A program made the translations under genes and the position numbers. From Planctomycetota bacterium (GTDB lineage Bacteria > Planctomycetota > PLA2 > JAEUHO01): 64,000 bases of DNA. The notes below the pieces were generated by a model. The model was not told where the DNA came from and ran no database searches. It saw nothing but the letters and a program-made list of their open reading frames with translations. Below are positions 1 to 64,000 of this stretch, piece by piece. Location: contig JARGNS010000001.1 in assembly GCA_029213105.1 (NCBI GenBank), positions 5,129-69,128 of the forward strand. Direction: 5' to 3'. Position 1 is the stretch's first letter. The number at the start of each line of letters is the position of its first letter.

Positions 1-220
1 CCTTGTGCTTCGGTCCAGGGTTGTCGCAGTTGTGTCGTGCTCTGAAGTTCTTGCGGCGTTCGGGGTTGTCGCGCTTGATCTCCATGTTCGCATCTCCGAA
101 CGTGACCTTGGCGATGTTCCCGTTGGGCTTCTTCACGTACACCATGAACTTCTTGCGCCCGTGACCACCCTCGCCTTTCTTGATCCTGCGAGGCTTATTG
201 AGCGGTTTCTTGTCAGGCAC
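1..220 (-). CDS. Partial CDS (3' end beyond window edge); small very basic conserved phage-type protein (..KKFMVYVKKPNGNIAKVTFGDANMEIKRDNPERRKNFRARHNC..)
   Basis: Reverse-strand reading frame opens with GTG about 8 nt after a GGAGG RBS at ~220 and runs past position 1 without a stop. Basic, protein-like composition. Absent from the ORF track because it has no stop. Confidence 0.4.
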   Translation of the reverse strand, partial: MPDKKPLNKPRRIKKGEGGHGRKKFMVYVKKPNGNIAKVTFGDANMEIKRDNPERRKNFRARHNCDNPGPKHK

Positions 221-407
221 GAGTGGCCTCCGTAGGTGTGACGAGGCGGAGCGCCAGAGGCTTCATGACCTCGGTGTCCTCGTCTGGGTCGTAGCGCCGC
301 CTCTCTTCCTCGACTTGGCACGCAGGCGGGCACGCAGCGCGGCTGCGCTCCTCGAGGCGGGCGAGCGCGATGGCGAGCCTCAACAGTCCGTGGGTCAGGT
401 CAGACAT
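213..407 (-). CDS. Hypothetical small protein (64 aa, MSDLTHGLLRLAIALARLEE...)
   Basis: Internal ATG of ORF 213..515; the upstream part of that ORF is Arg-rich antisense-type junk. Short overlaps with both neighbours, consistent with an operon. Confidence 0.3.
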   Translation of the reverse strand: MSDLTHGLLRLAIALARLEERSRAACPPACQVEEERRRYDPDEDTEVMKPLALRLVTPTEATRA

Positions 408-885
408 CTCGCTTATCCAGTCGCGAGACGAGGTCCTGCACCTGGCGTAGCACGACCGCCACCTCGTTGGTGCTCGAGTTCGCCAAGTTCGACACTGCGG
501 CCTTGAGCGCCGCACGGTCTGCGTCGACCTCCTTGCGCCACGCGAGGTGGCGCGACTCTTCCTTCGGGTGCAGCTCGGCGTTGATGTCGGCGATGGCTGC
601 GTACGTCGCGTCGATGCGCGTGTGCGCCTTCTTGATCGGTGCGGCGTCAGCCTGTTGCGAGTTCTTACGCCACTCGACGAGCTTCAGCACACCACCTGCG
701 GCACCAGCGAACAACACGACGGTCGCCGCCCACTCCTTGATCTGCGCGAAGGACACCCCGGCCGCCGGGGTCTCAAGCTCTTGCGAGTACGCCGCGGTCG
801 AGAACAGCACCAGACCGCACAGGCCTACGACGATCACAAGGCCGACGACTTGCGCCCAACTACATGCACCCTTTACAGTCCGCAT
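400..885 (-). CDS. Membrane/coiled-coil protein of the lysis cassette (holin/spanin-like)
   Basis: 161 aa with N-terminal hydrophobic helices (VVGLVIVVGLCGLVLF; VVLFAGAAGGVL) followed by a charged coiled-coil tail. Lies downstream of the endolysin. Confidence 0.4.
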   Translation of the reverse strand: MRTVKGACSWAQVVGLVIVVGLCGLVLFSTAAYSQELETPAAGVSFAQIKEWAATVVLFAGAAGGVLKLVEWRKNSQQADAAPIKKAHTRIDATYAAIADINAELHPKEESRHLAWRKEVDADRAALKAAVSNLANSSTNEVAVVLRQVQDLVSRLDKRDV

Positions 886-969
886 CGGATTCGAGCCTCC
901 CGAAGACCACTACGCACAGCCGCCCAGACTCGACGAAGGTCGAGCCCGGTCTTGCGGCGCCCCCTCGGC

Positions 970-1440
970 TTACTGCGCGTCATTGGTGGGCTCCGGGCAA
1001 TCGCGCTCGGCGTGCTCGCGGGCGAGCTTCGACCAAGCGATGATCTCGTTGATGGACCCTCGCCCAGCGTCACTCTGCTGGAACTGCATCAGCTTGAGGG
1101 TCATGCAGGCTGGGGTCGTGCTCTTACCTTCGACGGTGCAGTCGACAGGGAGGCTGTCAGGCCCCGCGAGCAGGGTCTGCTTCTTCTGGCGCTCTGCCTC
1201 GATGGTCTGGGACGCCTCGACGACCACGGCGACCTGAGCAGTCAAGTCCGGCGTGATGTCGGCGACCGCCTTGGCGGAGCGCGCCATGTCGGTCATGGCC
1301 TCGGCCTGGGCGACCTCCGCGGCCTCCCGGTTCTTCATCACCTTCGCGGCGATACCGCCCCCGATGGCGCCGCCAGCGACGAGAGCACCCAGACCGATTC
1401 CGACGAGAGTTCCGATTGCCATGGTGATCTCAGTTTTCAT
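970..1440 (-). CDS. Membrane protein with N-terminal TM, coiled-coil and C-terminal Cys (spanin/LysB-like candidate)
   Basis: Real start taken at MKTEITMAIGTLVGIGLGALVAGG inside ORF 970..1557. TM helix, then an Ala/Glu-rich helix, then C-terminal Cys residues. Confidence 0.4.
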   Translation of the reverse strand: MKTEITMAIGTLVGIGLGALVAGGAIGGGIAAKVMKNREAAEVAQAEAMTDMARSAKAVADITPDLTAQVAVVVEASQTIEAERQKKQTLLAGPDSLPVDCTVEGKSTTPACMTLKLMQFQQSDAGRGSINEIIAWSKLAREHAERDCPEPTNDAQ

Positions 1441-1669
1441 GCTTCGCCCTCGCAGCGCCTTCGCCGACATGGCGGAGACTGGAAGAGCCGATCGCCACGA
1501 GTACCGCAGGTACGACCGTTGTGAGAAACGTGTCGACGGATCGCCACGCACCCTCACTCAGAGGGTACATCGAGTCGGTGACGCTCGCGACCACGAGCAG
1601 GCCGCTCGTCGCCGCGAAGACGTACAGGGCGGCCTTGACGTGCTGGGACTTGACCCACTTCATCATGCT
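1430..1669 (-). CDS. Holin-like small membrane protein (2 TM)
   Basis: Internal start MMKWVKSQHVKAALYVFAATSGLLVVASV...VVPAVLVAIG. Two hydrophobic helices and a charged C-terminus. Confidence 0.4.
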   Translation of the reverse strand, partial: SMMKWVKSQHVKAALYVFAATSGLLVVASVTDSMYPLSEGAWRSVDTFLTTVVPAVLVAIGSSSLRHVGEGAARAKHEN

Positions 1670-1920
1670 TCGTCGATCTGAGGCATGAGGGCGCGCAGGG
1701 CAGCCGCAACCGCTTCGTCTGAGGGGCCCTCGTCGCTCACGTCGAACGCCTCGTCGAGGATCATCTCGGAGCACGCGCTGTTCATCGCGAGCAAGACGAC
1801 CTCGAGGGGCGGGTAGGTGGAGCTATCGGAGCGGACGGTGTAGCCCATCCTCAGAGGCATGCCAGACGTGTCCAGCTCGATCTCGAGGTTGACGTACACC
1901 TTGTCGCCGGTCTCGGCCAT
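1663..1920 (-). CDS. Hypothetical protein (85 aa, acidic)
   Basis: Internal start MAETGDKVYVNLEIELD of ORF 1663..2013. The N-terminal extension of that ORF is Arg-rich junk. Confidence 0.3.
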   Translation of the reverse strand: MAETGDKVYVNLEIELDTSGMPLRMGYTVRSDSSTYPPLEVVLLAMNSACSEMILDEAFDVSDEGPSDEAVAAALRALMPQIDEA

Positions 1921-1960
1921 GAGAGCCTCCTGCCGGCTCAATATACCGCGTCGGGCGTCT

Positions 1961-2422
1961 CTACGCGAGCGAACCGTCGTGCGGAACGTAGGCGTCCAGG
2001 TGGGTCTGCACACGGTCTCGGATGCGGTCCATGTCGTAGCCGGGGCACTCGGTGTACCCGGGTCGCATGACTTCCTTGTGCCCGAAGACGTTCTCGACGG
2101 TCAGACTGTGCTGGATGCACTTCGCAGCGACGAGCGCACTCAGCGCGATCTCGGCGCGCTCTGGGAGCGTGTCCTCAACGTAGTCGCCGGAAACGACGAT
2201 GCCGATGCTGTGCTTGTTGCGGTTCTTCGCGTGGGCGCCGGCGCGCGACTCGGGCCGACCCTCCGCGGCCACCCAGTCCCCGTCTTCGTCGAGGAAGACG
2301 ATCCAGTGGTAGCCGATGTCCGACCAGCCGTTACCCTTGACGTGCCAACTCCGGATCTCGTCCGGGGTGGTCGTGGGCTTGCTCGCCGTGTGGTGGCAGG
2401 TGATCTCGGTGATCTCGCGCAT
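1961..2422 (-). CDS. Endolysin, N-acetylmuramoyl-L-alanine amidase (PGRP/Amidase_2, T7 lysozyme-like)
   Basis: Amidase_2 hallmarks: ITCHHTA...WHV..GWSDIGYHWIV...GAHA..N..SIGI..G and a C-terminal C..GY pattern. 153 aa. Confidence 0.85.
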   Translation of the reverse strand: MREITEITCHHTASKPTTTPDEIRSWHVKGNGWSDIGYHWIVFLDEDGDWVAAEGRPESRAGAHAKNRNKHSIGIVVSGDYVEDTLPERAEIALSALVAAKCIQHSLTVENVFGHKEVMRPGYTECPGYDMDRIRDRVQTHLDAYVPHDGSLA

Positions 2423-2733
2423 CAGGAGCCTCCGAGGCCGGCAGCGACAAGGGCGTCGGCGACGGTGCCTGCCGCCGGCTTCGCGTCGGCGGCGTATAGG
2501 TCAGAGGAGCCTCGTGCGATCTTGGCGGCGGCGAGGGCACCGGCCTCCCGCGTGGACTGGATCAGAACGGTCATGACCCGGCCGCCTGGAAGCGACTGCG
2601 AAACGGCCCCGGTGATGTCGTCTGGGACGTAGACGTCCACTCGGCGAGCATCCCACGCGGTGATGCCGTCGTCGGATCGGCGCTCGGTCGTAGGGGCGGG
2701 GGCGGCAGTGATCACAGGCATCAGAGACTCCAT
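2422..2733 (-). CDS. Hypothetical protein (103 aa)
   Basis: ORF overlapping the amidase start by one nt. Coding-like composition. Confidence 0.35.
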   Translation of the reverse strand: MESLMPVITAAPAPTTERRSDDGITAWDARRVDVYVPDDITGAVSQSLPGGRVMTVLIQSTREAGALAAAKIARGSSDLYAADAKPAAGTVADALVAAGLGGS

Positions 2734-3821
2734 TCGTCGACGGTGATCCGCTCGATGACCATTTCACTGTCGGTCGCCGCGGACGTGTAGAGCTGTCCGT
2801 GGACGTAGAGGTTGGTCGAGAACAGGTTGTAGGTCTGCTCGACAGCGACCGCATCCGAGCCGCCGTCCATCTTGAACAGTGCTGCTCCCGGCGTGGGGAC
2901 CTCAGTCGGGATGGTAGACCCTTCCGTGATGTACACGTCGGCGATCCGCCCCTTGTACAGCACGAACGTGTGGACGCATGTGTCCTGCACCGTCGCGTCG
3001 TTGTCGAGGTCGGAGCCGATGCCGAAACCTCCCGCGATGTAGCGGATCCCACGAAGCCGGAAGCTGCCCGCGCCCTGTCGGTACTGCTGCCCGCCCCAAG
3101 AACCGTTCACGTTGTTGAAGTCCGCGTTCGGGGAGATCCACACTCCGGCAGTGTCACCGTTTGTGGCGAGCGACTGACCCGACACCCGGCACGAGATCAT
3201 GTAGACCTTGCTCGGGTCGGAGAAGTCCAGCCCCTCGGTTGCCGCGACCATCTTGGTGTACATGTCCGCCTCAACCGCGGATCCCTGGCTGGTAATCTTA
3301 CCACCGCCGTTCGCGGCCGTGATGGCGACGGTCGCGGTGGGCGTACCGACGCGGTCGTATGCGCCCACGACCGCCTTAGTTGCGTCGTCTGCGGCGTTCC
3401 GCAGGTTCGTGTCGCCGCCGTTCATGGTTAGGGCGAGGTCGGTGATGTCGGCGGTGAAGTCGATGTCCACGAGGCGGGACGCACCGCCCGCCGCAGCCGC
3501 CCGGCTGTAGTCGTGCAGCGCGGTCGCGACGACCACCCCGCCGATCGTGGCGTCGAGGGCGAGCACGCCCGCGTCACCGTCCGCGCCACCGCTCGGGGTG
3601 TACGCGCCGAGGCCGGAACCGGACCACGCTTTCGAGCCCACCGCGTTGACCGTGCGAGCCGTGTAGCCATCGACGAGGCCGGCGTCCGCGCCACCGAAGG
3701 CGCCGAACGTCTTGGCCGACATGGCGACGCCCGCGGCTGTGGCCTCGGTCGTCGCTGCCGGCGGGCTCACGTCGTAGGTCGATGCCGCGCCTGTGGTCTC
3801 GAATACGTCCTTGACGGGCAT
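2721..3821 (-). CDS. Virion structural protein, Gly-rich (tail fibre/spike-like candidate)
   Basis: 366 aa, Gly/Ala/Thr-rich with beta-rich character. Sits in the structural operon between scaffold-like and lysis genes. Confidence 0.4.
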   Translation of the reverse strand: MPVKDVFETTGAASTYDVSPPAATTEATAAGVAMSAKTFGAFGGADAGLVDGYTARTVNAVGSKAWSGSGLGAYTPSGGADGDAGVLALDATIGGVVVATALHDYSRAAAAGGASRLVDIDFTADITDLALTMNGGDTNLRNAADDATKAVVGAYDRVGTPTATVAITAANGGGKITSQGSAVEADMYTKMVAATEGLDFSDPSKVYMISCRVSGQSLATNGDTAGVWISPNADFNNVNGSWGGQQYRQGAGSFRLRGIRYIAGGFGIGSDLDNDATVQDTCVHTFVLYKGRIADVYITEGSTIPTEVPTPGAALFKMDGGSDAVAVEQTYNLFSTNLYVHGQLYTSAATDSEMVIERITVDEWSL

Positions 3822-4636
3822 TAGGAACCCTCGACTTCGATGAGGGAGAAGCGGCCATTCACCTGGGTGTCGTTCCTGCTCGTCTCGGCCTCGAGCCAGA
3901 AGCAGGACTGCTCACCGACCGGGAACGGCAGCGGGGGACTCAGGTTTTGGTAGCTCCCGGTGGAGGCGTCGATCACGATGCGGACCACCTCGTACTGGCA
4001 GTTGGAGACGGCCGAGTAGACCCAGCCCTTGATGGTGACGACGGGCTCGGTGCCGGAGCCGAACCGGATGACGGTGGCCGTGAGCCACTCAGCCAGAGCC
4101 GTGGCCCCCGCCTGCGTGAAGAAGATGCACTGCTGGGTGGTCCCCTCCCCGGCCGGGATCTGCCCCTGGACGGTCAGGTCGGTGGTCGCCGTCGCCGTGA
4201 TGGTCCCCACGTTCTTCTTGCTCGACCCCGCCAGGCCGACCGCGAGCCGGTTGCTCCCGAGCCACCTCTCTGTGGTGACTACCGGCGTTGTGCCGTTCAT
4301 CTGGACCACGACCGTCTGCGCTACCCGGTTCTCGTCGATCCCGGTGATGACGACGTTCCGCGCTCCCGTGCCTGTCGCGGTCACGTCGTCCGCGCTGTCG
4401 GAGACGATCGAGAGCGTGCGAGCCGTGGTCATGGGCTCGAAGGTGCCCCCGAAGGAGGCGATCACCTCGGGGCCGCCCGTGTCTACGTCGGAGTTGTACC
4501 CGAACTTGTTCCACAGGGTGGACCCATTGCGGCGCCCGAGCGCCACCTCGGTGTTGTAGTCGACCTGCTGGGCGGCGTTGGCCGCCCCGATCTCGGTCGC
4601 GGTGGGGGCGGTGTCGAATGCGCTTCGTCCGGACAT
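3821..4636 (-). CDS. Virion structural protein (tail fibre-like candidate)
   Basis: 271 aa, Thr/Gly/Val-rich. Stop/start overlap with neighbours. Confidence 0.4.
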   Translation of the reverse strand: MSGRSAFDTAPTATEIGAANAAQQVDYNTEVALGRRNGSTLWNKFGYNSDVDTGGPEVIASFGGTFEPMTTARTLSIVSDSADDVTATGTGARNVVITGIDENRVAQTVVVQMNGTTPVVTTERWLGSNRLAVGLAGSSKKNVGTITATATTDLTVQGQIPAGEGTTQQCIFFTQAGATALAEWLTATVIRFGSGTEPVVTIKGWVYSAVSNCQYEVVRIVIDASTGSYQNLSPPLPFPVGEQSCFWLEAETSRNDTQVNGRFSLIEVEGS

Positions 4637-5040
4637 CAGTCAGTCCAGGTGAGCACGCTACGGTCGAGCGTCACGGTCCCAGCGTCGGTCTTCACGAAGA
4701 GGAACAGCGAGTCGACATCCGCGGGGTCGACCCAGTCGACATCGATCTTGTACACGGCACTACCGTCGGTCGCGGTCGTGATGCCGGTGGACAGCGTAGC
4801 CGTGGTGTCGGGGACGACCATCTCGTCCCCTCCAGAGTCTCGCGTCAGGCGGACGGTGATGCTCGCCGCGCTCGAGATGCTCGAGACCTGCACGAAGAGC
4901 CCAGACAGCTTGCCGCTGAACTTGGAGTTCGTGGGCTTCAGGGACGCCGTGTTGAGCGCGTGCTCGTGGGACTTCGCCGCGTCGAACGAAGTGCCGACCG
5001 ATGCGCGGTCTGTGTCGTCAGTAGTGCCGTAGACTGCCAT
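4636..5040 (-). CDS. Structural protein (134 aa)
   Basis: Thr/Ser-rich beta-type composition. Overlapping stop/start with the next gene. Confidence 0.35.
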   Translation of the reverse strand: MAVYGTTDDTDRASVGTSFDAAKSHEHALNTASLKPTNSKFSGKLSGLFVQVSSISSAASITVRLTRDSGGDEMVVPDTTATLSTGITTATDGSAVYKIDVDWVDPADVDSLFLFVKTDAGTVTLDRSVLTWTD

Positions 5041-5103
5041 GCGAAGAACCTCTCGTGCCGATCATAGCACGAGAGGTCCGTCTCTGCACGTTACTACTGG
5101 TAC

Positions 5104-6063
5104 TCAGCGGCGACGCGCGTTCTCCGTCATCTCGCGCTTGAGGTCAGCGTAGGACTTCGGCTTCGCCTCACCTCCGCTCACGTCGAACTGGGTCGTCGAC
5201 TCGGTGCTCATCAGCGCGACACTGGTCGGCACCTCGGCAGGTCCGTCGTTCGAGAACTTCGGGAAGAACACAGCGGTTACCTTGATCGCCTCGTCCGGGT
5301 CTGCGGCCGCGCCAGTCTGGAGCAGGTGCGAGAACTTGAGGAGGGCCTCCTCGTTGTCGTCCTCCCAGAGGTCCGGAGCGTTCTTGTCGATCCACGAGGT
5401 GATGCTGTCGAGCACCTCGGCGTTGCGCCGCTCCTCCGCGGCCGCGTTGGCCTCGCGGAGCGTTGCCAGTTCCTGCTCAAGCCGGGTCTTCTCGGCCTCT
5501 ACCGGGTTGTACTTCTCCTCCCACTCCTGGAGGAGCTGCTGTCGGAGCGCCTCCTTCTCGGTGTCGAACTCCCCGCGAAGTGCCGTCTCGGTCTCGGTCT
5601 TGGCCGTCTCGAGCGCGGTGATCTTCTGGCGAAGCTCGTCGGCCTCCTGCATCGCCTGCGTACCGAGGTCCTCTCCGTTGTCCAGCCACCGCTTGTACCG
5701 AGCAAGCTCGGTCTGCGCGGTGGAGAGCTGGCTCTCGATGAGGGTGCGATCCTCGGCGAGCTTCTGCGTCGCCTTGGTCAGACCCGACTCGACGTTGCGG
5801 AACTTCAGCTTCATGCCGGTCATGAGGACGTTGCGATACGCCTCTGGCACGTGCTCCTTGAACCACGGCGCCGACTCGAGCGCGTCGAGTTCACCGTTCC
5901 ACTCGACGTCACCCACGTCAGGGGTGACGCTCTCGCCAACTTCGGGTGCCGCGTCGTCGACCACGGTCTCGGCGACTGCCTCAACCGGGGTCTCCACGGG
6001 CGTCTCTACGGGAGTCTCGACCACCGGGGTCTCGACAGCCGCGACTTCCTCTTCGTGCTCCAT
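5104..6063 (-). CDS. Scaffolding-like coiled-coil protein
   Basis: 319 aa, acidic, with N-terminal ETPV tandem repeats and a long heptad-like Glu/Leu/Lys/Arg region (ELARYKRWL..ALETAKTETETALRGEFDTEKEALRQQLLQEWEE). It is the next large gene after the portal, with three small genes (6081..6563, 6571..7068, 7087..7734) inserted between them, unlike the T7 gp8-gp9 adjacency. Confidence 0.45.
   Translation of the reverse strand: MEHEEEVAAVETPVVETPVETPVETPVEAVAETVVDDAAPEVGESVTPDVGDVEWNGELDALESAPWFKEHVPEAYRNVLMTGMKLKFRNVESGLTKATQKLAEDRTLIESQLSTAQTELARYKRWLDNGEDLGTQAMQEADELRQKITALETAKTETETALRGEFDTEKEALRQQLLQEWEEKYNPVEAEKTRLEQELATLREANAAAEERRNAEVLDSITSWIDKNAPDLWEDDNEEALLKFSHLLQTGAAADPDEAIKVTAVFFPKFSNDGPAEVPTSVALMSTESTTQFDVSGGEAKPKSYADLKREMTENARRR
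5985..6040 (-). repeat. 12-nt tandem repeats encoding (V)ETPV x4 inside the scaffold-like gene
   Basis: ggggtctccacg / ggcgtctctacg / ggagtctcgacc / accggggtctcgac read directly. Protein shows VETPVVETPVETPVETPVEAV. Confidence 0.6.
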
Positions 6064-6080
6064 GTGTCACTCCTCGGCGC

Positions 6081-6563
6081 TCAGGCGCCGCTCGGGTCCT
6101 CGGGCATCTCGGCGGGGGCGTTCATCGCCTCCTTCATGGCCGACGCAGCCTTCTGCCCCATCGAGAGCATGATGGCCTTCAGCGCGTCGTAGTTGCCGTC
6201 GAGCTTCTTCGCGATGTCCTCGGCGGACATCTCGGCGTACTCGGGCATGGACATGGCCTCGGCGTAGACCGCCTGGCCGGTCATCTCGTCACCGTCGAAG
6301 AGCTTGTCGGCGAAGAGCTTGGCGCCCTCCTCCTCGCTGCCCTCGTCGTCCGAACCCTCGCCCTCCTCGGAGGGGATCTCGGCCTCGGGGGCCTCGTCGA
6401 CGCCCTCGTCGGACTCCGCGGGAAGCTCTTCGACCGCCTCCTCGACGGACTCCCCGGACTCCTCCCCAGACTCCTCGGCGGGCTCGTCTTCGGGCTCGTC
6501 CTTCTTCATCTTCTTCGCGCGGAAGTCCTTGAGCTTCTTGGCGGCGTCCATTCCAGGCTTCAT
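6081..6563 (-). CDS. Highly acidic protein (basic N-terminal tail then an about 120-aa Asp/Glu-rich region)
   Basis: Internal start MKPGMDAAKKLKDFRAKKMKK followed by DEPEDEPAEESGEESGESVEEAVEELPAESDEGVDEAPEAEIPSEEGEGSDDEGSEEEG... The upstream extension of the ORF is junk. Confidence 0.45.
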   Translation of the reverse strand: MKPGMDAAKKLKDFRAKKMKKDEPEDEPAEESGEESGESVEEAVEELPAESDEGVDEAPEAEIPSEEGEGSDDEGSEEEGAKLFADKLFDGDEMTGQAVYAEAMSMPEYAEMSAEDIAKKLDGNYDALKAIMLSMGQKAASAMKEAMNAPAEMPEDPSGA

Positions 6564-6570
6564 GATGTCC

Positions 6571-7068
6571 TCAGGTGTTCTTGGCGGTGTAGTCGGAGAC
6601 CCGCTTGGTCTGTGCTTCGACCTTGCTGATATCACGGTGGACATCAGTCGTCTTGACCCTACCACGATCGAGGCCTTCCCGCTTCTTGCGGAGGTCCTCG
6701 GTCTGCTTCTCGCCCATCATCTGGGCGTCGACACCGAGCTTCGCACGGTGGTCAGCGATGCGCTGCTTGCGCGCGTCGATGCGTGCGTCGATCTCGGAGT
6801 TGGAAGGCGTGTGGACCTTCACGTACTTGCCGGGGTTCTTGGCCTCGAGTTCCTTGACGCGCGCGTCAAGGTCCGAGGTGGTCATCTCCTTGCCGTCCAC
6901 CATGACGTAGCCGAAGCCCGTGAAGGTCGGGGAGGCCCCGCTGAACCACGTCACGGACTGCGCAGCTCCGCATACCTCACACGGGGGCGGACCGTCCTTG
7001 CGGCGGTAGATCTCGGTCGCGACCAAGTGCCCGTTGGCGCACTTCAGGTCATGGGAAACGAAACTCAT
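6571..7068 (-). CDS. Zn-ribbon containing protein (C-x3-H...C-x2-C) with basic C-terminal half
   Basis: 165 aa: KCANGHLVATEIYRRKDGPPPCEVCG, then a Lys/Arg/Asp-rich helical region. Confidence 0.4.
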   Translation of the reverse strand: MSFVSHDLKCANGHLVATEIYRRKDGPPPCEVCGAAQSVTWFSGASPTFTGFGYVMVDGKEMTTSDLDARVKELEAKNPGKYVKVHTPSNSEIDARIDARKQRIADHRAKLGVDAQMMGEKQTEDLRKKREGLDRGRVKTTDVHRDISKVEAQTKRVSDYTAKNT

Positions 7069-7086
7069 GTGTCACTCCTTGAGCGG

Positions 7087-7734
7087 TCACTCAGACTGAT
7101 CGGCCTGAACGTAGTCGGGACCCGCGAGGCGTCGCTGCTTGCTGAGGTCGTAGTGCAGGCCTCGAACCCACTTGCGCATCGACGTGAGGTCGCGGAACGG
7201 GGGGTGATCGATCCCCATCTCGTCGAGGCGCTTCGACATGTGCTGCAGCATCATTGCGGGGCCTTGCTTCGCCTCCTCGTACGCCTCCGCGTAGCGGGGG
7301 GTGAACCGACTGGTGTCTTCGTTCACGTTGATGGTGCCCCTGGCGTGGGGCACTTCACCCGCGCTCGTCGGTCTTGCGTATTCCCGCGATGACACGCCAC
7401 CGATGACTGCGTCGGGCTCCCCGTGCGTGTATGCCATGATGTCCTGCATCACGCCCTCGAGCGCGTCCTGCGTCGGTGTCCCGTCGGGGAGCGCCTGAGG
7501 TACTTGCGTCTGGAAACCAGCTGCGAACTTGACGTTCGAGTTCTCGGTCTCGTACGAAGGCGAGATCGTCTTCTCACGCCCAGCCCGCCCGTTGTGCGAG
7601 AGGTCGTACACACCCGTCGGCGGGGTCTTGACGACGGCTGCTGGCATCCGACCTACCGCGTCGTATCGGAACTCATCGTGCGACCCTCTGGGAGTGTACT
7701 CCTGCCGGTCATCGGCGGCTGCGCGGGCCTCCAA
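7087..7734 (-). CDS. Hypothetical protein (215 aa)
   Basis: Clean ORF with coding-like composition, between portal and scaffold-like genes. Confidence 0.4.
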   Translation of the reverse strand: MEARAAADDRQEYTPRGSHDEFRYDAVGRMPAAVVKTPPTGVYDLSHNGRAGREKTISPSYETENSNVKFAAGFQTQVPQALPDGTPTQDALEGVMQDIMAYTHGEPDAVIGGVSSREYARPTSAGEVPHARGTINVNEDTSRFTPRYAEAYEEAKQGPAMMLQHMSKRLDEMGIDHPPFRDLTSMRKWVRGLHYDLSKQRRLAGPDYVQADQSE

Positions 7735-7808
7735 CTCGTCGCGGAGTTCTTCGTAGTTCTGGACCTCGGGCGCCTTCTTCTTGGTCTTCTTCTTGGGCTT
7801 GGTGAACC

Positions 7809-9488
7809 TCAGACGGCGTCGGCGCCGTACGTCTCGGCGACGGGCGGTGGTCCGCCCTGCTCAGCCTGTGGCGGCATCTCCTGCTCTGGCTGAGCCACAG
7901 CGGCGCCTCCCAGCGCCTGCTGCTGCTCCGCCTCGGCCTGAGCCTGTGCAGCGGCCGCCGCGGCCTCGCGAGCCTTCTCCTCGGGGATGACGATGCTGTT
8001 CGGCAGACCAAGCGCCCGGATCAACTCCTCGAAGAGCTTGTACGCGTCGACGTTGGGCGCCTGCATGAGCAGCGGGACCATCGCCTGCAGGGTCTCGAGC
8101 AGGACCGCCGGGTTCTTCCGGATGGGGTTGTACGCCACCATCTCGAAGTCCATCTTCAGGTCCTTGATGTCCTGCACTCGGAGAGCCGCGAACGCGCCGC
8201 CTCCGGTCAGACGGACCATCTTCGGCCGCTTCATGTACCGCTGCATCAGGTAGAACATCTTGTGCGCCACCTCCTCGATGGCGGTGTTCAGGTGCCCCTC
8301 GCGCGTTGCCAGGCGGGTCCGAAGCTGCGCGTCGATGATGGCCATCTCGGTCGCGGTCTTCGCGCCGGCGACCTGACCGCGTGCGGCCTCCGCCAGCGCG
8401 CTCTGGAAGGCGGCGTCGCTCTCGAGCCGCTCGATGAACGTGATGATGGTCTGCGGCATCTCCGGCAGCGGCATGTTGTAGAAGTGCGCGGCGAAGTTGC
8501 GCATCTCGTCGGTCCCGTCTGCGTCCACTCCGACGAACGAACCGACCGCGGCGTCGAGCGCCTTGTCGAGCGTCTCGCTGTCGATCTTGCCCGCGTCGTA
8601 CAGGATCTTGGGGACCTGCATGTACGTGATGCGCTTCCACAGGGTCAGCAGGTGGTTGATGTTCGCCTGCTGGTCCAGGATGAGCTGGACCTCTGAGAGA
8701 CCGAGGCAGTCCACGCCGCTGTGGTTCAGCGAGAACATGCAGAACGGGATGTAGTCGATCTTCCCCTCGAAGAGAACGTGGTTCGTCTCGAGGTGGTAGT
8801 GGATGACCCTCCCGCTCTCACAGTCGTAGTACTCGTAGACGAGGATGCGCTTGTCGACCTCACCGAGCCGCTCGGAGTCGTCGCTCGTCTGCTCGTCCCG
8901 CATCCACGAGGGGTACTTGTCGGGCTTGATGTCGTCGTTGTGCTTGTAGCGGCCAGCCTTGACGCGCGCGTGGTACACAGACGGCCGCAGCGGGCACGCC
9001 TGAATCCAGTAGCTGATGTCGTCGTTGTCGCGCACGCTCAGGTCAAAGAAGACCGTCGCGGGGTTCGGGATGCTGATGACTGGAGAGTCGTTCTTCGCGT
9101 CCCACGTGACCTTGAACACGCCGCGCTTGCACAGCGTCGCGTCGAGCAACGCCAACGAGGAGCGGCGGCGCATGCTGACCTTGCGGAACGCCCACGTCAT
9201 CAGGGCGCTCACCTCACCCGCGAGAGCCTGACTCTCCTCGGTCTGCGGCATCGCCGCGACCTGCGGATTCGGGCCCAGCAGGTTGCTGATGCCGGTGTCT
9301 GCGATGGCGTAGACGAGGTTCTTCTGCGCGTGCGTGCGCGACAGTCGAAGGTCAACGGCTTGGCCCTTCGACTCGGACGCGTCCCAGAAGTCACCACGGT
9401 AGTACGCCCGAGCACGGTCGAAGTCGCCCTTCTCACGGGTCTGGTAGTGACGTAGGTGGTGCTTGATCAGCGCGTCCAACTTGGCCAT
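7809..9488 (-). CDS. Portal (head-to-tail connector) protein, T7 gp8-like
   Basis: 559 aa. Central segment ILVYEYYDCESGRVIHYHLETNHVLFEGKIDYIPFCMFSL...LSEVQLILDQQANINHL resembles T7 gp8 (IDVYTHIYLDEDSGEYLRYEEVEG..YIPIRMVRLDG..). The Ala/Gln-rich C-terminus also matches gp8. Comparison made from memory. Confidence 0.6.
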   Translation of the reverse strand: MAKLDALIKHHLRHYQTREKGDFDRARAYYRGDFWDASESKGQAVDLRLSRTHAQKNLVYAIADTGISNLLGPNPQVAAMPQTEESQALAGEVSALMTWAFRKVSMRRRSSLALLDATLCKRGVFKVTWDAKNDSPVISIPNPATVFFDLSVRDNDDISYWIQACPLRPSVYHARVKAGRYKHNDDIKPDKYPSWMRDEQTSDDSERLGEVDKRILVYEYYDCESGRVIHYHLETNHVLFEGKIDYIPFCMFSLNHSGVDCLGLSEVQLILDQQANINHLLTLWKRITYMQVPKILYDAGKIDSETLDKALDAAVGSFVGVDADGTDEMRNFAAHFYNMPLPEMPQTIITFIERLESDAAFQSALAEAARGQVAGAKTATEMAIIDAQLRTRLATREGHLNTAIEEVAHKMFYLMQRYMKRPKMVRLTGGGAFAALRVQDIKDLKMDFEMVAYNPIRKNPAVLLETLQAMVPLLMQAPNVDAYKLFEELIRALGLPNSIVIPEEKAREAAAAAAQAQAEAEQQQALGGAAVAQPEQEMPPQAEQGGPPPVAETYGADAV

Positions 9489-9491
9489 GGA

Positions 9492-9836
9492 TCAGCCCTC
9501 GGTCCCGTCAGAGGGATCCATCATCGCCTGGTACACGGAGTCGGAGATGAACCCGCGACCCTTCAGGAGGTCACCAACGGAGCGCATCGCCTTCATCTGC
9601 TCGATGCTGAGGTCGGGGAGGTCGAGGGGACCAGTCGCCGGCGTCGTAGGCGCCTCTGGGGCAGCCTCCTCGGCGGGGGACGCGGTGAACGCGAGGTTGC
9701 CGGCCTCACCCTCTGGCTCGATCTTCTGCGGGCCCATGTCGCGCGGCGGGCGGGCGAACGAGAAGTTCTCGCGCATGGAGGCCATCTGGGTCCGCGCGTC
9801 GTCGTTCATCTGCTTCTTGAGGTCGTCGTAGGCCAT
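9492..9836 (-). CDS. Hypothetical protein (114 aa) between terminase and portal
   Basis: ORF beginning 4 nt after the portal start codon. Acidic/Pro-rich. Confidence 0.4.
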   Translation of the reverse strand: MAYDDLKKQMNDDARTQMASMRENFSFARPPRDMGPQKIEPEGEAGNLAFTASPAEEAAPEAPTTPATGPLDLPDLSIEQMKAMRSVGDLLKGRGFISDSVYQAMMDPSDGTEG

Positions 9837-9975
9837 CAGTCTTCCTTCGGGGTCGTGGAGAGCTTCTCATCGACCACCTGCTTCTCCGCCGCCTCTCGGG
9901 CAGCCTTCTCCTCGCGGAGCAGTTCGAGCTTCAGGTAGGCGTAGTCGCGCCGCGGGGTCCGGCTAACCATGTCGG

Positions 9976-11616
9976 TCATCGCATTCTCGGGATGGTGTTT
10001 GCAGACTCGAGGCGCTTGCGCCCCATGGTATCACGACCCTTGTCGAACAGCCCGTACGGGATGCCCTCCTCGGTCACTTCGAGGTCGTCCTTCTTCTCGG
10101 CTTCCTTCTTGCGACGACGCTCGAGACGCTTGAGAGCGGCCTGTAGAAGCGCCCCCGCCATCACGTAGGTTCGGGCTCGGTCGAAGTGGTGACCGACGTC
10201 GTCCTCGCCCTTCACGCGACGAGAGAAGTCGCCGTCGTAGCGGAGCAGCTGCTGCAGCCCCTGACGCGACCGGATGACGAGGCTCTCCTCGCGGAGCAAC
10301 TGCACCAGAGCGAACTCTGCCTTGGCGATGCTCTGGGAGGACGCCCACCAGCCGGGGCGCCGCTTCGAGTAGTAGAGCCGGGTGCTCAGACTACGCAGCG
10401 CGGTGATGCAACCTGCGTGGTTCGACTCGACGACCGCGCGTGCGTTGTTGTAGTACTCGCAGACCAGGCTAATGCGGACGGCGAACCGGTCGGGCGCCTC
10501 GACGCCGGACCAGACCGCGACCTCCTCGAGAGTGTCCATGTCGAACACGGTCAACGCCGCGGGGTCTCCGTTCTGACCGAAGCCAGTTGGGTCGGCGTAC
10601 AACTCGTAGGTGTGCCCGGGGATCGGCTTGACGAACTCGCCGCAGCCGTGGCTGCCCTCGATGGGGTCGGGCATCGCACCGTCGAGCAGGCGCCGGATGA
10701 CCTCTTCGGGCATCATCGGGCGCTGGCTGCCGAGCCAGCCGTCGTGCGGGTCGGACGGGTACTTCGACGAGAACAGTCGGGTGTCCCCGACGAACTCGGA
10801 CTTCAGCGCGTCACGCATGAACGCGACGTGCTCCATCGTCATCCCCGGATGGGCGCCCATGTACTCCAACTCCGCCTCGGAGGGCACGAAGTCGGAGGGC
10901 ACTGGTCGGAGGCACGTGTCGTCGTGCCACCACTCGAGGAACAGCGGGTAGAAGCGACCCTCGCGCGACAGCGCGTTGTGCCACATGCGCTCGTGGTACG
11001 AGCCGGCCTTGCCAGGCGTGGACTCGATGATGAGCTTCGCGTTCTTGCGCTTGCGGATGCCGGGGAACAGGTTGGTGATGGCGTTCTGCTGGTGCAGGGC
11101 CTCGCCAAGCTCCGTGATGTGCAGTCGGTCGATGGAGAACCCGACGGCGGGAGAGCGGCCCTCGAGGGTCTTGATGGTCACGCGGCCGCCGTGCCAGAAC
11201 TCCAACTCACGCTTCGAGCCCTTGCTGCCCTTGGCCAGCGGCGCGCGGATTGCCTCTGGCAGGTTCTCGTAGGCGAAGCGCAGGCGCCGGAACGCCATCT
11301 CCGCGGTCGAGATGGTGTCGGCGATGAGCAGGCCTTCGATGCCCTGCCGGTACATGCAGTCCCGCAGGAGCAAGTGCATGAGCGTGATCGTGGTGATCTT
11401 CGCCTGCCGGTACTTCGTGACGAAGACCCACTTGTTGTCTTCGATCGCGCGGATGACCTGGATCTGAGCGCGCGTAGGCTCGAGGAACCCGGTGGTCTCG
11501 TTCTCCCGAACGATCTTGCACATGGAGACGAACGCCTCGGGCACCGAGAGCATCTTCTCGATCATCGCGCGGTCCATGCCAGCGCAGGTCACGATGTCGG
11601 CGCCAGTGTTTGACAT
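9976..11616 (-). CDS. terL: Terminase large subunit
   Basis: About 546 aa. ATPase region (LLIADTISTAEMAF .. KLIIESTP) and nuclease-like C-terminal region. Start moved to the ATG preceded by GGAG (MSNTGADIV); the ORF track begins at an upstream GTG. Confidence 0.8.
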   Translation of the reverse strand: MSNTGADIVTCAGMDRAMIEKMLSVPEAFVSMCKIVRENETTGFLEPTRAQIQVIRAIEDNKWVFVTKYRQAKITTITLMHLLLRDCMYRQGIEGLLIADTISTAEMAFRRLRFAYENLPEAIRAPLAKGSKGSKRELEFWHGGRVTIKTLEGRSPAVGFSIDRLHITELGEALHQQNAITNLFPGIRKRKNAKLIIESTPGKAGSYHERMWHNALSREGRFYPLFLEWWHDDTCLRPVPSDFVPSEAELEYMGAHPGMTMEHVAFMRDALKSEFVGDTRLFSSKYPSDPHDGWLGSQRPMMPEEVIRRLLDGAMPDPIEGSHGCGEFVKPIPGHTYELYADPTGFGQNGDPAALTVFDMDTLEEVAVWSGVEAPDRFAVRISLVCEYYNNARAVVESNHAGCITALRSLSTRLYYSKRRPGWWASSQSIAKAEFALVQLLREESLVIRSRQGLQQLLRYDGDFSRRVKGEDDVGHHFDRARTYVMAGALLQAALKRLERRRKKEAEKKDDLEVTEEGIPYGLFDKGRDTMGRKRLESANTIPRMR

Positions 11617-11641
11617 CCGTTTCACTCCATGTCACGAAATG

Positions 11642-11866
11642 TCAGGAACGCTTGTCCATCGCAGACTCCGCTCGCCACGTCTCTGCGCGCCGCTCGAAGA
11701 CCTCGAGCGCCCAGTAGGTGAGCTTCCGCAGCACCTCCGACTGGTCGATGTCGCAGGGGCGTACCGGGTGGTCGCTCTCGCTCGCCAAGTAGTCCTTGAG
11801 ACCACTGACCCGGTCGCGGGTCCCGTCGTGGAACCGGGTGCCGATGTACTCGCCGAGCTTCGCCAT
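11642..11866 (-). CDS. Small protein immediately upstream of terL (candidate terminase small subunit, gp18-like position)
   Basis: 74 aa from internal ATG (MAKLGEYIGTRFHDG...) preceded by GGAGG. Call is by position only, with no motif support. Confidence 0.3.
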   Translation of the reverse strand: MAKLGEYIGTRFHDGTRDRVSGLKDYLASESDHPVRPCDIDQSEVLRKLTYWALEVFERRAETWRAESAMDKRS

Positions 11867-11924
11867 GTTGCCTCCGCAAACGACTGTAACCCGAACGTAC
11901 AACACCGTCTACGTCTCTGCGAGT

Positions 11925-11952
11925 TTCGTGCTAACTTAGCGATAAGCACGAA
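11925..11952. promoter_or_regulatory. Inverted repeat TTCGTGCT-N12-AGCACGAA in the divergent intergenic region. Contains a TGCTAACTT extended -10-like element.
   Basis: Read directly: tttcgtgctaacttagcgataagcacgaa, about 25 nt upstream of the 11975 start. Confidence 0.35.
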
Positions 11953-11974
11953 CCCCTCTCTTCAGGAGAACGAC

Positions 11975-12643
11975 ATGAGCAAGAAGCTGATCCGCCAGGG
12001 CGAGGTCTACCCCGCATCCGGTATCCCGTGGGCGCAGGGCGTCTACGCTGTCGCAGGCGAGGCGCTGAGTCAGTACGACATCGTGGTCCTGAACGCCGGC
12101 GTCGCCGGTCGGGACATCGCGACGTGCAACAAGGCGGACGCTGACGGCGTCGGCCTGCAGGCCGGGCAGATGTACATCGCCGCAGGGGCTGCCGCCGCCG
12201 GTGAGCGCGTCACCCTCGTCCCATGGGTCACCATCACGGGCGTCGACACCAGCGCGGTCGCTGCCGCGGGCCTGCCGGTGTACCTGTCGACCACGCCGGG
12301 CGGCTGGACCGCCACGAAGCCATCCGGCGCCGACGACGTGGTCATCCCGGTCGGCACAGCCCTCGTCGACGACGCTGCCGGCGTGGTCCGCCTGCAGCCC
12401 ACCAACGGTCTCGACGGGCTTTCGAAGCGCGGTACCGCAGCAGTCGTGACCGCCGGCGTCACCGTCTCCCTCGGCAACAACTTCGCCAGCGGTCTCGCGG
12501 TCGTGTCGTGGGCCGAGGACCCGGGCAGCGACCAGTCCCTGTTCGTCGCCATCGACAGCAGCGGCGACATGGTCATCACGCCCACCGCGGCAGTCACGGG
12601 CTCCAAGACCTGCAACTACGTGGCCTACGCCGCTGCCATCTGA
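11975..12643 (+). CDS. Head decoration-like protein (gpD/DUF2190-like candidate)
   Basis: 222 aa from internal ATG with AGGAGAA RBS. Gly/Ala/Val-rich beta-type sequence (QGEVYPASG..DIVVLNAGVAGRD..GQMYIAAGAAAAGERV). Located just before the capsid gene, as in lambda-like D/E pairs. Confidence 0.4.
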   Translation: MSKKLIRQGEVYPASGIPWAQGVYAVAGEALSQYDIVVLNAGVAGRDIATCNKADADGVGLQAGQMYIAAGAAAAGERVTLVPWVTITGVDTSAVAAAGLPVYLSTTPGGWTATKPSGADDVVIPVGTALVDDAAGVVRLQPTNGLDGLSKRGTAAVVTAGVTVSLGNNFASGLAVVSWAEDPGSDQSLFVAIDSSGDMVITPTAAVTGSKTCNYVAYAAAI

Positions 12644-12701
12644 AAGCGGTTGATGTGGCGCGCGGGGCCAGCTCCACCCTGCTCGAGCCACTACAACCGC
12701 C

Positions 12702-12748
12702 GCCCCCTCCTCGGTCCGTCACTCCCGGGGAGGGGGCCCTTTCGTTTG
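12702..12748 (+). terminator. Putative intrinsic terminator after the decoration-like gene
   Basis: GCCCCCTCC ... GGAGGGGGC 9-bp stem with 18-nt loop, followed by CCTTTCGTTTG. Confidence 0.4.
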
Positions 12749-12788
12749 CAGAGACGCACTTTTCTGTGTTGCAGGCGTAACACTTCTG

Positions 12789-12818
12789 TTGACGAGTCTG
12801 CAGGTCGTCTGATATACA
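12789..12818 (+). promoter_or_regulatory. Sigma-70-like promoter upstream of the capsid gene: TTGACG, 18-nt spacer, then extended -10 TGATATACA
   Basis: ttgacgagtctgcaggtcgtctgatataca read directly, about 120 nt upstream of the ATG at 12940. Confidence 0.4.
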
Positions 12819-12939
12819 GTCTGCACGCACCCAGTGTTGGAGAGCGGGCAGCCGAAAGGTCCGACGAAGCGTCTTCTGGGCAGGCGTAGACACGAAAACT
12901 ACTCGTCTCACATCTGTCTACCACGAACGGAGACACACC

Positions 12940-14007
12940 ATGGCCATCTCGACCGAGGTCCTGAACACGACCTACCGGCGCCTCAAGGGCCCGCTCCTCA
13001 ACACCTTCATGCGGCGCACCCCGCTCCTCGACGCGATGATCTCTGGCGGCCGCGTCCGCGAGAAGATCGACGGTGGCTCGACCATCGAGCGCGCCATCAT
13101 GACCGGCTCCCCCGCAACCGGTCGCGGTATCTACAACGGTACCGAGCTTCTGAACCTGACGCGCAACAAGCGGACCGAGCAGCTGAAGGTCGAGCCTCAC
13201 CGGCTCGCCGCAGCCATCGCCATCCCGAAGCGCGAGCTGGCGCAGAACGACGGCTCCATGGCGGTCATGCGCCTCATCGAGAAGTACCCCGAGGCTTTCA
13301 TGAAGTCGACGGACCGCTGCCTCGAGTCCTGGTTCCTCAGCGGCGCCGCGCCTGCCACCGGCAACCACGCCTTCAGCGCCACCGCGCTCAGCGGCTTCAA
13401 CACCCTGAACGGTGACTTCTCCACGGGCACCCTGACCGGTGCCAGCGACGGTCTGCTCGACTTCGCTGCGGAGTCCGCGCAGGGCGACACCGTCATGAAC
13501 CTCGGCAAGTCGCAGGCTCGCTTCTGGTACAACCAGTACGAGCAGGCCTCCAGCTGGAACTCCGACGGTCTCGAGAAGCTCGGCAAGCTCATCCGGCGCT
13601 GTGGCCACTTCTCGCAGGACGGCAAGCCCTCCCTCGGCTTCGCCGACCCGGACACCATGGTCAACCTCGAGGACGCCAAGCGCGGTCACGTGCGCGTCGA
13701 CCTCGTGGACAAGGCGCAGGAGAAGTCCGACCTGCACACCATCGACCACAACGGCGTGACCTTCCACGAGTCGCTCGACCTCGAGCGCTCCCTCTCGGTC
13801 TTCGCGAGCAAGGAGCTGGCCAGCGGCGGCGGGTACGTCATCAACCCCGAGTACTTCGAGTTCGTCGTGCTCGCCGAGGCCGCGCTCACCGACTTCGAGG
13901 CCAAGATCGCCTCGCAGGACGTGGTCGTCTCGAACTTCGAGTTCCACGCCGCCTTCCTCTGCACGCACCTCGCGGCGCAGGGTGCCTTCTCTCGTACCGC
14001 TCTCTGA
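12940..14007 (+). CDS. Putative major capsid protein
   Basis: 355 aa with a strong RBS (GGAGACACACC-ATG). Placed after a terminator and promoter pair and after the decoration-like gene. Size and composition fit HK97-fold or lambda E-like coats. No diagnostic motif was recognised. Confidence 0.5.
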   Translation: MAISTEVLNTTYRRLKGPLLNTFMRRTPLLDAMISGGRVREKIDGGSTIERAIMTGSPATGRGIYNGTELLNLTRNKRTEQLKVEPHRLAAAIAIPKRELAQNDGSMAVMRLIEKYPEAFMKSTDRCLESWFLSGAAPATGNHAFSATALSGFNTLNGDFSTGTLTGASDGLLDFAAESAQGDTVMNLGKSQARFWYNQYEQASSWNSDGLEKLGKLIRRCGHFSQDGKPSLGFADPDTMVNLEDAKRGHVRVDLVDKAQEKSDLHTIDHNGVTFHESLDLERSLSVFASKELASGGGYVINPEYFEFVVLAEAALTDFEAKIASQDVVVSNFEFHAAFLCTHLAAQGAFSRTAL

Positions 14008-14019
14008 TTCGGAGGAACC

Positions 14020-14514
14020 ATGCCCACCGTTCGCGCATTCCCTGACGCCGTCACCACGGTCGACACCGCCGCTCAGTACGAGCTTGGCACCATCTGGGAG
14101 ATGGACGCCGCCGAGGCCGAGGAGCTTGACAGCACCGTGGCCGGCCCCCAGCGCTGGGTCTACGTCTTCAATGACGAGGCCTCCACCGCTTGGGCCGCCG
14201 GCAACGTCGTCGCTCTCGATGCTTCCACCGTCAACTACGACGGCATCCTCGCCCCCGTCGACGCACCCGCGGTCCGCCTGCTCGGCGTCGCGCAGCACGC
14301 CATCGCTGCCGGCTCCTACGGCTGGATCCTGGAGCGCGGCTTCGGGGAGGTCCTCGCCGGCACCGGCGGGATCACGGCCAACACCCCGCTCACGGTCAAC
14401 GACACGGACGCCGGCACGGCGCTCGATGGCTCCGCCACCGAGTCCTGCTTCGCCTTCGCGACCGAGGCTGCGACCGCGACCAACACCGCGACCTGCCTGA
14501 TCTCCATCTCCTGA
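14020..14514 (+). CDS. Small virion protein, second DUF2190/decoration-like candidate
   Basis: 164 aa with RBS GGAGGAACC-ATG. Gly/Ala/Thr-rich (GVAQHAIAAGSYGWILERGFGEVLAG). Confidence 0.4.
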   Translation: MPTVRAFPDAVTTVDTAAQYELGTIWEMDAAEAEELDSTVAGPQRWVYVFNDEASTAWAAGNVVALDASTVNYDGILAPVDAPAVRLLGVAQHAIAAGSYGWILERGFGEVLAGTGGITANTPLTVNDTDAGTALDGSATESCFAFATEAATATNTATCLISIS

Positions 14515-14530
14515 CCCCTCGGGTCGCAAC

Positions 14531-14567
14531 CACGCCCCCGTCCGGCCCCGCGCCGAGCGGGGGCGTG
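14531..14567 (+). other. Perfect 10-bp inverted repeat CACGCCCCCG-N17-CGGGGGCGTG (RNA hairpin) whose 3' arm overlaps the recurrent promoter-like motif
   Basis: Read directly. No U-tract follows the stem. Confidence 0.3.
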
Positions 14568-14575
14568 CTACATTG
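14562..14575 (+). promoter_or_regulatory. Recurrent motif GGCGTGCTACATTG (extended -10-like TGCTACATT), copy 1
   Basis: 19 nt upstream of the ATG at 14594. Identical 14-mer also at 16253. Confidence 0.35.
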
Positions 14576-14593
14576 TGAGCAAGTGGAGAGACG

Positions 14594-16252
14594 ATGGATA
14601 CGACGCTCAAGGCCGCGCGCGAGTACCTGCTGAACGACCGGGCGTGGCAGTCCTCCGGCAAGTCGATGGACAAGCGCGTGAACACGTGCCTTGTTCGCGC
14701 GCTTCGAGAGATCGCCGGAGAGGTCCCAGAGGCGCTACTCCCAGCGTCTCGGCACGAGCACATCCGCACCGCCATCTCGGGCACCGCGGAAGCCGTCGGC
14801 GCGTACCTCCTCAAGACGACCGACAACAAGGTCCTCGAGATCGTGACGTCGGCTGGCGACCCATGGTCCGACAGCGCCACGTCGTGGGTCCCCAAGACTG
14901 ACCGGACGTGGGACGGGGTCATGCACCTCGAGATCGTCGACCCGGATGGTCGAATCCGCCGGCGGCAGACGCGCGAGTGGTGGTCTGAGGTCGATGGCTC
15001 AGACACGCGCTACTACGTCAGCATCTCGACGCCGTGGTACGACACCGGGTCGAACGTGATGACCGTCCGAATCCACCAGCCGGCGTTCTTCGTCCCAGCA
15101 GAGACGACGAAGATCCTCTCGCCCGTCCGCATCTTCGACGAGGCGGACCAGCTCCTCGGTCAGATCAGCAGCGGTTCCGCCCGGCGCGACGCCCTGCCCG
15201 ACTACCGCAACCGCGTCGAGGGTCTGCCGACCAACTTCTGGCGCGGCAACTTCGTGCAGATCCCGGCACCGACCGAAGCGCCGCGAGTGGTCTCGATCCT
15301 CGAGAACTCTGACGTCAACGCCACTTCGTACCTCGGGTGGAACGGCCCGGTGCAGGAGGGTAAGTTCCGCGTCTGCTACACCTACGCGTGGGGCCGCCGT
15401 GAGCAGGAGTGGGGTCAGAGCCCCGCCGAGTTCGCCGACCCGATGTGGGAGAGCGCTCCCAGCCCCATCAGCGAGATCTACGACCACGCGAAGCAGGTCG
15501 ACGTGAACTCGAAGGGCGAGGCCGTCGGACGCGCGGCAGTCATCGAGTGCTCGAACCTCGAAGAGATGCTCGACTTCATGGGCGACTCTGCCGGCATCCA
15601 GGTGGACGCGGTGAGCTACCCGCCGTCTTCGGCGCCGCTGCGCTACGGTCGCAGCGGTGTCAAGATCCGCATCTACGTCGCGCGTGACGACCTCTACGCG
15701 AGTCGTGGACCTGCCTCCACCGTCGGCGACCAAGTGCAGGCGACGCACCGCATGAACCGCGCCGAGTCTGACGGGAAGTTCTACCTGCTCGCCGAGATCG
15801 ACCCTCTCGACCGCAACAGCATCCTCGCCGCGATGACCACCCCGTCGTACCGGGTCAGCGCCTTCGTGTGGCAGGGTGCGCTGCCGTCCCCGGACCCAGA
15901 GCGGCAGCTTCGTAAGAACACGGGCTACTACGCGTACCACGTCTGGCCGACGCCAGACAGTGACTACGACCTCGACCTGCAGGTGCTCGAGCAGCCCAAG
16001 GAGCTGGTCAACGACAACGACCAGTTGCCCATCAAGCAGGACGCGTTCGCTGCGTACCTCGAACTCGCCCTCGCGTACCTCAGTCGTCTCGACGGGGTCG
16101 ACGAGCGGTCTGAGCGCAAGCATCGCGCAGAGTACGCGAAGCTCGTCCGTCGGTTCAAGTCGCTGCACGGTGACAACAACGGTGTCGTAGAGAACCGCAT
16201 GTGGGGCGTCGGCAACTCGCGACGCATCTACGGCACTTTCAACGAGGGCTGA
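14594..16252 (+). CDS. Large virion/tail protein (552 aa)
   Basis: Clean ORF with RBS in the late module. No recognisable motif. Confidence 0.45.
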   Translation: MDTTLKAAREYLLNDRAWQSSGKSMDKRVNTCLVRALREIAGEVPEALLPASRHEHIRTAISGTAEAVGAYLLKTTDNKVLEIVTSAGDPWSDSATSWVPKTDRTWDGVMHLEIVDPDGRIRRRQTREWWSEVDGSDTRYYVSISTPWYDTGSNVMTVRIHQPAFFVPAETTKILSPVRIFDEADQLLGQISSGSARRDALPDYRNRVEGLPTNFWRGNFVQIPAPTEAPRVVSILENSDVNATSYLGWNGPVQEGKFRVCYTYAWGRREQEWGQSPAEFADPMWESAPSPISEIYDHAKQVDVNSKGEAVGRAAVIECSNLEEMLDFMGDSAGIQVDAVSYPPSSAPLRYGRSGVKIRIYVARDDLYASRGPASTVGDQVQATHRMNRAESDGKFYLLAEIDPLDRNSILAAMTTPSYRVSAFVWQGALPSPDPERQLRKNTGYYAYHVWPTPDSDYDLDLQVLEQPKELVNDNDQLPIKQDAFAAYLELALAYLSRLDGVDERSERKHRAEYAKLVRRFKSLHGDNNGVVENRMWGVGNSRRIYGTFNEG

Positions 16253-16266
16253 GGCGTGCTACATTG
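16253..16266 (+). promoter_or_regulatory. Recurrent motif GGCGTGCTACATTG, copy 2
   Basis: Starts directly after the stop of the preceding gene, 26 nt upstream of the ATG at 16293. Confidence 0.35.
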
Positions 16267-16292
16267 CCGCCAGCCCATGCTCAGGAGCAACC

Positions 16293-16781
16293 ATGGCAAC
16301 TCCCCCGAAGTGTGAATGTCCGGACCGCGGCGCGTGGTTCGTGCGCAACGATCCCCACCGCGGCCGCTACGAGGCCCAAGTCGTCTGGCGGAACATCCGT
16401 CACGATGGCTCGTGGTCGGTGATGCTGATCACCGACGAAGTGCTGACGCATCGCGTCGACTCGGATCGATTCCACCAGTCCATCCAGCATGACGACTGGC
16501 GCCCGGTCGACTGGGTCTGGAGCGACGAGGCGTGCATGTTCGCGCCGCGCGACCTCGAGTACGACGACGAGAAGCGAGAGTGGAACAAGGTCGACGTGCC
16601 CGAGCCGGGCCCGGAGGACCTGTTCCCCTCGATCGGCAAGCTGCCAGAGGCGAACCCCGGCGAGCACCCCGCTTCGTGGAAGCGGCGGGTCAAGGTGATG
16701 TACCCGTCCCTCAACTCCACGGAGGGCGCCGCGTACCTGAAGGACGCGTGGCCTGAGGTCAAGAAGCGCAAGGCGGGCTGA
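16293..16781 (+). CDS. Hypothetical protein (162 aa) in the virion module
   Basis: RBS CAGGAGCAACC-ATG. Stop overlaps the next start (ATGA). Confidence 0.4.
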   Translation: MATPPKCECPDRGAWFVRNDPHRGRYEAQVVWRNIRHDGSWSVMLITDEVLTHRVDSDRFHQSIQHDDWRPVDWVWSDEACMFAPRDLEYDDEKREWNKVDVPEPGPEDLFPSIGKLPEANPGEHPASWKRRVKVMYPSLNSTEGAAYLKDAWPEVKKRKAG

Positions 16782-18907
16782 TGTCTGGCAAGTCGGATCG
16801 TACTGTAGTCCCCATCCAGGTCACGAACGGCCAGGCGCAGCTGCAGTACGCTCCGGCGCAACTGGCGTATCGAATCCTCAACCTCGAGGCGACCCCCGAG
16901 GGCACGTTGCGCGCTGTCCGCGGGGCTTGCCCCTACGAGCCGGACCGTGGCGGCGACCAGTACGGTGGGTTCGGACTGCCCGGAGGCTACAAGGTCTTCG
17001 GGCGCGTCCCGATGCTGACCGACGTGGTGAAGATCTACGGGGTCTTCCACGCAGGCCTGCTCGGCGGTAAGGCCCCCACGCTGGTCGTGCGGGCCGGCGA
17101 CAGCCTCTACATGCACGCCGGGTGGCGGCGGTCGTGGAAGCTCCTCTACACTGGGCTGACCGACGAGGGTCGTGCCGGGTACCCGGACCTCTTCGCGGTG
17201 GTCAACGGCAACATCATCTGGACCAACGGTCTCGACCCCGCGCTCGTCATCAGCCACGACGGGCAGGTCGTGCCGCTCGGCTTCGACCGAGGTCCCGGCG
17301 CCCCCGAGGTCGATGGCTGCCAGCAGCCCGGCAGCGAGGAGCACTACTACGCGAACTCCGAGGGGTACTCGCACCCCGGACGCGTCGGCTCGGTCGGAGA
17401 CTTCGTCGACAACAACGACGGTGCGCTGCTCGCGAGTCGATACCGCTGGGCGGCTGCGTGGGAGGACGAGCACGGGAACATCTCGCCACTCTCGAACGCG
17501 AGTCGGGAGATCGCGATCTCGGTCCAGCGCGCGAACGCGTGGGTCGAGGAGGCGGGCTCGGTCCAGAAGTACGACCGGACGACGAAGGTCGACGACCTGC
17601 CGCGGCAGTTCACGGCGAAGTTGCCGGGCGGAGCGCCGCCCCACGCGGTGGCTTGGTGGCTCTACCGGACCCCAGACGCGAACCGCAACCCCGACGAGTT
17701 CCGGGTGGTCGAGCGGTTCAGCGGCTCGATGGCGTGCGTCTACGCCGACAACATCCCCGACAGCCGTCTCGGCCCGCCGGCGAAGAACAACGAGCCCGTC
17801 CCGCGGTTCGGGGTCATGACCTCGCACGCAGGGTCTCTGGTCATCGCCAGCGGGGCCCGAGTGCTCCGCAGCGAGGTCGGCTACCCCGGGAGCTTCGACC
17901 GCGACCTGTCAGTCATCCCCGACCCGGACGGCGCTGTCATCACGGGGCTCGCGAGCCACGCAGGCCGCCTCATCGCGTTCACAGAGCGCGCGATGGTCGA
18001 CATCACCGACCCAACGCAGCCCCCCGTGGTCATGGCCCGCGGCATCGGCTGCGTTGCACCTCGGTCGGTCTGCGGCATGCCCGACGGCACGCTGGTGTGG
18101 CTGAGCCGGGACGCCTTCTACGGATGGCACCCAGAGAACGGTCTCCGACGCCTGAGCGACCCCATCCACCGCCTCGTGAAGAACTCGCTGGCCAAGGGGT
18201 CTCTGAGCAACGCAGTCGCCATCATCGAGCCGGAGAGCCGCGAGTACCGGTGCGCAGTCGCGCGGGCGGGCTCGTTCGACAACGAGTTGCTCCTCTGCTT
18301 CGACGGTCTCGGGTGGCGCGAGGTCGAACTCGGCTACAAGATCAGCGACATGTGCGTCACTGATGACTCCCGTTACCGGGCGCTGTTCGCGGGCGGGGTC
18401 GAGCGGCTCTACCCAGACGGGGTCAACACGGTCACGCGGGTGGACGCGTACGACGTCTACGGCATGAACAGCGAGGTCGGGTCGTACACCGACCGCAGCC
18501 GGACCTACTCGTACACCTCTGCGTGGCTGCGCGCCGACGACTCTGCGCTCGCGCACGTGAACGTCCACAACCTCTACGTCGGCATGATCGACGAGATCGA
18601 CGAGAGCGTGAACGTCTACGTCTACCGCGACGGGGCTCGGAAGCCTGACGAGGACAGTCCTCGGAAGCTGAAGGCTGTGGGCACGCTGTCGGAGGACCTC
18701 ATCGGCGACTTCGCCACCGGGTCTGGGTCAGTCCACGCGCGGCGGCTGTTCTGGCGCCAGATCACCGTCGAGCTTGAGAACGCGCACACGTGGTCTTTCA
18801 AGATTGAGTCGGATAAGCCATTCCACCTGGCGTCGTTCGCGCCCGAGATGTCGTACGCGTCGATGGGCGGACCGAACGGTCGAGTCCCGTTCGGGGAGGA
18901 TGAGTAA
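16781..18907 (+). CDS. Large virion/tail protein (708 aa)
   Basis: Translationally coupled ORF in the late module. Gly/Pro/Asp-rich beta-type composition. Confidence 0.45.
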   Translation: MSGKSDRTVVPIQVTNGQAQLQYAPAQLAYRILNLEATPEGTLRAVRGACPYEPDRGGDQYGGFGLPGGYKVFGRVPMLTDVVKIYGVFHAGLLGGKAPTLVVRAGDSLYMHAGWRRSWKLLYTGLTDEGRAGYPDLFAVVNGNIIWTNGLDPALVISHDGQVVPLGFDRGPGAPEVDGCQQPGSEEHYYANSEGYSHPGRVGSVGDFVDNNDGALLASRYRWAAAWEDEHGNISPLSNASREIAISVQRANAWVEEAGSVQKYDRTTKVDDLPRQFTAKLPGGAPPHAVAWWLYRTPDANRNPDEFRVVERFSGSMACVYADNIPDSRLGPPAKNNEPVPRFGVMTSHAGSLVIASGARVLRSEVGYPGSFDRDLSVIPDPDGAVITGLASHAGRLIAFTERAMVDITDPTQPPVVMARGIGCVAPRSVCGMPDGTLVWLSRDAFYGWHPENGLRRLSDPIHRLVKNSLAKGSLSNAVAIIEPESREYRCAVARAGSFDNELLLCFDGLGWREVELGYKISDMCVTDDSRYRALFAGGVERLYPDGVNTVTRVDAYDVYGMNSEVGSYTDRSRTYSYTSAWLRADDSALAHVNVHNLYVGMIDEIDESVNVYVYRDGARKPDEDSPRKLKAVGTLSEDLIGDFATGSGSVHARRLFWRQITVELENAHTWSFKIESDKPFHLASFAPEMSYASMGGPNGRVPFGEDE

Positions 18908-21036
18908 TGTCCGGTGACTACGTCCACCCGAAGCACAAGTTCGTCGAGAAGGAGCCGCTCGAGACCACTGAGGTCAACGAGGCGATCCAGCCGATCGGTG
19001 AGACCCTGAACGGTCAGCTTGGTCCGCACAACCTGCGAGCCCCGCTGGACCCCGCACTGGCTGCGGCTGCCGACACGTTCTCGCGGACGCTGCACCGGTT
19101 CGTCGAGGTCAACAGCGCCATCGGACCGACGCAGTCTCCGCAGCCGGACGCGGTCGGGTCGTTCAGCCTTGGGCAGGACAACTCTTGGCAGCTACTCACC
19201 GGGCCCGTCGCGGAAGATGACCTGAAGGTAGAGATCGCCACCGGAAAGTCGGACCTCATCCTGACCGCACAGGTCGCCCACTGCTATCAGGGCAAGTTCG
19301 ACGGGGTCAACGAGGCGCACGTCATCAGCATCCCTGAGATCACGTACAACGGTGACGAGCCCTACCCGATCGACTTCATCATCCAGATCGTTAGCACCGA
19401 CTACGATGTGCGCGTGAACTACCCTACGAAGGCGGAATCCGGAGGAACTGCCGCAGGGCAGCGGCGCAAGTTCGCACAGCGTCTGGCCGCAGGCGGGCAG
19501 TCCACAGGCGGGGGCTCGGTCGGAGTGGCCGGGTGGGTGACCGCGACTGGTTGGGGTGCCCGCGCCGAGGGTGAGAAGGTGGTCTTCTCAAACACGGTGC
19601 CCGGACCAGCGGCTTCGATCAGCGGGATCAAGGACTTCCTCGGAATCACCGAGCCAGCAGTCATCCGCACCCGCGGAAAGGTCGGCGGCTCCGTGAACGG
19701 CTTCGGTGACCTCAAGTCGTACGTCACCTCTGGGGGGAACGCGTCGGTACTGTACTACCCAGCGCAGGTGCAGTACGCGTTCAGGGTCGACGGCACCGTC
19801 ATCGAGACGACCGAGACCGGGCGCTTCGACAACGAGCAGTTGTCGTGGCAGCCGCTCCGGGTCATCAGCCCGCGGTCCGCCAGCGGCCCGCTGCCGGTCG
19901 CCGGCGTCACGCAGGTCGGGATGACGGGGCCGATGGTTGGACGTACCAGTGATCGCCCCGACGCGATCAACGTCCCGATGCATTCGCACCGGATCAAGGC
20001 GGTAGTGCCTGTCGATCCCGGCACCCACTTCGTGGAGGTCGTGGCCCGGCGGGTCCCGTGCGGCCCGAACCGCTCGTTCCGCACCGGCATCCCCAACGTG
20101 GGCACGAGCCCGGACGTCGAGTCGCTGCAGCCCGAGAACAACGACCTCGTCGTCTACCAGCGTCAGCTGGTCGTAACCGAGAGCCCGCTGGAGCCTACGA
20201 CCGCGGCTCCCTTCGCTTCTCACGTCACGGTCGAGGCGTTCGATGACGAGGACACGGTCTCGAACGAGTCCCTCGTCGTGCGTCGTCTCGAGCCGCTCGC
20301 AGGCGCAGCGAACGCAGTCAAGTCGCACCAGGTTGCGCGCGGCGCCATCAACAACGACCACCTCGCCGACTACAGCCCCACGCTCGCGGTCGGGTACCGT
20401 GGCTTCGTCAGCGACATCGTCGTCGACTCGGTCGCCCACCCGTTTGCATGGCCGTCGTCCGACAAGACTGGACTGACGCTGCTCGGAGGCGACTACCAGC
20501 TCTGGGGCACGTCAGCTGCGTCGACGCTCTCGTGGCAGACGGTCGTGGTGACCCCGCTGTCGCGCGTACTGCAGGGGTCGATCGGCGACACGATCGAGTG
20601 CGTCATCTCGGTCGAGGGGAACGTGGCGCTGAAGAAGCTCGCGCCGCGCAACGCCACGCAGACCGAGATGCACCTCTCCGCGCTGGTGCTGGGCATCGGC
20701 CTCGAGGTCGATGTCGGCACGGGCTACAAGTGGCGCCTGTGGCTCCCCTCGGTCGGGTGGGCGAACAGCAACAACTACTTCGCGCGCCAGCCCGCCAAGG
20801 GTACGAAGTCGTCGCTCACGCTGGAGCACCTCTCGAGTCGGTCGGATCTCGGCGGGGGCGATTTCGATGACATCCCGCTGTCAGCCACATTCGTGCTCAA
20901 CGGCGCGCAAGCCCTCGGGGTCAAGGTGCGCTCGGTCGGCATCTTCGCGTGCGCGACCCACATGACCACGACGGCCGAGGTCGCCGATGCTACGATCGAG
21001 CGCGCGTCCATCAACGTGGTCGCGACCAAGTCCTGA
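18907..21036 (+). CDS. Large virion/tail protein (709 aa)
   Basis: Start overlaps the upstream stop (TAATG). Ser/Thr/Gly/Val-rich beta-type composition. Confidence 0.45.
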   Translation: MSGDYVHPKHKFVEKEPLETTEVNEAIQPIGETLNGQLGPHNLRAPLDPALAAAADTFSRTLHRFVEVNSAIGPTQSPQPDAVGSFSLGQDNSWQLLTGPVAEDDLKVEIATGKSDLILTAQVAHCYQGKFDGVNEAHVISIPEITYNGDEPYPIDFIIQIVSTDYDVRVNYPTKAESGGTAAGQRRKFAQRLAAGGQSTGGGSVGVAGWVTATGWGARAEGEKVVFSNTVPGPAASISGIKDFLGITEPAVIRTRGKVGGSVNGFGDLKSYVTSGGNASVLYYPAQVQYAFRVDGTVIETTETGRFDNEQLSWQPLRVISPRSASGPLPVAGVTQVGMTGPMVGRTSDRPDAINVPMHSHRIKAVVPVDPGTHFVEVVARRVPCGPNRSFRTGIPNVGTSPDVESLQPENNDLVVYQRQLVVTESPLEPTTAAPFASHVTVEAFDDEDTVSNESLVVRRLEPLAGAANAVKSHQVARGAINNDHLADYSPTLAVGYRGFVSDIVVDSVAHPFAWPSSDKTGLTLLGGDYQLWGTSAASTLSWQTVVVTPLSRVLQGSIGDTIECVISVEGNVALKKLAPRNATQTEMHLSALVLGIGLEVDVGTGYKWRLWLPSVGWANSNNYFARQPAKGTKSSLTLEHLSSRSDLGGGDFDDIPLSATFVLNGAQALGVKVRSVGIFACATHMTTTAEVADATIERASINVVATKS

Positions 21037-21042
21037 GGTCCT

Positions 21043-21873
21043 ATGCCTGTCACTCTCGATCCGAGCTACTTCGCCGACGGCGTGACGTTCGACCCTGAGC
21101 ACCTGAACAACTCCCTCTACTCGCTGACGCGCGGCGCCGGTCTGTACTCGGAGTTGAATGGCGGCATTGAGGGCGGGAACTTCGACCCGTCGTTCGAGCT
21201 GCGACAGGAGCACGTCCAACCCGAGCAGTTCGTGAAGGCGAAGTCGGATGGTGCCACGTCTACGCTCGACAACCTGAGCGACGTGAGCGGTCGTTCCGTT
21301 TTCCAGGATGAGGTAGAGATCCCACGTCGGCAGGGGCTGCCCGGGTGCGGCGTCCGAGTCTACGTCCCGTTCGAGGCGACTTCGATTCGGTGGAACATCG
21401 GGTGGTTCTGGTACACGATGAAGTGGTTCGGTCTCGACCTGAGCGACGTGGACGCGCTCACCAGCGAGGCTCAGAAGATCGTGACGCACCTGTTTGTCGA
21501 CGGGGAGGAGATCCCCGAGATGCGCCGCGAGTACCCGCTCACGTGGTTCACGAAGGCTGCGGCTGACTACGCGTCTGCGACAGGCGTGAATGACAACGAG
21601 ATGCCTTGGTCCACTGAGGCTGAGCAGGCGAACTACTTCAACCTGTCGTATCTGCAGACTGAGGCGAGCGTGACGAACCCGGACCGCCGGGTTGTACCGG
21701 GCTACCACGAGGCCTACCTCGGCTTCTACGTCGCACCGCTGGAGGAGGCCTACTTCTTCCGCGAGACGATGAAGCCCTACGACCGTGGCGCGACCCCGGC
21801 GGAGAAGGTCCTGCAGATGTACCAGCGGCTCTCGGTCGGATGCCGCAACACCACGGTCGTCGCGAACCGCTGA
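21043..21873 (+). CDS. Virion protein (276 aa)
   Basis: ORF with RBS, in the late module. Confidence 0.4.
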   Translation: MPVTLDPSYFADGVTFDPEHLNNSLYSLTRGAGLYSELNGGIEGGNFDPSFELRQEHVQPEQFVKAKSDGATSTLDNLSDVSGRSVFQDEVEIPRRQGLPGCGVRVYVPFEATSIRWNIGWFWYTMKWFGLDLSDVDALTSEAQKIVTHLFVDGEEIPEMRREYPLTWFTKAAADYASATGVNDNEMPWSTEAEQANYFNLSYLQTEASVTNPDRRVVPGYHEAYLGFYVAPLEEAYFFRETMKPYDRGATPAEKVLQMYQRLSVGCRNTTVVANR

Positions 21874-21888
21874 ACGTGCTACCATAGC
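21874..21888 (+). promoter_or_regulatory. Recurrent motif variant AACGTGCTACCATAG (TGCTACCAT), copy 3
   Basis: Immediately after the stop of the upstream gene, 15 nt upstream of the ATG at 21903. Confidence 0.3.
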
Positions 21889-21902
21889 GTCTGGAGAAGT
21901 CA

Positions 21903-22586
21903 ATGCCCGCAGGTCTCATCGCTGGTCTCGGAGCCGCCGTCGCAGGCGGCACTGGTCTCGCCAGTTCCCTCATGCAGGGGAAGGCGGCACGTCGTGACGC
22001 GGAGGCGCGCAAGCGCTCTATGGACCGGTACGCCAAGGCGCTGAGTTCCGAGGCGAGCAAGATCCAGGGCGGAACGTCGCAGGCGCAGCAGCGCACGCTC
22101 GCGACGACTGGGGCGCTTCAGCGCTCCGCTGAGTCGCAGCACCTGCTTGACCAGTCGAAGCGCGGCGGCCGAGACCCAAGCACCGACGATCTCCGGGCGG
22201 TCGCTCAGGCGCAGCAGGCGGGCGCTGCGGCCCAGCAGCAGAACCTCGACGCGATGAGCCAGCAGCAGGCAGTTCAGCGTGACGAGATCCGACGCAGTCT
22301 CCAGCAGCAGGGTCTGCAGGCCGCTGCGCAGGCTCAGGCCATCGACCCGCGCGCGGCGGCAGCCGCCGCACGTGCGCCGGGTATCGCACAGGTTGGCGGG
22401 GCGCTGGGCGGCGCGGCGCTGCAGGCGGCCATGCCGACGCTGCAGCAGCAGGTCGGAGGCGCCGCGGCATACCGCGAGGGTCTCCGCGAGGCGTCGGATA
22501 TCCAGAAGGCGGTCGACCAGGGCGTCAAGAAGTCCAAGAACAAGAAGATCTACGGGCAGGATGTCCGAGGTACGGGGAGCGTCTGA
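21903..22586 (+). CDS. Internal virion protein-like, Gln/Ala-rich with N-terminal hydrophobic segment
   Basis: 227 aa: MPAGLIAGLGAAVAGGTGLASSLM then QQ/AA-rich low complexity. Comparable in position and style to T7 gp13/gp14. Confidence 0.4.
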   Translation: MPAGLIAGLGAAVAGGTGLASSLMQGKAARRDAEARKRSMDRYAKALSSEASKIQGGTSQAQQRTLATTGALQRSAESQHLLDQSKRGGRDPSTDDLRAVAQAQQAGAAAQQQNLDAMSQQQAVQRDEIRRSLQQQGLQAAAQAQAIDPRAAAAAARAPGIAQVGGALGGAALQAAMPTLQQQVGGAAAYREGLREASDIQKAVDQGVKKSKNKKIYGQDVRGTGSV

Positions 22587-25177
22587 TGGCCACGACCACT
22601 GAGATGCTCACGCAGGTCAAGAACCTTCGCGCCGAAGTCCACGCAAAGGTGCGGAGTGGCGAGATCGACGCAGAGAACGCGCAGAAGCGTCTGGACCGCC
22701 TCTCGAAGATCGAGAAGGAATGGCGCACGCGTATGCGCGAGTTCGACGAGGAGCAGCAGAAGGCGAAGGCCGCAGGCCGCATCGACTACGTCGGTGAGAT
22801 CAACCGACGCGCCGGCGCCTACCAGAAGGACATGATGGCGATGTGGAAGTCCGGCATCACGTCCCCGAAGGAGGCGAAGGAGCTGGCGGACGAGGCTCGG
22901 GCCGAGATGCTCGAACTCAACGTGCGGCACCCCGGCGTGGTCAAGTCGGCCGAGAGCACCATCGCGTCGAAGATCGACGCCTCTCCCGCGCGATTCGCGG
23001 GCAAGCTGCTCGGGGTCAACCCATGGGAGGCAACTGACGAGAAGCACGCCTATGACTACCACGGAGAGTACGCAGACATCCCCGCGATGGCACTCATGCG
23101 CGCAGGTGCGCTCGTTCCGAATGTCGAAGGCGCCGGGTCTCAGCAGGCGACGATGGAGGAGTGGCTCGCGCTAACTCCGGATGAGCTGGCGGGTCTACAG
23201 AATGCCGAGCCGGAGGAGGTCGACGACGCCATCGACGACATCATCGACGATCGGATGCGCAAGATCGGCGACAGCGGTATCGCGCAGATCTCGCAAGCGC
23301 TCGGCCTCGAGGCGCACGCCGACGCGATCGATGCGCTACGTGAGCAGGTCCTGCCGGGCGGGATGCGGGCCGCGGCTGCGCGGGCGCTGAAGCGCGCCGA
23401 CCTCGGCAAGATCGTGGAGATCGCGGACAGTGGCGAGATGACGTCGGACAAGGCCCGTGAGATGAGCCTCCTCTACGGTCGGCAGGGCCGCCGTGACGCG
23501 CTCGCGACCATGGAGGCAGAAGGCCTCGACCACAAGGCGTACGCAGCCGCAGAGGGCTGGGTCGACCCGGAGGTCAGCGGCGACCCGATGGCAGAGAAGA
23601 TCGCGTTCGCTCAGGAGATCGAGGATCTCGACGCGTGGATGCTCAGCGGGGGCTACTCCGAGGACGAGGTCAAGAACCTCAAGGAGGGCAACCTCGCCGG
23701 CGTGCGGTCGAGCGGCAACCCGTTCGTCGACAGTGCGATGCGGCGTGTCGCTGCGGCCAGTCAGATGGCGCAGAGCGACAACTTCCGCGAGTGGGCGGAG
23801 GACCGCGGCCTCAACCTCGCAGAGGGGCGCGTCCCGTCGCCGGCACAGATCTCTCGGTACATGCGTCAGTCTCGACGCGACAGTCGGCGCCCGCTGCGTG
23901 GTACCGGACGAATGATCGACCTGGAAGTCGTGGACAAGGACCTCGGCGTCGAGACCGAGCAGGGTCTGATGTACTTCCAGAACGAGGCAGGAGAGTTCGT
24001 TGGTGCCGAGCAGATTGCCGAGATGGCGGCCGCTGAACTGAGCAACTTCGAGGAGAACCCGGTCGCGGAGATCGACCTCGAGAACCCGGAGGCGCGCGCC
24101 GCGTTCGCCTCGACGATCAGCGACCCGCAGATGCTCAAGGAGCTTCAGGTCATCGAGCGCGTGCTTCAGCGGGACCCGAGCAAGGCCGCAGGGATGCGCG
24201 CCATGGTCGACCGCACCAACGGCCGGGTCGCACTCGTGGGCCCGCAGCGTCGGGTTGCGGCGACGACGCAGATTGACTCCGCGCACCTCGAACGACTCGC
24301 TCAGATGACGACCAACCCTGAGATGGCAGACGTGGTCGGGTCGGTCGACAAGCTCAACGAGTCGCGCACCAACAACGGTCTGACGAGCGAGGTCTTCGCC
24401 TCGATGGAGAAGGGCTCGACCATCGACCCTGTGACTCTGTTCGTGCCGAAGGGTGCGCTCGTCGCGGAGCGCGAGCCGGTCAAGACGAAGCGGGTCGAGG
24501 TTGCCCGGACCCTCGCGGGGGACCGTGACGACATCTTCCGAGGCATCTACATCGACGAGGACGGGGTCAAGCGCGAGGAACTCATCGAGTACGACGACCT
24601 GCGCGCGAAGCCAGCAGAGGTCGACCTCGCGGAGTCTGGTCTCACGACTCAGCAGCAGCGGCGTGCCTCTCGGCGAGACGCACGGCAGCTTCGCCGTGCG
24701 CAGGCGCCGGCGCGCAAGGCGACGCTGCAGGGTCAGGAGTCCGACCCGGTCCACACGCCTTACCAGACGGTCTTGGACTACGAGACCCCGTCCCAGCGGG
24801 CACTCACGACCGGGCAGGGGGTCGGCTCCGGAGGGGGTTACCGGCAGCGCTTGAACCTCGCGGACCCCGACGCGAAGATGCCCGGATTCAAGGCGGCGCC
24901 TGAGTTCTCTCGCCTCGGAGAGTCCCGTCTCGCACTCGAGTCTCCTCTCGCCCTTGAGTCCCGCTTGGCGCTCGAGTCGCCCACGTACCCGACGTCCGAG
25001 CAGGACATGAGCGAGCCAGCACCAGTTGGTGGCGGCCGCAGCAAGTACAATCCGGCACCGTACCTGCGCGCTGGGATGTCGCTGGACCCGGAGCGCGTGG
25101 AGCGCGAGGCTCAGGAGGCGGCCGCCGACTCGCTGGCTGAGCGGCTTCGCAAGAACAAGGCCGCCAAGTCTCAGTGA
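22586..25177 (+). CDS. Internal virion/core protein-like (863 aa, alpha-helical, acidic), T7 gp15-like position
   Basis: Long charged helical protein immediately before the giant gene. C-terminal LALES tandem repeats. Confidence 0.45.
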   Translation: MATTTEMLTQVKNLRAEVHAKVRSGEIDAENAQKRLDRLSKIEKEWRTRMREFDEEQQKAKAAGRIDYVGEINRRAGAYQKDMMAMWKSGITSPKEAKELADEARAEMLELNVRHPGVVKSAESTIASKIDASPARFAGKLLGVNPWEATDEKHAYDYHGEYADIPAMALMRAGALVPNVEGAGSQQATMEEWLALTPDELAGLQNAEPEEVDDAIDDIIDDRMRKIGDSGIAQISQALGLEAHADAIDALREQVLPGGMRAAAARALKRADLGKIVEIADSGEMTSDKAREMSLLYGRQGRRDALATMEAEGLDHKAYAAAEGWVDPEVSGDPMAEKIAFAQEIEDLDAWMLSGGYSEDEVKNLKEGNLAGVRSSGNPFVDSAMRRVAAASQMAQSDNFREWAEDRGLNLAEGRVPSPAQISRYMRQSRRDSRRPLRGTGRMIDLEVVDKDLGVETEQGLMYFQNEAGEFVGAEQIAEMAAAELSNFEENPVAEIDLENPEARAAFASTISDPQMLKELQVIERVLQRDPSKAAGMRAMVDRTNGRVALVGPQRRVAATTQIDSAHLERLAQMTTNPEMADVVGSVDKLNESRTNNGLTSEVFASMEKGSTIDPVTLFVPKGALVAEREPVKTKRVEVARTLAGDRDDIFRGIYIDEDGVKREELIEYDDLRAKPAEVDLAESGLTTQQQRRASRRDARQLRRAQAPARKATLQGQESDPVHTPYQTVLDYETPSQRALTTGQGVGSGGGYRQRLNLADPDAKMPGFKAAPEFSRLGESRLALESPLALESRLALESPTYPTSEQDMSEPAPVGGGRSKYNPAPYLRAGMSLDPERVEREAQEAAADSLAERLRKNKAAKSQ
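24915..24980 (+). repeat. Imperfect 15-18-nt tandem repeats encoding (E)SRLAL/ESPLAL x4
   Basis: gagtcccgtctcgcactc gagtctcctctcgccctt gagtcccgcttggcgctc gagtcgccc read directly. Confidence 0.55.
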
Positions 25178-25192
25178 GTCCAACGTACGTTT

Positions 25193-25206
25193 GACGTGTT
25201 ACACTC
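25193..25206 (+). promoter_or_regulatory. Recurrent motif variant GACGTGTTACACTC, copy 4, preceded by TTGACG
   Basis: About 20-25 nt upstream of the giant-gene start. Confidence 0.3.
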
Positions 25207-25224
25207 ACCAGCAACCGCGGGTGA

Positions 25225-28200
25225 GTGTCGATGCCGTACCTGAAGACTCTGAGCAAGCGCGCCGGTGAGCCCCTTCGCCCCTCCGGGGACGCCGAGGTCG
25301 AGCCGGTCGTCACCGTTGCGGAGGGCTCCGACGAGGAGTTCTTCACCCCCGACTACGGTGAGGCCGAAGAGGTCTTGCCGAGCGCGGGTGCGACGGCAGA
25401 GCAGCCGAAGGACCCCACGAAGAAGGCGCTGTTCCATGGCGTGTTCGATGTGCTCGACCGGTCGCTGAAGGACGGCGACGCACGCAAGGCGCTGTACACC
25501 AAGGTCGCTGCAGACACGGGCCACGAGTTCGTTAAGGGCGTCCGCCGTCTCTCCGAGGACGAGGGAGACGGCGGCGGTCTGATCGAGGACCTGACGCTGG
25601 CTGCCGCTGCGTTCCCGGTGACGCGACCCCTTGCCGCGCTGGCGAAGAGCGCGTTCGACCCCGTCCGCACCAACGACATCAGCGACTACATGATCCGCGG
25701 CGAGTCTGGCGACGAGGCCACGACCACGCGGCTTCGCGACGCCAAGGTCTCGGACGAGGTCAAGGCGGAGCTGGAGAAGTCCGGACGCCAGGCGCTGGCG
25801 GTCCGCGGCGCGCGGGACATCGTGACCGACTCGGTCATGGACCACCTGCGGGCTGCCTACGTCAGCGAGGCTGACTCGCCTGAGGCGGGCAAGGCCCGCT
25901 TCGACGCGCAGATGGAGCGGTGGCGCGCTCTCAAGGAGAAGTCGACCGGCGAGAAGGTCACGACGCGCGAGATGGAGCACGAGATCGCCTTCATGGTCGA
26001 TCAGCGTCTCGGTGGTGCCGTGCAGGGCGAGGGTCCGCTCATGTCCATCGCACGGTCGTCCGTGAAGGACACGGGCAACCTCGTCGAGGCGACGCTGGTC
26101 CGGAACATGGCCGCGGCGCAGCCGCTGTTGAGCGGGGACGACGAGACCGACCGCATCGACCCCAACCGCATCCTCGAGTCCGAGGAGGGTCTCGAGACCG
26201 TCCTGCCAGAGACCACGGCGGAGCGCGCGGAGCGCCTCATCGAGGAGGTTGGCCTCCTCGCGCCGCAGGTCATCGAGGACCAGATCCGTCAGGGCAACCT
26301 CGACTACACGCTGGTGCCGAACTTCTCCGACATGACGACCAAGGCGGTCGCAGAGACTGGCGCTGCGCCCACGACCAAGAACTCCGTGGCGGTCACCGCC
26401 GGTGACGCACAGGCGCTCGCCACTCCGATGATCCAGGAGTTGCTCCACAAGGAGGAGGGCTTCCGCGGCACGGTCTACGACGACCTGAACCCCCAGACCA
26501 ACAACGGACCGATTACCGCGTACGGCGACGCGCTGGGCACCCCGACCATCGGGTACGGGCACGCCATCTCGGCCGACGAGCGCGACCGCTTCGAGAAGTA
26601 CCTGAGCGGCGGCGAGGTCATGTCCAAGGAGGATGCGGTCGCGCTGTTCTTCGAGGACGTGGACGAGCACCAGACGTGGCTGCCGAAGATCAAGAAGCCG
26701 GTGACGCCGGAGATGATCACGGCGCTCACGAGCCTCGCGTTCAACGCCGGACCGAATCATCCCGATGTCGGCAAGGTCATCAACGCCATCAACGAGGGTG
26801 ACTACCAGAAGGCATCCGAGGCGCTGCGTGACGGCGTCGCAACGTCCAAGGGCAAGTTCCTCCAAGGTCTCAAGGACCGGCGCGGTCGCGAGGCTGACCT
26901 CTTCCTGAGCGGAGGTCTGCCGACTGAGCCTGTCGAGGGCGAGGTCACGGAGGTCGAGGCTGTCGACATCGACTCGGACATCATCGACCTTGGGTCGGGC
27001 GACGTCGAGATCAACAAGTTCGAGGAGATGACCGGTACGCAGATGACCGAGGTCGAGGGTGGCTTCTTCGCCGCCATGAAGGACCTCGACGACTACGGCC
27101 TCAAGCCCGCCACGGGCAGCCAGTCGTGGATGCGCGCCACCAAGGCGCTGCGCGTCATCCAGGAGAACAACCCCGAGACCTACGACAAGCTCAAGGGCTT
27201 CGGCGATCTGCCGTCCGGTCAGGGCTTCTACGCTCTCGAGCGTGAGCTTCAGCGGGACTTCCAGACCGAGATGGCGTCACGCCGCCGCGGAGGCGAGGAG
27301 ATCGACCCGGTCAAGGAGCGGGCCCAACTCCGCGCCCGTACGGCGGAGGTCATCGCCTCGGCACGCACCGAGGGTCTGTGGGCAACGCCGTCTCTGGTGA
27401 GCCGCAACTACCTCATGGGGATCGACGAGGTTCCCGAGGAGCTTGGTCTCATCGAGGCCGCGGTCACCCCGCTCATCGAGATCGTGGGCGCGGTCGACGA
27501 CGAGGTCATCTACCGGCAGGAGTCTGCCGCGATGGTGACGCTCAACGCACTCGACGCGGCGCCCATCCTCGGACAGTCGTACAACCTCGGCGTGCTCGAG
27601 AACTACGTGGCCCCTGCCGCGATGGAGTTCTACGAGGATCCCAGCGTCGCGGCCGCAGCCTCTCTCGGCTTGAAGACCGCTGCGCTCGGAAGCTCGCTGT
27701 CGGTAGTCGGTCAGGTCGCGCTGCGCGCGTCTGGTGAGATGACCGAGATGCACGCTGCCGGCGTGCGCGGTGTGACCGAGCGGTCGAACCTCGTCGAGTT
27801 CAGCATGGACATGTCCAGCCGCTTCGGTGAGTGGGCGGTCACCTCGGACGCAGGCGAGGCAGTCCTCACCGCGGCGGTCAAGCGCGATCTCGTCCCGTTC
27901 ATCCCCGACGGCCTCACGGCGGTCGATGAGCGGCAGCGGGTCCTGGCGGCCACTGACGTGGTCCGGGCCGGCTACAAGCTCGCTGGTGTGCCGATCGGCT
28001 TCGCGGCCGCTGTGGCCCATCCTGACCTGTTGCTGCCCCTGAGTTCGACTATCGGGGCGGTGCCGGACGCAATCAAGGCGTACCGGGGACTGAGCAAGGT
28101 CGAGAAGGCGGGGGAGGCGCTCGGTCGCACCAAGCTCTCCGAGATCAACGCAGTGGGCCTCGAGCGCATGGCTGCGACACTCAACACGCTCACTTCGCTG

Positions 28201-31200
28201 TCCGAGGCGGCGCACGTCGACGAGGTCGGGGAGGTCAACGCCGAGGCGCTCGGTCAGTTGCTCCGGGCGATGGACAACTCCGACGCGAGCCTCGCCCGCG
28301 GCGACGACCTCGACGCGGCGCTGCGCGAGGTCAGCCCCCACCCGATGAAGACGATCGACCGCGCCTCCGAGGAGTTCGTCGGCACGCTCGCGCAGAACGG
28401 GAACTACGGCGCGAAGGCCGCCATCGACCCGCAGTTGTCCTCCACGGTCTTCCTCGTGGCTGAGGACGTCATCGCGGCTGCGAAGGCCTCCGGCGACCCC
28501 GAGAAGGTCAAGCTCGCCGAGGAGGCGGCTGCCGCCATGGACCGCCTCGGTCTGGGTCAGGCACTGACCTTGACCCCGAAGACTGCCGACCTCCGGGTCA
28601 AGGACGCGGTCGGGGCGGACAAGGCGTTCAACACCCGGGATCGTGTGCTGGTCTTGCGGCGCACCCTGCAGCTGCTCGATGACGTCGAGGACGGTCGGGG
28701 CATGCGCGAGCGGGTCTTCCAGGGCCGCCTGCTGGCTCCGATCGAGAGCATCGGCAACACGAAGGTCACCGACATCGAGGGGATGCCGCGAGGCATGACC
28801 ACGCGGGCCGCGGTCGACGTGCTCGGCCCCGTGTCTGACGAGACGCTCGAAGCTGGTCTCAAGACCAGCCGCATGGGCGACGCGGCCAAGGCCGAGGTGC
28901 GCGAGAAGCTCAAGACGCTCCGCGAGTGGCACTCGGACTTCACCAAGGCAATCGACGACAACACCATCCTCGACAAGGATGTCAACAAGGCGCTGCGTCA
29001 GCGCTTCGAGGACCTCGGTATCGCGTCGATGACTGGGCGGCTCTTCGAAGGCCCGTCGACCGGGGCTCGGTACCGCCAGGTCGTGAAGTCGATCCGTGGT
29101 GACGTGAGCGCTGTCTCCGGCGCCTCCCCGATGCGGGCCAAGGTCGCGCAGGGTCTCGCCGGCGTCCTGACCTACAACTACTCCCGCGGCCGGGCGATGC
29201 AGGAGTTCGCACGCGCGATGGTCGACGAGGACGCGCTCAAGCTCGCAGGGCTGAGCGTCGACGCCTTCCTCGACCCCAACGGCGGAGCCCACCGGCTCCG
29301 GCGGTTCGCGGCGGCCGTGCAGGTCGGCGGGCGCGAGACGGTGATGAACTTCCTCGGCGGTCTGCCGGGCGGCTCGAAGGTCTCTGGCGACCTCTCCCGG
29401 TCCGCGGTCTCGCAGAACTCTGCGCGAGCGGCCGCGACCCAGATGCTGGCCGACGGTCAGGATGAGTGGTCCACCGCGACCGCCATCCAGAACGCCGTGG
29501 CACGGAAGCTCCGCGCCCGGCACGCCGCGCTCGTGGAGGGCGGCGACGAGGCGCGTGCGCTCGAGGTCTGGGAGCAGGCTCAGGAGGTCGCGAAGCCGGA
29601 GTGGCAGGAGACGCTCGTCCAGTGGATGCACCGGTCGGCAGACGAGTACAACCGGGCACGCGATGCGGGCGAGACGCCTAACCTCGACGAGTTCGAGCTT
29701 CCGGTCGGCATCGACCCGTCCATCCTGCGGACAGGCGACGCTGAGGCGCGCCCGACCGCGGCTGTGAAGGCGTGGGTCGACGACGTGTACGACCCTGCCT
29801 ACGGCAAGATGCCGCCGAAGGAGGCAACTGACCCGGAGCTGACCCCCACGGCGAAGCAGGGCAAGCGCACGACGCGCCCCGCCCTCTCGGCCGAGGACAA
29901 GAAGGGCGTCACGGCGATCCTCGACAACATGGTCCGCTACATGGCTGGCGTCACGTCCGACATGTCGAAGCGGCAGGTCGAGGCGGTGGTCGGCTCGTGG
30001 CTCGACGACAACATCAAGAACGTCCGCCGGGTCGGCGGAGAGACCCAGTACCGCAAGCAGTTCGACGCGCTACGCGGCGAGTTCGAGACGATGGTCGAGG
30101 ACCGGGTGCGTGAGCTTGTCGGCGACGGCCCCGTCACGGACGCCGCGCGGCGCACCGCGCAGCTCGACGCTCTGGACAGCATCCTCCCGGTCATGACTGA
30201 GGCTGAGGCCATCATCCTCACGGGGTCGTACAAGGACTTCATTCAGGACGCCATCCTGACGGCGCGGTTCGGTGACGAGTTCGAGGCGCGGCGCCTGTTC
30301 CAGGGCGCGGGGTCAGCTGCGACAAGCCGCACGGCGCAGGCCGTGATTCAGGCCGCTCATGACGGTCGAGAGGTTACGTTCCAGCAGCAGCGAGGTGCGA
30401 CGTTCCAGGTGCTGCAAGACATCTACGGCATCGCTGAGCGGGCTGTCGCAGCGATCAAGAACAAGCGCAAGAAGTCGGATGTTCACACCCTGCTGACCTT
30501 GGAGAGGCTCGAAGGTCTCGGGCTCGACGCGGACCTCGACGACGCAATGGATATCGAGGGGTTTATCTCGCTTGTGGCGAAGATGTACCTCGACGAGCCC
30601 GACCGCGACGTGTGGGTGAAGTCTGTCCGTGACCTTGTCGCGCTGAACGTGTCGCGACGACACCCGTCAGAGTACAACCGCACCCCCGGCGTCGGCGGGC
30701 GGACGACCCGCCCCTCGGGCTGGGGAGCCCGGCAGCCGGATACCTACCCAGCGCGCAGCGCCCGTCTCGACGTGAAGCGGCTGCTCGCCCAGACGAGTGC
30801 GGGTCGTCAGTGGTGGCGGGCTGCCCGCCCCACGCTCGGCGGCGTCACGCAGGCCGCTGATGTCAGGCGATCGGAGATGTTCTCGAACTTGGGGACCCGA
30901 TCCCCGCTGTTCGTTAAGTGGTTCGAAGGGTCGAAGGTCGTCGATGACTCGGGCCGAGCCGCTCCGATGTGGCTGCGCGGCACTACGCCTACGGGTGAGG
31001 CCGCGGTTACGGACGGCCCGTTGGGGCGCGGAGTCTACGGCGATGACGCGCTGACAGAGCGTCGGATATTCAGCAACGGCGAAGATGACCCCGCCGGGGC
31101 CGCCTACATGAGGCTCGAGAACCCGCTCGAGGTTCCGGCGATGACCCCCGGCGATGGTTGGTTGAAGTACGACAGCCTCGACGTGGGGTATGAACTGCAG

Positions 31201-34200
31201 TCGGCGGTCTGGGAGCGCCTCATGCGCGACAAGCACTACCGGGCAGCGAGCATCGTGCTCGACGGTAAGAAAGTCAAGATCCATGTGGACCACCCCGAGA
31301 TCATGAAGGCGCTGTCCGCTGAGGCTCGCGAGGCGGGTCACGACGGCATCATCGTCAAGTCTTCCTTGTCTTACCACGAGAACGGCTCGCCAGTCGTCTA
31401 CTTCGCGTTCGACAAGAACGCAGTCAAGATCGCTGATGGTAACGCCGGGTTCGACCCGTCCGACGCGCGGATCCTGTTCCAGGCGGCCGAGAACCCCTAC
31501 GCCGAGGCGAACCGCGACATCCTGTCGGGGCTGGCTGCCGAGGCCGCCCGCCGGCGAGAGGTCGAGGGCCTCCCGGTCAGCAAGATCCCGGCACGGAAGT
31601 TGCCGCGCGACCCCGAGGCGCTGCCTGCGGACACGCACCGCTGGCCGGGCGAGGAGCGAGACGCTCTCGACGCGACGGTCGACGCAGCGCGACTGCGCGC
31701 GGACGTGTCGGGTCTCCCCGAGGCTGCGGAGATCACGGGCACGCAGGCGGCCACCAAGGTCGAGCGGCTCATCGGCAAGAGCCGGGACGACGAGCGCCAG
31801 TACTTCTACGACCTCATCGAGTGGCTCTCCGAGAAGGCGGAGCGCGATGCTGGCGTCAACATCGGCGACTTCCGCCGCATGGCGCCCGAGGGTATGACCG
31901 ACGACGAGGTCAAGAAGGTCTACAAGACCTTCATGGACGAGAAGGTCATCGTCCCGAGCAAGAAGAAGGGCCGCCGCGACGTGAGCCCCGAGGAGGTCGC
32001 GAAGGCTCAGACCTTCATCGACGCGCTCATCTACGACATGAGCGAAGAGGGGATCATCGAGTCCCTCGACGTCGCTGGCCGAGTCAGCCGGCTGGACCTC
32101 GACTCCCTGACCCGCCCCGAGACCATCAAGGACGCGGCGGTGCGCGACGTGGTCGAGAAGCTCAAGAAGTACGCTCCTCAGGAGCTGGACGACATGGTCG
32201 AGGCGCGGGCGCCTACGTTCACCGCCGAGGTCAAGAAGCTCGAGAAGGAGCTTCGCCGGGTCGAGCAGTTCCAGAAGGACGCGGTCAAGTCTCTCAAGGA
32301 TCTGAAGGACAAGCGCAAGCGCACCCTGCGGCAGGGCACCATCAACCGTTACGAGCAGGAGAAGCTCCGCCTGCGTGACGCGCTCGACCGCCTCAAGGCG
32401 CGGCGCGACGCGGACGCAGAGGCGCACGCCAACCTCGGCAGCGTCGCTGCGGAGGCTCGCGCCCGCAAGGCTACGTCCGACGGCGCCGGCGGCGTTGGCG
32501 GGCCGCCTCCGGGCGCTGCGGGCGACGCCCCGCTGGAGGGCTCGAACTCGAACGCCAAGGGCATGGCGTACTTCCTGTCTGATGGAAGCGCGCTACTCTA
32601 CGCGTTCAAGAACGCGGACGCGTCCACGGGCCTGCACGAGATGGCGCACGTGATGCGGCGCAACCTGCGCCAGACGCACCTCGAGACCACGCTGGATTGG
32701 GCCAACGACTTCCTCGAGGCCGAGGGCCTCAGCCCGGTGCGGTTGAACGCGCAAGGCAACTTCGAGGGAGAGGTTCGCTCGGTCATCAACGCCGAGGAGC
32801 TGTTCGCCGAGGGCTTCGAGCGCTACCTCCGCGAGGGGGTCGCACCGACGTCTGCGCTGGAGAAGGTCTTCTCGGTCATCCGCGGCCTGATGGCGAAGAT
32901 CTACTCCGCCATCACGGACGAGGCGATCAACGTCGAGATCAGCGACGAGATGTACAACGTCTTCGACGAGATCTTCGGCGCCCAGCGGAAGCTCACGCTG
33001 GACCAGCTCCCCGAGGTCCAGCGTTACCTTGACTTCCAGCGCGCGAGCGAGGGCGGTGAGATGCGGCGCGGCGGTCGTATCGTTGAGCAGTCCCCTGTGG
33101 AGGAGACCGCTGTCGACCACATGCGGCAGACCTTCCGCAGCCTCGATGACTACCGCGCTCGGTTCGGGATGCCGTACGGTGACCCGAAGACGGACCTGAC
33201 GCAGGGTCCCGGCGCCGAGACCCACCGGTCGAAGCCGCTGGGTCCGGTCTCCCGCCGGGCGCTGAGCCTCGGTGAGGTCTCTGAGCGCATGGGCAAGGAC
33301 CCATCCCAGTGGTCGGCCAAGGAGCGCGCCCTGGCGTTCGCTGACAAGGCCGCAATCGGGGTCGCCTCGGGCGTCCAGGCGGTCGCCTTCGGGCTGTTCT
33401 TCGGCGGCGACGCTGAGCGCGCCTACCGGGCACTCCCGGTCGCGGCGCGCTCCCACCTGCGCGGTCCGATGCGCGAGCTGGAGGAGATGCTCGCTGACCT
33501 CTCCATGCTCACGGTCGACTCGAGCCGACTGGTCGGCGACCAGCGCGAGCGCGCTGTCTCCAACATCGTGAAGTTCTTCCGCGGTGCCTCGGTCCAGATG
33601 CAGACCGGAGCACAGCGCGGCCGACGCACGAAGTCCGCCTTCGTGGACTCCGAGCAGCACCTCATCCGCCTGTTCACCCGGGTCTTCGACGCGATCGACG
33701 ACGAGAGCCTCAAGGCTCTGGATGTGGACGCTGAGGCCGTGCTCGCGAAGATCGCTGGCGCAGACCGGGTCCCCGGGCACTCCTCCAGCGGCGCGCTCAG
33801 CGGCCTCTGGCAGGGGTACCGCGTCTCGCGCCCCGAGGTCTCCTCTCGGACCTCCGAGGCGTTCGCCGGCGGCCTCGTCATCAGCGACGACACCCGTGCG
33901 CGGCTGCAGGTGGTCGAGGGCTCGACCGAGTCGGTCCCCGAGTTGTTCGACGACACGCTCGGCAACATCTTCAAGGCGCTGACCGGGCAGAACCTCGGCA
34001 AGGGCGGTCTCGTCCCCGAGGAGGCCCAGAAGGTTGCAGCCCTGATGGTCTTCCACGCCGGCGGGACCCAGATCCGCAAGGGCGGAGAGGTCTTCACCGC
34101 GGCCGACCTGCGCGCTGGGGCCTACGGCCTCGACGCCATCTACAACGGCTCCGTGGTCACGAAGAACGGGGTCACGGTCGAGATCCCCGGGCTGCTCAAG

Positions 34201-36885
34201 GCCGGCGTGTCGCCCGACAAGGCGATGCCGGCCTTCCTCATGATGGGCGTCTCCGGCTACACGCACGGACTGTACCAGGACATGCGCGTGCTGGGGATGG
34301 GTCTGAACGCAGGCGACGCGAAGGCCTACATGCGCTACGTCGCCGGCAACGCCGCGGTCATGACTACGGCGGAGGTCGACCGCGCCAAGGCAGTCGCGAA
34401 GAACTACGGCCTCAACGCCCGGTTCACGGTCTCCCCCGACAGTGTCGGCGACTTCTACATCCCCGAGACTGCTCGCGATGAGTTGGCTGCTCGGATGCAG
34501 CACGGGATGCGTCAGGTGGGCGCGGAGGGTCAGGACAAGCCGCTCATGCAGTTGATGGGCGCCGTCTACGGCTACCAGTTGCAGAACCTGATCTACGGCA
34601 CGGTCGGGTCGCGACAGTCGTTCAAGCTGATGTCGACTCAGGACCTCGGCATCCAGCTGGGCATCTACGCTGGTGGCGCCGCTGGCGCGGCCGCGGCGAC
34701 CCGCGTCGGGGCTCTGACCGTGCTCAGCGCAGGCCTGCCGGGCTCGGCTGGTCTGGTGTCCATGGAGCGCGCCGCAGACATCGCCGACCTCGGCAAGCGG
34801 GTCTACGACCACGCACTGAACAAGGGCGGCCCCATCGTCGAGGCTGCCGCATTCAAGGCTTCGTTCCGAGCGTGGGCCGCAAAGAACGCAGACGAGGCTA
34901 CCGCGGCCGCGACTGAGTTCCTGTCGCGCGCGAAGCACCGGGTCGAGGTCGCCCCGATCCTCGAGAACCAGGACCACATGCTCGCCATCGGCGGCCGGGT
35001 CTATAACGCTCAGAACCTGCGCCGGGTCTTCACCCGTGCGGGCCTGTACAGCAACTCCTTCAAGGAGATGAAGTCCCTCTTCCGCGAGAACTTCTCGAAC
35101 ACTGTGGACCGCGACAGGCTGAGCGAGACGGTCGGTCTGAGCGGCGCGAACCGCCAGTTCTTGGACAGCGCCGACGAGACCGCTCAGGGCTTCTTCGCCT
35201 CCGGCGACGCGAAGCGGATGGGGCGCCGGACGGCAAGCTCTGTCTTCGAGCACGGGGTCGAGTCTGCCGATGCGTGGGCAGATCTCGAGCGGACCGGCGC
35301 CGCCGTGACGTTGATGGAGATGGGCTACGACCCCGAGGCTGCGTCTCGGGTCGTGGTCGAGGCCATCTACGACTACCGTGGCTCGATGACCGACGGAGAC
35401 CGTCACTGGCTTCGGCGCATCCTGATGCCCTTCTGGGCCTTCCGCAAGAACGCGAACACGCAGGCAGCGAATCTCGTTGCGACCCCGCGCGGCGCGTACA
35501 TGGCGACGGCGCTCATGCGGGCGACCCGCTTCGGCGCGGAGGCGGCCACCCACGCGGTCTACGAGACCATCCTCGGCCCGTACGGGGTCAACGTCACCGC
35601 GATGGAGCCCGCGACGCTCGACGCGTACTACGACACCCGCCTCTTCCTCGAGTTCGGTGAGCCGGAGCCGACCCCGGAGATCCTCGAGGCGTACCGCGCG
35701 TCGCTGCCAGATGAGGACAAGAGCATCTCGGACGAGGCGCTGCTCGAGTACGACTTCGATGGCTGGACCATCAAGGAGGGCTACGGCGGCTACAGCAAGG
35801 TGCCTGAGCACGCCAAGCGCGCTCTGCGGGGCCTGCTGGCATCCAAGTACAGCATCGACGGGGGTGGCCGCTACAAGGGTCTTCGCTCCACCATGGCGTC
35901 CTCTGAGGCCATGGCTGAGTTCGCGAAGCTCGGCGCCGAGATGTCGGTTCGCGACGAGGCGAGCCGGTCGGCCCTGCCCGGCTGGGTGCGGCTGCGTCCG
36001 ACCGTCCAGGTCCCGGTGCCGGTCTTGACCGAGGACCTCGAGGTCTCGCTCCGACGCGGCATGGGCGACAGCCTGTACTTCATGATGCCGGACAACTTCA
36101 TGATGTCCGCCATCGACCACGCATCTGCGACGTTCGCCACCATGTACCTCGGCGGCCAGATCGCGCTCGAAGGCGTGCGCGAGGTCGCAGGTGACCCTGA
36201 GGCGAACGTCACGAAGGCTGACGGCTACCGGATGCTCAACGCATTCGCCCCGATCGTCGACGTGCGCGACTACGGCAGCCCGTTCAGCAAGCTGCTCTTC
36301 TCCGCGGTCGAGTACGGCACGATGGAGCGGGCGCCGCGGGTTCGGCTGGACCCGCGCATCGCGCGTCTCATCGAGGGCAGCTCCGGCTTCGAACTGGAGC
36401 ACGAGGGCGAGCGGGTCAACAGCCCCGGCACCGCGTTCGCGTACAAGACCTTCGCCGGCGCCGCGAGCGCCGCTGGGTCGATCTTCGCAGGGGTCGAGGT
36501 CGACGAGTCCGCTCGACGCGCCTTCGCTCGCCCAGTCAAGGTCGAGGTCATCGACGGCAAGCGCACGATCGTGCCCTACGAGGGCGTCAGCTACGACGGC
36601 ACCGCCTCCGAGTTCACCGACGACAGCCGCACGGTCGGGTACACCCCGTACCTGAGCGGGATGGGCGCGCTCTACTTCGAGTACACGCCGCTCGGTCAGG
36701 TGAACAAGTTCATGCTGAAGCACCGCGACACGACGCTGGAGCAGGCCATGTCGACCGACCCCGAGCTTCGCAACGCGGTGCTCGAGCTTCTCGGTGAGTC
36801 CGCGCGGGTCTCCGGCATCGGCGTCCTGCCGGCTGATCGGGCGCGCGCAGCCAAGATGGGCAAGCCGTACATCAACCTGAAGTGA
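25225..36885 (+). CDS. Giant 3886-aa multidomain virion protein with T4-lysozyme-like (GH24) domain, HEXXH zincin-like motif and possible ART-like region. T7 gp16-like position; 'polyvalent' ejection-protein candidate.
   Basis: Single uninterrupted 11.66-kb frame with GC3-rich codon usage; GTG start at 25225 or ATG at 25231. Around aa 420-540: IQELLHKEEGFRGTVYDD..TIGYGHAIS..EDAVALFFEDVDEH, the T4-lysozyme family signature. Around aa 2470: GLHEMAHVMRRNL...EELFAEGFERYL (HEXXH). Around aa 1900-2000: LFVKWFEGSKVVDDSGRAAPMWLRGTTP. Long helical linkers. Confidence 0.7.
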   Translation: MSMPYLKTLSKRAGEPLRPSGDAEVEPVVTVAEGSDEEFFTPDYGEAEEVLPSAGATAEQPKDPTKKALFHGVFDVLDRSLKDGDARKALYTKVAADTGHEFVKGVRRLSEDEGDGGGLIEDLTLAAAAFPVTRPLAALAKSAFDPVRTNDISDYMIRGESGDEATTTRLRDAKVSDEVKAELEKSGRQALAVRGARDIVTDSVMDHLRAAYVSEADSPEAGKARFDAQMERWRALKEKSTGEKVTTREMEHEIAFMVDQRLGGAVQGEGPLMSIARSSVKDTGNLVEATLVRNMAAAQPLLSGDDETDRIDPNRILESEEGLETVLPETTAERAERLIEEVGLLAPQVIEDQIRQGNLDYTLVPNFSDMTTKAVAETGAAPTTKNSVAVTAGDAQALATPMIQELLHKEEGFRGTVYDDLNPQTNNGPITAYGDALGTPTIGYGHAISADERDRFEKYLSGGEVMSKEDAVALFFEDVDEHQTWLPKIKKPVTPEMITALTSLAFNAGPNHPDVGKVINAINEGDYQKASEALRDGVATSKGKFLQGLKDRRGREADLFLSGGLPTEPVEGEVTEVEAVDIDSDIIDLGSGDVEINKFEEMTGTQMTEVEGGFFAAMKDLDDYGLKPATGSQSWMRATKALRVIQENNPETYDKLKGFGDLPSGQGFYALERELQRDFQTEMASRRRGGEEIDPVKERAQLRARTAEVIASARTEGLWATPSLVSRNYLMGIDEVPEELGLIEAAVTPLIEIVGAVDDEVIYRQESAAMVTLNALDAAPILGQSYNLGVLENYVAPAAMEFYEDPSVAAAASLGLKTAALGSSLSVVGQVALRASGEMTEMHAAGVRGVTERSNLVEFSMDMSSRFGEWAVTSDAGEAVLTAAVKRDLVPFIPDGLTAVDERQRVLAATDVVRAGYKLAGVPIGFAAAVAHPDLLLPLSSTIGAVPDAIKAYRGLSKVEKAGEALGRTKLSEINAVGLERMAATLNTLTSLSEAAHVDEVGEVNAEALGQLLRAMDNSDASLARGDDLDAALREVSPHPMKTIDRASEEFVGTLAQNGNYGAKAAIDPQLSSTVFLVAEDVIAAAKASGDPEKVKLAEEAAAAMDRLGLGQALTLTPKTADLRVKDAVGADKAFNTRDRVLVLRRTLQLLDDVEDGRGMRERVFQGRLLAPIESIGNTKVTDIEGMPRGMTTRAAVDVLGPVSDETLEAGLKTSRMGDAAKAEVREKLKTLREWHSDFTKAIDDNTILDKDVNKALRQRFEDLGIASMTGRLFEGPSTGARYRQVVKSIRGDVSAVSGASPMRAKVAQGLAGVLTYNYSRGRAMQEFARAMVDEDALKLAGLSVDAFLDPNGGAHRLRRFAAAVQVGGRETVMNFLGGLPGGSKVSGDLSRSAVSQNSARAAATQMLADGQDEWSTATAIQNAVARKLRARHAALVEGGDEARALEVWEQAQEVAKPEWQETLVQWMHRSADEYNRARDAGETPNLDEFELPVGIDPSILRTGDAEARPTAAVKAWVDDVYDPAYGKMPPKEATDPELTPTAKQGKRTTRPALSAEDKKGVTAILDNMVRYMAGVTSDMSKRQVEAVVGSWLDDNIKNVRRVGGETQYRKQFDALRGEFETMVEDRVRELVGDGPVTDAARRTAQLDALDSILPVMTEAEAIILTGSYKDFIQDAILTARFGDEFEARRLFQGAGSAATSRTAQAVIQAAHDGREVTFQQQRGATFQVLQDIYGIAERAVAAIKNKRKKSDVHTLLTLERLEGLGLDADLDDAMDIEGFISLVAKMYLDEPDRDVWVKSVRDLVALNVSRRHPSEYNRTPGVGGRTTRPSGWGARQPDTYPARSARLDVKRLLAQTSAGRQWWRAARPTLGGVTQAADVRRSEMFSNLGTRSPLFVKWFEGSKVVDDSGRAAPMWLRGTTPTGEAAVTDGPLGRGVYGDDALTERRIFSNGEDDPAGAAYMRLENPLEVPAMTPGDGWLKYDSLDVGYELQSAVWERLMRDKHYRAASIVLDGKKVKIHVDHPEIMKALSAEAREAGHDGIIVKSSLSYHENGSPVVYFAFDKNAVKIADGNAGFDPSDARILFQAAENPYAEANRDILSGLAAEAARRREVEGLPVSKIPARKLPRDPEALPADTHRWPGEERDALDATVDAARLRADVSGLPEAAEITGTQAATKVERLIGKSRDDERQYFYDLIEWLSEKAERDAGVNIGDFRRMAPEGMTDDEVKKVYKTFMDEKVIVPSKKKGRRDVSPEEVAKAQTFIDALIYDMSEEGIIESLDVAGRVSRLDLDSLTRPETIKDAAVRDVVEKLKKYAPQELDDMVEARAPTFTAEVKKLEKELRRVEQFQKDAVKSLKDLKDKRKRTLRQGTINRYEQEKLRLRDALDRLKARRDADAEAHANLGSVAAEARARKATSDGAGGVGGPPPGAAGDAPLEGSNSNAKGMAYFLSDGSALLYAFKNADASTGLHEMAHVMRRNLRQTHLETTLDWANDFLEAEGLSPVRLNAQGNFEGEVRSVINAEELFAEGFERYLREGVAPTSALEKVFSVIRGLMAKIYSAITDEAINVEISDEMYNVFDEIFGAQRKLTLDQLPEVQRYLDFQRASEGGEMRRGGRIVEQSPVEETAVDHMRQTFRSLDDYRARFGMPYGDPKTDLTQGPGAETHRSKPLGPVSRRALSLGEVSERMGKDPSQWSAKERALAFADKAAIGVASGVQAVAFGLFFGGDAERAYRALPVAARSHLRGPMRELEEMLADLSMLTVDSSRLVGDQRERAVSNIVKFFRGASVQMQTGAQRGRRTKSAFVDSEQHLIRLFTRVFDAIDDESLKALDVDAEAVLAKIAGADRVPGHSSSGALSGLWQGYRVSRPEVSSRTSEAFAGGLVISDDTRARLQVVEGSTESVPELFDDTLGNIFKALTGQNLGKGGLVPEEAQKVAALMVFHAGGTQIRKGGEVFTAADLRAGAYGLDAIYNGSVVTKNGVTVEIPGLLKAGVSPDKAMPAFLMMGVSGYTHGLYQDMRVLGMGLNAGDAKAYMRYVAGNAAVMTTAEVDRAKAVAKNYGLNARFTVSPDSVGDFYIPETARDELAARMQHGMRQVGAEGQDKPLMQLMGAVYGYQLQNLIYGTVGSRQSFKLMSTQDLGIQLGIYAGGAAGAAAATRVGALTVLSAGLPGSAGLVSMERAADIADLGKRVYDHALNKGGPIVEAAAFKASFRAWAAKNADEATAAATEFLSRAKHRVEVAPILENQDHMLAIGGRVYNAQNLRRVFTRAGLYSNSFKEMKSLFRENFSNTVDRDRLSETVGLSGANRQFLDSADETAQGFFASGDAKRMGRRTASSVFEHGVESADAWADLERTGAAVTLMEMGYDPEAASRVVVEAIYDYRGSMTDGDRHWLRRILMPFWAFRKNANTQAANLVATPRGAYMATALMRATRFGAEAATHAVYETILGPYGVNVTAMEPATLDAYYDTRLFLEFGEPEPTPEILEAYRASLPDEDKSISDEALLEYDFDGWTIKEGYGGYSKVPEHAKRALRGLLASKYSIDGGGRYKGLRSTMASSEAMAEFAKLGAEMSVRDEASRSALPGWVRLRPTVQVPVPVLTEDLEVSLRRGMGDSLYFMMPDNFMMSAIDHASATFATMYLGGQIALEGVREVAGDPEANVTKADGYRMLNAFAPIVDVRDYGSPFSKLLFSAVEYGTMERAPRVRLDPRIARLIEGSSGFELEHEGERVNSPGTAFAYKTFAGAASAAGSIFAGVEVDESARRAFARPVKVEVIDGKRTIVPYEGVSYDGTASEFTDDSRTVGYTPYLSGMGALYFEYTPLGQVNKFMLKHRDTTLEQAMSTDPELRNAVLELLGESARVSGIGVLPADRARAAKMGKPYINLK

Positions 36886-36910
36886 TAGACTACCCGCACA
36901 GGAGACCCAC

Positions 36911-37354
36911 ATGGGCAACCACTCGAACTCTGGCTGGTCCCGGCGCGGCTACGCTGCCGACGACGACGCGAGCCTCACCACTTCCTACCTGGCTGTCGCG
37001 GTCGGGACCAACTCCGCCGTCGCGCGGTCTTCGGGCTTCCCCGACGACTGCCACATCTACGATGTGACGTTCGAGCTTTCGGCGATGCCGACCTCGAGCG
37101 GCATCCCGACGAAGCTCACGTTCTACATCGCCCGGGACTCCGGCGGCACGCAGCCGCTCACCCCTGTCTACGAGGTCGACATCGTCAAGGCGCTCGGCGC
37201 CGTGGCCGCGACCGGTGGCGCGTACCAGCGCGTCGAAGCTGAAGTCTGGTCTGACGACTACACTGGCCCCCTCGAGCGCGGGGACCTCTACGTGGTCGCG
37301 AAGGTCGATGTCGGCACTGCGACGGCCGAGACCCGGGTCAAGTGGCGCAGCTGA
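36911..37354 (+). CDS. Hypothetical virion-module protein (147 aa)
   Basis: RBS CAGGAGACCCAC-ATG. Last gene of the plus block. Confidence 0.4.
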   Translation: MGNHSNSGWSRRGYAADDDASLTTSYLAVAVGTNSAVARSSGFPDDCHIYDVTFELSAMPTSSGIPTKLTFYIARDSGGTQPLTPVYEVDIVKALGAVAATGGAYQRVEAEVWSDDYTGPLERGDLYVVAKVDVGTATAETRVKWRS

Positions 37355-37359
37355 GCGAG

Positions 37360-37445
37360 TAGGGGCGGCGGGAGTCGAACCCGCACGAGCACTAAGGCTC
37401 CAGGCGTTTTGAGCGCCCGGCGTCTACCATTCCGGCCACGCCCCC
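37360..37445 (-). tRNA. tRNA-Leu (anticodon CAA), type II with long variable arm, no encoded CCA
   Basis: Reverse complement of 37360-37445 folds by eye: acceptor stem GGGGGCG/CGCCCCT, T8, anticodon stem GGGCG/CGCCT with loop CUCAAAA (U33, anticodon C34A35A36, A37), long variable arm, T-arm GCGGG-TTCGACT-CCCGC. End coordinates approximate to a few nt. Confidence 0.55.
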
Positions 37446-37450
37446 TTCTC

Positions 37451-37552
37451 TCACACCGCAGCCGCTACGAACCCGACGACCACACACAGGATCGGGATCC
37501 CGGCGCCGGCCAAGCCCATTGAGATCCAGAAGAGGATGTCGTCCCGGGTCAT
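37451..37552 (-). CDS. 33-aa hydrophobic micro-peptide (MTRDDILFWISMGLAGAGIPILCVVVGFVAAAV), translationally coupled
   Basis: ATG overlaps the TGA of the upstream 84-aa gene (ATGA). Single predicted TM helix. Too short for the ORF track. Confidence 0.25.
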   Translation of the reverse strand: MTRDDILFWISMGLAGAGIPILCVVVGFVAAAV

Positions 37553-37803
37553 GAGTGATACTCCCTCATGAACTCATCGGGGTCGCGCCCAGCAAGCCGC
37601 GCCATCTCATCCTCGACCGAGTTCAGCTCCCACACGGTGTCACGCAGGATGTCGCGCTGCTCGGAGTCCATCTTGTGCCAGAGGTCGCCGAGCCTCTCGG
37701 TGTAGACGTCGTCCTGCTCCTCGGTCCAGTTGCCGGACACGCGGCCGTAGTGCTGCGCGGCTGACAGCGTGGTGTAGAGGTACATGAGTGCGTCACGCTT
37801 CAT
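37549..37803 (-). CDS. Hypothetical protein (84 aa)
   Basis: Clean ORF with Trp/Asp/Glu-rich composition. Confidence 0.45.
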   Translation of the reverse strand: MKRDALMYLYTTLSAAQHYGRVSGNWTEEQDDVYTERLGDLWHKMDSEQRDILRDTVWELNSVEDEMARLAGRDPDEFMREYHS

Positions 37804-37822
37804 GGCGCGTCTCCTACGTGCT

Positions 37823-38188
37823 TCAGGGCTTCTCGACTACTGAGGGGTAGAGTTTTATCTCCCGCACCTTCGCCTCCAGCGCGGCGACGAGGGCTTCGAC
37901 CTCGGTGGCTCCCTTCGGGAACCGAACCGCGTTGCCCTTGCCGTCGATGACGACCCACTCGCCAGTGAATATGCGCTCGCAGTACACGTCGGGATCACCC
38001 CACGCCTCCCTGACGAGCACAACGAGGCTCGCGGAGGTGATGGGGTCGGAGAGGTCGAGCACGCGATAGACGCCGCGATCTGGGGACCCGAGGGCGCGGT
38101 ACCGCCGCCCGGCGTGCCACCGAGGTTCGATGACACCAGCATCCTCCAAAGCGTAGAGGGCTTCACAGCATCGCTGTTCGAGGCTCAT
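37823..38188 (-). CDS. Hypothetical protein (121 aa, MSLEQRCCEALYALEDAGVIEPRWHAGRRY...)
   Basis: Real gene occupying the 3' end of a 595-aa Arg/Pro-rich spurious ORF. Its ATG overlaps the stop of the upstream 69-aa gene (ATGA). Confidence 0.45.
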   Translation of the reverse strand: MSLEQRCCEALYALEDAGVIEPRWHAGRRYRALGSPDRGVYRVLDLSDPITSASLVVLVREAWGDPDVYCERIFTGEWVVIDGKGNAVRFPKGATEVEALVAALEAKVREIKLYPSVVEKP

Positions 38189-38394
38189 GCTTCCACCTCG
38201 ACCTTCGCTCCGCGAATGCGCTCCATCACGACGACGATCTGCTCTCGGTCGACGGTGGTCGGGTTGACTGAGTACTCGAGCACCTCGTCGAGCATGGCCA
38301 GCGCGTCGCTGTAGGCGTCGAACTGCCCGTTCTTGTACGCGTTCTGCAGGTTCAGGTTCGCCACGAACTCGGGCATGTCGGTCTTCTTGGGCAT
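38185..38394 (-). CDS. Hypothetical protein (69 aa)
   Basis: ORF MPKKTDMPEFVANLNLQNAYK... with coupled downstream gene. Confidence 0.45.
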   Translation of the reverse strand: MPKKTDMPEFVANLNLQNAYKNGQFDAYSDALAMLDEVLEYSVNPTTVDREQIVVVMERIRGAKVEVEA

Positions 38395-38403
38395 GGTTGC
38401 TCC

Positions 38404-40545
38404 TCAGTTGTAGTCGGCCAGGGATGACCACGTAGCGTCCTCGTAGGACACTGTCTCTTCGATCAGGGCGACCTGAGCGACGGGCGCTTCGATGTCGACG
38501 ACCTTGGGTGCCTCCTTGCGGAGGATCTCTTCGTAGATCTCGCGACGCATGCACACGCACGGGACAGACACGCCCTCGACGGAGCAGTTGTAGGTCGGCC
38601 CACGCTGCGTGTCTCGCAGCCAGCCTCGGGCGCGCCACTGCGGCACAACCTCGTCGTAGTTGAAGCTGCGAGAGTCCAGCATCTTCCTGAGTTCGCTCTT
38701 CTCGAAGGCGATGAAGGACCAGTTCGGGTCTCCGTCCGTCCAGCGACCGACGTAGCCCCCAAAGGCGCGACCCTCCTTCTCCGCAGCCAGCGACTTGTAG
38801 AAGCGGTGGCGGTTGAGGGCGGCCCAACTGGCGGCCGAGAGGAACGCGTCGCGGGCCCGGTCGGAATCGTCGGCACCTTCGCGGATCGCCTGGATGAGGT
38901 ACTGGATTGGGTCCTCGTGCGGCGCCGGCACGCCCAGCGCCTCGCAGACTGCCTGCGCGAGGTCGATGCAGGCGACGTACGCCGCCAGACGGCCGCCGAC
39001 GGCGGTGTTCGTGATGCTGGCGTACGAGTCGCGGCGTGACTCGAAGGCCTCGCGGAAGTCGTCCCACGAGTCCTTGTGGTAGACGAGGTACTGCACGACC
39101 TTGCGGCCGAGGTGGCCGTAGTGAGCGTGCAGGCGACCGCGCACGGTGTCTGCGACCACGCGGGCGGTCTGAGGCGGCCCAGAGATGGGCGCGCCGACCA
39201 CGGCCAGCACGCGGGCTCGGGTTCCGCCGTCGTTGGTGAACGACGTGAGGCGCTGCTCGCCGGTCGACATGAGCACAGCGTTCCACGTCAGCGAGGTCTG
39301 AACACCCTGCAAGGTGCCGCGCCCCCGCCCCTTGCCGGAGCAGAAGTCGTAGAGGACGTCGGCGACGTGCTTCTTGTGCTTCACTCGCTTGGTCTCGTCG
39401 AGGATGAGCGGAAGGCTGTTGAGGAAGCCCGAGGCCCGCTCGACCCACACCTTGGTCGAGTCCCACGAGTAGATGAACCCCTCCTCGTCGTTGTCCGAGG
39501 GGTAGCCCCAGACCGAGGCGCCGACGCGGAGGCTCGTGGTCTTGCCCTTCGAGGTCTCGTTCGACCAGTCGATGGCGAAGTTCGAGCATCGGACGATCTT
39601 GTTGAGGCAAGACGCGACCGACGAGTAGATCGCGAGCATCGCGAGCGGGTGGTCACGTAGGAACTCGATGGTCTGGAGCCAACCCTCCCACGTCCCGCCG
39701 ATCTTCAGCGACCGCATGATGGGGTCCATGCCCTCGACAGGGAAGAGCTTCAACTCCTGCTGCGTGTCCGTGCGGATGTGCCCGTCAGGGAGCAGGAACG
39801 AGCCGTCACGTTGCCAACCGAGCCGCGAGGCCCCGTTGACCAGCGGGATCTTGCTCTGGTTGATGTCCTCAAACGCGGTCATCCACCGGATGACGTCCCC
39901 GATGTTGACCGAGGTCACAGGCGCCCCGAAGTCGATGAGGCTGGTGAGCTTCTTCGAGTCGAAGGCGACAGACCGCTCGACGGTGCGGGTCCGCCACGAG
40001 GGCTTGCCAGATCCCGGCGGGGGCGGCTCGACCCACGCCACCTCGATCTGCATGTGACCGGTCTCGGCGTCGCGGCCGCGCTTCATGATGATGATCGGGG
40101 CCGTGGCGATCTTGACCCGCTTCGTGTTCCCGAAATCGTCGGCCTGCATCGAGTAGACACCGCCGAGGTCGATCTCGTAGCCTCCCGGTACGAGGTAGTT
40201 CGGGATCTTGTCCGTGAGGTAGTCGGGCAGGCTGTCCTTGAACAGGCCCATGTTCGAGATCTGGTTGAGCAGGTCTTCGGCCTCGGACAGCGCCTGGCGC
40301 TGGGCCTTGCGGACCAGCTTCAGGGTGTCCTTCGCGCGACCGCTCATGCCCCGGACAGAGCCGAGTTGCATGAACAGGGTCTCGAGGCGCATGTCGTCGG
40401 TCTTGGGGACGAGCGCGAACTTCCCGAGGCGATCAGCGTCGAAGAAGTCCGCGAACAGCCCCAGCCGCTCCTTGCTCTCAGCGGTTTGGAGGGTCTGAAT
40501 GAGTTCCGCAAGCTCATCCAGAGGATTGGTCGTATCCTCAGCCAC
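38404..40545 (-). CDS. Replicative helicase-like NTPase (D5/SF3/DUF927-like, primase-associated)
   Basis: 713 aa. P-loop SNETSKGKTTSLRVGAS. Walker B LPLILDETKR. Large N-terminal domain. Confidence 0.5.
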   Translation of the reverse strand: MAEDTTNPLDELAELIQTLQTAESKERLGLFADFFDADRLGKFALVPKTDDMRLETLFMQLGSVRGMSGRAKDTLKLVRKAQRQALSEAEDLLNQISNMGLFKDSLPDYLTDKIPNYLVPGGYEIDLGGVYSMQADDFGNTKRVKIATAPIIIMKRGRDAETGHMQIEVAWVEPPPPGSGKPSWRTRTVERSVAFDSKKLTSLIDFGAPVTSVNIGDVIRWMTAFEDINQSKIPLVNGASRLGWQRDGSFLLPDGHIRTDTQQELKLFPVEGMDPIMRSLKIGGTWEGWLQTIEFLRDHPLAMLAIYSSVASCLNKIVRCSNFAIDWSNETSKGKTTSLRVGASVWGYPSDNDEEGFIYSWDSTKVWVERASGFLNSLPLILDETKRVKHKKHVADVLYDFCSGKGRGRGTLQGVQTSLTWNAVLMSTGEQRLTSFTNDGGTRARVLAVVGAPISGPPQTARVVADTVRGRLHAHYGHLGRKVVQYLVYHKDSWDDFREAFESRRDSYASITNTAVGGRLAAYVACIDLAQAVCEALGVPAPHEDPIQYLIQAIREGADDSDRARDAFLSAASWAALNRHRFYKSLAAEKEGRAFGGYVGRWTDGDPNWSFIAFEKSELRKMLDSRSFNYDEVVPQWRARGWLRDTQRGPTYNCSVEGVSVPCVCMRREIYEEILRKEAPKVVDIEAPVAQVALIEETVSYEDATWSSLADYN

Positions 40546-40592
40546 GTAGCGCTCCCTTGATTCCGTCAGTGCCTGTCATTGTAGCCTGCCGC

Positions 40593-42728
40593 CTACGCCA
40601 CTCCCAGCGGGAAGAGGTAGTTCGCGACCTTGGCGATGAAGTCTTCCTCGTCGTCGAAGTGCGGCGTCGGGTCGTTGCGGAACACGAGGCAGTCGAGTTC
40701 GACACGCGAGTGCTTCTCGATGTACTTGCGTGCCCGGGACTTCGCGCTCCGGATCTTCCCGCCGCGGGCGCGGCCGTGCGGCATCTCGACCGGGTCCGCC
40801 CCGAGGAACTCGTCAAAGGGCGGGCGCGACGCGACCTCCTCCGGCGTCGGGGCAGAGGGCTTCTCGGCGGCCTTCGGGGGCGGCGCCGGGGCCTTCGGGG
40901 GCGGCGGGGGCGCAACGGTTGGCTCGCGGCGCGGAGGCAGCGGGAGGTCCATCTGGTCGGTCGCCTCAGGCACGTCGAGGTCGAAGACCCGCCACGTGTC
41001 GGGCGGCGGCTCCGCGGGCTGGACGGTCGAGGACATGAGGATCTGCAGCTTGCAGTCCGCGAGGGCCAAGAGGACCGAGCTGAGCGTCTCCGGGTCCCAC
41101 GCGCGGTCGTCGGGGACGACGATCGTGAGCGGGGTGGGCCGGAGGTCGTTCACGGCGGCGCACATGGCGCAAGTGACCGCGACGCGCTGCGCCTCGGACA
41201 GGCCGACCTTGAGGTAGCGGCCGAAGGCGTCCTCCTCGTACAGCCCGTAGAAGAAGACGGCGCGGCCGTCGTCATCGAGGGTCACCCCGAAGTCCCACCC
41301 CTCGGGCAGGTAGGCCGAGACGGCCACGCAGAACTTCTCGATGCGCTGGGCGAGCAGCGACTGGATGGTCTTCTGGACGTGCGCCTTGTAGCCCTGGAAG
41401 ACCGCGCCCTCGGCGGTCGACTCGTTGGCGTTCTTCAGCGCGGCGTCCATCTGCACCCACTCGGTCTGCTGCCGCTGCAGGGTCGAGAGGTAGTCGCGAT
41501 GCTGCTGGAGCAGGTCACGAGTCTCGTCGAGGTTCACGTCCTCGGCCTTGACGACCTGAGGCACCGAGCGCAGGTCGGACTCCAACTCGAGGATGCGCCG
41601 GTCGAGCGAGGCCTTTTCGAAGGCGAGGTCACGCACGACGCCCTTGGCCTTGGCGTAGGTGGCGTACCCGGTCTCTGCGTCGCCGACCGCGGAGCGGTAG
41701 TAGTCACGGCAGGACTGCAGGTGGCCCTTCGGGACGCTCTGCGAGCATGCGGGGCACTGGTCGTCCCAGCCGGAGTCGATGGCCCAGTCGAGGCCATCAG
41801 CCATCGCGGTCTGCCCGAGCTGGACCTCACCGTCAGCGGGGTCGGGCTCCGTGAGAGAGGCGAAGTGGCGATCGGCTTCGCGGATGCGGCGCTCGAGGTC
41901 GGGGACCTTGGCGCGCTGCACCGTGAGCTTGCCCTCGATGTCCTTCCGCTGGCGGATGGCGTCGGACTGGGCGTCGGCGCGCACCGCGGCCTCGTAGGCG
42001 GACTCGCACTGGCGCACGTTCTCCTTCTGGGCGAGGATCTGGGCGTCGGTGACCCGAGCTTCGACCGAAGCTGCAAGGCGCTCGTGGAGGCTCCTGGAGG
42101 CCTTGGCGTCGGCGTTGCACTGCCGCTGACGGGTGCCGGCGAGCTTGATGGACTGGGTCAACCGGTCGATGTGGCTGCAGTCGAGACCCTCCGTCAGGTC
42201 GACGTAGACCTTGTAGTCGGGCTTGGACAACTCGGTCTCGATGGCGGCGTCGTCGAGGTCGGCGCAGACCCACTCGGTCAGCCGAGCACGAGCAGCCTTC
42301 GCGTTGCTCGCCAAGACCTCCCGCACCTCTCGGTAGATCAGGTGCGGGCTATGCGCGTCCTTGGTCTCGGGCTGGACCCACTCGGGCTTGATGTGGGTCG
42401 GGGTCTTGACCCGGGCGCCGTCGCGGTGGGTGTTCCACTCGCAGGCCTGCCCGTTGCTCAGGGTGACGCGGGCAAAGAGCTTACCCCCGTCGAAGCCGCG
42501 CTGGTAGGCAAGCCCCATCAGGGTCGAGGGGTCGGAGCAGATCTGGCGACCCGCCACGTCGTCGGCGGCACCAGAGACGGCGAGCGCAACGGCCTGCGAG
42601 ACGGTCGTCTTGCCGGTCCCGTTGGCTCCGATGAAGAGGTTGAGCAGGCCGAGCTTGTAGTTCTTCGGCTTGCCGGCGGTCGACTTGAGGTTGAAGGAGA
42701 CCTCGGTGGCGATGGGCGTGTCAGTCAT
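40593..42728 (-). CDS. SbcC/Rad50/RecF-like P-loop ATPase with Pro-rich linker and C-terminal domain
   Basis: About 711 aa from the ATG at 42728 (MTDTPIATEVSF...). Walker A GANGTGKTT. Long charged helical middle region. D-loop/Walker B-like LTIVVPDD. Confidence 0.5.
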   Translation of the reverse strand: MTDTPIATEVSFNLKSTAGKPKNYKLGLLNLFIGANGTGKTTVSQAVALAVSGAADDVAGRQICSDPSTLMGLAYQRGFDGGKLFARVTLSNGQACEWNTHRDGARVKTPTHIKPEWVQPETKDAHSPHLIYREVREVLASNAKAARARLTEWVCADLDDAAIETELSKPDYKVYVDLTEGLDCSHIDRLTQSIKLAGTRQRQCNADAKASRSLHERLAASVEARVTDAQILAQKENVRQCESAYEAAVRADAQSDAIRQRKDIEGKLTVQRAKVPDLERRIREADRHFASLTEPDPADGEVQLGQTAMADGLDWAIDSGWDDQCPACSQSVPKGHLQSCRDYYRSAVGDAETGYATYAKAKGVVRDLAFEKASLDRRILELESDLRSVPQVVKAEDVNLDETRDLLQQHRDYLSTLQRQQTEWVQMDAALKNANESTAEGAVFQGYKAHVQKTIQSLLAQRIEKFCVAVSAYLPEGWDFGVTLDDDGRAVFFYGLYEEDAFGRYLKVGLSEAQRVAVTCAMCAAVNDLRPTPLTIVVPDDRAWDPETLSSVLLALADCKLQILMSSTVQPAEPPPDTWRVFDLDVPEATDQMDLPLPPRREPTVAPPPPPKAPAPPPKAAEKPSAPTPEEVASRPPFDEFLGADPVEMPHGRARGGKIRSAKSRARKYIEKHSRVELDCLVFRNDPTPHFDDEEDFIAKVANYLFPLGVA

Positions 42729-43000
42729 CAGTTCTGCTCCTGAGCGTCGATCTGGTCCCATAGGACTGCGTCAAGCCCGCCGGAGGTGAGGCGGTCGAGG
42801 CGAGAAGACTCGAGGCCACCAGATCCAGTGGTGTACACCGCCTTCACGGCCTCGGCGACGGCGTCGCTCTGGCTCGCTTCGAACTCTCGGTCGCTCTGAT
42901 CGTCGGCGCCCGCCGCGAAGAGTGCGTGCCGGTCCATCTCGACCTCGAGGTGGATGTGCATGATGACAGGCACGGTGACCTTGTAAGTGTAGTCGGACAT
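42728..43000 (-). CDS. Hypothetical protein (90 aa, acidic)
   Basis: Internal ATG of ORF 42728..43102. Ends ..EQN* with TGATG overlap into the next gene. Confidence 0.4.
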   Translation of the reverse strand: MSDYTYKVTVPVIMHIHLEVEMDRHALFAAGADDQSDREFEASQSDAVAEAVKAVYTTGSGGLESSRLDRLTSGGLDAVLWDQIDAQEQN

Positions 43001-43443
43001 CAGTTCTGCTCCACGATGATGCGGCCCCAGACCTTGAACGAGTCGCCGGGGAGGCGGTCCATGCTGGCGACGTCGAAGATCTCGTCGGTACGGGTGTCCC
43101 ACACCCAGGCGTTCTTGCCCTCACGGCGGAAGCCCTCGATCATCTCGAAGGTCGGTCGGCCAGCGGTGACATCGGTCTGTTCGACGTACTGGGCGGGGCG
43201 CACGATGCCGTGGAAGCGGGGCGCTCCGTCCCAGAGAGCACCGCTCACGACGGTCTGGGGCCACGCCTTCCAGCCACCAGCCTCGGCGGCGCGCTTCTTG
43301 TAGTCGTCGCGGCCAGCGACGACAGTCACGTCGCGGTCGGGGTAGGCCTCGGAGAGGATGTCGGTCAGGATGTCACGCCAGTCGTCGATCTTCTCGTCGG
43401 GGGTGGCGCGGTCGTGGGCGAGGAAGATTCGAAGGTCACTCAT
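43000..43443 (-). CDS. Hypothetical protein (147 aa), possible Rossmann-like nucleoside 2-deoxyribosyltransferase/DUF4406-like fold
   Basis: MSDLRIFLAHDRATPDEKIDDWRDIL... Also ends ..EQN* with the same 15-nt junction. Confidence 0.35.
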   Translation of the reverse strand: MSDLRIFLAHDRATPDEKIDDWRDILTDILSEAYPDRDVTVVAGRDDYKKRAAEAGGWKAWPQTVVSGALWDGAPRFHGIVRPAQYVEQTDVTAGRPTFEMIEGFRREGKNAWVWDTRTDEIFDVASMDRLPGDSFKVWGRIIVEQN

Positions 43444-43452
43444 GGTTGCTCC

Positions 43453-43974
43453 TTAGAAGGGCAGGTCGTCGGTCACTCGGGGGGTTCCGCACTCGCGGCA
43501 GAACAGGTCGCGCTGGTTCGAGAAGTGGCGCCAGTACTCCGCGTCGAAGTCGTCGCGCCACTGCTGCTTCACCAGTTGGTCATGGTCGTAGACGACCTGG
43601 TGGATGCCGAGTCCTCGCAGACCCGGAGTATGCCCAAGCAGTAGGTCTGCAGCTGGTCCGTATTCTCGCAGCGGTTTTCTCCGCTGGCGAGCCAGTCGTG
43701 AACGGACCGCTCCGTAGTTGAGGCCGCGCTCGGCGCAGAACGCTCGCACCGACTTGCGGAGCTTGAGCAGGTTGCAGTCGTAGCAGCACGTCGCGAGGTT
43801 CGTGGCAGCATGTGGGTCACTCGTCTTGCTCCTTGGCTTCAGGTGGTCGACGGTCAGGAAGTTGTCACCCTTCTCGTCGATTAGCTCGATGATCGTCACT
43901 CCGCAGTACACGCAGCGCAGTCCGTCGCGGAGATAGACAGACCAACGCCTCTTCGCACGAATCCACGCGGTCAC
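43453..43974 (-). CDS. HNH endonuclease
   Basis: 173 aa: CVYCG...TVDHLKP...N...CCYDCN, the classic HNH/Zn motif. Confidence 0.7.
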   Translation of the reverse strand: MTAWIRAKRRWSVYLRDGLRCVYCGVTIIELIDEKGDNFLTVDHLKPRSKTSDPHAATNLATCCYDCNLLKLRKSVRAFCAERGLNYGAVRSRLARQRRKPLREYGPAADLLLGHTPGLRGLGIHQVVYDHDQLVKQQWRDDFDAEYWRHFSNQRDLFCRECGTPRVTDDLPF

Positions 43975-44026
43975 TCACACCTCCTTAGCGTTATGCGGTC
44001 TCTTGCGACTGCCCCACGGCAGGCGC

Positions 44027-44419
44027 TCATCGCGTAGGTCTGGCGATCTTCCAGTGCGTGATCGGGTAATCCAGTTCTGACCCCATCGCGCCCCCCGAGC
44101 GCACGCAGTAGACCCGTTGGTTGGGGTGTCCGCTCGAGGTCCCGTGACGACGCCGGGTCAGCGTATTCGGGTTTTCGAGGCGAACTTGATTCGGATGAAC
44201 GACGGCGATGTGACGCTTACCGTCGAGCTTGTCGTACTTGACCCAAAGGGTCGGAAGGCCGAGGCGGCAGCCCCACCCCCGCTCAACCTGAGGATCGGCG
44301 ACGACTTGCGAGCGGAAAGACGTGTGTCCCAAACCGTCAGGGTTGACCACCGATCGCCAGTTGTTAGGCCTTCGGCTCAACTCACACCTCCGCCCAAGTA
44401 CGGCCGACATCGGCCTCAC
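44027..44419 (-). CDS. Hypothetical protein (130 aa) between the HNH gene and the DNA polymerase
   Basis: ORF overlapping the polymerase stop by 38 nt. His/Asn/Pro-rich. Confidence 0.3.
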   Translation of the reverse strand: MRPMSAVLGRRCELSRRPNNWRSVVNPDGLGHTSFRSQVVADPQVERGWGCRLGLPTLWVKYDKLDGKRHIAVVHPNQVRLENPNTLTRRRHGTSSGHPNQRVYCVRSGGAMGSELDYPITHWKIARPTR

Positions 44420-47336
44420 AGGTGAACGGGACGGGCCATCCCGGCACCTTGATGGTCATCAGGCGCGTCATCTCCTTCTGAGCCCACTCCGCGAGATGCT
44501 CAGGCACCTCGACCACGAGGGAGTCGTGGACCTGCGCAGTGATGCCCGTTCCGGGGCCCCACTTGCCAGAGGGGAAGGAGCGCAGGACGCGCATCTCGGC
44601 GATCGACATGATCGCCGACTCGCAGGAGAGCACGGGGTAGTTGACGACCTCGTTCTTCTTGCCCTCCTGCAGCGAGCCGGAGCGGCGACCGAAGAGCGGG
44701 TCCTCCATGAACCCCTGCTGCTCGTAGAGGTCGAGCATGGACTGCCACGCACGCTTCCAGTCGGGCTCGCTCTCGTGCCACACTTGGTCGAAGTAGCGGA
44801 CCTGCCGCAGGTCGAACTTCAGGTACGGCAGCGAGGTCTCGAGCTTGCCCTTCTCGTTGAAGCCCGTCATCTCGGTCGACCGGATGACGCTGTGCTTGGT
44901 CTCCGCGCCCGCCCAATAAATTGACGCGTACCTGTATGTTTTCGTAAGTTCCCGTAATTGCCCAGCTTTTCCCTTCTTCGAGGGCTTGTGGGTCGCCTTG
45001 AGCGAGAAACCCTTCGTCCACCCGGATGCGTTCTCGAAGTCCTTCCCGAAGAGGTCGTGAGCGAGCCAGCAGTGCGGGTCGAGGTTCTGATCGAAGCAGT
45101 CGAGCAGGCGCTCGATCTGCCAGTAGTTCGCCGTGATGACGAGGTGAGCCGCGCTGAGGTCGCACCCGACGAGGACGTTGCCTGGCGCCGCGCAGTAGAC
45201 CTTGCGGACACCGCCGAGGTCCTTGCGGCTCGACTGGTTCTGCATGTTCGGGCCGCTCGAAGAGAATCGACCGACCGCGGTCGTGTGGCTGTTCCAGTTC
45301 GACCGGATGCGGCTGTCCGGGTGGAGTCTCCCCTTCTTGGTCAGACCCAGCGGGGTCAGAGACCGGAGCTGGGTGCCGAGCACCTTCACGACCACGCGCC
45401 GGTACTGGCGGAGCTTCATGAGGAAGTTGAACTGGTCCTTTGACAACTCCGGGTTCGACATGTGGGCGCGGAGGACCGCGTCCCCGGTGCCGGGCAGGCC
45501 CGACTGGGTGTAGAAGTCCTTCGCATCCATGCCGTAGGGGCAGCCGAGGTCCCAGTCCTCGTACAGGAGGTTCCGGATCTGGTCGAACGACCGCGGGTTC
45601 ACCACGTCGTCGTCTGCCTCGACGCTGCCCATGTCGAGCTTCTTCAGGCCGACGCGCGCGGCAAGCTCCTGCAGGTCTCCGTTGAGGTCGACCGAGACCT
45701 TCTCGAACTTCTCGGTCAGGGTCTTGACCAGCGCCTGGTCGACGTAGACCCCGTTCTGGTGCATCTGGACGCACAGGTCCTGCCGTGCGTGGTCGAGGTT
45801 GCGCAGGTCCCACGGACGGGCGCTCGGCCAGTCCACGGGCTTCGCCCAGTCGGGGAGCGGCCGCGCTGCTCCGTTCTCATCCGCGGAGCGGTGCAGCGGC
45901 TCCTTGATGCGGGCGTTGACCACGGTGTCGAACTGGCAGTAGACGAGCCGGTCCTTGACCGTGAGGCGAGAGGTCGCGGTGCCCTCCCCGCTCTCGCTGG
46001 TCTCCCACTTGTGGACGTCCGTGATGCGGCGTCCGGTCGGCTTGAGGCCCTTGGGCAGGTCGGGGTGCGTGAATCGGGTGTCGAACAGCGTGTCGTGCGA
46101 CGGCTGCGGCCGCACGCCAAAGTAGTGCTCCGACACCTGACGGTCGAAGTAGCCCTCGTTGTGGCCGACCTTGAGCTTCGCTGGGTCGGTCAGGAACTCG
46201 ACGATGATCTCCTTGATCTCCGCGAGTTCCTCGGGACCGTACTCCCGCACGCGCTGCGACGGCACGGCGCGGCGGTTGAGGTCCATGTCGAGGTGGATGC
46301 CGACCACCCGGGCGACCTGATGCGGCGTCTCCCACGGCATGGTCGGGTTGCCGTCGACGTCCATGTCAGGGGTCGCGATCGACAGGCAGTCGATGCTGAT
46401 GTCGCGGACGTTGATGCCGTCGGTCTCGTAGTCGTAGACCCAGAACGGCGCCGCGACCGAGAGCCACTCGCGCAACTGCTGCGGGGCTGGCTGGCTGAGG
46501 ACCTCCGGCTCGCGCCACAACAGGGCGTCGTTGAACCAGCGCAGCGCCTTGCCGAGGGTCGCCGTGAACTGCGGCCGGAACTTCGGGGCGTGCTTGATGT
46601 AGCCGGGGTCGAACGTGGGGACGACCTTCACGGTCCAGTCGTAGTCGACCTGCGTCCAGTCGAACGCGTCCCAGAAGAGGCGGCTGGCCTTCCGCTCGAT
46701 CATGTCGCCCTCGAGACGCGACATCGAGTTCGTGGTCTCGAGGAGCTTCTGAGAAGGCGTCGTGCCGAGCGGGAGGATGTACTGGTACTTCGAGGCGATG
46801 CGCAACATGTGCTGTCGGCAGCACTCGACCGGGTGCGGCGCCTCCTTGGCAGCCATCTCCTTGGCCTTCGAGGCCTTAGCGCCGGCGCGCTTGTAGTCCT
46901 TCGCGATCTTCTTGCGCTGGCGCTTGATCGTCGCGTCGAGCTTCTTCCACGGTGCCTTCGCTCCCGGGGGGCGGCAGGCCACGACGTGGGCGAGGTCGAT
47001 GTGAGTACGCTTGAGGCCGACGGCGGCGAGCGATCGAGACCACTCACCGCCGTCGGGGCCCGCCAGCGGACGACCGTACTGCTGGTCGTCCTGCTTGGGG
47101 GCTTCGAGGATACCGAGGACCGTGGACCCCTCGCGAAGCTCCGGCTTGACCGGGCGCCAGGGGCCATCACGGAGACAGCCGTTCGGTCCGAGAGGGCAAC
47201 GGTCGCAGTCTGCGCCGTGTTCGCGGGGGTCGTAGGTCATCAGCAGATCTTCCCACCGTGGCGGTGGCTGCGCGTCTTGTTGTATGCCATCTTCCTCATG
47301 ACAGCCTCCCCGAGGTCGATGCCGAGGGCGCCGCAC
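44382..47336 (-). CDS. DNA polymerase, family A, with 3'-5' exonuclease domain and N-terminal family-4 UDG-like domain
   Basis: 984 aa. N-terminus CDRCPLGPNG..ILEAPKQDDQQYGRPLAGPDG is family-4 UDG-like. Exo I motif YDYETDG. Pol motif A VGCDLSAAHLVITANYW, motif B KTYRYASIYWAG, motif C VHDSLVVEV. Confidence 0.85.
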   Translation of the reverse strand: MRRPRHRPRGGCHEEDGIQQDAQPPPRWEDLLMTYDPREHGADCDRCPLGPNGCLRDGPWRPVKPELREGSTVLGILEAPKQDDQQYGRPLAGPDGGEWSRSLAAVGLKRTHIDLAHVVACRPPGAKAPWKKLDATIKRQRKKIAKDYKRAGAKASKAKEMAAKEAPHPVECCRQHMLRIASKYQYILPLGTTPSQKLLETTNSMSRLEGDMIERKASRLFWDAFDWTQVDYDWTVKVVPTFDPGYIKHAPKFRPQFTATLGKALRWFNDALLWREPEVLSQPAPQQLREWLSVAAPFWVYDYETDGINVRDISIDCLSIATPDMDVDGNPTMPWETPHQVARVVGIHLDMDLNRRAVPSQRVREYGPEELAEIKEIIVEFLTDPAKLKVGHNEGYFDRQVSEHYFGVRPQPSHDTLFDTRFTHPDLPKGLKPTGRRITDVHKWETSESGEGTATSRLTVKDRLVYCQFDTVVNARIKEPLHRSADENGAARPLPDWAKPVDWPSARPWDLRNLDHARQDLCVQMHQNGVYVDQALVKTLTEKFEKVSVDLNGDLQELAARVGLKKLDMGSVEADDDVVNPRSFDQIRNLLYEDWDLGCPYGMDAKDFYTQSGLPGTGDAVLRAHMSNPELSKDQFNFLMKLRQYRRVVVKVLGTQLRSLTPLGLTKKGRLHPDSRIRSNWNSHTTAVGRFSSSGPNMQNQSSRKDLGGVRKVYCAAPGNVLVGCDLSAAHLVITANYWQIERLLDCFDQNLDPHCWLAHDLFGKDFENASGWTKGFSLKATHKPSKKGKAGQLRELTKTYRYASIYWAGAETKHSVIRSTEMTGFNEKGKLETSLPYLKFDLRQVRYFDQVWHESEPDWKRAWQSMLDLYEQQGFMEDPLFGRRSGSLQEGKKNEVVNYPVLSCESAIMSIAEMRVLRSFPSGKWGPGTGITAQVHDSLVVEVPEHLAEWAQKEMTRLMTIKVPGWPVPFTCEADVGRTWAEV
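44921..44950 (+). promoter_or_regulatory. AT-rich island inside the polymerase coding region containing sigma-70-like TTGACG-N18-TAAGTT on the plus (antisense) strand
   Basis: ttgacgcgtacctgtatgttttcgtaagtt read directly. Encodes the conserved motif-B peptide with rare AT-rich codons. Confidence 0.25.
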
Positions 47337-47656
47337 AAGTCGGCGACACGGATCACGACGTCCGCCAGCTCCGCAGGCAGGCCCTCAGGCTTGCCCCTCG
47401 CGTCGAGGTACGTGTGGTTCTCACCCTCGCGGTACGCCTCGAGAGCCTCGCTGACCTCGCTGTGGATCAGCGCGAGCTTCTCCGGCACGGTCTTGAGGAC
47501 GAGGTCGTAGTCGGTTTCGGACTGACTGGGGAGGGTCTGCGCGTCCCACCACCCCTTGTCGAATGCGGTCGAGTGCGCCTCTCCGACGAGGTTGGCGAGG
47601 CCGACATCAATGATGTCGTCGACTGGGAAGGCGTTGCTGACGTCAAGCGTCGCCAT
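47240..47656 (-). CDS. mazG: MazG-like nucleoside triphosphate pyrophosphohydrolase
   Basis: 138 aa: LIHSEVSEALEAYR..ELADVVIRVADLCGALGIDL, the MazG EExxE/helical signature. Confidence 0.7.
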   Translation of the reverse strand: MATLDVSNAFPVDDIIDVGLANLVGEAHSTAFDKGWWDAQTLPSQSETDYDLVLKTVPEKLALIHSEVSEALEAYREGENHTYLDARGKPEGLPAELADVVIRVADLCGALGIDLGEAVMRKMAYNKTRSHRHGGKIC

Positions 47657-47840
47657 TGTCGGGCTCCATGGTCGCGATGAACCGGTCGATGGGCTTCGAC
47701 CAGATGCGGTCGTTCGGGCCGCGGTAGCTGATGGTGATGGGGTAGCGCACGATGTTGGTCGAGTGCTGGTTCGAAACCAGGACGACCTCGTACTTGCGGC
47801 CAGAGTGGTGGACCCACTTGCTGCCGATTTCGATACTCAT
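47643..47840 (-). CDS. Small hypothetical protein (65 aa)
   Basis: ORF with His/Trp-rich composition. Confidence 0.4.
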   Translation of the reverse strand: MSIEIGSKWVHHSGRKYEVVLVSNQHSTNIVRYPITISYRGPNDRIWSKPIDRFIATMEPDNGDA

Positions 47841-47910
47841 TGATGCTCCAGATGAAAGCGGCCCCGCCAGAGAACTGACGGGGCCGCGGTGTCACTCTAC
47901 GCTGCCCTGC

Positions 47911-48567
47911 TCAGCGGGTCGGGGGCGGGGGCATCGGCCGGCTACCACCGCTCGGGGGCGGGGGCGGCATCGTGCGGCTACCACCGCCGTTCGCGGCCGA
48001 GCCGGCGGGGTTGCGGGGGGCGTTGCCGCCACCACCGTTGCCGCGGCGCCACGCGAAGTTCCGGTTGTCGGAGGGCACCGCGCCGGCGGCGACCTTGGCG
48101 TCGAACTCCTCCTTCGTGATGAAGTCGGCGATCTCGCCGTAGGCCTTCTGACCCTTCGGGGTGTCCTTGGGGCGCTCGAGCCACGCGATGTACGCCTCGC
48201 GACCCTCGAACCACGCGGTGTCGAGGCCGTTCTCGTTCATGTAGTCGTCGGTGATGCCGGCGGAGTACGCGACGATCTTGAGGCGGGCGACCATGCCGGA
48301 GATCTTGGTGTTGCGGGTCTCCTCGTCGAGCTGGAGGAGCGCGGGGGCCATCTCACCATCGGCGCCGAAGGGGCAGGAGCCGATGTCCCGGTGCTTGGCA
48401 CCGGACTCGTCGAAGGTCATGTGCAGGAAGTAGCTGAAGTTGCCCTTCGAGTCGGTCTTGCCGCGGTCCTCGAACTTGGTCAGCTTGACCTTGTAGTAGC
48501 CGGTGTCGGGGAGGCGGGCGCCAGCCTTGACGTCGTTGCAGGTCTTGGCGGAAATCACGAAACCCAT
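47911..48567 (-). CDS. Hypothetical protein with Gly/Pro-rich C-terminal tail (possible ssDNA-binding/annealing role by position)
   Basis: 218 aa with a CAA-repeat 5' leader. No motif recognised. Confidence 0.35.
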   Translation of the reverse strand: MGFVISAKTCNDVKAGARLPDTGYYKVKLTKFEDRGKTDSKGNFSYFLHMTFDESGAKHRDIGSCPFGADGEMAPALLQLDEETRNTKISGMVARLKIVAYSAGITDDYMNENGLDTAWFEGREAYIAWLERPKDTPKGQKAYGEIADFITKEEFDAKVAAGAVPSDNRNFAWRRGNGGGGNAPRNPAGSAANGGGSRTMPPPPPSGGSRPMPPPPTR

Positions 48568-48638
48568 GAGGTATGCTCTCTTTTCAGGAAGTTGCGGTTG
48601 TTGTTGTTGTGGTAGTCAGAGACTGCTGACCGCAGCCG

Positions 48639-49634
48639 TCACTCGGACGGAGGAGGGGGAGGACCTGCCGACTTCTTCTTGCCCGGGGTCGGCAGCTTCT
48701 CGAATATGGAAGCGGAGCGTCGCTTGCGGATGACGCCGCGGGCGATGCCGTCCTGCACGGCCCAGCGCATGTGCAACTGGGCGCGGCGACCGCTCTCGGT
48801 CACGAAGCGCGACGCGGCGGCCAGACCGGCCGAGACAGCCTGGTCGATGAGGTCGTCACCAGTACCGGTGGCGATGACGTCGGCGACCACGTCGGCGACC
48901 TCATCCTGCCACTCGAGCCCGGCGATGCGGGTCAGGCGGTAGTCGACGGCGCTGGCCCGGAGGATCTCGCGGACGTTCGGCGGGCTCTCGGCGTAGGCGA
49001 CACCGTTCCGGTCGCCCGTGACCCAGTTGCTGTCCCAGATGTTGACGAACAGGCCGCCCTGCGCCCACGGGTCGGGGTAGTCCTTGTTCACGACGGCGCG
49101 GGCGTTGAAGTCACACCACGCCGGGACTCGAGTCACCTGCTTCTTCGACCCAAGCGACGGACCGCCTGGGATGAAGCCGCCGTCACCGTTGCTGGGAGCC
49201 TGCTCGTGAGCCACGAGGAACAGGTTCACGCCGATGTGTCGGCTGGCCTCGGCGATGCGCAGGAGGCTCTTGTTGAGCTTCTGGTAGGGCGCGAACTTGT
49301 CGACCTTACCGCTCTGCGTGATCTCGGGGTTCTCCTGCCAGAAGGCGATGCTGGCGTCGCAGAGCGCCGTGAAGCCGTCCACGCACACTGCGGGGTACTG
49401 GTCCACGAGGCCGTTGTCCACGAGCATGCGGAGAAGGCTGAGCAGCTCCGGAAGGGTCCGGATTGGGTGCTCGTAGATGATGGGCTCGAAGCCGTACTCG
49501 TTCGCCGCCACGCTCTTGATGGCGTTGATTCCCTCGCCCGGGATCCACAGGGCGTTGGGGAATGCGCTGACGACCATCGAGGTCTTCATGCGCTTGGGCT
49601 GTCCGAAGACGAGCCCCATGACCGTGTCACTCAC
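48639..49634 (-). CDS. RecA-fold ATPase-like protein (Sak4/AAA_24-like recombination candidate)
   Basis: 331 aa. Degenerate P-loop GLVFGQPKRMKTSMVV and Walker B-like NLFLVAHEQ. GTG start preceded by GGAG. Confidence 0.35.
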   Translation of the reverse strand: MSDTVMGLVFGQPKRMKTSMVVSAFPNALWIPGEGINAIKSVAANEYGFEPIIYEHPIRTLPELLSLLRMLVDNGLVDQYPAVCVDGFTALCDASIAFWQENPEITQSGKVDKFAPYQKLNKSLLRIAEASRHIGVNLFLVAHEQAPSNGDGGFIPGGPSLGSKKQVTRVPAWCDFNARAVVNKDYPDPWAQGGLFVNIWDSNWVTGDRNGVAYAESPPNVREILRASAVDYRLTRIAGLEWQDEVADVVADVIATGTGDDLIDQAVSAGLAAASRFVTESGRRAQLHMRWAVQDGIARGVIRKRRSASIFEKLPTPGKKKSAGPPPPPSE

Positions 49635-49730
49635 GGGTCGCTCCAGGTATGTAGTAGTTGTTGTTGTAGTGCCCCGAAAGGCTCAAGGAGCTTAGCACGG
49701 CCCAAGGCGGTGGTCGTGTATCTTTTTCGT

Positions 49731-49747
49731 TCACGATCCTATCGTGA
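49731..49747. promoter_or_regulatory. Perfect palindrome TCACGAT-CCT-ATCGTGA in an AT-rich intergenic region (operator-like)
   Basis: Read directly, inside tatctttttcgttcacgatcctatcgtgattgtgaatcaa upstream of the minus-strand gene that starts at 49634. Confidence 0.35.
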
Positions 49748-49765
49748 TTGTGAATCAAGCCGTGG

Positions 49766-50743
49766 TCAGTCTCCGTACTGGCAGCGCTCGAAGGCGCCGC
49801 ACTTGCCGTAGCGGTGGTAGCACACGAGTTCGTTCTGGGTCATCGGCCAGATGGCGGCCTTGGGGTCGTCGATCTCGTGGACGAGTAGGTTCGCGAGGTC
49901 GTGCGCCTTCCGGTAGATCTGACCTGCGAACGCGGCGTCGCGCGCCGGGGTCGGCGGCACGAACTGCTTGCTCACGGTCCACGGCGACCGTCGCTGGACG
50001 AGGTTCAAGACCACGCCGCCGAAGGCGTCGCCGTACATCTGGCGACCCGCGATGCGGTTGACCGCGAACTGACCGTCCATCGAGTACTGCTCAGCCCGCG
50101 ACTTCCCGACCCCGCCCGCTGTGATCTTGTGGTCGTGGATGTAGCGGCGACCATCGTTGCGGTGGTCCATGACCGCGTCGAACCGCTTCGTCACCTCGAT
50201 GGGGTGGCCGTGCTTGAGCGCCGGGACGTTCGGATGCCCGTCACCAAGAGCGGGGCAGTCGAGAACCAACGGGTCCTTGAGCTTCTCGTCGATCCAGAGA
50301 CCGAACCGGCCGAGCTTGTCGTAGCCCAGCGTCAGCTTGGCGAGGGTCTCGACTGCGTGGACCCGGTCTCGGATCACCGGCTCGCGGCGGCGGTACTCGG
50401 TGAAGAGCGTCAGCGTGTTGCCGATGAAGCACGCGGCTTCGACGCCCTCAGCCTCGCGCCGGCGGGCCCACTCGCGGACAGCCTCCTCGGGGTCGAGGAA
50501 GTAGTCCGGGTCCTCGATCCACTCTCCCTCGTACTCGATGCCGCCGCGCTGGGCTTCGGTCCGGACGAGGTAGTGGGCGAGGAGCGTGTGACCCATAGAG
50601 CCCTGCGTCAGAGCGTCGGCGCTGCCGAACTTGACCTGATCTACCTGGATGAACTTCCACAGCTGGTCGCAGGTGAAAGCAGGTCCCCAGAAGCTCCAGC
50701 CTGTCCGAGACTTCCCGGTGTCGATGAGGATGGGCTCAGACAC
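49766..50743 (-). CDS. PD-(D/E)xK RecB/Cas4-family exonuclease-like protein with C-terminal Cys cluster
   Basis: 325 aa. Acidic motifs (GLWIDEKLK, YIHDHKIT) and C-terminal CYHRYGKCGAFERC. Confidence 0.4.
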   Translation of the reverse strand: MSEPILIDTGKSRTGWSFWGPAFTCDQLWKFIQVDQVKFGSADALTQGSMGHTLLAHYLVRTEAQRGGIEYEGEWIEDPDYFLDPEEAVREWARRREAEGVEAACFIGNTLTLFTEYRRREPVIRDRVHAVETLAKLTLGYDKLGRFGLWIDEKLKDPLVLDCPALGDGHPNVPALKHGHPIEVTKRFDAVMDHRNDGRRYIHDHKITAGGVGKSRAEQYSMDGQFAVNRIAGRQMYGDAFGGVVLNLVQRRSPWTVSKQFVPPTPARDAAFAGQIYRKAHDLANLLVHEIDDPKAAIWPMTQNELVCYHRYGKCGAFERCQYGD

Positions 50744-51758
50744 GCTGGACCCCCTCGAGGTACCACGTGCGGGCCGCGCGGACGACCTCGGCGGACACCT
50801 GCTTCCACGTGAGGTCGGAGGTCTCGAGTTCGTCCTTCGACTCCTTGGCGACGTCCTTGCAGACCCAGCCGATGAACACGCCGGTCTTCTTGATGTCGAA
50901 CTCGTCGCCGCACGCTTCGGTCAGACCCTGCTCGCAGCGAGGCGTAGTCACGAAGGTCTCGACGAACTCCTCGATGGACTTGAGAACCTCGACGTCCACC
51001 TCGACCGCGACCTTGGCCTTTTTGCCCTGGTGCTTCGCACCCTTCGCCTTGAAGAGGAGCTTGGGATCGAAGACCCCGTTGACGTCAGCGTACCAGACGT
51101 AGCCCTCGCCGTTCCCCTCAACGCCGAAGGTCTCCTTGACGTAGGGGTCGCAGACCTCGACCTGCTCGACCATGTCGTTGGCGAGGTTCTGGAGCTTCGC
51201 CACGTCGACCGCGGAGTTGAGATCGATGGCGATCTCGGAGTCGGGCGCCCACGGGAGGACCTTGTACGGCGGCGGGTTGTCGCACTGCGCGAGCAGCGAG
51301 AGAAGACCGTGCAGCTCGTCCTCGTCAAAGTACTTGTCCACGGCGCCATCGGGGTTGGTCATCTCGGCACCGAAGATGAAGAAGGTCTTCTCGGGGATGT
51401 CTTTCAGCGAGGTCTTGCCGTTGACGCCCGGGCCCGCCCACTCACCGTAGATGACGAGGACGTATTCGCCGAGGTCGCGGACACACTGCCAGTCGTACTG
51501 CGAAGCCCACGCGTAGAAGCCGCTGTTGTCGGCTTCGAGGCTCAGGTCTCGGTTGCGCGATTGGAAGTGAGCCCCCTCACTGTCGAGGCGGACGCCGGCG
51601 TTGGTGCCGTGGAGCTTGATCTTGGCGCGGTACCGCACGGTCGGAGGCGTCGCCCCGCATCGCGACTGAAGCATCTTCAGGTACTTCAGGACGTTGTGCA
51701 GGCCGCCGATGTCATGCCACTTCTTGAACTCACTCATGTCACACTCCTTCGAGAACAT
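50736..51758 (-). CDS. RNA ligase family protein (Rnl2-like nucleotidyltransferase)
   Basis: 340 aa. Motif I KIKLHGTNAG (compare T4 Rnl2 KIHGTN). Downstream EWAGPGV and KAKGAKH lysine motifs. Confidence 0.55.
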   Translation of the reverse strand: MFSKECDMSEFKKWHDIGGLHNVLKYLKMLQSRCGATPPTVRYRAKIKLHGTNAGVRLDSEGAHFQSRNRDLSLEADNSGFYAWASQYDWQCVRDLGEYVLVIYGEWAGPGVNGKTSLKDIPEKTFFIFGAEMTNPDGAVDKYFDEDELHGLLSLLAQCDNPPPYKVLPWAPDSEIAIDLNSAVDVAKLQNLANDMVEQVEVCDPYVKETFGVEGNGEGYVWYADVNGVFDPKLLFKAKGAKHQGKKAKVAVEVDVEVLKSIEEFVETFVTTPRCEQGLTEACGDEFDIKKTGVFIGWVCKDVAKESKDELETSDLTWKQVSAEVVRAARTWYLEGVQRV

Positions 51759-51996
51759 CGACCGTCAGACCGAGCTTGATGAACAGCTCCCACTCGTGAC
51801 TGCACCCCCGGCAGTACATCCACAGATCCTCCGCGACCCCGACAGAGGGGTAGCTGAGGTAGTCTTCCCCGAGGTCTCGGACGACCTCACGCCCGCACTC
51901 CGGACAGGGTTGCGTGATCTTCACGGGCAGGTAGCACCGCTTGATCTCCAGCGCGTATTCCTCGTCGCTGATCGTCACTTTGATCTTGTCGCTCAT
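51739..51996 (-). CDS. Zn-ribbon protein (85 aa)
   Basis: Internal ATG MSDKIKVTISDEEY.. with CPEC..CRGC. ATGA overlap with the thyX stop. Confidence 0.4.
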   Translation of the reverse strand: MSDKIKVTISDEEYALEIKRCYLPVKITQPCPECGREVVRDLGEDYLSYPSVGVAEDLWMYCRGCSHEWELFIKLGLTVDVLEGV

Positions 51997-52685
51997 CGCG
52001 TCTCCTCGAACAGCGCCGCGGTGTGCGGGAACTGCTCTGTGATGATGGTGTAGACAGCCTCGGCGTACTGTCGAATCTCCCACTGGGCGTGGGGGTCGAG
52101 GCGGAGGGTCAGGAAGCCCAGCCAGTTGCGCAGGTTCGCGGTCGCCCGCATCTGCGTGTAGCGGGAGACGGGCAGGGCCAGCCGCGCCAACTCCTTGGGT
52201 ACGCCGGACTCGATCGCCTCCAGGTAGGTCTTCGCAGTTGACGCCTGGTCGCACTCCAAGCGCCAGACGAAGTCGTAGGTGGAGCCCTCGGTCAGTGCCC
52301 GTGCTCCCCGCTTCGCCCCCGCCTGCTTGTTCGCACCGCCGTCGGCCATCACGCGGTCGACGGTCGGGACGTAGAACTCGAGGGGGACCTCACCGTAGCG
52401 CGCGCTCATCTCGTTGTACGACTGCGTCCGATGCCGGTGCCACTGCCTGAAGACGAAGACCGGGGCCTTCACTTCGAGCGTCATGCCGGCGAACTCGAAG
52501 GGGGTCGAGTGCTTGTTGACGTAGAGGTACCGCAGCAGGCGCTTGTCGCGCTCCCAGCCACGGAACGAGCCCTGCGTGGACTGGCGCGCCGCTTCGATGA
52601 TGCCCGCTTCCGGCACCCCCGCGTCACCGCTCCCGTGGGTCTCAACCAGGCGGACGAAGCCGCGGTCAAGGACGTCGATCTTCAT
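51993..52685 (-). CDS. thyX: Flavin-dependent thymidylate synthase ThyX
   Basis: RHRTQSYNEMSARY matches the ThyX RHRxxSxNExSxRY motif. Start taken at MKIDVLDRGF (the longer ORF begins at a TTG upstream). Confidence 0.8.
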   Translation of the reverse strand: MKIDVLDRGFVRLVETHGSGDAGVPEAGIIEAARQSTQGSFRGWERDKRLLRYLYVNKHSTPFEFAGMTLEVKAPVFVFRQWHRHRTQSYNEMSARYGEVPLEFYVPTVDRVMADGGANKQAGAKRGARALTEGSTYDFVWRLECDQASTAKTYLEAIESGVPKELARLALPVSRYTQMRATANLRNWLGFLTLRLDPHAQWEIRQYAEAVYTIITEQFPHTAALFEETR

Positions 52686-53091
52686 CGTGACTCCAGAACA
52701 TGTAGAGGTTTGTGACCCGCTCGAGGCCTTCGACGGTACCGCCCCACCCGACCGCTCGAGCAACCTCAGCCGCGGGCCGTCCGCAGATGCGGTGCAGCAC
52801 AGTCGCTGTCACGTCCGTACTGCGCTGACGGAGCCGGGGGCTGGCCGAGATGTCGGGCTCGATGCCGCGCAGCAGGTGGGGGAGGTCGTCTTCGACGAGT
52901 TCGATCGTCTTGGCGGAGTGGTCGCAAGCTCGGCACTCGCGGAGCCGGGCGTAGCCGGCGGACTCTGGGTGCTCCTTCGTGACGATGTCGGCCCACAGGA
53001 TGAGCGGCTTGCAGGTCGACCACTCATCGAGGTTGTCCTTGTCTCGGCCCTTCTTCTGGTAGAACCGCTCGCCACACTTTGGGCACTTCAC
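52666..53091 (-). CDS. Zn-finger protein (about 141 aa) with possible C-terminal HTH
   Basis: GTG start giving VKCPKCGERFYQ...ECRACDH. GTGA overlap with the upstream gene. The longer ORF N-terminus is Arg-rich junk. Confidence 0.35.
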   Translation of the reverse strand: MKCPKCGERFYQKKGRDKDNLDEWSTCKPLILWADIVTKEHPESAGYARLRECRACDHSAKTIELVEDDLPHLLRGIEPDISASPRLRQRSTDVTATVLHRICGRPAAEVARAVGWGGTVEGLERVTNLYMFWSHDEDRRP

Positions 53092-53546
53092 GGCGCACCG
53101 CCGTCGACGACGGCACGCGCCGCGTAAAAGGCGGCGTCCACCTCCCTGACAAAGGCCTTGAAGGAGGTGAGAGCGTCGCAGTTGTCGCACTGCCCGCCCG
53201 GACGGTGCCAAGACCGCTCGTCGTTGAAGTAGTCGAAGTCCTCAGGCAGCGACTGCAGCACCATCAGCGCGGCGCGTCCAGTATCTGATAACCAAGCGCC
53301 TCGCGGCGAGGTACCGTACTCGAGAAGATCGTTGCTGACCAACAACCCCCGCAAGAGGTCGGCGGCACCGTCGTCGTACTTGGCCCAGAACTCCAAACCC
53401 CTCTCCTCGAAGTAGGGCGTGGCTTCGAGGGCCTCTCGGACCCACTCGTACGCGCGCCCGTCGTACACCACAAGACTATCGTCGAGGCAACAGCCCGACA
53501 GGTAGACGAAGAGGCCGCGGGTGACCTCTGGAGTACATCTGGTCAT
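53088..53546 (-). CDS. Hypothetical protein (152 aa)
   Basis: Clean ORF. CDNC motif near the C-terminus. Confidence 0.4.
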   Translation of the reverse strand: MTRCTPEVTRGLFVYLSGCCLDDSLVVYDGRAYEWVREALEATPYFEERGLEFWAKYDDGAADLLRGLLVSNDLLEYGTSPRGAWLSDTGRAALMVLQSLPEDFDYFNDERSWHRPGGQCDNCDALTSFKAFVREVDAAFYAARAVVDGGAP

Positions 53547-54142
53547 GGCGTCTCCGGGTGGACTCGACCATCGGGCATGATCCAGCGAATGGACGGCGCT
53601 CCGACGTGACCGTGGCGCCAGACGAAGAAGCCGTAGTCGGCCGCGTCCGTCCCGCCGCCGGTGAACGACGGTCGACGGCAGAGCACGTAGACCTCGGAGA
53701 GCGGGGTCTCAGACCAGAACTTCGCCCTGCGCATGGTTGCGAGGAAGCTCAGTCGCAGGATGAAGCCCACCACCGGGGCCATCTCAAGCGACTGACGTAC
53801 CTGCACCTCCGCCGCGTAGAACGGCGGGTTGCCGACCACAGCGGTCACGCTGGGGTAGTCGTTCTCGACGAGGTGTGCGACCTCCTCGAACTTGCCGAGG
53901 TAGAACTCGTCGACGATGTCCTTACCGTCAGCCTCGGGGTCGAGGTCGACGCCGACCACGGTGGCCTTGCCTTTCGTGTGCTTGTAGACGGCGTTGACGA
54001 AGGCGCCGCCGCCTACGCTCGGCTCGACCACGGTGTGAAGCTCCTCTCGGTCGAGGAGGCCCACGAGCTGGTTGGCGAGGTAGTCGGGGGTGTAGTAACG
54101 GTCGAGCTTGTCACGCTCGCCGCCGCGGTTGGTTGCACTCAC
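53543..54142 (-). CDS. N6-adenine DNA methyltransferase (Dam-like, orphan)
   Basis: 199 aa. Motif I EPSVGGGAF. Motif IV GNPPF. N-terminal YYTP. Confidence 0.75.
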   Translation of the reverse strand: MSATNRGGERDKLDRYYTPDYLANQLVGLLDREELHTVVEPSVGGGAFVNAVYKHTKGKATVVGVDLDPEADGKDIVDEFYLGKFEEVAHLVENDYPSVTAVVGNPPFYAAEVQVRQSLEMAPVVGFILRLSFLATMRRAKFWSETPLSEVYVLCRRPSFTGGGTDAADYGFFVWRHGHVGAPSIRWIMPDGRVHPETP

Positions 54143-54351
54143 ACTTGCTCCATGAGTCTCATGAGAAGGGCGATGAAGGCGAGCAGCGCCGCCACATCGA
54201 GGCTGTTCAGCAGAACCCTAAGCCACTGGCGAGGAGTTCGCTTCTTGGGGATCGTCGGTGATCGGTAGTAGAGGTAGTGCGGGACTACCTTGATCACAGG
54301 CGCGACTTCCTCGGTCGAGTCGTCATGGGTCATTCGCTGGTCACTCGTCAC
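54139..54351 (-). CDS. Small membrane protein (70 aa)
   Basis: C-terminal hydrophobic helix LLNSLDVAALLAFIALLMRL. Confidence 0.35.
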   Translation of the reverse strand: MTSDQRMTHDDSTEEVAPVIKVVPHYLYYRSPTIPKKRTPRQWLRVLLNSLDVAALLAFIALLMRLMEQV

Positions 54352-57139
54352 CTCCGAAGAGCGACGCCAAGATTGACGCGCTCATTGCTTGTTTATCGTC
54401 CGTACCAAGTAGCTTTTCGCCCATGCCTTGGTACTGCTCGGCTTCCAGGAAGTCTCGGATCGGGATCATCTTGTCGGCGAGGATCCCAGCGATCTTCTCG
54501 TCGTAGGTGTGCTTGGCGAGGACCACCTTCAGGAGGGTCGGAGACCCACCGATGCGGTCGAAGCGCCCCTTCCACTGCTCGAAGTCACCGGGCCGCCAAG
54601 GCAGCATGGCGAAGAAGGCGAGGCTCGCGGTCTGGAGACCGTCCACCGACTCGCCGAAGGCCTGCCCCGTCCCGATGAGGATGCAGGGTCCGTCCGACTT
54701 GCGGAAGTCGGAGACCATGTCCTCACGCTCCCGCTCGTCGGTGCCTCCGTGACCCCACCATAGGTCGGGCATCCGGCCCCCGTAGAGGTTCTTCTTGACG
54801 TCCTTGACCAGCGCCTTGCGGACGAGGTCTGCCCAGTCCTCGCAGTCCTTACGGCGGGCGGTGAACAAGACGACCTTGCCGCCGCCGCGGAGACCCTCAA
54901 CGACCTCCTCGAGGATGTACCGGCGCTTGACAGACGCGGCCGCCATGAGGTTGGCCTCGATCGCCCGCTCCTTGTCGAAGTCGGTGCCGGTCGAGACCGC
55001 CTGCTTCTCAGCCGCGGCGATGATGCGCTTGAAGGCGCCGGGTCGGTTCTGGTCGGACTTGTCGAGCCACACGACCTGAACGCGGGTCGGCGGCAACTGG
55101 CCGTGCGACTCGGTGTGGGTGACCTCCTGCAGCATGTAGGAGGCGCGGGCCTTCAACTCGTCGAGGTTGCTGCTGCCCTTGTCGTTGAGTCCGCCGAACT
55201 CACCCGGCGTCGCCCCGCAGTACCGGAGCGCGAAGCTCCGGAAGCCCATCGAGAACGACCCCGGCGCCAGTAGGTCGAGCTGGCTCCACAGGCGCCGCGG
55301 GCGCCCGTCGTCCAGCGGGGTCGCCGTCAGACCGATGCGGAGCTTCAGGCTCGGCATGCGGCTGACCTCCATCGCTGCCACCGCCCGGGTCTCCCGGGTG
55401 TCCGTCGACGTCCGTCTCTTCTGGAAAGATACGGAGCCATCCCCCTCGTTGATCGGCTTCCAACGCTTCGCCTGTCCCAGATTGTGTGTCTCGTCGATGA
55501 TGAGCACCGACGCGCTGAGGTCCATGATCTGCTGGAGGTAGTCCGCCACCAACTGCATGCCGAATACCACGAACGGTCGGCGGCCCGCCAGGTTGCACTC
55601 GAGCAGGTACTCGTCGAGCGTCTGGTCTCCCTTCCGCATCTGCCCCTGAGGGATGACGCGGTAGGGGACGATGTTCGTGTACTCCTGGACTTGGTCCCAC
55701 CAGACGCGGCGCGCCTTGGCGGGTGCAACGACGCAGACCGAGCCGCCCCGCGTGAGCGAGGCGAGCATCGACGAGAGCGTCTTGCCGCTGTTGTGGACTA
55801 CGAAACCTTCGGCGACGTAGTGGTAGTGCGGCCCAGCCATCGAGATGTCGTAGGTGTCCTCCTCTCCGTACTCCTCGATCTTCTTGATCTCCTCCCACTT
55901 CACGCCGAAGAGTACATCCTTCGCACACGCCTCGTCACCGTGTCGCTTCGCGTGATCCCAGTGAGTGAGGACTTCGAGGTTGTCGGGGTGGTTGTTTTTC
56001 GAGTCGTGGTCGACGTGATGAACAGCGAACACTTTTGGGTCGATGAAGGTCAGTCCTTCGTGACAACCAGACCGGACTTTCTTAACGAACGCCTCGACGT
56101 CCATGCCTGAGGCCCGCGCTTCCGCCACCAGTCGATGCTGCGGCACTCTGCAGACAGTCGCAACGTGAGGGTACTTCTCCCCGCTGCGCCTCGTCAACGT
56201 GCGCTTCCTCTCGTACGTCGAAGCGTACGGGTGGTTTCGCACCCCGCGCTGCCGGTAACGTGTCCTACGCCCGCGGCCCCGCTTGCGATCGTTGTTACGC
56301 ACCTGGACGACGTCACCAACCCTCAGGTCTCTGAGTTCGCGGAACCCTTCCGGAGTCATGAACTTGTGGTCGAGCGTGGCTCTGATCGAGAACTCACCAG
56401 CCTCCACCGTCCACGTGACCTTCTTACCCGTAGGGAAGGCGTCCACTACGCGGTTGAGGCGGATGCGCTCGTCGATCACAGACTGAGCGTCTGTCGGAAT
56501 GTCGAGGATCCACTTCCTGCCGCGACCCGCGTCGGTCGCGAACCCACCCCGCAACGCCGAGGCGAGACCCTTGATGGTCACTTCAGTGCCCTTCCCGGCG
56601 CGGTTGATCTTCACTCGCGTTTCGCCGGACACGCATCCGGCGGGCATGCAGTAGAACGCCCACGGCCTGGTGGCCGCCCAGTATACCGCGCGAGCTTGGT
56701 AGTCGGTGACGAGGTCGAGGACGAACGGCTTGACCTCCCGCCGTTCGATCATCCCCTCGATGAGGGAGCGGCCGTAGACCGCCATGGTCTCGAGCATCTC
56801 GGGGTCGGTCGGCCACGCGAAGATGTCGTCGACGTTGACGGCTTCGACCACGCGGAAGTCGAGCCCCGCCTCAGCGAGGTGGTACTCGAACAGCCACGCG
56901 CAGTTGAGCGGCACGAAGCATCGGTAGTAGTCGAAGCTCTCGATGTCGACTTCGCCCGCCTCGCGGACCTTCTTGATGCGGTTCCACGTGCGGCTACCGT
57001 TGTGGTGACCGTACGCGAGGATGCCGGGGAGGCGGGCCTCCTCGTTCATCAGGAAGTTCGCGGCGCCGACACCGTCCGGCTGGACGACGTAGACGTACTG
57101 CGGTTGGTCCTTGAGGGGGCTGAACATCACATGCTCCAT
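54341..57139 (-). CDS. SNF2-family helicase interrupted by an intein in the Walker A motif
   Basis: Extein motifs: Walker A split as MPAG|...|SGKT, DExH LIIDETHNL, motif III GLTATPL, motif VI QWKGRFDRIGG. Start uncertain (57139 or 57127; the ORF track gives 57199). Confidence 0.8.
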   Translation of the reverse strand: MEHVMFSPLKDQPQYVYVVQPDGVGAANFLMNEEARLPGILAYGHHNGSRTWNRIKKVREAGEVDIESFDYYRCFVPLNCAWLFEYHLAEAGLDFRVVEAVNVDDIFAWPTDPEMLETMAVYGRSLIEGMIERREVKPFVLDLVTDYQARAVYWAATRPWAFYCMPAGCVSGETRVKINRAGKGTEVTIKGLASALRGGFATDAGRGRKWILDIPTDAQSVIDERIRLNRVVDAFPTGKKVTWTVEAGEFSIRATLDHKFMTPEGFRELRDLRVGDVVQVRNNDRKRGRGRRTRYRQRGVRNHPYASTYERKRTLTRRSGEKYPHVATVCRVPQHRLVAEARASGMDVEAFVKKVRSGCHEGLTFIDPKVFAVHHVDHDSKNNHPDNLEVLTHWDHAKRHGDEACAKDVLFGVKWEEIKKIEEYGEEDTYDISMAGPHYHYVAEGFVVHNSGKTLSSMLASLTRGGSVCVVAPAKARRVWWDQVQEYTNIVPYRVIPQGQMRKGDQTLDEYLLECNLAGRRPFVVFGMQLVADYLQQIMDLSASVLIIDETHNLGQAKRWKPINEGDGSVSFQKRRTSTDTRETRAVAAMEVSRMPSLKLRIGLTATPLDDGRPRRLWSQLDLLAPGSFSMGFRSFALRYCGATPGEFGGLNDKGSSNLDELKARASYMLQEVTHTESHGQLPPTRVQVVWLDKSDQNRPGAFKRIIAAAEKQAVSTGTDFDKERAIEANLMAAASVKRRYILEEVVEGLRGGGKVVLFTARRKDCEDWADLVRKALVKDVKKNLYGGRMPDLWWGHGGTDEREREDMVSDFRKSDGPCILIGTGQAFGESVDGLQTASLAFFAMLPWRPGDFEQWKGRFDRIGGSPTLLKVVLAKHTYDEKIAGILADKMIPIRDFLEAEQYQGMGEKLLGTDDKQAMSASILASLFGGDE
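55790..56635 (-). mobile_element. Intein (282 aa) with embedded HNH endonuclease, inserted in the SNF2 helicase P-loop
   Basis: Begins CVSGETRV directly after helicase ..YCMPAG. Ends ..GFVVHN followed by SGKT. HNH block HHVDHDSKNNHPDNLEVLTHWDH. Splicing would restore GxxGSGKT. Confidence 0.7.
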
Positions 57140-57573
57140 TCGAGGTGGTTTCTCGGCTTCAGCAGGCAGTCGCTCACGCGGATCAGCATCCGCTCGCAAG
57201 CGGTCGTGGCGGGGCGCGCCCGGTGGAGGTACGTGCCGGAGTACTCCCAGACGTACCCCTCTTCGAGCACCGCACCCCCGTCACCCTCGGTCGGAGTGCC
57301 TCCGAAGGTCAGCAGCCGGTGGGTCTCCCAAGCAGCCTCCTCTCCGTCAGCGTGCCAGCGGCAGTGGCCGAAGGACTCTCCGGCCGCAAGCGGCTGGCAC
57401 CAGTAGGTGACGGTCGGTCGCTCGAGACCCTTCGCCATCATCTCGACCACTTCCATGACCGCGGGGTCGAGGTAGTGCCCGGCGAAGGTGAGGGTGCTGT
57501 ACTTGAACTTCGCGAAGCGCCAGGCGCCCGGGTCGATGAAGACCCGGGCGCCGCGCCGCGCCTCAGTACCCAT
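57127..57573 (-). CDS. Hypothetical protein (148 aa)
   Basis: Clean ORF with Trp/His-rich composition. Confidence 0.4.
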   Translation of the reverse strand: MGTEARRGARVFIDPGAWRFAKFKYSTLTFAGHYLDPAVMEVVEMMAKGLERPTVTYWCQPLAAGESFGHCRWHADGEEAAWETHRLLTFGGTPTEGDGGAVLEEGYVWEYSGTYLHRARPATTACERMLIRVSDCLLKPRNHLEWSM

Positions 57574-58093
57574 ATTCGACGAACTCGGACTTGATCACGA
57601 CCTTGCCGTCGATGACCCGGATGGTCCCCTCGGTGTTCGTCTCGGTCACGAACTCGATGCCCGCCGTGATGAAGGCGAGGAACCCGTGGAAGGGCTCATC
57701 GTAGAGCGCCTTGCGCGCAGCCGCCTGCTCGGGGCTACCGTAATCGAGAGCGGAATACGCACGGTACTTCGCGACGAACTCCTTGGACACGCCCTTCTCA
57801 AGCGCGTCTTCGAGTCCCGCGTCGTCGTACCGGAGGTCCCACACCTCCATGTGCGAGACGCAGCCGTCCTCGTCGATGAACACGTAGTAGTCGTCGTTGA
57901 AGCCCGCGATGCCAGCGTACATCTGCGAGTGCGTGCAGGGATCGCCGTCGTTGAAGCCGGGCGTGTAGCCGCAGAAGACGATCGTCGGCAGGTCGACCAA
58001 CTCGCTCAGGCGAATGAGGTCCCGCTTCCACTGCGCCCCGAGGTCCATGTCGTTCCAGAACTTGCAGATCTTGGTTGCTTCGTCACTCATCAT
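57563..58093 (-). CDS. Hypothetical protein (176 aa)
   Basis: Clean ORF, acidic. Confidence 0.4.
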   Translation of the reverse strand: MMSDEATKICKFWNDMDLGAQWKRDLIRLSELVDLPTIVFCGYTPGFNDGDPCTHSQMYAGIAGFNDDYYVFIDEDGCVSHMEVWDLRYDDAGLEDALEKGVSKEFVAKYRAYSALDYGSPEQAAARKALYDEPFHGFLAFITAGIEFVTETNTEGTIRVIDGKVVIKSEFVEYGY

Positions 58094-58950
58094 TGCTCCA
58101 GCGCACCGTCAAGGTCGGTGCTTGTTTCGAACAGCGCCGCGACTGGACCCTTCCAGCCGCAGCTCTGCTTGTGGGTACACATGGCGTCCACGATCCAGTC
58201 TGGATCGAGCCACCACCAGACCGAGGCGCGTCGGCACCTCGGACACTCAACGAGTCTCACCTTCTCTTCGTCGACGACACCTCCGAGTTCGTGCCCCAAG
58301 AACTCCCGGCTGGCGGGGTCGAGGTGCAGGCCGCGGAGGTGGCTCATGTCCGGCAGGTCCGCCAGATTGATCGGCTCCCGCTTCGGTCGAGGCGGGAGGG
58401 GAGGCGCCAGAGGCATCACCTCGTCAGGGTCGAGTAGCGGTCCGCCGACCGCGCCGGCGTCGAACTTGGCTCGGTGCGCGGCATCCTCGAGGTCAACTGC
58501 AGGCCGCAGCCACGCTCGAGAGATGTCCTTACATGCCTTGTCGATGGCGCGGTCGCAGTGCCACTCAGCCCAGCGCCACAGCGTGGCGTACTCCTCAGGG
58601 GTCACGTCGCGGGACAGCGGCATGACGACCCGGAACTTGTGGTGGTCGGGTCGATGCGACCACGAGGTGTGCAGGACTCGGTACCAAGGGTCCCAAGTCT
58701 GCGTCGCCTCGTCGAGCGGAGTGCCGTCGTCGTAGTCGAGCACGAGGCACGAGGCACTGACGACGTTCCGCTTCGCCCTTCGAGTCGGGTTCAGGCGCAC
58801 GGGCGACCACATGGGCATCGTCCGCTTGTCCCAGACCCGGTAGGCCTCGACGGGGGTGGTCAGCATCTCTACGAGTTCCGCTCCGGTCATCTGCCGCATG
58901 TCGGCTTGTGGGTGGAAGAGGTCGTCGTAGAGGCTGACCCAGAAGCTCAT
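58090..58950 (-). CDS. AEP-superfamily primase-polymerase (Prim-Pol)-like protein with C-terminal Zn-binding region
   Basis: 286 aa. Motif I LVLDYDDG. Motif II LHTSWSH. C-terminal CPRCRR...C..HKQSC. Confidence 0.45.
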   Translation of the reverse strand: MSFWVSLYDDLFHPQADMRQMTGAELVEMLTTPVEAYRVWDKRTMPMWSPVRLNPTRRAKRNVVSASCLVLDYDDGTPLDEATQTWDPWYRVLHTSWSHRPDHHKFRVVMPLSRDVTPEEYATLWRWAEWHCDRAIDKACKDISRAWLRPAVDLEDAAHRAKFDAGAVGGPLLDPDEVMPLAPPLPPRPKREPINLADLPDMSHLRGLHLDPASREFLGHELGGVVDEEKVRLVECPRCRRASVWWWLDPDWIVDAMCTHKQSCGWKGPVAALFETSTDLDGALEQ

Positions 58951-59207
58951 GCCTCTGCCGCCTCCGCGAGGCGGAACACCGCGACCTCCGACGAACGGGT
59001 CTCGGCGTACGCGCTGAAGTCGTCGATGACCTTGTGGGCCACCTCGAGGTCGACATCCGCGTTCAAGCAGACCTCGACCAGCGCGACGGTCAGCTCCTCT
59101 GCGACCTCGGTGAGCTTGCGTCCTCGCTCACCCTCCTTGTCACAGATCGACTTGACCTGGTTGTAGACCGGACCGTGCCGCACGATCCGCTGGTACTTGT
59201 TGCTCAT
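58947..59207 (-). CDS. Hypothetical protein (86 aa)
   Basis: Clean ORF. Confidence 0.4.
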   Translation of the reverse strand: MSNKYQRIVRHGPVYNQVKSICDKEGERGRKLTEVAEELTVALVEVCLNADVDLEVAHKVIDDFSAYAETRSSEVAVFRLAEAAEA

Positions 59208-59432
59208 TCAGGCTCCGTGCTTGGTCGCGTAGGCGACCAGAAGGAAGATGGCCGCGACCGCGATGCTCCAGATGACAGAGACCTTGGTCTCGGGTCGCTC
59301 GGTCTGGAGCGGGAAGGTCGCGCCATTGGGGTTGACGAACACGCTCTGCGTGCCGAACTTGTCGCTGTGCTCAACGAGGCGAGACCCGTCAGGGTACCGC
59401 TTCACGACACGCGTGTAGACTGGATTGCTCAC
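59208..59432 (-). CDS. Small protein with C-terminal TM helix (74 aa, GTG start)
   Basis: GTG preceded by GGAGG. Confined to the part of ORF 59208..59759 that does not overlap the plus-strand HTH gene. Confidence 0.3.
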   Translation of the reverse strand: MSNPVYTRVVKRYPDGSRLVEHSDKFGTQSVFVNPNGATFPLQTERPETKVSVIWSIAVAAIFLLVAYATKHGA

Positions 59433-59498
59433 ACTTCTTGCCTCCGGGTTGATGGTAGGGTGGCAGCACACACCTGTCAAACATGCTAAGATTTCGGC

Positions 59499-59987
59499 AT
59501 GAGTGACTCGACGAAAGACCTGATCCTCGCGCGGATCAACCAAGACGATCACCTCGTCGCTGACCCCGAGACGCGACTCGTGCTGCAGGGGATGCTCCGC
59601 CGCGGGATGCGGCTGCCTCAGGCGGCGGAGGCGCTCGACATCCCGACCAACGTGGCCTGGCGCATCCTCGCGGTTGACGAGGACTTGCAGGCCGCGATGG
59701 TCGAGGGTGACCGAGTCAACCTGATCCGGCGCCGGAGCGAACTCGAGAACCGAGCGCACCGCATGCTCAGCGTCATCGAGGAGATCGCGAACGACCCCGA
59801 CCAGACTGGTGGCGACCGCATCAAGGCGGCTGAGTCGCTGCTCGACAGGTCGGGGCTCTACCCGAAGGACACGGGCAAGGGCGGTAGCTCGACCAACGTG
59901 AACGTGCAGGTCGCGAATGTCGGTCGAGAGTGGGAGGACCGCCTCGACAAGGTCGTGACGATCCGGGCGGACACGAAGAATCCCTGA
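59499..59987 (+). CDS. Helix-turn-helix DNA-binding protein (putative transcriptional regulator; a TerS-like fold cannot be excluded)
   Basis: 162 aa. HTH segment LPQAAEALDIPTNVAWRIL. GC3-rich codon usage. It is the only plus-strand gene inside the minus-strand replication block. Confidence 0.5.
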   Translation: MSDSTKDLILARINQDDHLVADPETRLVLQGMLRRGMRLPQAAEALDIPTNVAWRILAVDEDLQAAMVEGDRVNLIRRRSELENRAHRMLSVIEEIANDPDQTGGDRIKAAESLLDRSGLYPKDTGKGGSSTNVNVQVANVGREWEDRLDKVVTIRADTKNP

Positions 59988-60017
59988 AGGCGGTCGTCGG
60001 CGATGAGGATGCGGGGG

Positions 60018-60704
60018 TCACTGCCCATCGGCCACCTCCCCGCGGGCGGCGTCGGCTGCCTCCATGGCTTGGAGCGCAGACGGCGCGGGACCCTGCTTGA
60101 TTGCTGGCCCCTCGTCGCTGTAGACGACCCACAGCCACGGCTCGGTGAGGTCTTCGCGCATCACCTCCCGGTCGCATTGTCCGGGGTCCTCACCGTAGGC
60201 GAACCACCCGCTTGCCCCGACGCGCCACCCATCCGGGGCCTGCGACTCGTCCCCGCGCTCGACTGCGAGGATCCGCGCGAGCCGGCCCCGCTCCCGCCGC
60301 GCCTCGTCCCGCTCGGCCTCAGCCTTCTCGGCACGGGCGCGCAGGGCGTCGACCTCCTCGGTGCGGGCGATGACGGTGCGGGCGAGGTCGGGGGCGGCGG
60401 CTGCCAGCAACGATGCCGCCTGCCCGCCCACTGGGAACGACGCGCCATGGCTGTTGAACACAGCCCACAAATCAATCTCGCCACCCTGCCTGCTTGGCCG
60501 CAGGTCGTTCTCCGCCCACCGCCTGACGGCGCTCGCCATGCATTCTCTGTCGCGGTATTCCGCTGGCGTCGCGCACCATCGTTCATTTGGGGACAGGGCT
60601 GCGAGCAGCCCCCGCGCCTCCTCGGCGCTCACGTTCTCGTCGCTCATGTCGTCTCCACTGACCGGACGCTCCCGGTCGATGTAGTGTTCGATTGCTCGAC
60701 TCAC
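60018..60704 (-). CDS. Hypothetical protein (228 aa)
   Basis: Clean ORF with charged helical stretches. Confidence 0.4.
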   Translation of the reverse strand: MSRAIEHYIDRERPVSGDDMSDENVSAEEARGLLAALSPNERWCATPAEYRDRECMASAVRRWAENDLRPSRQGGEIDLWAVFNSHGASFPVGGQAASLLAAAAPDLARTVIARTEEVDALRARAEKAEAERDEARRERGRLARILAVERGDESQAPDGWRVGASGWFAYGEDPGQCDREVMREDLTEPWLWVVYSDEGPAIKQGPAPSALQAMEAADAARGEVADGQ

Positions 60705-61072
60705 GCGCCGACCGCCCGGTGCGAAGCGACGATCTCTTGCAGGATCCGGGCGAGCCCTTCTCGGTCGTGGCGGGCCACGACGACGGCCCCGGTGTTGAGG
60801 TAGGGTCGAGCGTTGCTGGTCACGACCACGCAGGGCACCGCACTATTCGCGCAGGCCTTGATGACCCGGTGTGTGTCCGGCCCGAGCCGCGTGACGACTG
60901 CGAAGTTGCCGCCGTTGCGGATCGCCTCGGACACGAAGGAGGAGACCAGCTCCGGCACCATGGGTCCCGAGGGCATGGCGAACGGGACGATCTCGTCGCA
61001 CCCACAACCCTCCAGCGCTGCGATCAGGATGCGCGCGTCGTTCGTGGTGCTCGCGCCTACGATGGCTCTCAT
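60701..61072 (-). CDS. Small Rossmann-like protein (123 aa; LOG/DprA/SLOG-like fold possible)
   Basis: MRAIVGASTTNDARILIAALEGCGCDEIVPFAM..VVVTSNARPY shows alternating hydrophobic beta / Gly patterns typical of nucleotide-binding folds. Confidence 0.35.
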   Translation of the reverse strand: MRAIVGASTTNDARILIAALEGCGCDEIVPFAMPSGPMVPELVSSFVSEAIRNGGNFAVVTRLGPDTHRVIKACANSAVPCVVVTSNARPYLNTGAVVVARHDREGLARILQEIVASHRAVGA

Positions 61073-61521
61073 CGGCTCTCCAGTTCCTGGATCAGGAAGT
61101 TGATGTACTTGACCATGCTGCCGTAGTCAGTGTGGCTACGCATTCGCTCTACTGCGTCGTCCGTCCGCACGCACGCCCCGATATCGAGGACGTGACCGTA
61201 CTCGCCGACGAGTCGCTCGGCGAACCGGCGCGCGGCCCGCTTCGACTTGAAACCTCGCCCCCTCGGTCCCTTGGAGATCGAGACCCCCGATGCCCAGTGG
61301 GTCACGACCCACGCCTTGGTCTTCCAGTCGGTGGTGAGGAAGCGGAACTTCACCATCCACGACCCCGGCGACGGTCGGGGCTTCTCCACGTCGTAGTGCT
61401 TCGAGTGGACACAGAGCGGTCCGTACGCCCTCACAGGCGCTGTCAGCACGTGGTGGGTCCTACCACCGTCCTCGACGAGCAGCGTGCCGTCACGGGTCCG
61501 CCACCGCGGCTTACGGGTCAC
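61069..61521 (-). CDS. Hypothetical protein (150 aa)
   Basis: Clean ORF. Confidence 0.4.
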   Translation of the reverse strand: MTRKPRWRTRDGTLLVEDGGRTHHVLTAPVRAYGPLCVHSKHYDVEKPRPSPGSWMVKFRFLTTDWKTKAWVVTHWASGVSISKGPRGRGFKSKRAARRFAERLVGEYGHVLDIGACVRTDDAVERMRSHTDYGSMVKYINFLIQELESR

Positions 61522-61940
61522 GACGGGTAGCAGCGGTCGAAGGCTGCGACGAACTCGCTGACCAACGACCGTAGCTTTCCCAGCGCCGCTTCGTAGTCTC
61601 CTCGAGCAAGCTCGTAGGGGATCTGCACGATGGTCGAGACGTCGTAGTACGGCCCGGCGAGGCGGACGCGGGCGGACCGGCTGCTGTCGATCCAGGCGAT
61701 GACGCGCCCGTGAGAGTTGAGCAGGGTGTGACCGTCGTTGTGCCAGCCGGGCTGAGCGAGCACGGCGAAGCGTTCTTCGTCGTCATCGTAGAGCGCCTCG
61801 AGGCTGGAGCGCCAGAAGTGCAGGCTCCCGTCGCTCTCCTCCTCCACGATCGCCCGAAGCTCGTACAGGCTGGCGACCTTGCCTTCGTGCGGCCCTGCCC
61901 TAACCACCTCGTAGTAGGTGTCGTGTTCGCTGATCATGCT
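61518..61940 (-). CDS. Hypothetical protein (140 aa)
   Basis: Real part (MISEHDTYYEVVRAG...) at the 3' end of ORF 61518..62366. The rest of that ORF is Arg-rich junk. Confidence 0.4.
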   Translation of the reverse strand, partial: SMISEHDTYYEVVRAGPHEGKVASLYELRAIVEEESDGSLHFWRSSLEALYDDDEERFAVLAQPGWHNDGHTLLNSHGRVIAWIDSSRSARVRLAGPYYDVSTIVQIPYELARGDYEAALGKLRSLVSEFVAAFDRCYPS

Positions 61941-62359
61941 CGCTCCGCGAAGATGCGCGGGGACTTGCCCCACTCGGTGTTGGCGACCGACAGGAGCACT
62001 CGAGGCCGCGAGTCGGCCACGGGGGTCTGGACAGTTCCGCAGTCGTACTTCGAGTGCTCGACGAACGTGTTGTCCACATACGGGTTGTAGGTCACGGGAC
62101 GTGCGTCGGTGATGCCCTCGTCCGCGAGGTCGACGTACCCTCGGACGTACGCGTGTACGTTCTTCCGCCGCTCGCGCCGCACACGGTCTCGACCCCGGGC
62201 GTTGACGACGAAGTCGACGTCCCGCAACATCAACATGGTCGGGACGTGCCCGACGACGAGCCCGCCCTGCCGCACCGAGAAGCACTGCTTGTGCAGGTTC
62301 CAGTAGACGCTGACCTTCTTGGCGCCGTCGACGCGACGGCCCTTGTATCGCTCGATCAT
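61934..62359 (-). CDS. Hypothetical protein (141 aa)
   Basis: Clean ORF MIERYKGRRVDGAKKVSVYWNLHK... Confidence 0.4.
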   Translation of the reverse strand: MIERYKGRRVDGAKKVSVYWNLHKQCFSVRQGGLVVGHVPTMLMLRDVDFVVNARGRDRVRRERRKNVHAYVRGYVDLADEGITDARPVTYNPYVDNTFVEHSKYDCGTVQTPVADSRPRVLLSVANTEWGKSPRIFAERA

Positions 62360-62420
62360 TCGTCACTCCCTATACGCTGGTAGCGAACCTTGACCCCGAA
62401 GAGCTTGTTGTCGTTGGTCA

Positions 62421-63305
62421 TCAGGACACCTCCACGCTGCGGATTGACGAGAAGCGGAGCACGACGCGGCTGCACAGGCTGTCGCCTTGGTCAGTGAGCA
62501 TCTCACCGATGAGCACGGGCTCGAGGTTGTCGAGCTGCTCGAATGCCGCTACGCGGACGACGTGGCGCACGATGTGACCGTCCTCGACCCACTCGATGTC
62601 GGCGTTGAGGTCGAGCAGGCCCTTGTAGACCATACGGATGGTGTCGCCGCTGGCGCCGCCACCGGCGGCCACGGTGACCGGCAGGCGCCCCCAGTCGTAG
62701 TCCAGGCCGGGCTTGCGCTCCCGGTGCTTCGGCAGCGGCGTCGGCTGGGGTGCGGGCTCGTCGGCCGCGTCCCCGAGCAGAATGAAGTCGCCAGCGACCC
62801 CGCCCTCGTCGTAGAAGATGTGCTGGATGACGTCGGCGTCGCTGGCGAAGCTCCTGCCCTGGTCCGGGTACTCGAAGTCCAGCCACGCGTCGAAGCGTGC
62901 GGTCACGTTGCCGTCCTCATGGGTCTCCGCCACCACCTCCCGGGCCACGTCGAGCACCGAGGCGCCCTCGCACGCCGTGCCGTCGACGACGCACCCGTTG
63001 AACTCCTCCTTGACCTGCTCCGCCCACGCCGCGACGGGGTTGCCTCCCCGGGCGGTGACGTAGTCCGCGTCCTCGAACCAGTACCGGACGACGGTGATGC
63101 GCCGACGTAGCCGGGTCTTCTCCTCAACGGCGGGCGAGGCCTCCTCCTTGCGCCGCAGGTCGAGGGCGACCTCCTCCATGCCGGCGATGACCCCCTTCAC
63201 GTCGGGCCGGATTCCCGCTCGCATGCGGGTCAGCTGGTTGACCCACTCCTCGATCTGCTCCGCGAGGAGGCCGTTGGCGGCGGGCGGGCGGTTGTCGTTG
63301 TTCAT
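62421..63305 (-). CDS. Hypothetical protein (about 294 aa)
   Basis: Start chosen at MNNDN so that the ATG overlaps the upstream stop (ATGA). Confidence 0.4.
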   Translation of the reverse strand: MNNDNRPPAANGLLAEQIEEWVNQLTRMRAGIRPDVKGVIAGMEEVALDLRRKEEASPAVEEKTRLRRRITVVRYWFEDADYVTARGGNPVAAWAEQVKEEFNGCVVDGTACEGASVLDVAREVVAETHEDGNVTARFDAWLDFEYPDQGRSFASDADVIQHIFYDEGGVAGDFILLGDAADEPAPQPTPLPKHRERKPGLDYDWGRLPVTVAAGGGASGDTIRMVYKGLLDLNADIEWVEDGHIVRHVVRVAAFEQLDNLEPVLIGEMLTDQGDSLCSRVVLRFSSIRSVEVS

Positions 63306-63721
63306 GAGATCTCCAGTTCGTAGAAGGCTGAGGTCACCCACACGGCCACGGGCAACGTCTGGACGAAGACGACGAGCTTCGTGGTCGTGTACTCAACCAG
63401 CGTGGCGTCGACCGAGAACCTCTCAGGGTCGGAGACACCGGCGCGCCCCGGGGCGGGCCGGCGGCTCGAAGCCTGTGCGTAGAAGGACATCAGCCGGGGT
63501 GGGATGTCCCGCGCCTCACCATCGAAGGTCACGCGGACCGTGCGTTCCACGACCGAATCCAGGTCGATGGACACCCGGGAGTCCGGGTGGGTCATCTCGA
63601 AGGTCGCCGCCTCCGACACCTGATCGGCGAGCAGGTCGACCCAGTCGTCGCCGGTGATGGGCGGGAACCCCGCGCTCGCGAGTGCGGCGTCCAGCTCCTT
63701 GTATTCAGCATCTGTCAGCAT
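63302..63721 (-). CDS. Hypothetical protein (139 aa)
   Basis: Clean ORF. Confidence 0.4.
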   Translation of the reverse strand: MLTDAEYKELDAALASAGFPPITGDDWVDLLADQVSEAATFEMTHPDSRVSIDLDSVVERTVRVTFDGEARDIPPRLMSFYAQASSRRPAPGRAGVSDPERFSVDATLVEYTTTKLVVFVQTLPVAVWVTSAFYELEIS

Positions 63722-63723
63722 CG

Positions 63724-63870
63724 TTCAACCCCACTGTGCGGTCATCGCGCGAGCGATGCCGGTGTGGTGGGGGCCTGGCGACTCGGTCGGCAGCAGGTCA
63801 CACGACAACGCGTCGTGACCCATCTCGGTGAAGGCGTCTCGGACCTTGCCCGAGTATTCGCATGCAACCA
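63724..63870 (-). CDS. Small ORF (about 49 aa, MRVLVACEYSGKVRDAFTEMGHDALSCDLLP...)
   Basis: Found by hand. RBS GGAGAGACC before the ATG. Coordinates may be off by 1 nt. Confidence 0.25.
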
Positions 63871-63911
63871 AAACTCTCATGGTCTCTCCTTGGCGGTGTA
63901 CGGTCTCGGTC

Positions 63912-64000
63912 CTACAGGTCAGCGAGATCCCACTTCGGGATGTCGCGCTCTTGTCTCCACCGCTTCACTGCGGCGGTGCCTACCTCCAGGCGGAAGGCGA
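63912..64000 (-). CDS. C-terminal end of an HTH (excisionase/MerR-like) DNA-binding protein; gene start lies beyond the window
   Basis: Frame ..AFRLEVGTAAVKRWRQERDIPKWDLADL* resembles HTH_17-type recognition helices. Confidence 0.35.
   Translation of the reverse strand, partial: AFRLEVGTAAVKRWRQERDIPKWDLADL

Follow-up and report, generated by a model that had tools for sequence, protein, structure and literature searches.

A short motif repeated before genes of an uncultured marine phage genome is best read as an extended -10 promoter

Late promoters of phage T4 carry TATAAATA at -10, have no -35 and are read with the phage sigma gp55. In Actinobacteria the -10 consensus is TANNNT. Leaderless transcripts are described for mycobacteria (PMC4633059). 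The published extended -10 element consists of T-17 R-16 T-15 G-14 (TRTGn) in front of TAnnnT and bypasses the contact between sigma-4 and the -35; examples are the '-16 region' of B. subtilis, galP1-type promoters of E. coli and the sigAP-TGTG variants of M. tuberculosis (PMC6212719). Thermus phage P23-45, and likewise phiYS40, transcribe their middle and late genes from extended -10 promoters, which remain active when gp39 displaces sigma-4 (PMC3950348).

The window analysed here, a stretch of 64,000 nucleotides (64 kb) of a phage contig, contains a repeated short motif that is real. The exact 14-mer GGCGTGCTACATTG is present twice, both times on the + strand (Table 1), with 0 copies expected by chance (100 shuffles). 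For the generalised core CRTGYTANNNT we observed 8 matches versus 1.49 expected, the pattern having been derived from the same window in which it was counted, so that independent support comes from the relatives and from a k-mer scan only. In that scan, an unbiased count over 27 gene-upstream noncoding stretches, TGCTA, GTGCTA and CGTGCTA were the top-ranked words at k = 5, 6 and 7. All eight copies are intergenic, co-oriented with the next gene and placed 6-54 nt upstream of its start codon.

Table 1. Motif copies, weaker candidates and contrasting promoter or hairpin features, in positions of the window
Feature	Position	Strand	Remarks
Motif copy CGTGCTACATT	14564..14574	+	inside 14-mer 14562-14575; -10 hexamer TACATT 14569-14574
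Motif copy CGTGCTACATT	16255..16265	+	inside 14-mer 16253-16266
Motif copy CGTGCTACCAT	21875..21885	+	2 nt past stop codon; 17 nt upstream of ATG 21903
Motif copy CGTGTTACACT	25195..25205	+	25 nt upstream of ATG 25231, giant 3884-aa gene
Motif copy CGTGCTAACTT	11927..11937	+	divergent region 11868-11974; 37 nt upstream of ATG 11975
Motif copy CGTGCTATGAT	5061..5071	-	20 nt upstream of ATG 5040, 134-aa gene
Motif copy CGTGCTAAGCT	49689..49699	-	54 nt upstream of start 49634, AAA_24-like replication or recombination gene
Motif copy CATGCTAAGAT	59482..59492	+	ends 6 nt upstream of ATG 59499, 162-aa gene
Weaker second candidate TGGTAGGGT, GA in front	59453..59461	+	37 nt upstream of ATG 59499
Weaker candidate GTGATAGACT	36882..36891	+	overlaps stop codon of giant gene; 19 nt upstream of ATG 36911
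Terminator-like GC-rich hairpin	14531..14567	+	after capsid and cement-like genes; inverted repeat I13
Capsid-gene promoter with -35, TTGACG-N15-TGA-TATACA	12789..12818	+	contrast class
Only canonical intergenic -35/-10 promoter, TTGACA-N17-TACCAT	59452..59480	-	contrast class; -35 6/6 consensus

The initial annotation had placed the identical 14-mer 19 and 26 nt upstream of the starts at 14594 and 16293. Both exact copies were recovered, and their ends lie 19 and 27 nt ahead of the A of the ATG (18 and 26 nt between). The copy at 14564 is 19 nt upstream of the ATG 14594 of a 552-aa gene, and the one at 16255 directly follows the stop codon of that gene, 27 nt upstream of the next ATG, 16293. 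Variants listed before 21903, before 25225 and at 11927 were also found, in the extended forms AACGTGCTACCATAG (21873-21887), GACGTGTTACACTC (25193-25206) and TTCGTGCTAACTTAG (11925-11939); the giant gene likely starts at the in-frame ATG 25231 and not at GTG 25225. The TTGACG noted in front of that gene's motif copy (25191-25196) does not serve as a -35, since it overlaps the motif and leaves 3 nt to the -10 hexamer, a wrong spacing. The sixth listed site, a weaker copy at 12774 (GGCGTAACACTT / GGCGTAACACTTCTG, 12774..12788, + strand), had to be removed: it lacks the TG, is not conserved in relatives and forms one arm of a small hairpin (12766-12783) just upstream of the -35 of the capsid promoter. 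Similarly, TGCTACGAT at 20988..20996 (+), in the 3' end of a 709-aa gene, is probably a chance match and is absent at the orthologous position of the relatives L005-L009.

The motif search that had been proposed yielded, within the 64-kb window, three further copies outside the range first described or on the other strand, at 5061-5071(-), 49689-49699(-) and 59482-59492(+). Of the genes behind them, one belongs to the replication module, one is an unannotated opposite-strand gene of the portal/terminase block, and one, next to a divergent control region, is predicted to be leaderless; the specificity for late genes that had been supposed is lost with these copies. In the best reading, this uncultured marine phage uses the motif at about eight places in its genome, and not before late genes alone.

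It is quite probable, in our view, that the copies represent extended -10 class promoters with the core YGTGnTAnnnT, read by the host RNA polymerase with a primary sigma-70-family factor. This reading, in which the TGn + TAnnnT without a -35 of the initial annotation is retained, is supported by where the copies lie and how they point, by what is conserved among relatives and by the lack of a -35. In all eight window copies, as at the orthologous sites, T-15 G-14 stands exactly one base upstream of the -10 hexamer; T-12, A-11 and T-7 are likewise present in 8/8, position -17 is C in 8/8, and the copy at 59482 has A at -16. The best TTGACA match at 15-19 nt spacing reached 1-3 of 6 positions at all eight sites, the same as at random window positions. 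A strict sigma-70 consensus scan of 11000-26000 returned no -35/-10 promoter, which fits a -35-less reading. In the divergent regions 11868-11974 and 59433-59498, the motif is the best promoter-like element for + strand transcription beginning afresh there.

Like the published element, the phage motif has TG one base upstream of TAnnnT, G at -16, a pyrimidine at -17 and no usable -35, and close relatives of the phage carry the exact TGTGnTAnnnT. It differs from the TRTGn consensus in that -17 is mostly C and not T. The 'CGTG' part, for which a phage-specific promoter or regulator site had been offered as an equal option, is accounted for by -17 and -16 (Y, G), the upstream half of the published T-17 R-16 T-15 G-14 element (PMC6212719), and that option is not needed. 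The motif is best read as an ordinary, textbook class of bacterial promoter; its value accordingly lies in annotation and comparison and not in a new concept.

The relatives are uncultured and marine, appear in Tara, JGI and ENA data, share 71-75% amino-acid identity in the MCP and carry the motif at five orthologous intergenic sites. The ENA data also include a strain of ~95% identity (ERZ6864728). Their evidence consists of orthologous-site comparisons only, the GC3-based gene caller being unreliable in them (lower GC; 26% called noncoding). At these sites the motif is kept across 38-75% protein identity while the flanks diverge, following the pattern Y-17 G-16 T-15 G-14 n T-12 A-11 n n n T-7, in which the n positions vary freely. 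Orthologues of the 14564 site in L005-L010 read GCGTGATACACT, GGCGTGCTACGCT or GGCGTGCTACATT, and those of the 16255 site in L005-L009 read GCGTGATACACT, GCGTGATATACT or GCGTGATACAGT. The 21875 site corresponds to CCGTGCTAATCT in L005-L008 and to CCGTGCTATTCT in L009, and the 5061 site to GCGTGCTATGCT in L009 despite a different upstream neighbour gene. At the 49689 site we found TGTGTTACAGT in relatives of ~70% amino-acid identity, CTGTGTTACAAG/A at 67% and TnTGTTAnnnT at 38-47%; in one relative group (L030-L033), T-7 of this AAA_24 site is replaced, giving TACAAG or TACAAA. Strain L053, which is 95% identical, has the 59482 site unchanged. At the 11927 site the relatives keep TAnnnT and not the TG.

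We collected 47 non-identical sites anchored on TGnTA, a table whose sample size is overstated because orthologous sites share ancestry. Among the unanchored positions, -17 is Y in 46/47 (C 22, T 24), -16 is G in 39/47 and -7 is T in 41/47, the exceptions at -7 being TACAAG/TACAAA in L030-L033 and two L052 sites. Positions -13, -9 and -8 vary, the flanks are at background and -10 shows a C bias. Among 50,697 deposited phage genomes, neither a near-identity DNA search nor tblastn of the portal and capsid proteins gave a match. IMG/VR gave no relatives for the 863-aa, 319-aa and 162-aa proteins or for the giant-protein N-terminus, and genome collections scanned with one protein and with a 50-mer from the end of the window gave 0 matches. 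In a protein-database search, the giant-protein N-terminus had 0 matches and the 863-aa protein matched only itself.

The polymerase that would bind, the position of the transcription start and any temporal role are inferred, and the scheme proposed here is modelled on what is established for promoters of this kind. In it, sigma domain 2 would capture T-12, A-11 and T-7, and sigma domain 3 would contact T-15 G-14 and the -17/-16 bases in place of the missing sigma-4/-35 contact. Transcription would begin about 7 nt downstream of the hexamer, giving 5' leaders of roughly 10-48 nt with a GGAG-type ribosome-binding site. For the 162-aa gene a leaderless mRNA is predicted: the ATG 59499, which is also the start in the PGAP record MDF1699600.1, has no Shine-Dalgarno sequence, and the mRNA would start at its A. 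The hexamer lies only 6 nt from this ATG, a spacing that is explained by a promoter and not by an RNA signal. Promoters of this kind would operate in both divergent control regions, behind the terminator-like hairpin closing the capsid unit, directly past stop codons within the structural block and within the replication block. The motif would thereby start or boost transcription of individual gene groups genome-wide, not only of late genes.

Punctuation of a late operon into transcription units, as had been suggested, finds little room in this arrangement, since a terminator-like hairpin precedes the 14564 copy alone. Those at 16255 and 21875 start 1-3 nt past a stop codon, without a terminator, and would therefore act as internal promoters on top of read-through. 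The structural block is then not one simple late operon.

With the -10-only and leaderless systems of Actinobacteria the phage shares a TAnnnT -10, a weak or absent -35 and one ATG at a predicted +1. However, nothing links it to Actinobacteria: the actinobacterial context of the initial annotation has no counterpart in the only hint to a host, the binning of the contig into a Planctomycetota MAG, and no WhiB or other actinophage hallmark was found. An alphaproteobacterial GCTANAWC-type -10 was set aside on inspection, as the copies misfit consensus positions 6-8.

The motif could also be a promoter read by a specialised factor, either a phage-encoded or alternative sigma or a host polymerase reprogrammed by a small phage protein, which we regard as unlikely. 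Its models are gp55 at T4 late promoters and gp39 of P23-45, which displaces sigma-4 and favours the extended -10. A -10-only phage promoter recurring before structural genes does recall T4, but the consensus differs, the motif also precedes non-late genes, and no gp55, gp33 or gp45-type factors were detected. The likeness to P23-45 is closer in kind, with -35-less extended -10 promoters for many genes, presumably via the host polymerase, next to a few -35/-10 promoters. The two -35 promoters, at 59480(-) and at the capsid gene, would make two classes that could be switched, and the P23-45 middle and late promoters are themselves of the extended -10 class (PMC3950348). The phage element is also conserved at more positions than many host promoters are (Y-17, G-16, C bias at -10). 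These are, on the other hand, exactly the positions that primary sigma factors read, the motif-bearing genes span several modules (the replication block and both divergent regions) and not one temporal class, and a -35 is present before the capsid gene, which is typically late; this misfits a simple switch from -35 to extended -10. A P23-45-type switching mechanism in this phage is speculation.

Nor did the gene content point to such a factor. Pfam and PHROGs scans, in which each ORF of the 64-kb window was compared with at least one library (about 9.4 kb of the 73.4-kb contig lie outside), gave no RNA polymerase and no sigma factor, including sigma-70 region 2 or 4 domains, so a promoter class of the T7-, N4- or T4-late-like kind has no phage-encoded polymerase or sigma gene among the window ORFs. 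The same libraries gave no gp39-like, gp76-, gp55- or AsiA-like factor, small proteins of a sort that diverge beyond the reach of sequence searches, and the window has many small ORFs without annotation. The 722-aa and 3884-aa proteins, compared by sequence with the PDB, returned no polymerase or sigma match; the 722-aa protein had 0 matches, and the giant protein, which matches GH24 lysozymes only, was rejected as a carrier of an N4-like virion RNA polymerase.

Four of the eight copies lie in unusually stable hairpins (z -3.2 to -5.5), which a plain promoter model does not require. The 14531-14567 hairpin folds as RNA at -36 kcal/mol (z -5.0), and the motif's CGTG forms the end of its 3' arm. 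L005-L010 retain this hairpin, with a wobble and a compensatory substitution. At 25195 the copy is the 5' arm of a hairpin (25196-25234; -20.6 kcal/mol, z -3.8), and the ribosome-binding site and ATG fall in the opposite, 3' arm. The hairpin at 5061 (-32.3 kcal/mol, z -5.5) has a stem of 14 bp without mismatches and carries the -10 in its loop. The 11927 copy overlaps the inverted repeat TTCGTGCT-N12-AGCACGAA.

Such structures speak for a non-promoter element, whether a phage regulator site (operator or 'stoperator'-like) or an RNA signal (processing, terminator or anti-Shine-Dalgarno hairpins), and TCGTGC...GCACGA dyads are common to two sites, 5043-5082 and 11925-11952. We nevertheless hold this to be quite improbable. 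The dyads are absent at the other copies and differ in the spacing between their CGTGC and GCACG cores (8 vs 14 nt), the L009 orthologue of the 5061 site keeps the motif with no hairpin seen on inspection, and this GC-rich genome has many inverted repeats (96 pairs). The motif is only 11 nt long, asymmetric and always gene-directed; its positions -13, -9 and -8 are free to vary, which fits a sigma factor and not a protein operator or a base-paired RNA. Two copies have no upstream transcript on their strand, so there is no RNA to process, and an Rfam search of the window gave no known RNA family. That the motif is an artefact of chance or composition, with AT-richer intergenic DNA providing more TA-bearing words, has a negligible probability. 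Intergenic GC is indeed slightly lower (62.6% vs about 66%) and plain TANNNT shows no intergenic enrichment (48 observed, 37 expected), but dinucleotide shuffles of the intergenic segments themselves (4.6 kb) predict 0.17 CRTGYTANNNT against the 8 observed, with 0/1000 shuffles reaching 8; moreover, all copies are directed at the downstream gene and the motif is conserved at orthologous sites of diverged relatives.

Taken as extended -10 promoters, the copies provide a usable promoter map for a phage lineage common in marine metagenomes. Their grammar, TRTGn-type extended -10 elements with GGAG ribosome-binding sites and one leaderless start, would be a clue to the kind of host polymerase. A wider picture, rather unlikely as a whole, is that the lineage, possibly Planctomycetota-infecting, runs most of its genome from -35-independent YGTGnTAnnnT promoters, some of them built into hairpins that would leave the ribosome-binding site accessible solely in mRNAs started at the promoter; the few -35/-10 promoters would form a separate class, a P23-45-like switch disabling sigma-4 may then be in use, and the motif would offer a first view of the promoter grammar of the uncultured host.

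Finally, the two promoters with a -35 give a contrast within the window. In aligned relatives of the capsid promoter, TTGAC, TG and TA are conserved or invariant (L010 is without TTGAC), and -7 is not T. The absence of T-7 from this promoter and its replacement at the AAA_24 site of one relative group were counted against the promoter model; these exceptions suggest that the host polymerase may read a somewhat different -10. A long leftward block starts from the 59480(-) promoter, whose -35 directly borders the + strand motif at 59482.

The pattern CRTGYTANNNT, generalised from a motif in which an extended −10 promoter had been suspected, was matched eight times on both strands of the 64 kb window against 1.49 expected. 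All eight copies were intergenic (intergenic share of the window ~7%), directed at the next gene and ended 6–54 nt ahead of its start codon; dinucleotide shuffles of the intergenic DNA gave 0.17 expected matches and none of 1000 reached eight. The exact 14-mer GGCGTGCTACATTG of the initial annotation indeed occurred twice and only twice, at 14562 and 16253, and its variants at 21873, 25193 and 11925 were all present. Three copies were additional to that list: 5061–5071(−), 49689–49699(−) and 59482–59492(+). We also counted words, with no prior assumption on the motif, in the 27 gene-upstream noncoding stretches, where TGCTA, GTGCTA and CGTGCTA were the most enriched 5-, 6- and 7-mer. The bare pattern TGNTANNNT gave 17 matches, nine of them intergenic, and two further ones within 50 nt of a gene's 3′ end, shortly before the next start. 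A similar frequency in coding regions had been named as grounds for dismissing the motif; the frequency there was not similar, and therefore the finding stands on that test. The observation is real and statistically solid. A coding-region match at 20988 was not conserved in relatives, and the presumed weaker copy at 12774 was discarded: it has no TG, makes up an arm of a small hairpin and shows no conservation.

Relatives from IMG/VR (capsid identity 71–75%, AAA_24-like protein identity 38–76%, common gene order) carry the motif at the same intergenic positions, with divergent flanking bases. We assembled 47 non-identical sites anchored on TGnTA and took statistics for the non-anchor positions. 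Position −17 was a pyrimidine in 46 of the 47 sites, −16 was G in 39 and −7 was T in 41; −10 was biased to C, −13, −9 and −8 were variable, and positions further out were at background. The sites share ancestry and the counts therefore overstate independent evidence; despite this, the pattern of fixed and free positions is clear.

The resulting consensus was Y−17 G−16 T−15 G−14 n T−12 A−11 n n n T−7. The extended −10 element is T−17 R−16 T−15 G−14, placed one base upstream of the −10 hexamer; it is recognised by sigma domain 3, and the sigma-4/−35 contact is then unnecessary (PMC6212719). As read from the sequence, the site consensus is this element joined to a TAnnnT hexamer, and CGTG, for which a separate regulator site had been considered, is explained instead by the published element. 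No −35 was found at the eight copies: the best TTGACA match was 1–3/6 at 15–19 nt spacing, the level of random window positions, with 6/6 for the control promoter at 59480(−). A TTGACG at 25191 was ruled out as a −35 because it overlaps the motif. The earlier promoter interpretation (extended −10 consensus, −35 absent) was essentially right.

Both points where rightward transcription has to begin anew, the divergent regions 11868–11974 and 59433–59498, carry the motif. The hexamer of the 59482 copy ends 6 nt ahead of an ATG without a Shine-Dalgarno sequence, and the predicted geometry is that of leaderless mRNA; the GenBank annotation has the same start for this 162-aa gene. Neither a phage RNA polymerase nor a phage sigma factor was detected among the window ORFs, and the giant 3884-aa protein gave lysozyme matches only. 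Because of the consensus match, the missing −35, the divergent-region placement, the leaderless geometry and the lack of a detected phage polymerase or sigma factor, we consider it likely that the motif copies are −35-independent extended −10 promoters, used by the host polymerase with its primary sigma factor. We infer polymerase binding, start sites and timing at these copies. The promoter class itself is ordinary and well described; the phage lineage carrying it is new and uncultured.

Coordinates of promoters, hairpins, motif sites and genome blocks
Feature	Position	Strand	Window sequence	Remarks
Promoter	59480–59452	−	TTGACA-N17-TACCAT	Heads long leftward block
Promoter	12789–12818	+	TTGACG-N15-TGA-TATACA	Precedes capsid gene
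Hairpin	5036–5090	−		−32.3 kcal/mol, z −5.5
Hairpin	25193–25235	+		−20.6 kcal/mol, z −3.8
~560-aa gene site	14594		GGCGTGCTACATT	Relatives GCGTGATACACT; GGCGTGCTACGCT; GGCGTGCTACATT
~161-aa gene site	16293		GGCGTGCTACATT	Relatives GCGTGATA[CT]A[CG]T
~230-aa gene site	21903		AACGTGCTACCAT	Relatives CCGTGCTAATCT; CCGTGCTATTCT
AAA_24 (replication/recombination) gene site	49634	−	CCGTGCTAAGCT	Relatives TGTGTTACAGT; CTGTGTTACAAG/A; TnTGTTAnnnT in 38–47% relatives
134-aa gene site	5040	−	TCGTGCTATGAT	Relative GCGTGCTATGCT, different upstream gene adjoining
Leftward block	400–11867	−		Includes portal 7809–9488 and large terminase 9976–11625
Rightward structural block	11975–37354	+		Capsid gene 12940–14007, cement-like gene, tail-like genes, 3884-aa GH24-lysozyme-domain protein
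tRNA-Leu(CAA)	37359–37445	−		Convergence point of rightward structural and leftward replication blocks
Long leftward replication block	37549–59432	−		DUF927 primase-helicase, PolA, RNA ligase, ThyX, intein-containing SNF2 helicase
Small rightward gene	59499–59987	+		162 aa

The proposed restriction to late genes did not hold: besides structural genes, the motif precedes a replication-module gene, the leaderless gene and, on the opposite strand, a gene of the portal/terminase block that has no annotation. The motif splits the structural block in part only: the copy at 14564 sits after a GC-rich hairpin (14531–14567, −36 kcal/mol, z −5.0), and the copies at 16255 and 21875 begin 1–3 nt past a stop codon, with no hairpin present. 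The hairpin 14531–14567 is kept in relatives, with one wobble and one compensatory change, and together with the 14564 motif has the appearance of a terminator with a restart behind it. At 16255 and 21875 the motif would form internal promoters supplementing read-through transcription.

Four of the eight copies lie within unusually stable hairpins. In those at 5036–5090(−) and 25193–25235 the −10 occupies the loop or the 5′ arm, and the Shine-Dalgarno/ribosome-binding site and the ATG occupy the 3′ arm. In an attractive model, mRNA starting at the predicted +1 would be devoid of the 5′ arm and expose its ribosome-binding site, and read-through RNA would fold, masking this site or terminating. 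By inspection, no equivalent hairpin was found at the orthologous site of L009 (an uncultured relative), and inverted repeats are common across this genome. Among upstream words, ACAACAACAAC (CAA/ACA) repeats ranked second in enrichment as a class. They lie at 48568–48638 and 49635–49700(−), directly 5′ of GGAG ribosome-binding sites; they belong to the 5′ leaders of replication-block genes and are conserved in relatives (L013–L036).

Two promoters with a −35 form a second class in the phage. The one preceding the capsid gene is conserved in most aligned relatives (L010, one of them, is without TTGAC), with TG and TA invariant; its −7 is not T, the last hexamer base being A or G in all relatives. 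The gp39 protein of Thermus phage P23-45 blocks recognition of the −35, and the middle and late promoters, which are of the extended −10 type, stay active (PMC3950348). The present phage resembles P23-45 in its two promoter classes, −35-bearing and extended −10, but differs in that its capsid gene has a −35 and its extended −10 copies spread beyond one module, and Pfam and PHROGs scans of the window gave no gp39-like protein. A P23-45-like reading, drawn by analogy, has a low probability.

Upstream of the capsid promoter, a GC-rich hairpin at 12699–12748(+) followed by CTTTCGTTT is terminator-like (−29.6 kcal/mol). A stem-loop at 12825–12887(+), ACGCACCCAG...GCGGGCAGCC-GAAA-GGTCCGAC...CTGGGCAGGCGT, stands at the extreme 5′ end of the leader predicted for the capsid mRNA. 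It is nearly invariant in 12 relatives, in which the promoter-proximal DNA diverges, and its consensus fold has 19 predicted pairs, five with compensatory changes. The stem-loop had no Rfam match; as a 5′ structure it may stabilise the mRNA or have a regulatory role.

The 66-nt divergent control region 59433–59498 holds a perfect minus-strand promoter serving a 74-aa membrane-like gene (59208–59432) at the head of the replication block. The −35 of this promoter adjoins the extended −10 of the leaderless gene on the plus strand, an overlap through which use of either promoter could exclude use of the other. The 162-aa gene gave weak matches to HTH_23 (E 0.016) and to a small-terminase PHROG (E 1.6e-4).

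The window is a phage genome with a GC content of 64–69%, for which no similarity to deposited phages was found at the DNA or protein level. Identical proteins are encoded on a single 73,432-bp contig deposited in GenBank within a MAG labelled "Planctomycetota bacterium" (locus tags P1V36_), and this contig is entirely phage-like in content; relatives are frequent in IMG/VR and in marine metagenomes and viromes (Tara, JGI, ENA), and they too lack a match in deposited phage genomes. Searches of the window yielded neither WhiB nor a sigma factor nor an integrase. The SNF2-type helicase, 54341–57199(−), is split by an intein carrying an HNH endonuclease domain. The 3884-aa ORF, 25231–36885(+), has its GH24 lysozyme domain at about residues 425–565, the sole other recognisable domain being a PHROG of unknown function (~2461–2588); no similarity to the N4 virion RNA polymerase was found, and the product is probably an internal protein of the virion that is ejected. 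An unlisted 47-aa coiled-coil-like ORF, 9836–9979(−), with ATGA and TGATG start/stop overlaps, occupies what seemed a gap between the terminase and the following gene, and a motif-like CGTGATACCAT lies ~45 nt ahead of the ORF's ATG, within the terminase 3′ end, at 10025–10035(−). Finally, two contigs from separate samples, L053 (this phage at ~95% nucleotide identity) and L054 (identical 162-aa gene), both stop exactly 157 nt past the 162-aa gene (L053 10490–10646, L054 6649–6805, about window 59988–60140). These 157 nt have no alignment with the window, and they may point to a strain-variable region or to the end of a genome.

Follow-up and report, generated by a model that had tools for sequence, protein, structure and literature searches.

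The window, the 64,000-nucleotide stretch of a metagenomic or MAG contig analyzed here, encodes on its minus strand an SNF2-related SF2 helicase precursor interrupted by an in-frame insert (positions 54341-57127, with the stop codon at 54341-54343). The original prediction read a 952-residue SNF2 helicase from the mechanical open reading frame, which begins at a TTG at 57199 and ends at 54341. The frame and its helicase domains stand, but the true start is probably the ATG at 57127 (MFSPLK...), judging from sequence comparison with orthologs, whose starts read M(x)FSPLKDQP, and with the database protein P0001 (928 aa), which is 100% identical to the 928-residue precursor. SF2 helicase motifs I, II (DExH), III, and VI are all readable in the host-protein sequence, and the full protein matches the Pfam domains SNF2-rel_dom (29.3 bits, GA 24.9) and Helicase_C (27.9 bits, GA 23.5). 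Since only positions 154-265 of the 290 in the SNF2-rel_dom profile match, "SNF2-related" is a safer name than "SNF2". The helicase also matches the PHROG_62 DNA helicase (E 8e-41), and the spliced helicase found no match among PDB sequences at E<=0.01. It belongs to a phage replication module, and the contig is phage-like. In GenBank, the protein cluster of this helicase is labeled only "HNH endonuclease [Planctomycetota bacterium]"; reading the gene as an intein-interrupted replication helicase, rather than a plain HNH endonuclease, corrects the function assigned to it as well as the way the contig is understood.

Where does the insert lie? It separates the Gly from the Ser in ...MPAG^SGKT..., within motif I (Walker A). 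On the minus strand, the N-extein (56636-57127, 164 aa) ends in ...RPWAFYCMPAG, with Gly-1 encoded by GGA at 56636-56638; the intein (55790-56635, 282 aa) runs from Cys1 (TGC, 56633-56635) to Asn282 (AAC, 55790-55792); and the C-extein (54341-55789, 482 aa plus the stop) begins with Ser+1 of SGKT (AGC, 55787-55789), the predicted nucleophile. In the 952-residue frame, the insert CVSGETRV...VVHN occupies residues 189-470, between ...WAFYCMPAG and SGKTLSSML. The coordinates and junctions originally proposed are therefore exact, with the correction that the gene lies on the minus strand, and the motifs quoted then (LIIDETHNL, LTATPL, QWKGRFDRIGG, and the HNH block HHVDHDSKNNHPDNLEVLTHWDH) are all present. 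The C-extein carries the DExH box (IIDETH), motif III LTATP, Helicase_C, and motif VI QWKGRFDRIGG. Excision had been expected to give GxxGSGKT; it would restore the P-loop, but the spliced motif is MPAGSGKT, of the SF2 motif I xxxGSGKT type and not literally GxxGSGKT. Splicing in silico lifts the scores of the N-terminal RecA domain (DEAD from 11.9 to 25.5 bits, ResIII from 12.7 to 20.8 bits), and the spliced extein scores 31.0 for SNF2-rel_dom (GA 24.9) and 29.1 for Helicase_C (GA 23.5).

The ends of the insert form the two halves of a splicing domain. The N-terminal splicing region of the HINT fold (minus strand, 56297-56635; intein residues 1-113) contains block A, CVSGET, and block B, T87-L-D-H90 (56366-56377), and the C-terminal splicing region (minus strand, 55790-55897; residues 247-282) contains block F, EEDTYDISM with D263, and block G, HYVAEGFVVHN with H281 and N282. 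None of the blocks A, B, F, and G is missing, and 43 family members show little or no variation at the catalytic residues: C1, H90, D263, and N282 are invariant, together with H206, H207, N219, L220, and H232, and the splicing residues T87 and H281 are conserved in at least 90% of the members. On the full protein, Pfam Intein_splicing (PF14890) scores 39.1 bits (GA 35.8, E 8.4e-10), and taken together the Pfam matches to the protein lie far above chance level. NCBIfam TIGR01443 (intein_Cterm) lies above its cut-off (16.8 vs 15.6), whereas TIGR01445 (intein_Nterm) falls below (15.9-18.3 bits vs 24.5). Could the insert be a dead intein that no longer splices, and the gene a pseudogene with an inactive helicase? 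The low intein_Nterm score would fit, but the shortfall reflects divergence and a loop of 20-30 residues after block A and is outweighed by PF14890 together with the profile and structural evidence. Moreover, the 2.8-kb reading frame is intact, C1, T87, H90, D263, H281, N282, and S+1 are all present, and the exteins keep every helicase motif and the high GC3 typical of the phage's expressed genes. We consider loss of splicing highly improbable.

A profile of the family matches solved inteins, namely the Ssp DnaB mini-intein 1mi8 (E 2.5e-23), Npu DnaB 4o1r (1e-22), and the Mtu RecA intein (1e-14). The matches run through blocks B and F/G; block B aligns to Ssp DnaB IKATANHRFLT (TANH), and the C-terminal splicing region aligns to Ssp/Npu DnaB blocks F/G. 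The AF2 model of the intein (pLDDT 94.4) has the HINT fold. With this model as the Foldseek query, inteins make up the whole of the best 33 matches, and the 50 listed comprise only inteins and bacterial intein-like (BIL) HINT domains, the match to NpuDnaB having a TMt of 0.87 at 2.6 A. By sequence profile and by structure alike, the window intein is best matched by the class-1 inteins of Ssp/Npu DnaB (1mi8, 4o1r) and by the Mtu RecA intein (2imz), which have in common with it the HINT fold, block B TxxH, and block F/G D...HN. They differ in interrupting other proteins at other sites, their splicing-domain identity to the window intein is only about 25-29%, and in each case a mini-intein or an engineered splicing domain was crystallized, whose natural parent either lacks a HEN or carries LAGLIDADG. 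The Pfam matches above GA, the conserved catalytic residues, and the profile and predicted-fold matches to characterized class-1 inteins bear out the canonical class-1 assignment made earlier. A class-3 intein (Trp in block B, Cys at block F:4, and Thr in block G, without a position-1 nucleophile) was considered and rejected: Cys1 is present, and in block F the conserved residue is Asp263, not Cys.

Nested within the splicing domain is an HNH_3 (I-HmuI-like) homing-endonuclease domain (minus strand, 55898-56284; intein residues ~118-246), a genuine domain of the type originally proposed. In order, it comprises a basic linker, a beta-hairpin, an HRLVAEA helix, and a core with the beta-beta-alpha-metal fold. 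The catalytic core (minus strand, 55940-56029; residues 203-232) reads AVHHVDHDSKNNHPDNLEVLTHWDHAKRH, and its D209, N214, N215, and H228 are conserved in at least 90% of the 43 family members. Pfam HNH_3 scores 25.2 bits on the full protein, barely over the GA of 24.8, and 27.4 on the segment, and the profile matches 23 of 23 relatives. I-HmuI (1u3e) is a phage HNH homing endonuclease that is free-standing, intron-encoded, and equipped with additional DNA-binding modules; unlike it, the window domain sits within a HINT fold, after a linker rich in Arg and Lys. An HMM scan of the window in all six frames matched only the helicase locus, with no second intein and no related free-standing HNH gene. 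The window also encodes, at 40593-42761, another ATPase P-loop, GANGTGKTT, which is uninvaded.

Might the insert instead be a permanent HNH domain of a nuclease-helicase fusion? The SNF2-family protein ZRANB3 carries an HNH domain and offers a comparison. The fusion reading is effectively refuted by several observations. Inside the Walker A loop, the insert makes ATP binding impossible in that state. The P-loop runs through the insertion site as a contiguous G[SA]GKT in 31 of 31 intein-less ortholog clusters, set against six intein-plus clusters, and the insert is therefore not a conserved, non-splicing helicase domain. The same cassette recurs in AAA+, DnaB, UvrD, and RecA hosts. The exteins of an intein-plus allele (L004) and an intein-less allele (L003) are 90.6% identical at the nucleotide level over 1950 nt; an exact in-frame insertion of 843 nt at CCGTGCGG^AGCGGCAAGACACTG sets L004 apart. 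The empty GSGKT site of L003 reads ...CCGTGCGGAAGCGGCAAGACACTG..., and a second empty allele, L001, encodes GAGKT.

Anatomy, homology, predicted fold, and presence/absence polymorphism are shown here, and we regard it as very probable that the insert is a class-1 intein with an HNH endonuclease in helicase motif I, one that would both splice and home. In the proposed pathway, translation would yield the 928-residue precursor, of about 104 kDa, with its ATP-binding loop broken by the intein. Cys1 and Gly-1 would form a thioester through an N-S acyl shift assisted by T87 and H90 of block B, the P-loop's own Ser+1 would attack the thioester to give a branched ester, and Asn282, aided by H281 and D263, would cyclize and release the intein. 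An O-N shift would then remake the peptide bond, leaving a 646-residue helicase of about 72 kDa with an intact GSGKT, beside a free intein of about 32 kDa. The HNH domain of the freed intein would nick or cut intein-less helicase alleles in co-infecting related phages, the putative target being the P-loop-coding DNA GGN^AGCGGCAAGAC, and recombinational repair off the intein-plus copy would copy the element in.

The ancestry of the intein bears on its mobility. Identity of the window intein to its relatives is flat, at 30-47%, for host exteins that range from 70% identical to unrelated. The inteins of the closest orthologs (P0002-P0006) are 68-73% identical to one another and about 42% identical to the window intein. 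Intein GC3 is 0.773, whereas none of the 421 windows of equal length taken from the phage's own genes falls below 0.794 (mean 0.895, SD 0.031). On these sequence measures, the window intein is an independent, compositionally foreign lineage, distinct from the inteins of its closest orthologs. The pattern is that of a homing element, with sporadic presence and absence among close alleles and an intein phylogeny decoupled from that of the host gene. The alternative is an intein that splices but is immobile, a vertically inherited passive passenger whose HNH is inactive or kept for another reason. Among P0002-P0006, intein identity tracks extein identity (about 70%), as under vertical co-inheritance; the HNH_3 score of the window copy is marginally above threshold; and conservation of the HNH domain may serve a function other than homing. 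We nevertheless think immobility unlikely, given that the HNH core residues are invariant in 43 diverged members and all present in the window copy, that closely similar alleles occur both with the intein and without it, that the lineage and GC3 of the window copy are foreign as described, and that 62-67%-identical inteins occupy unrelated ATPases, so that an active mobility function is needed somewhere in the family.

Why should an intein reside in a P-loop? The original prediction called this a favored site, and published surveys agree (PMC4760082, PMC5050341). Novikova et al. (PMC4760082) make the case that inteins are selectively retained at P-loops, and the P-loop inteins of DnaB and RadA have been shown to splice conditionally (PMC6195587). 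By analogy, the intein could be a conditional switch, retained for its benefit, in which regulated splicing (e.g., by redox or by metal via cysteines) gates the helicase ATPase, and the intein does have the extra cysteines C162, C191, and C237. However, these are not conserved, C1 being the sole Cys among the invariant and near-invariant residues, and most ortholog clusters do without the intein. A switch of this kind seems to us quite improbable.

How does this element compare with known ones? The classic P-loop inteins (mycobacteriophage TerL1-a/b, DnaB-b, MCM-a, RFC-a, RadA; PMC5050341, PMC4760082, PMC6195587) likewise interrupt Walker A and use a P-loop hydroxyl as the +1 nucleophile. Their register is GK^[S/T], with the Mg-coordinating Ser/Thr as +1, whereas the window intein and ~170 of 184 relatives lie two residues upstream, at G^[S/T/C]GK[S/T], a register that may already be catalogued. 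The +1 residue in the upstream register is a dispensable P-loop position, being Ala in 11 of the 31 intein-less orthologs. In other HNH inteins (Dalgaard et al. 1997; actinobacteriophages, bioRxiv 10.1101/2025.01.02.630785), the HNH domain is likewise nested in-frame in the HINT fold, replacing LAGLIDADG. Those of actinobacteriophages are reported to be rare and non-canonical, and their hosts are DNA polymerase, minor capsid, terminase, and thymidylate synthase (bioRxiv 10.1101/2025.01.02.630785), not helicase P-loops as in the window. The host class of the window intein, an SNF2-related SF2 helicase, is shared with the SNF2/HepA-family inteins, including that of Deinococcus radiodurans Snf2. 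The D. radiodurans Snf2 intein belongs to class 3. So does the actinophage helicase intein of phage Alice (bioRxiv 10.1101/2025.01.02.630785), and the window intein, with Cys1 and a block F Asp, differs from both in being class 1. The SNF2/HepA family accounts for 15 inteins in bacteria (PMC4760082) and for "HEL" of mycobacteriophage C1 (PMC5050341). Finally, the Anaeramoeba cluster-1 inteins have relatives in the P-loops of non-homologous proteins, read as P-loop-to-P-loop transfer (PNAS 2023, PMC10710043); that case is eukaryotic and intragenomic, whereas the window family is viral/prokaryotic, metagenomic, and HNH-bearing, with SF1, SF2, DnaB/RecA-type, and AAA+ hosts.

A phmmer search over 1.84 billion representatives returned 2281 relatives of the intein, and at E<=1e-30 the family comprises at least 209 clusters (50% identity), hosted by SNF2, DinG/XPD, UvrD, DnaB-primase, AAA+/EccA, and RecA-type proteins. 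Among the full-length members, Cys comes first in 184 of 184 and HN last in 179 of 184; the register x^[STC]GK[ST] holds in ~170 of the 184, with S, T, or C as the +1 residue family-wide. The window intein is <48% identical to any relative found. This identity and a lineage unlike that of the closest orthologs agree with the suggestion of a new intein allele, but the insertion point is not unique, because many metagenomic sequences carry an intein at this site, in this gene and in related ones. Against GenBank phages, megablast of the helicase gene gave no match, and tblastn of the window intein gave none against 50,697 GenBank phage records or against PLSDB plasmids. A more central family member used as the query retrieved nothing closer than HNH inteins, HINT fragments, and free HNH genes of about 30% identity, so that deposited phage genomes essentially lack the family. 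A literature search, partial in its coverage and thus weak evidence, found no description of the HNH intein family or of the G^xGK register. The kind of element is already known, while the window allele and its family are poorly documented.

The family data bear on the concentration of inteins in P-loops. That inteins 62-67% identical reside in ATPases without detectable extein similarity favors motif-directed ectopic homing as a partial explanation beside selective retention. We tentatively suggest, as a possibility somewhat short of an even chance, that these inteins are P-loop generalists, whose HNH would read DNA for G-[S/T/C]-G-K-[S/T] and not for one gene, and which would have hopped repeatedly between non-homologous phage and bacterial ATPases. 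If this is true, Ala+1, as in GAGKT alleles, would give host or phage a simple route to refractoriness against invasion. The locus itself is a clean natural example of an HNH rather than a LAGLIDADG intein, of one codon independently invaded by different intein lineages, and of a single homing site that related ~80-kb phages carry in filled, empty-Ser, and empty-Ala form. A compact class-1 intein that tolerates Gly-1 and Ser+1 in a GSGKT context could suit the conditional control of ATPases.

A minus-strand ORF (54341..57199) with a TTG start encodes 952 amino acids and includes the sequence that the original prediction read as an SNF2 helicase interrupted in its P-loop by an HNH-containing class 1 intein. 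The real start of the gene is probably the ATG at 57127 (MFSPLKDQ...), giving 928 amino acids, because this is also the start of all orthologues and of a database protein (P0001) that is identical. The DExH box (LIIDETHNL), LTATPL, QWKGRFDRIGG and HHVDHDSKNNHPDNLEVLTHWDH motifs quoted for the helicase were every one located in the ORF. The insert, CVSGETRV...VVHN, spans ORF residues 189-470 between ...RPWAFYCMPAG and SGKTLSSMLASL; mapping by script placed its 282 amino acids at 55790-56635, exactly as had been claimed. Excision restores GSGKT as predicted, but the resulting SF2-type motif I reads MPAGSGKT and not the literal GxxGSGKT that had been proposed.

Is the insert a mobile element or a domain of the helicase? 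Besides many proteins with only the insert in common, a whole-protein search returned five more clusters of intein-plus orthologues (P0002-6, 918-930 aa) and 31 clusters of intein-less orthologues (P0007-37, 640-656 aa, 50-76% identity to the extein). An uninterrupted G[SA]GKT occupies the exact insertion position in 31/31 intein-less orthologues, bearing out the claim that the insert splits the P-loop, and the extein alignment is colinear across the site; the insert is not a conserved helicase domain. Two related metagenomic contigs, L004 (intein-plus, P0002) and L003 (intein-less, P0007), encode exteins that are 90.6% identical (1950 nt) and differ in structure only by an in-frame insertion of exactly 843 nt at the empty site CCGTGCGGA^AGCGGCAAGACACTG. 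The insert is thus polymorphic among close helicase alleles, with intein-less loci at 10001-11959 of contig L001 and 54-2003 of L003. In-silico excision raises the scores of the N-terminal RecA domain (DEAD from 11.9 to 25.5 bits, ResIII from 12.7 to 20.8), and therefore the P-loop exists only once the insert is removed. The +1 residue is Ser in every intein-plus allele, while empty sites carry Ser (20/31) or Ala (11/31). Because Ala+1 could not be the splicing nucleophile, an intein may be unable to invade GAGKT alleles productively.

Pfam models matched the whole protein above their gathering thresholds (GA) for Intein_splicing (39.1 bits, GA 35.8), HNH_3 (25.2, GA 24.8), SNF2-rel_dom (29.3, GA 24.9) and Helicase_C (27.9, GA 23.5). 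Among NCBIfam models, intein_Cterm exceeded its cut-off, intein_Nterm scored under its cut-off, and partial matches were to models of intein-containing DnaB, RtcB, RNR and RecA. The PHROGs matches were to DNA helicase (E 8e-41) and to several families of HNH endonucleases. Homologous inserts were excised from 53 database proteins and 43 of these were aligned. Residues C1, R12, G70, H90, L101, R168, H206, H207, N219, L220, H232, D263 and N282 are invariant, while T87, H281 and the ANGFVVHN block are at least 90% conserved. All four splicing blocks were located, with their residues conserved across the 43 members: Cys1 (A), T87-x-x-H90 (B), D263 (F) and H281-N282 (G). With Cys as its first residue and Asp, not Cys, conserved in block F, the intein belongs to class 1 and not to class 3. 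The conserved residues also cover the HNH core, whose invariance, together with the HNH_3 score, upholds the HNH domain assignment; the nested segment (aa ~118-246) matches HNH_3 in 23/23 family members.

Searched against all PDB sequences, the alignment profile found experimentally studied inteins as its top matches, including the Ssp DnaB mini-intein (1mi8, E 2.5e-23) and Npu DnaB (4o1r, 1e-22), with further matches to the Mtu RecA intein, DnaE inteins and Mxe GyrA. Every intein match consisted of two stretches, block B and blocks F/G. An AlphaFold2 model built from the alignment (pLDDT 94.4) shows the strand-strand-helix core expected of HNH at 203-241. The best 33 Foldseek matches to the PDB were all inteins, and all 50 of the 50 listed were inteins or bacterial intein-like (BIL) HINT domains (NpuDnaB, TMt 0.87 at 2.6 A). 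Family models, predicted fold and empty alleles together show the observation to be real and support the original reading of a class 1 HNH intein in an SNF2-helicase P-loop. A conserved helix preceding the HNH core, HRLVAEArLNGlsxeeF (intein aa ~160-185; window ~56080-56155, minus strand), gave weak profile matches to ribosomal protein bL20 (E 0.003; RINAGARLNGLSYSRFI), probably reflecting composition or a generic nucleic-acid-binding helix.

How would such an element operate? The analysis shows its residues, predicted fold, empty and filled alleles, decoupled phylogeny and foreign composition; splicing, cleavage and homing are inferred. Standard class 1 splicing would begin with a thioester at Cys1, followed by transesterification by Ser+1, Asn282 cyclisation and an O-N shift, restoring GSGKT and setting free a 282-aa HNH protein. 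The latter would cut or nick intein-less alleles of co-infecting phage, and recombinational repair would then copy the intein into the cut allele.

Identity of the window's intein to each of its relatives stays within 30-47%, for host exteins of 62-70% identity (P0002-6) and unrelated ones alike. The P0002-6 inteins share 68-73% identity among themselves, tracking their exteins, and about 42% with the window's copy, whose nearest intein relative resides in an SNF2 homologue of only about 33% extein identity. At least two lineages of intein have therefore settled in one and the same codon of this gene. The GC3 of the intein is 0.773 versus 0.92 and 0.89 for the exteins, lower than in all 421 equal-length windows from the genes of this phage (minimum 0.794, mean 0.895, sd 0.031), a foreign compositional signature.

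A phmmer search of 1.84 billion cluster representatives detected 2281 relatives, of which 1119 reach E<=1e-10 and 209 reach E<=1e-30; the top match apart from the query itself shares 43-48% identity. In proteins spanning the whole intein, Cys is first in 184/184 and HN last in 179/184; insertion is at x|[S/T/C]GK[S/T] in about 170/184, most commonly G|SGKT (83) and G|TGKT (32). Hosts, read from precomputed Pfam annotation and an unbiased sample of 56, include SNF2, ResIII/SF2, DinG/XPD-type (Helicase_C_2), UvrD/SF1, DnaB-primase, Prim-Pol, AAA+/EccA1, AAA_5, AAA_24/25/30 and RecA. For 61 of the 184, the most similar intein is found in a host without detectable extein similarity, which indicates repeated transfer between unrelated P-loop ATPases. 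Inteins 62-67% identical reside in a DinG/XPD-like helicase, an SF2 helicase, an SNF2 protein and an EccA1-like AAA+ ATPase (P0102, P0119, P0126, P0129, P0131, P0146) with undetectable extein similarity, evidence for fairly recent jumps from one P-loop to another.

The P-loop is a classic location for inteins, about 70% of which in prokaryotes occur in ATP-binding proteins; the classic P-loop register is GK|[S/T], e.g. TerL1-a (PMC4760082, PMC5050341). The register here lies two residues upstream. Whereas +1 of DnaB-b is the Mg-coordinating Ser (PMC6195587), here it is a dispensable loop position, and therefore Ala alleles can exist. Known SNF2/HepA inteins number 15 in bacteria (PMC4760082) and two in cluster C1 mycobacteriophages (PMC5050341). 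HNH inteins are also known; in actinophages they are regarded as rare and non-canonical, and the host proteins reported for them are different ones (bioRxiv 10.1101/2025.01.02.630785). For the eukaryote Anaeramoeba, the spread of inteins from P-loop to P-loop among non-homologous proteins was described as striking (PMC10710043). In the incomplete literature collection searched, we found no publication on this HNH/P-loop family. The intein is a new, divergent example of an established type of element and by itself of modest interest; some is added by the pattern across its family, a large set of metagenomic HNH inteins that specialise on G|xGK[S/T] in unrelated ATPases, with a Ser/Ala polymorphism at +1.

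The window is predicted to be a segment of a phage genome, encoding a portal protein, ThyX, RNA ligase, a DUF927 primase-helicase-type protein and an AAA_24 protein. Its 984-aa family A DNA polymerase (44382-47336, minus strand; 940 aa in related contigs) carries at its N-terminus a domain of the uracil-DNA-glycosylase superfamily (UDG 23.7 bits, slightly below GA 24.3). A 3886-aa ORF (25225-36885, plus strand), with Phage_lysozyme (aa 431-556) its only Pfam hit, may encode a giant virion-associated or ejection-type protein. A single tRNA-Leu(CAA) (37359-37445, minus strand) separates the structural and replication modules. Helicase orthologues lie on syntenic metagenomic contigs of ~80 kb. 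GenBank MDF1699594.1, which clusters with the window's protein at 90% identity, is wrongly named 'MAG: HNH endonuclease [Planctomycetota bacterium]'; it is an intein-containing helicase, and its 73,432-bp MAG contig is probably a phage binned into the MAG because portal, DNA polymerase A, ThyX and the like are phage gene content.

Neither a second intein of this family nor a related free HNH gene was found in the window. A 722-aa ATPase without a Pfam hit (40593-42761, minus strand) has an uninvaded P-loop, LFIGANG|TGKTT, in the G|TGKT register of the family, and could thus serve as an ectopic target within this genome. Directly 3' of the helicase, a 199-aa ORF (53543-54142, minus strand) gave no Pfam match at E<=0.01 and contains VVGNPPFY, similar to motif IV of N6-adenine/N4-cytosine DNA methyltransferases. 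On the other side, a 176-aa ORF without a Pfam hit (57563-58093, minus strand) separates the helicase from a conserved 286-aa gene; on the related contigs L001, L002 and L004 the latter is the helicase's immediate neighbour, and the 176-aa ORF is therefore a lineage-specific insertion beside the intein-bearing gene.
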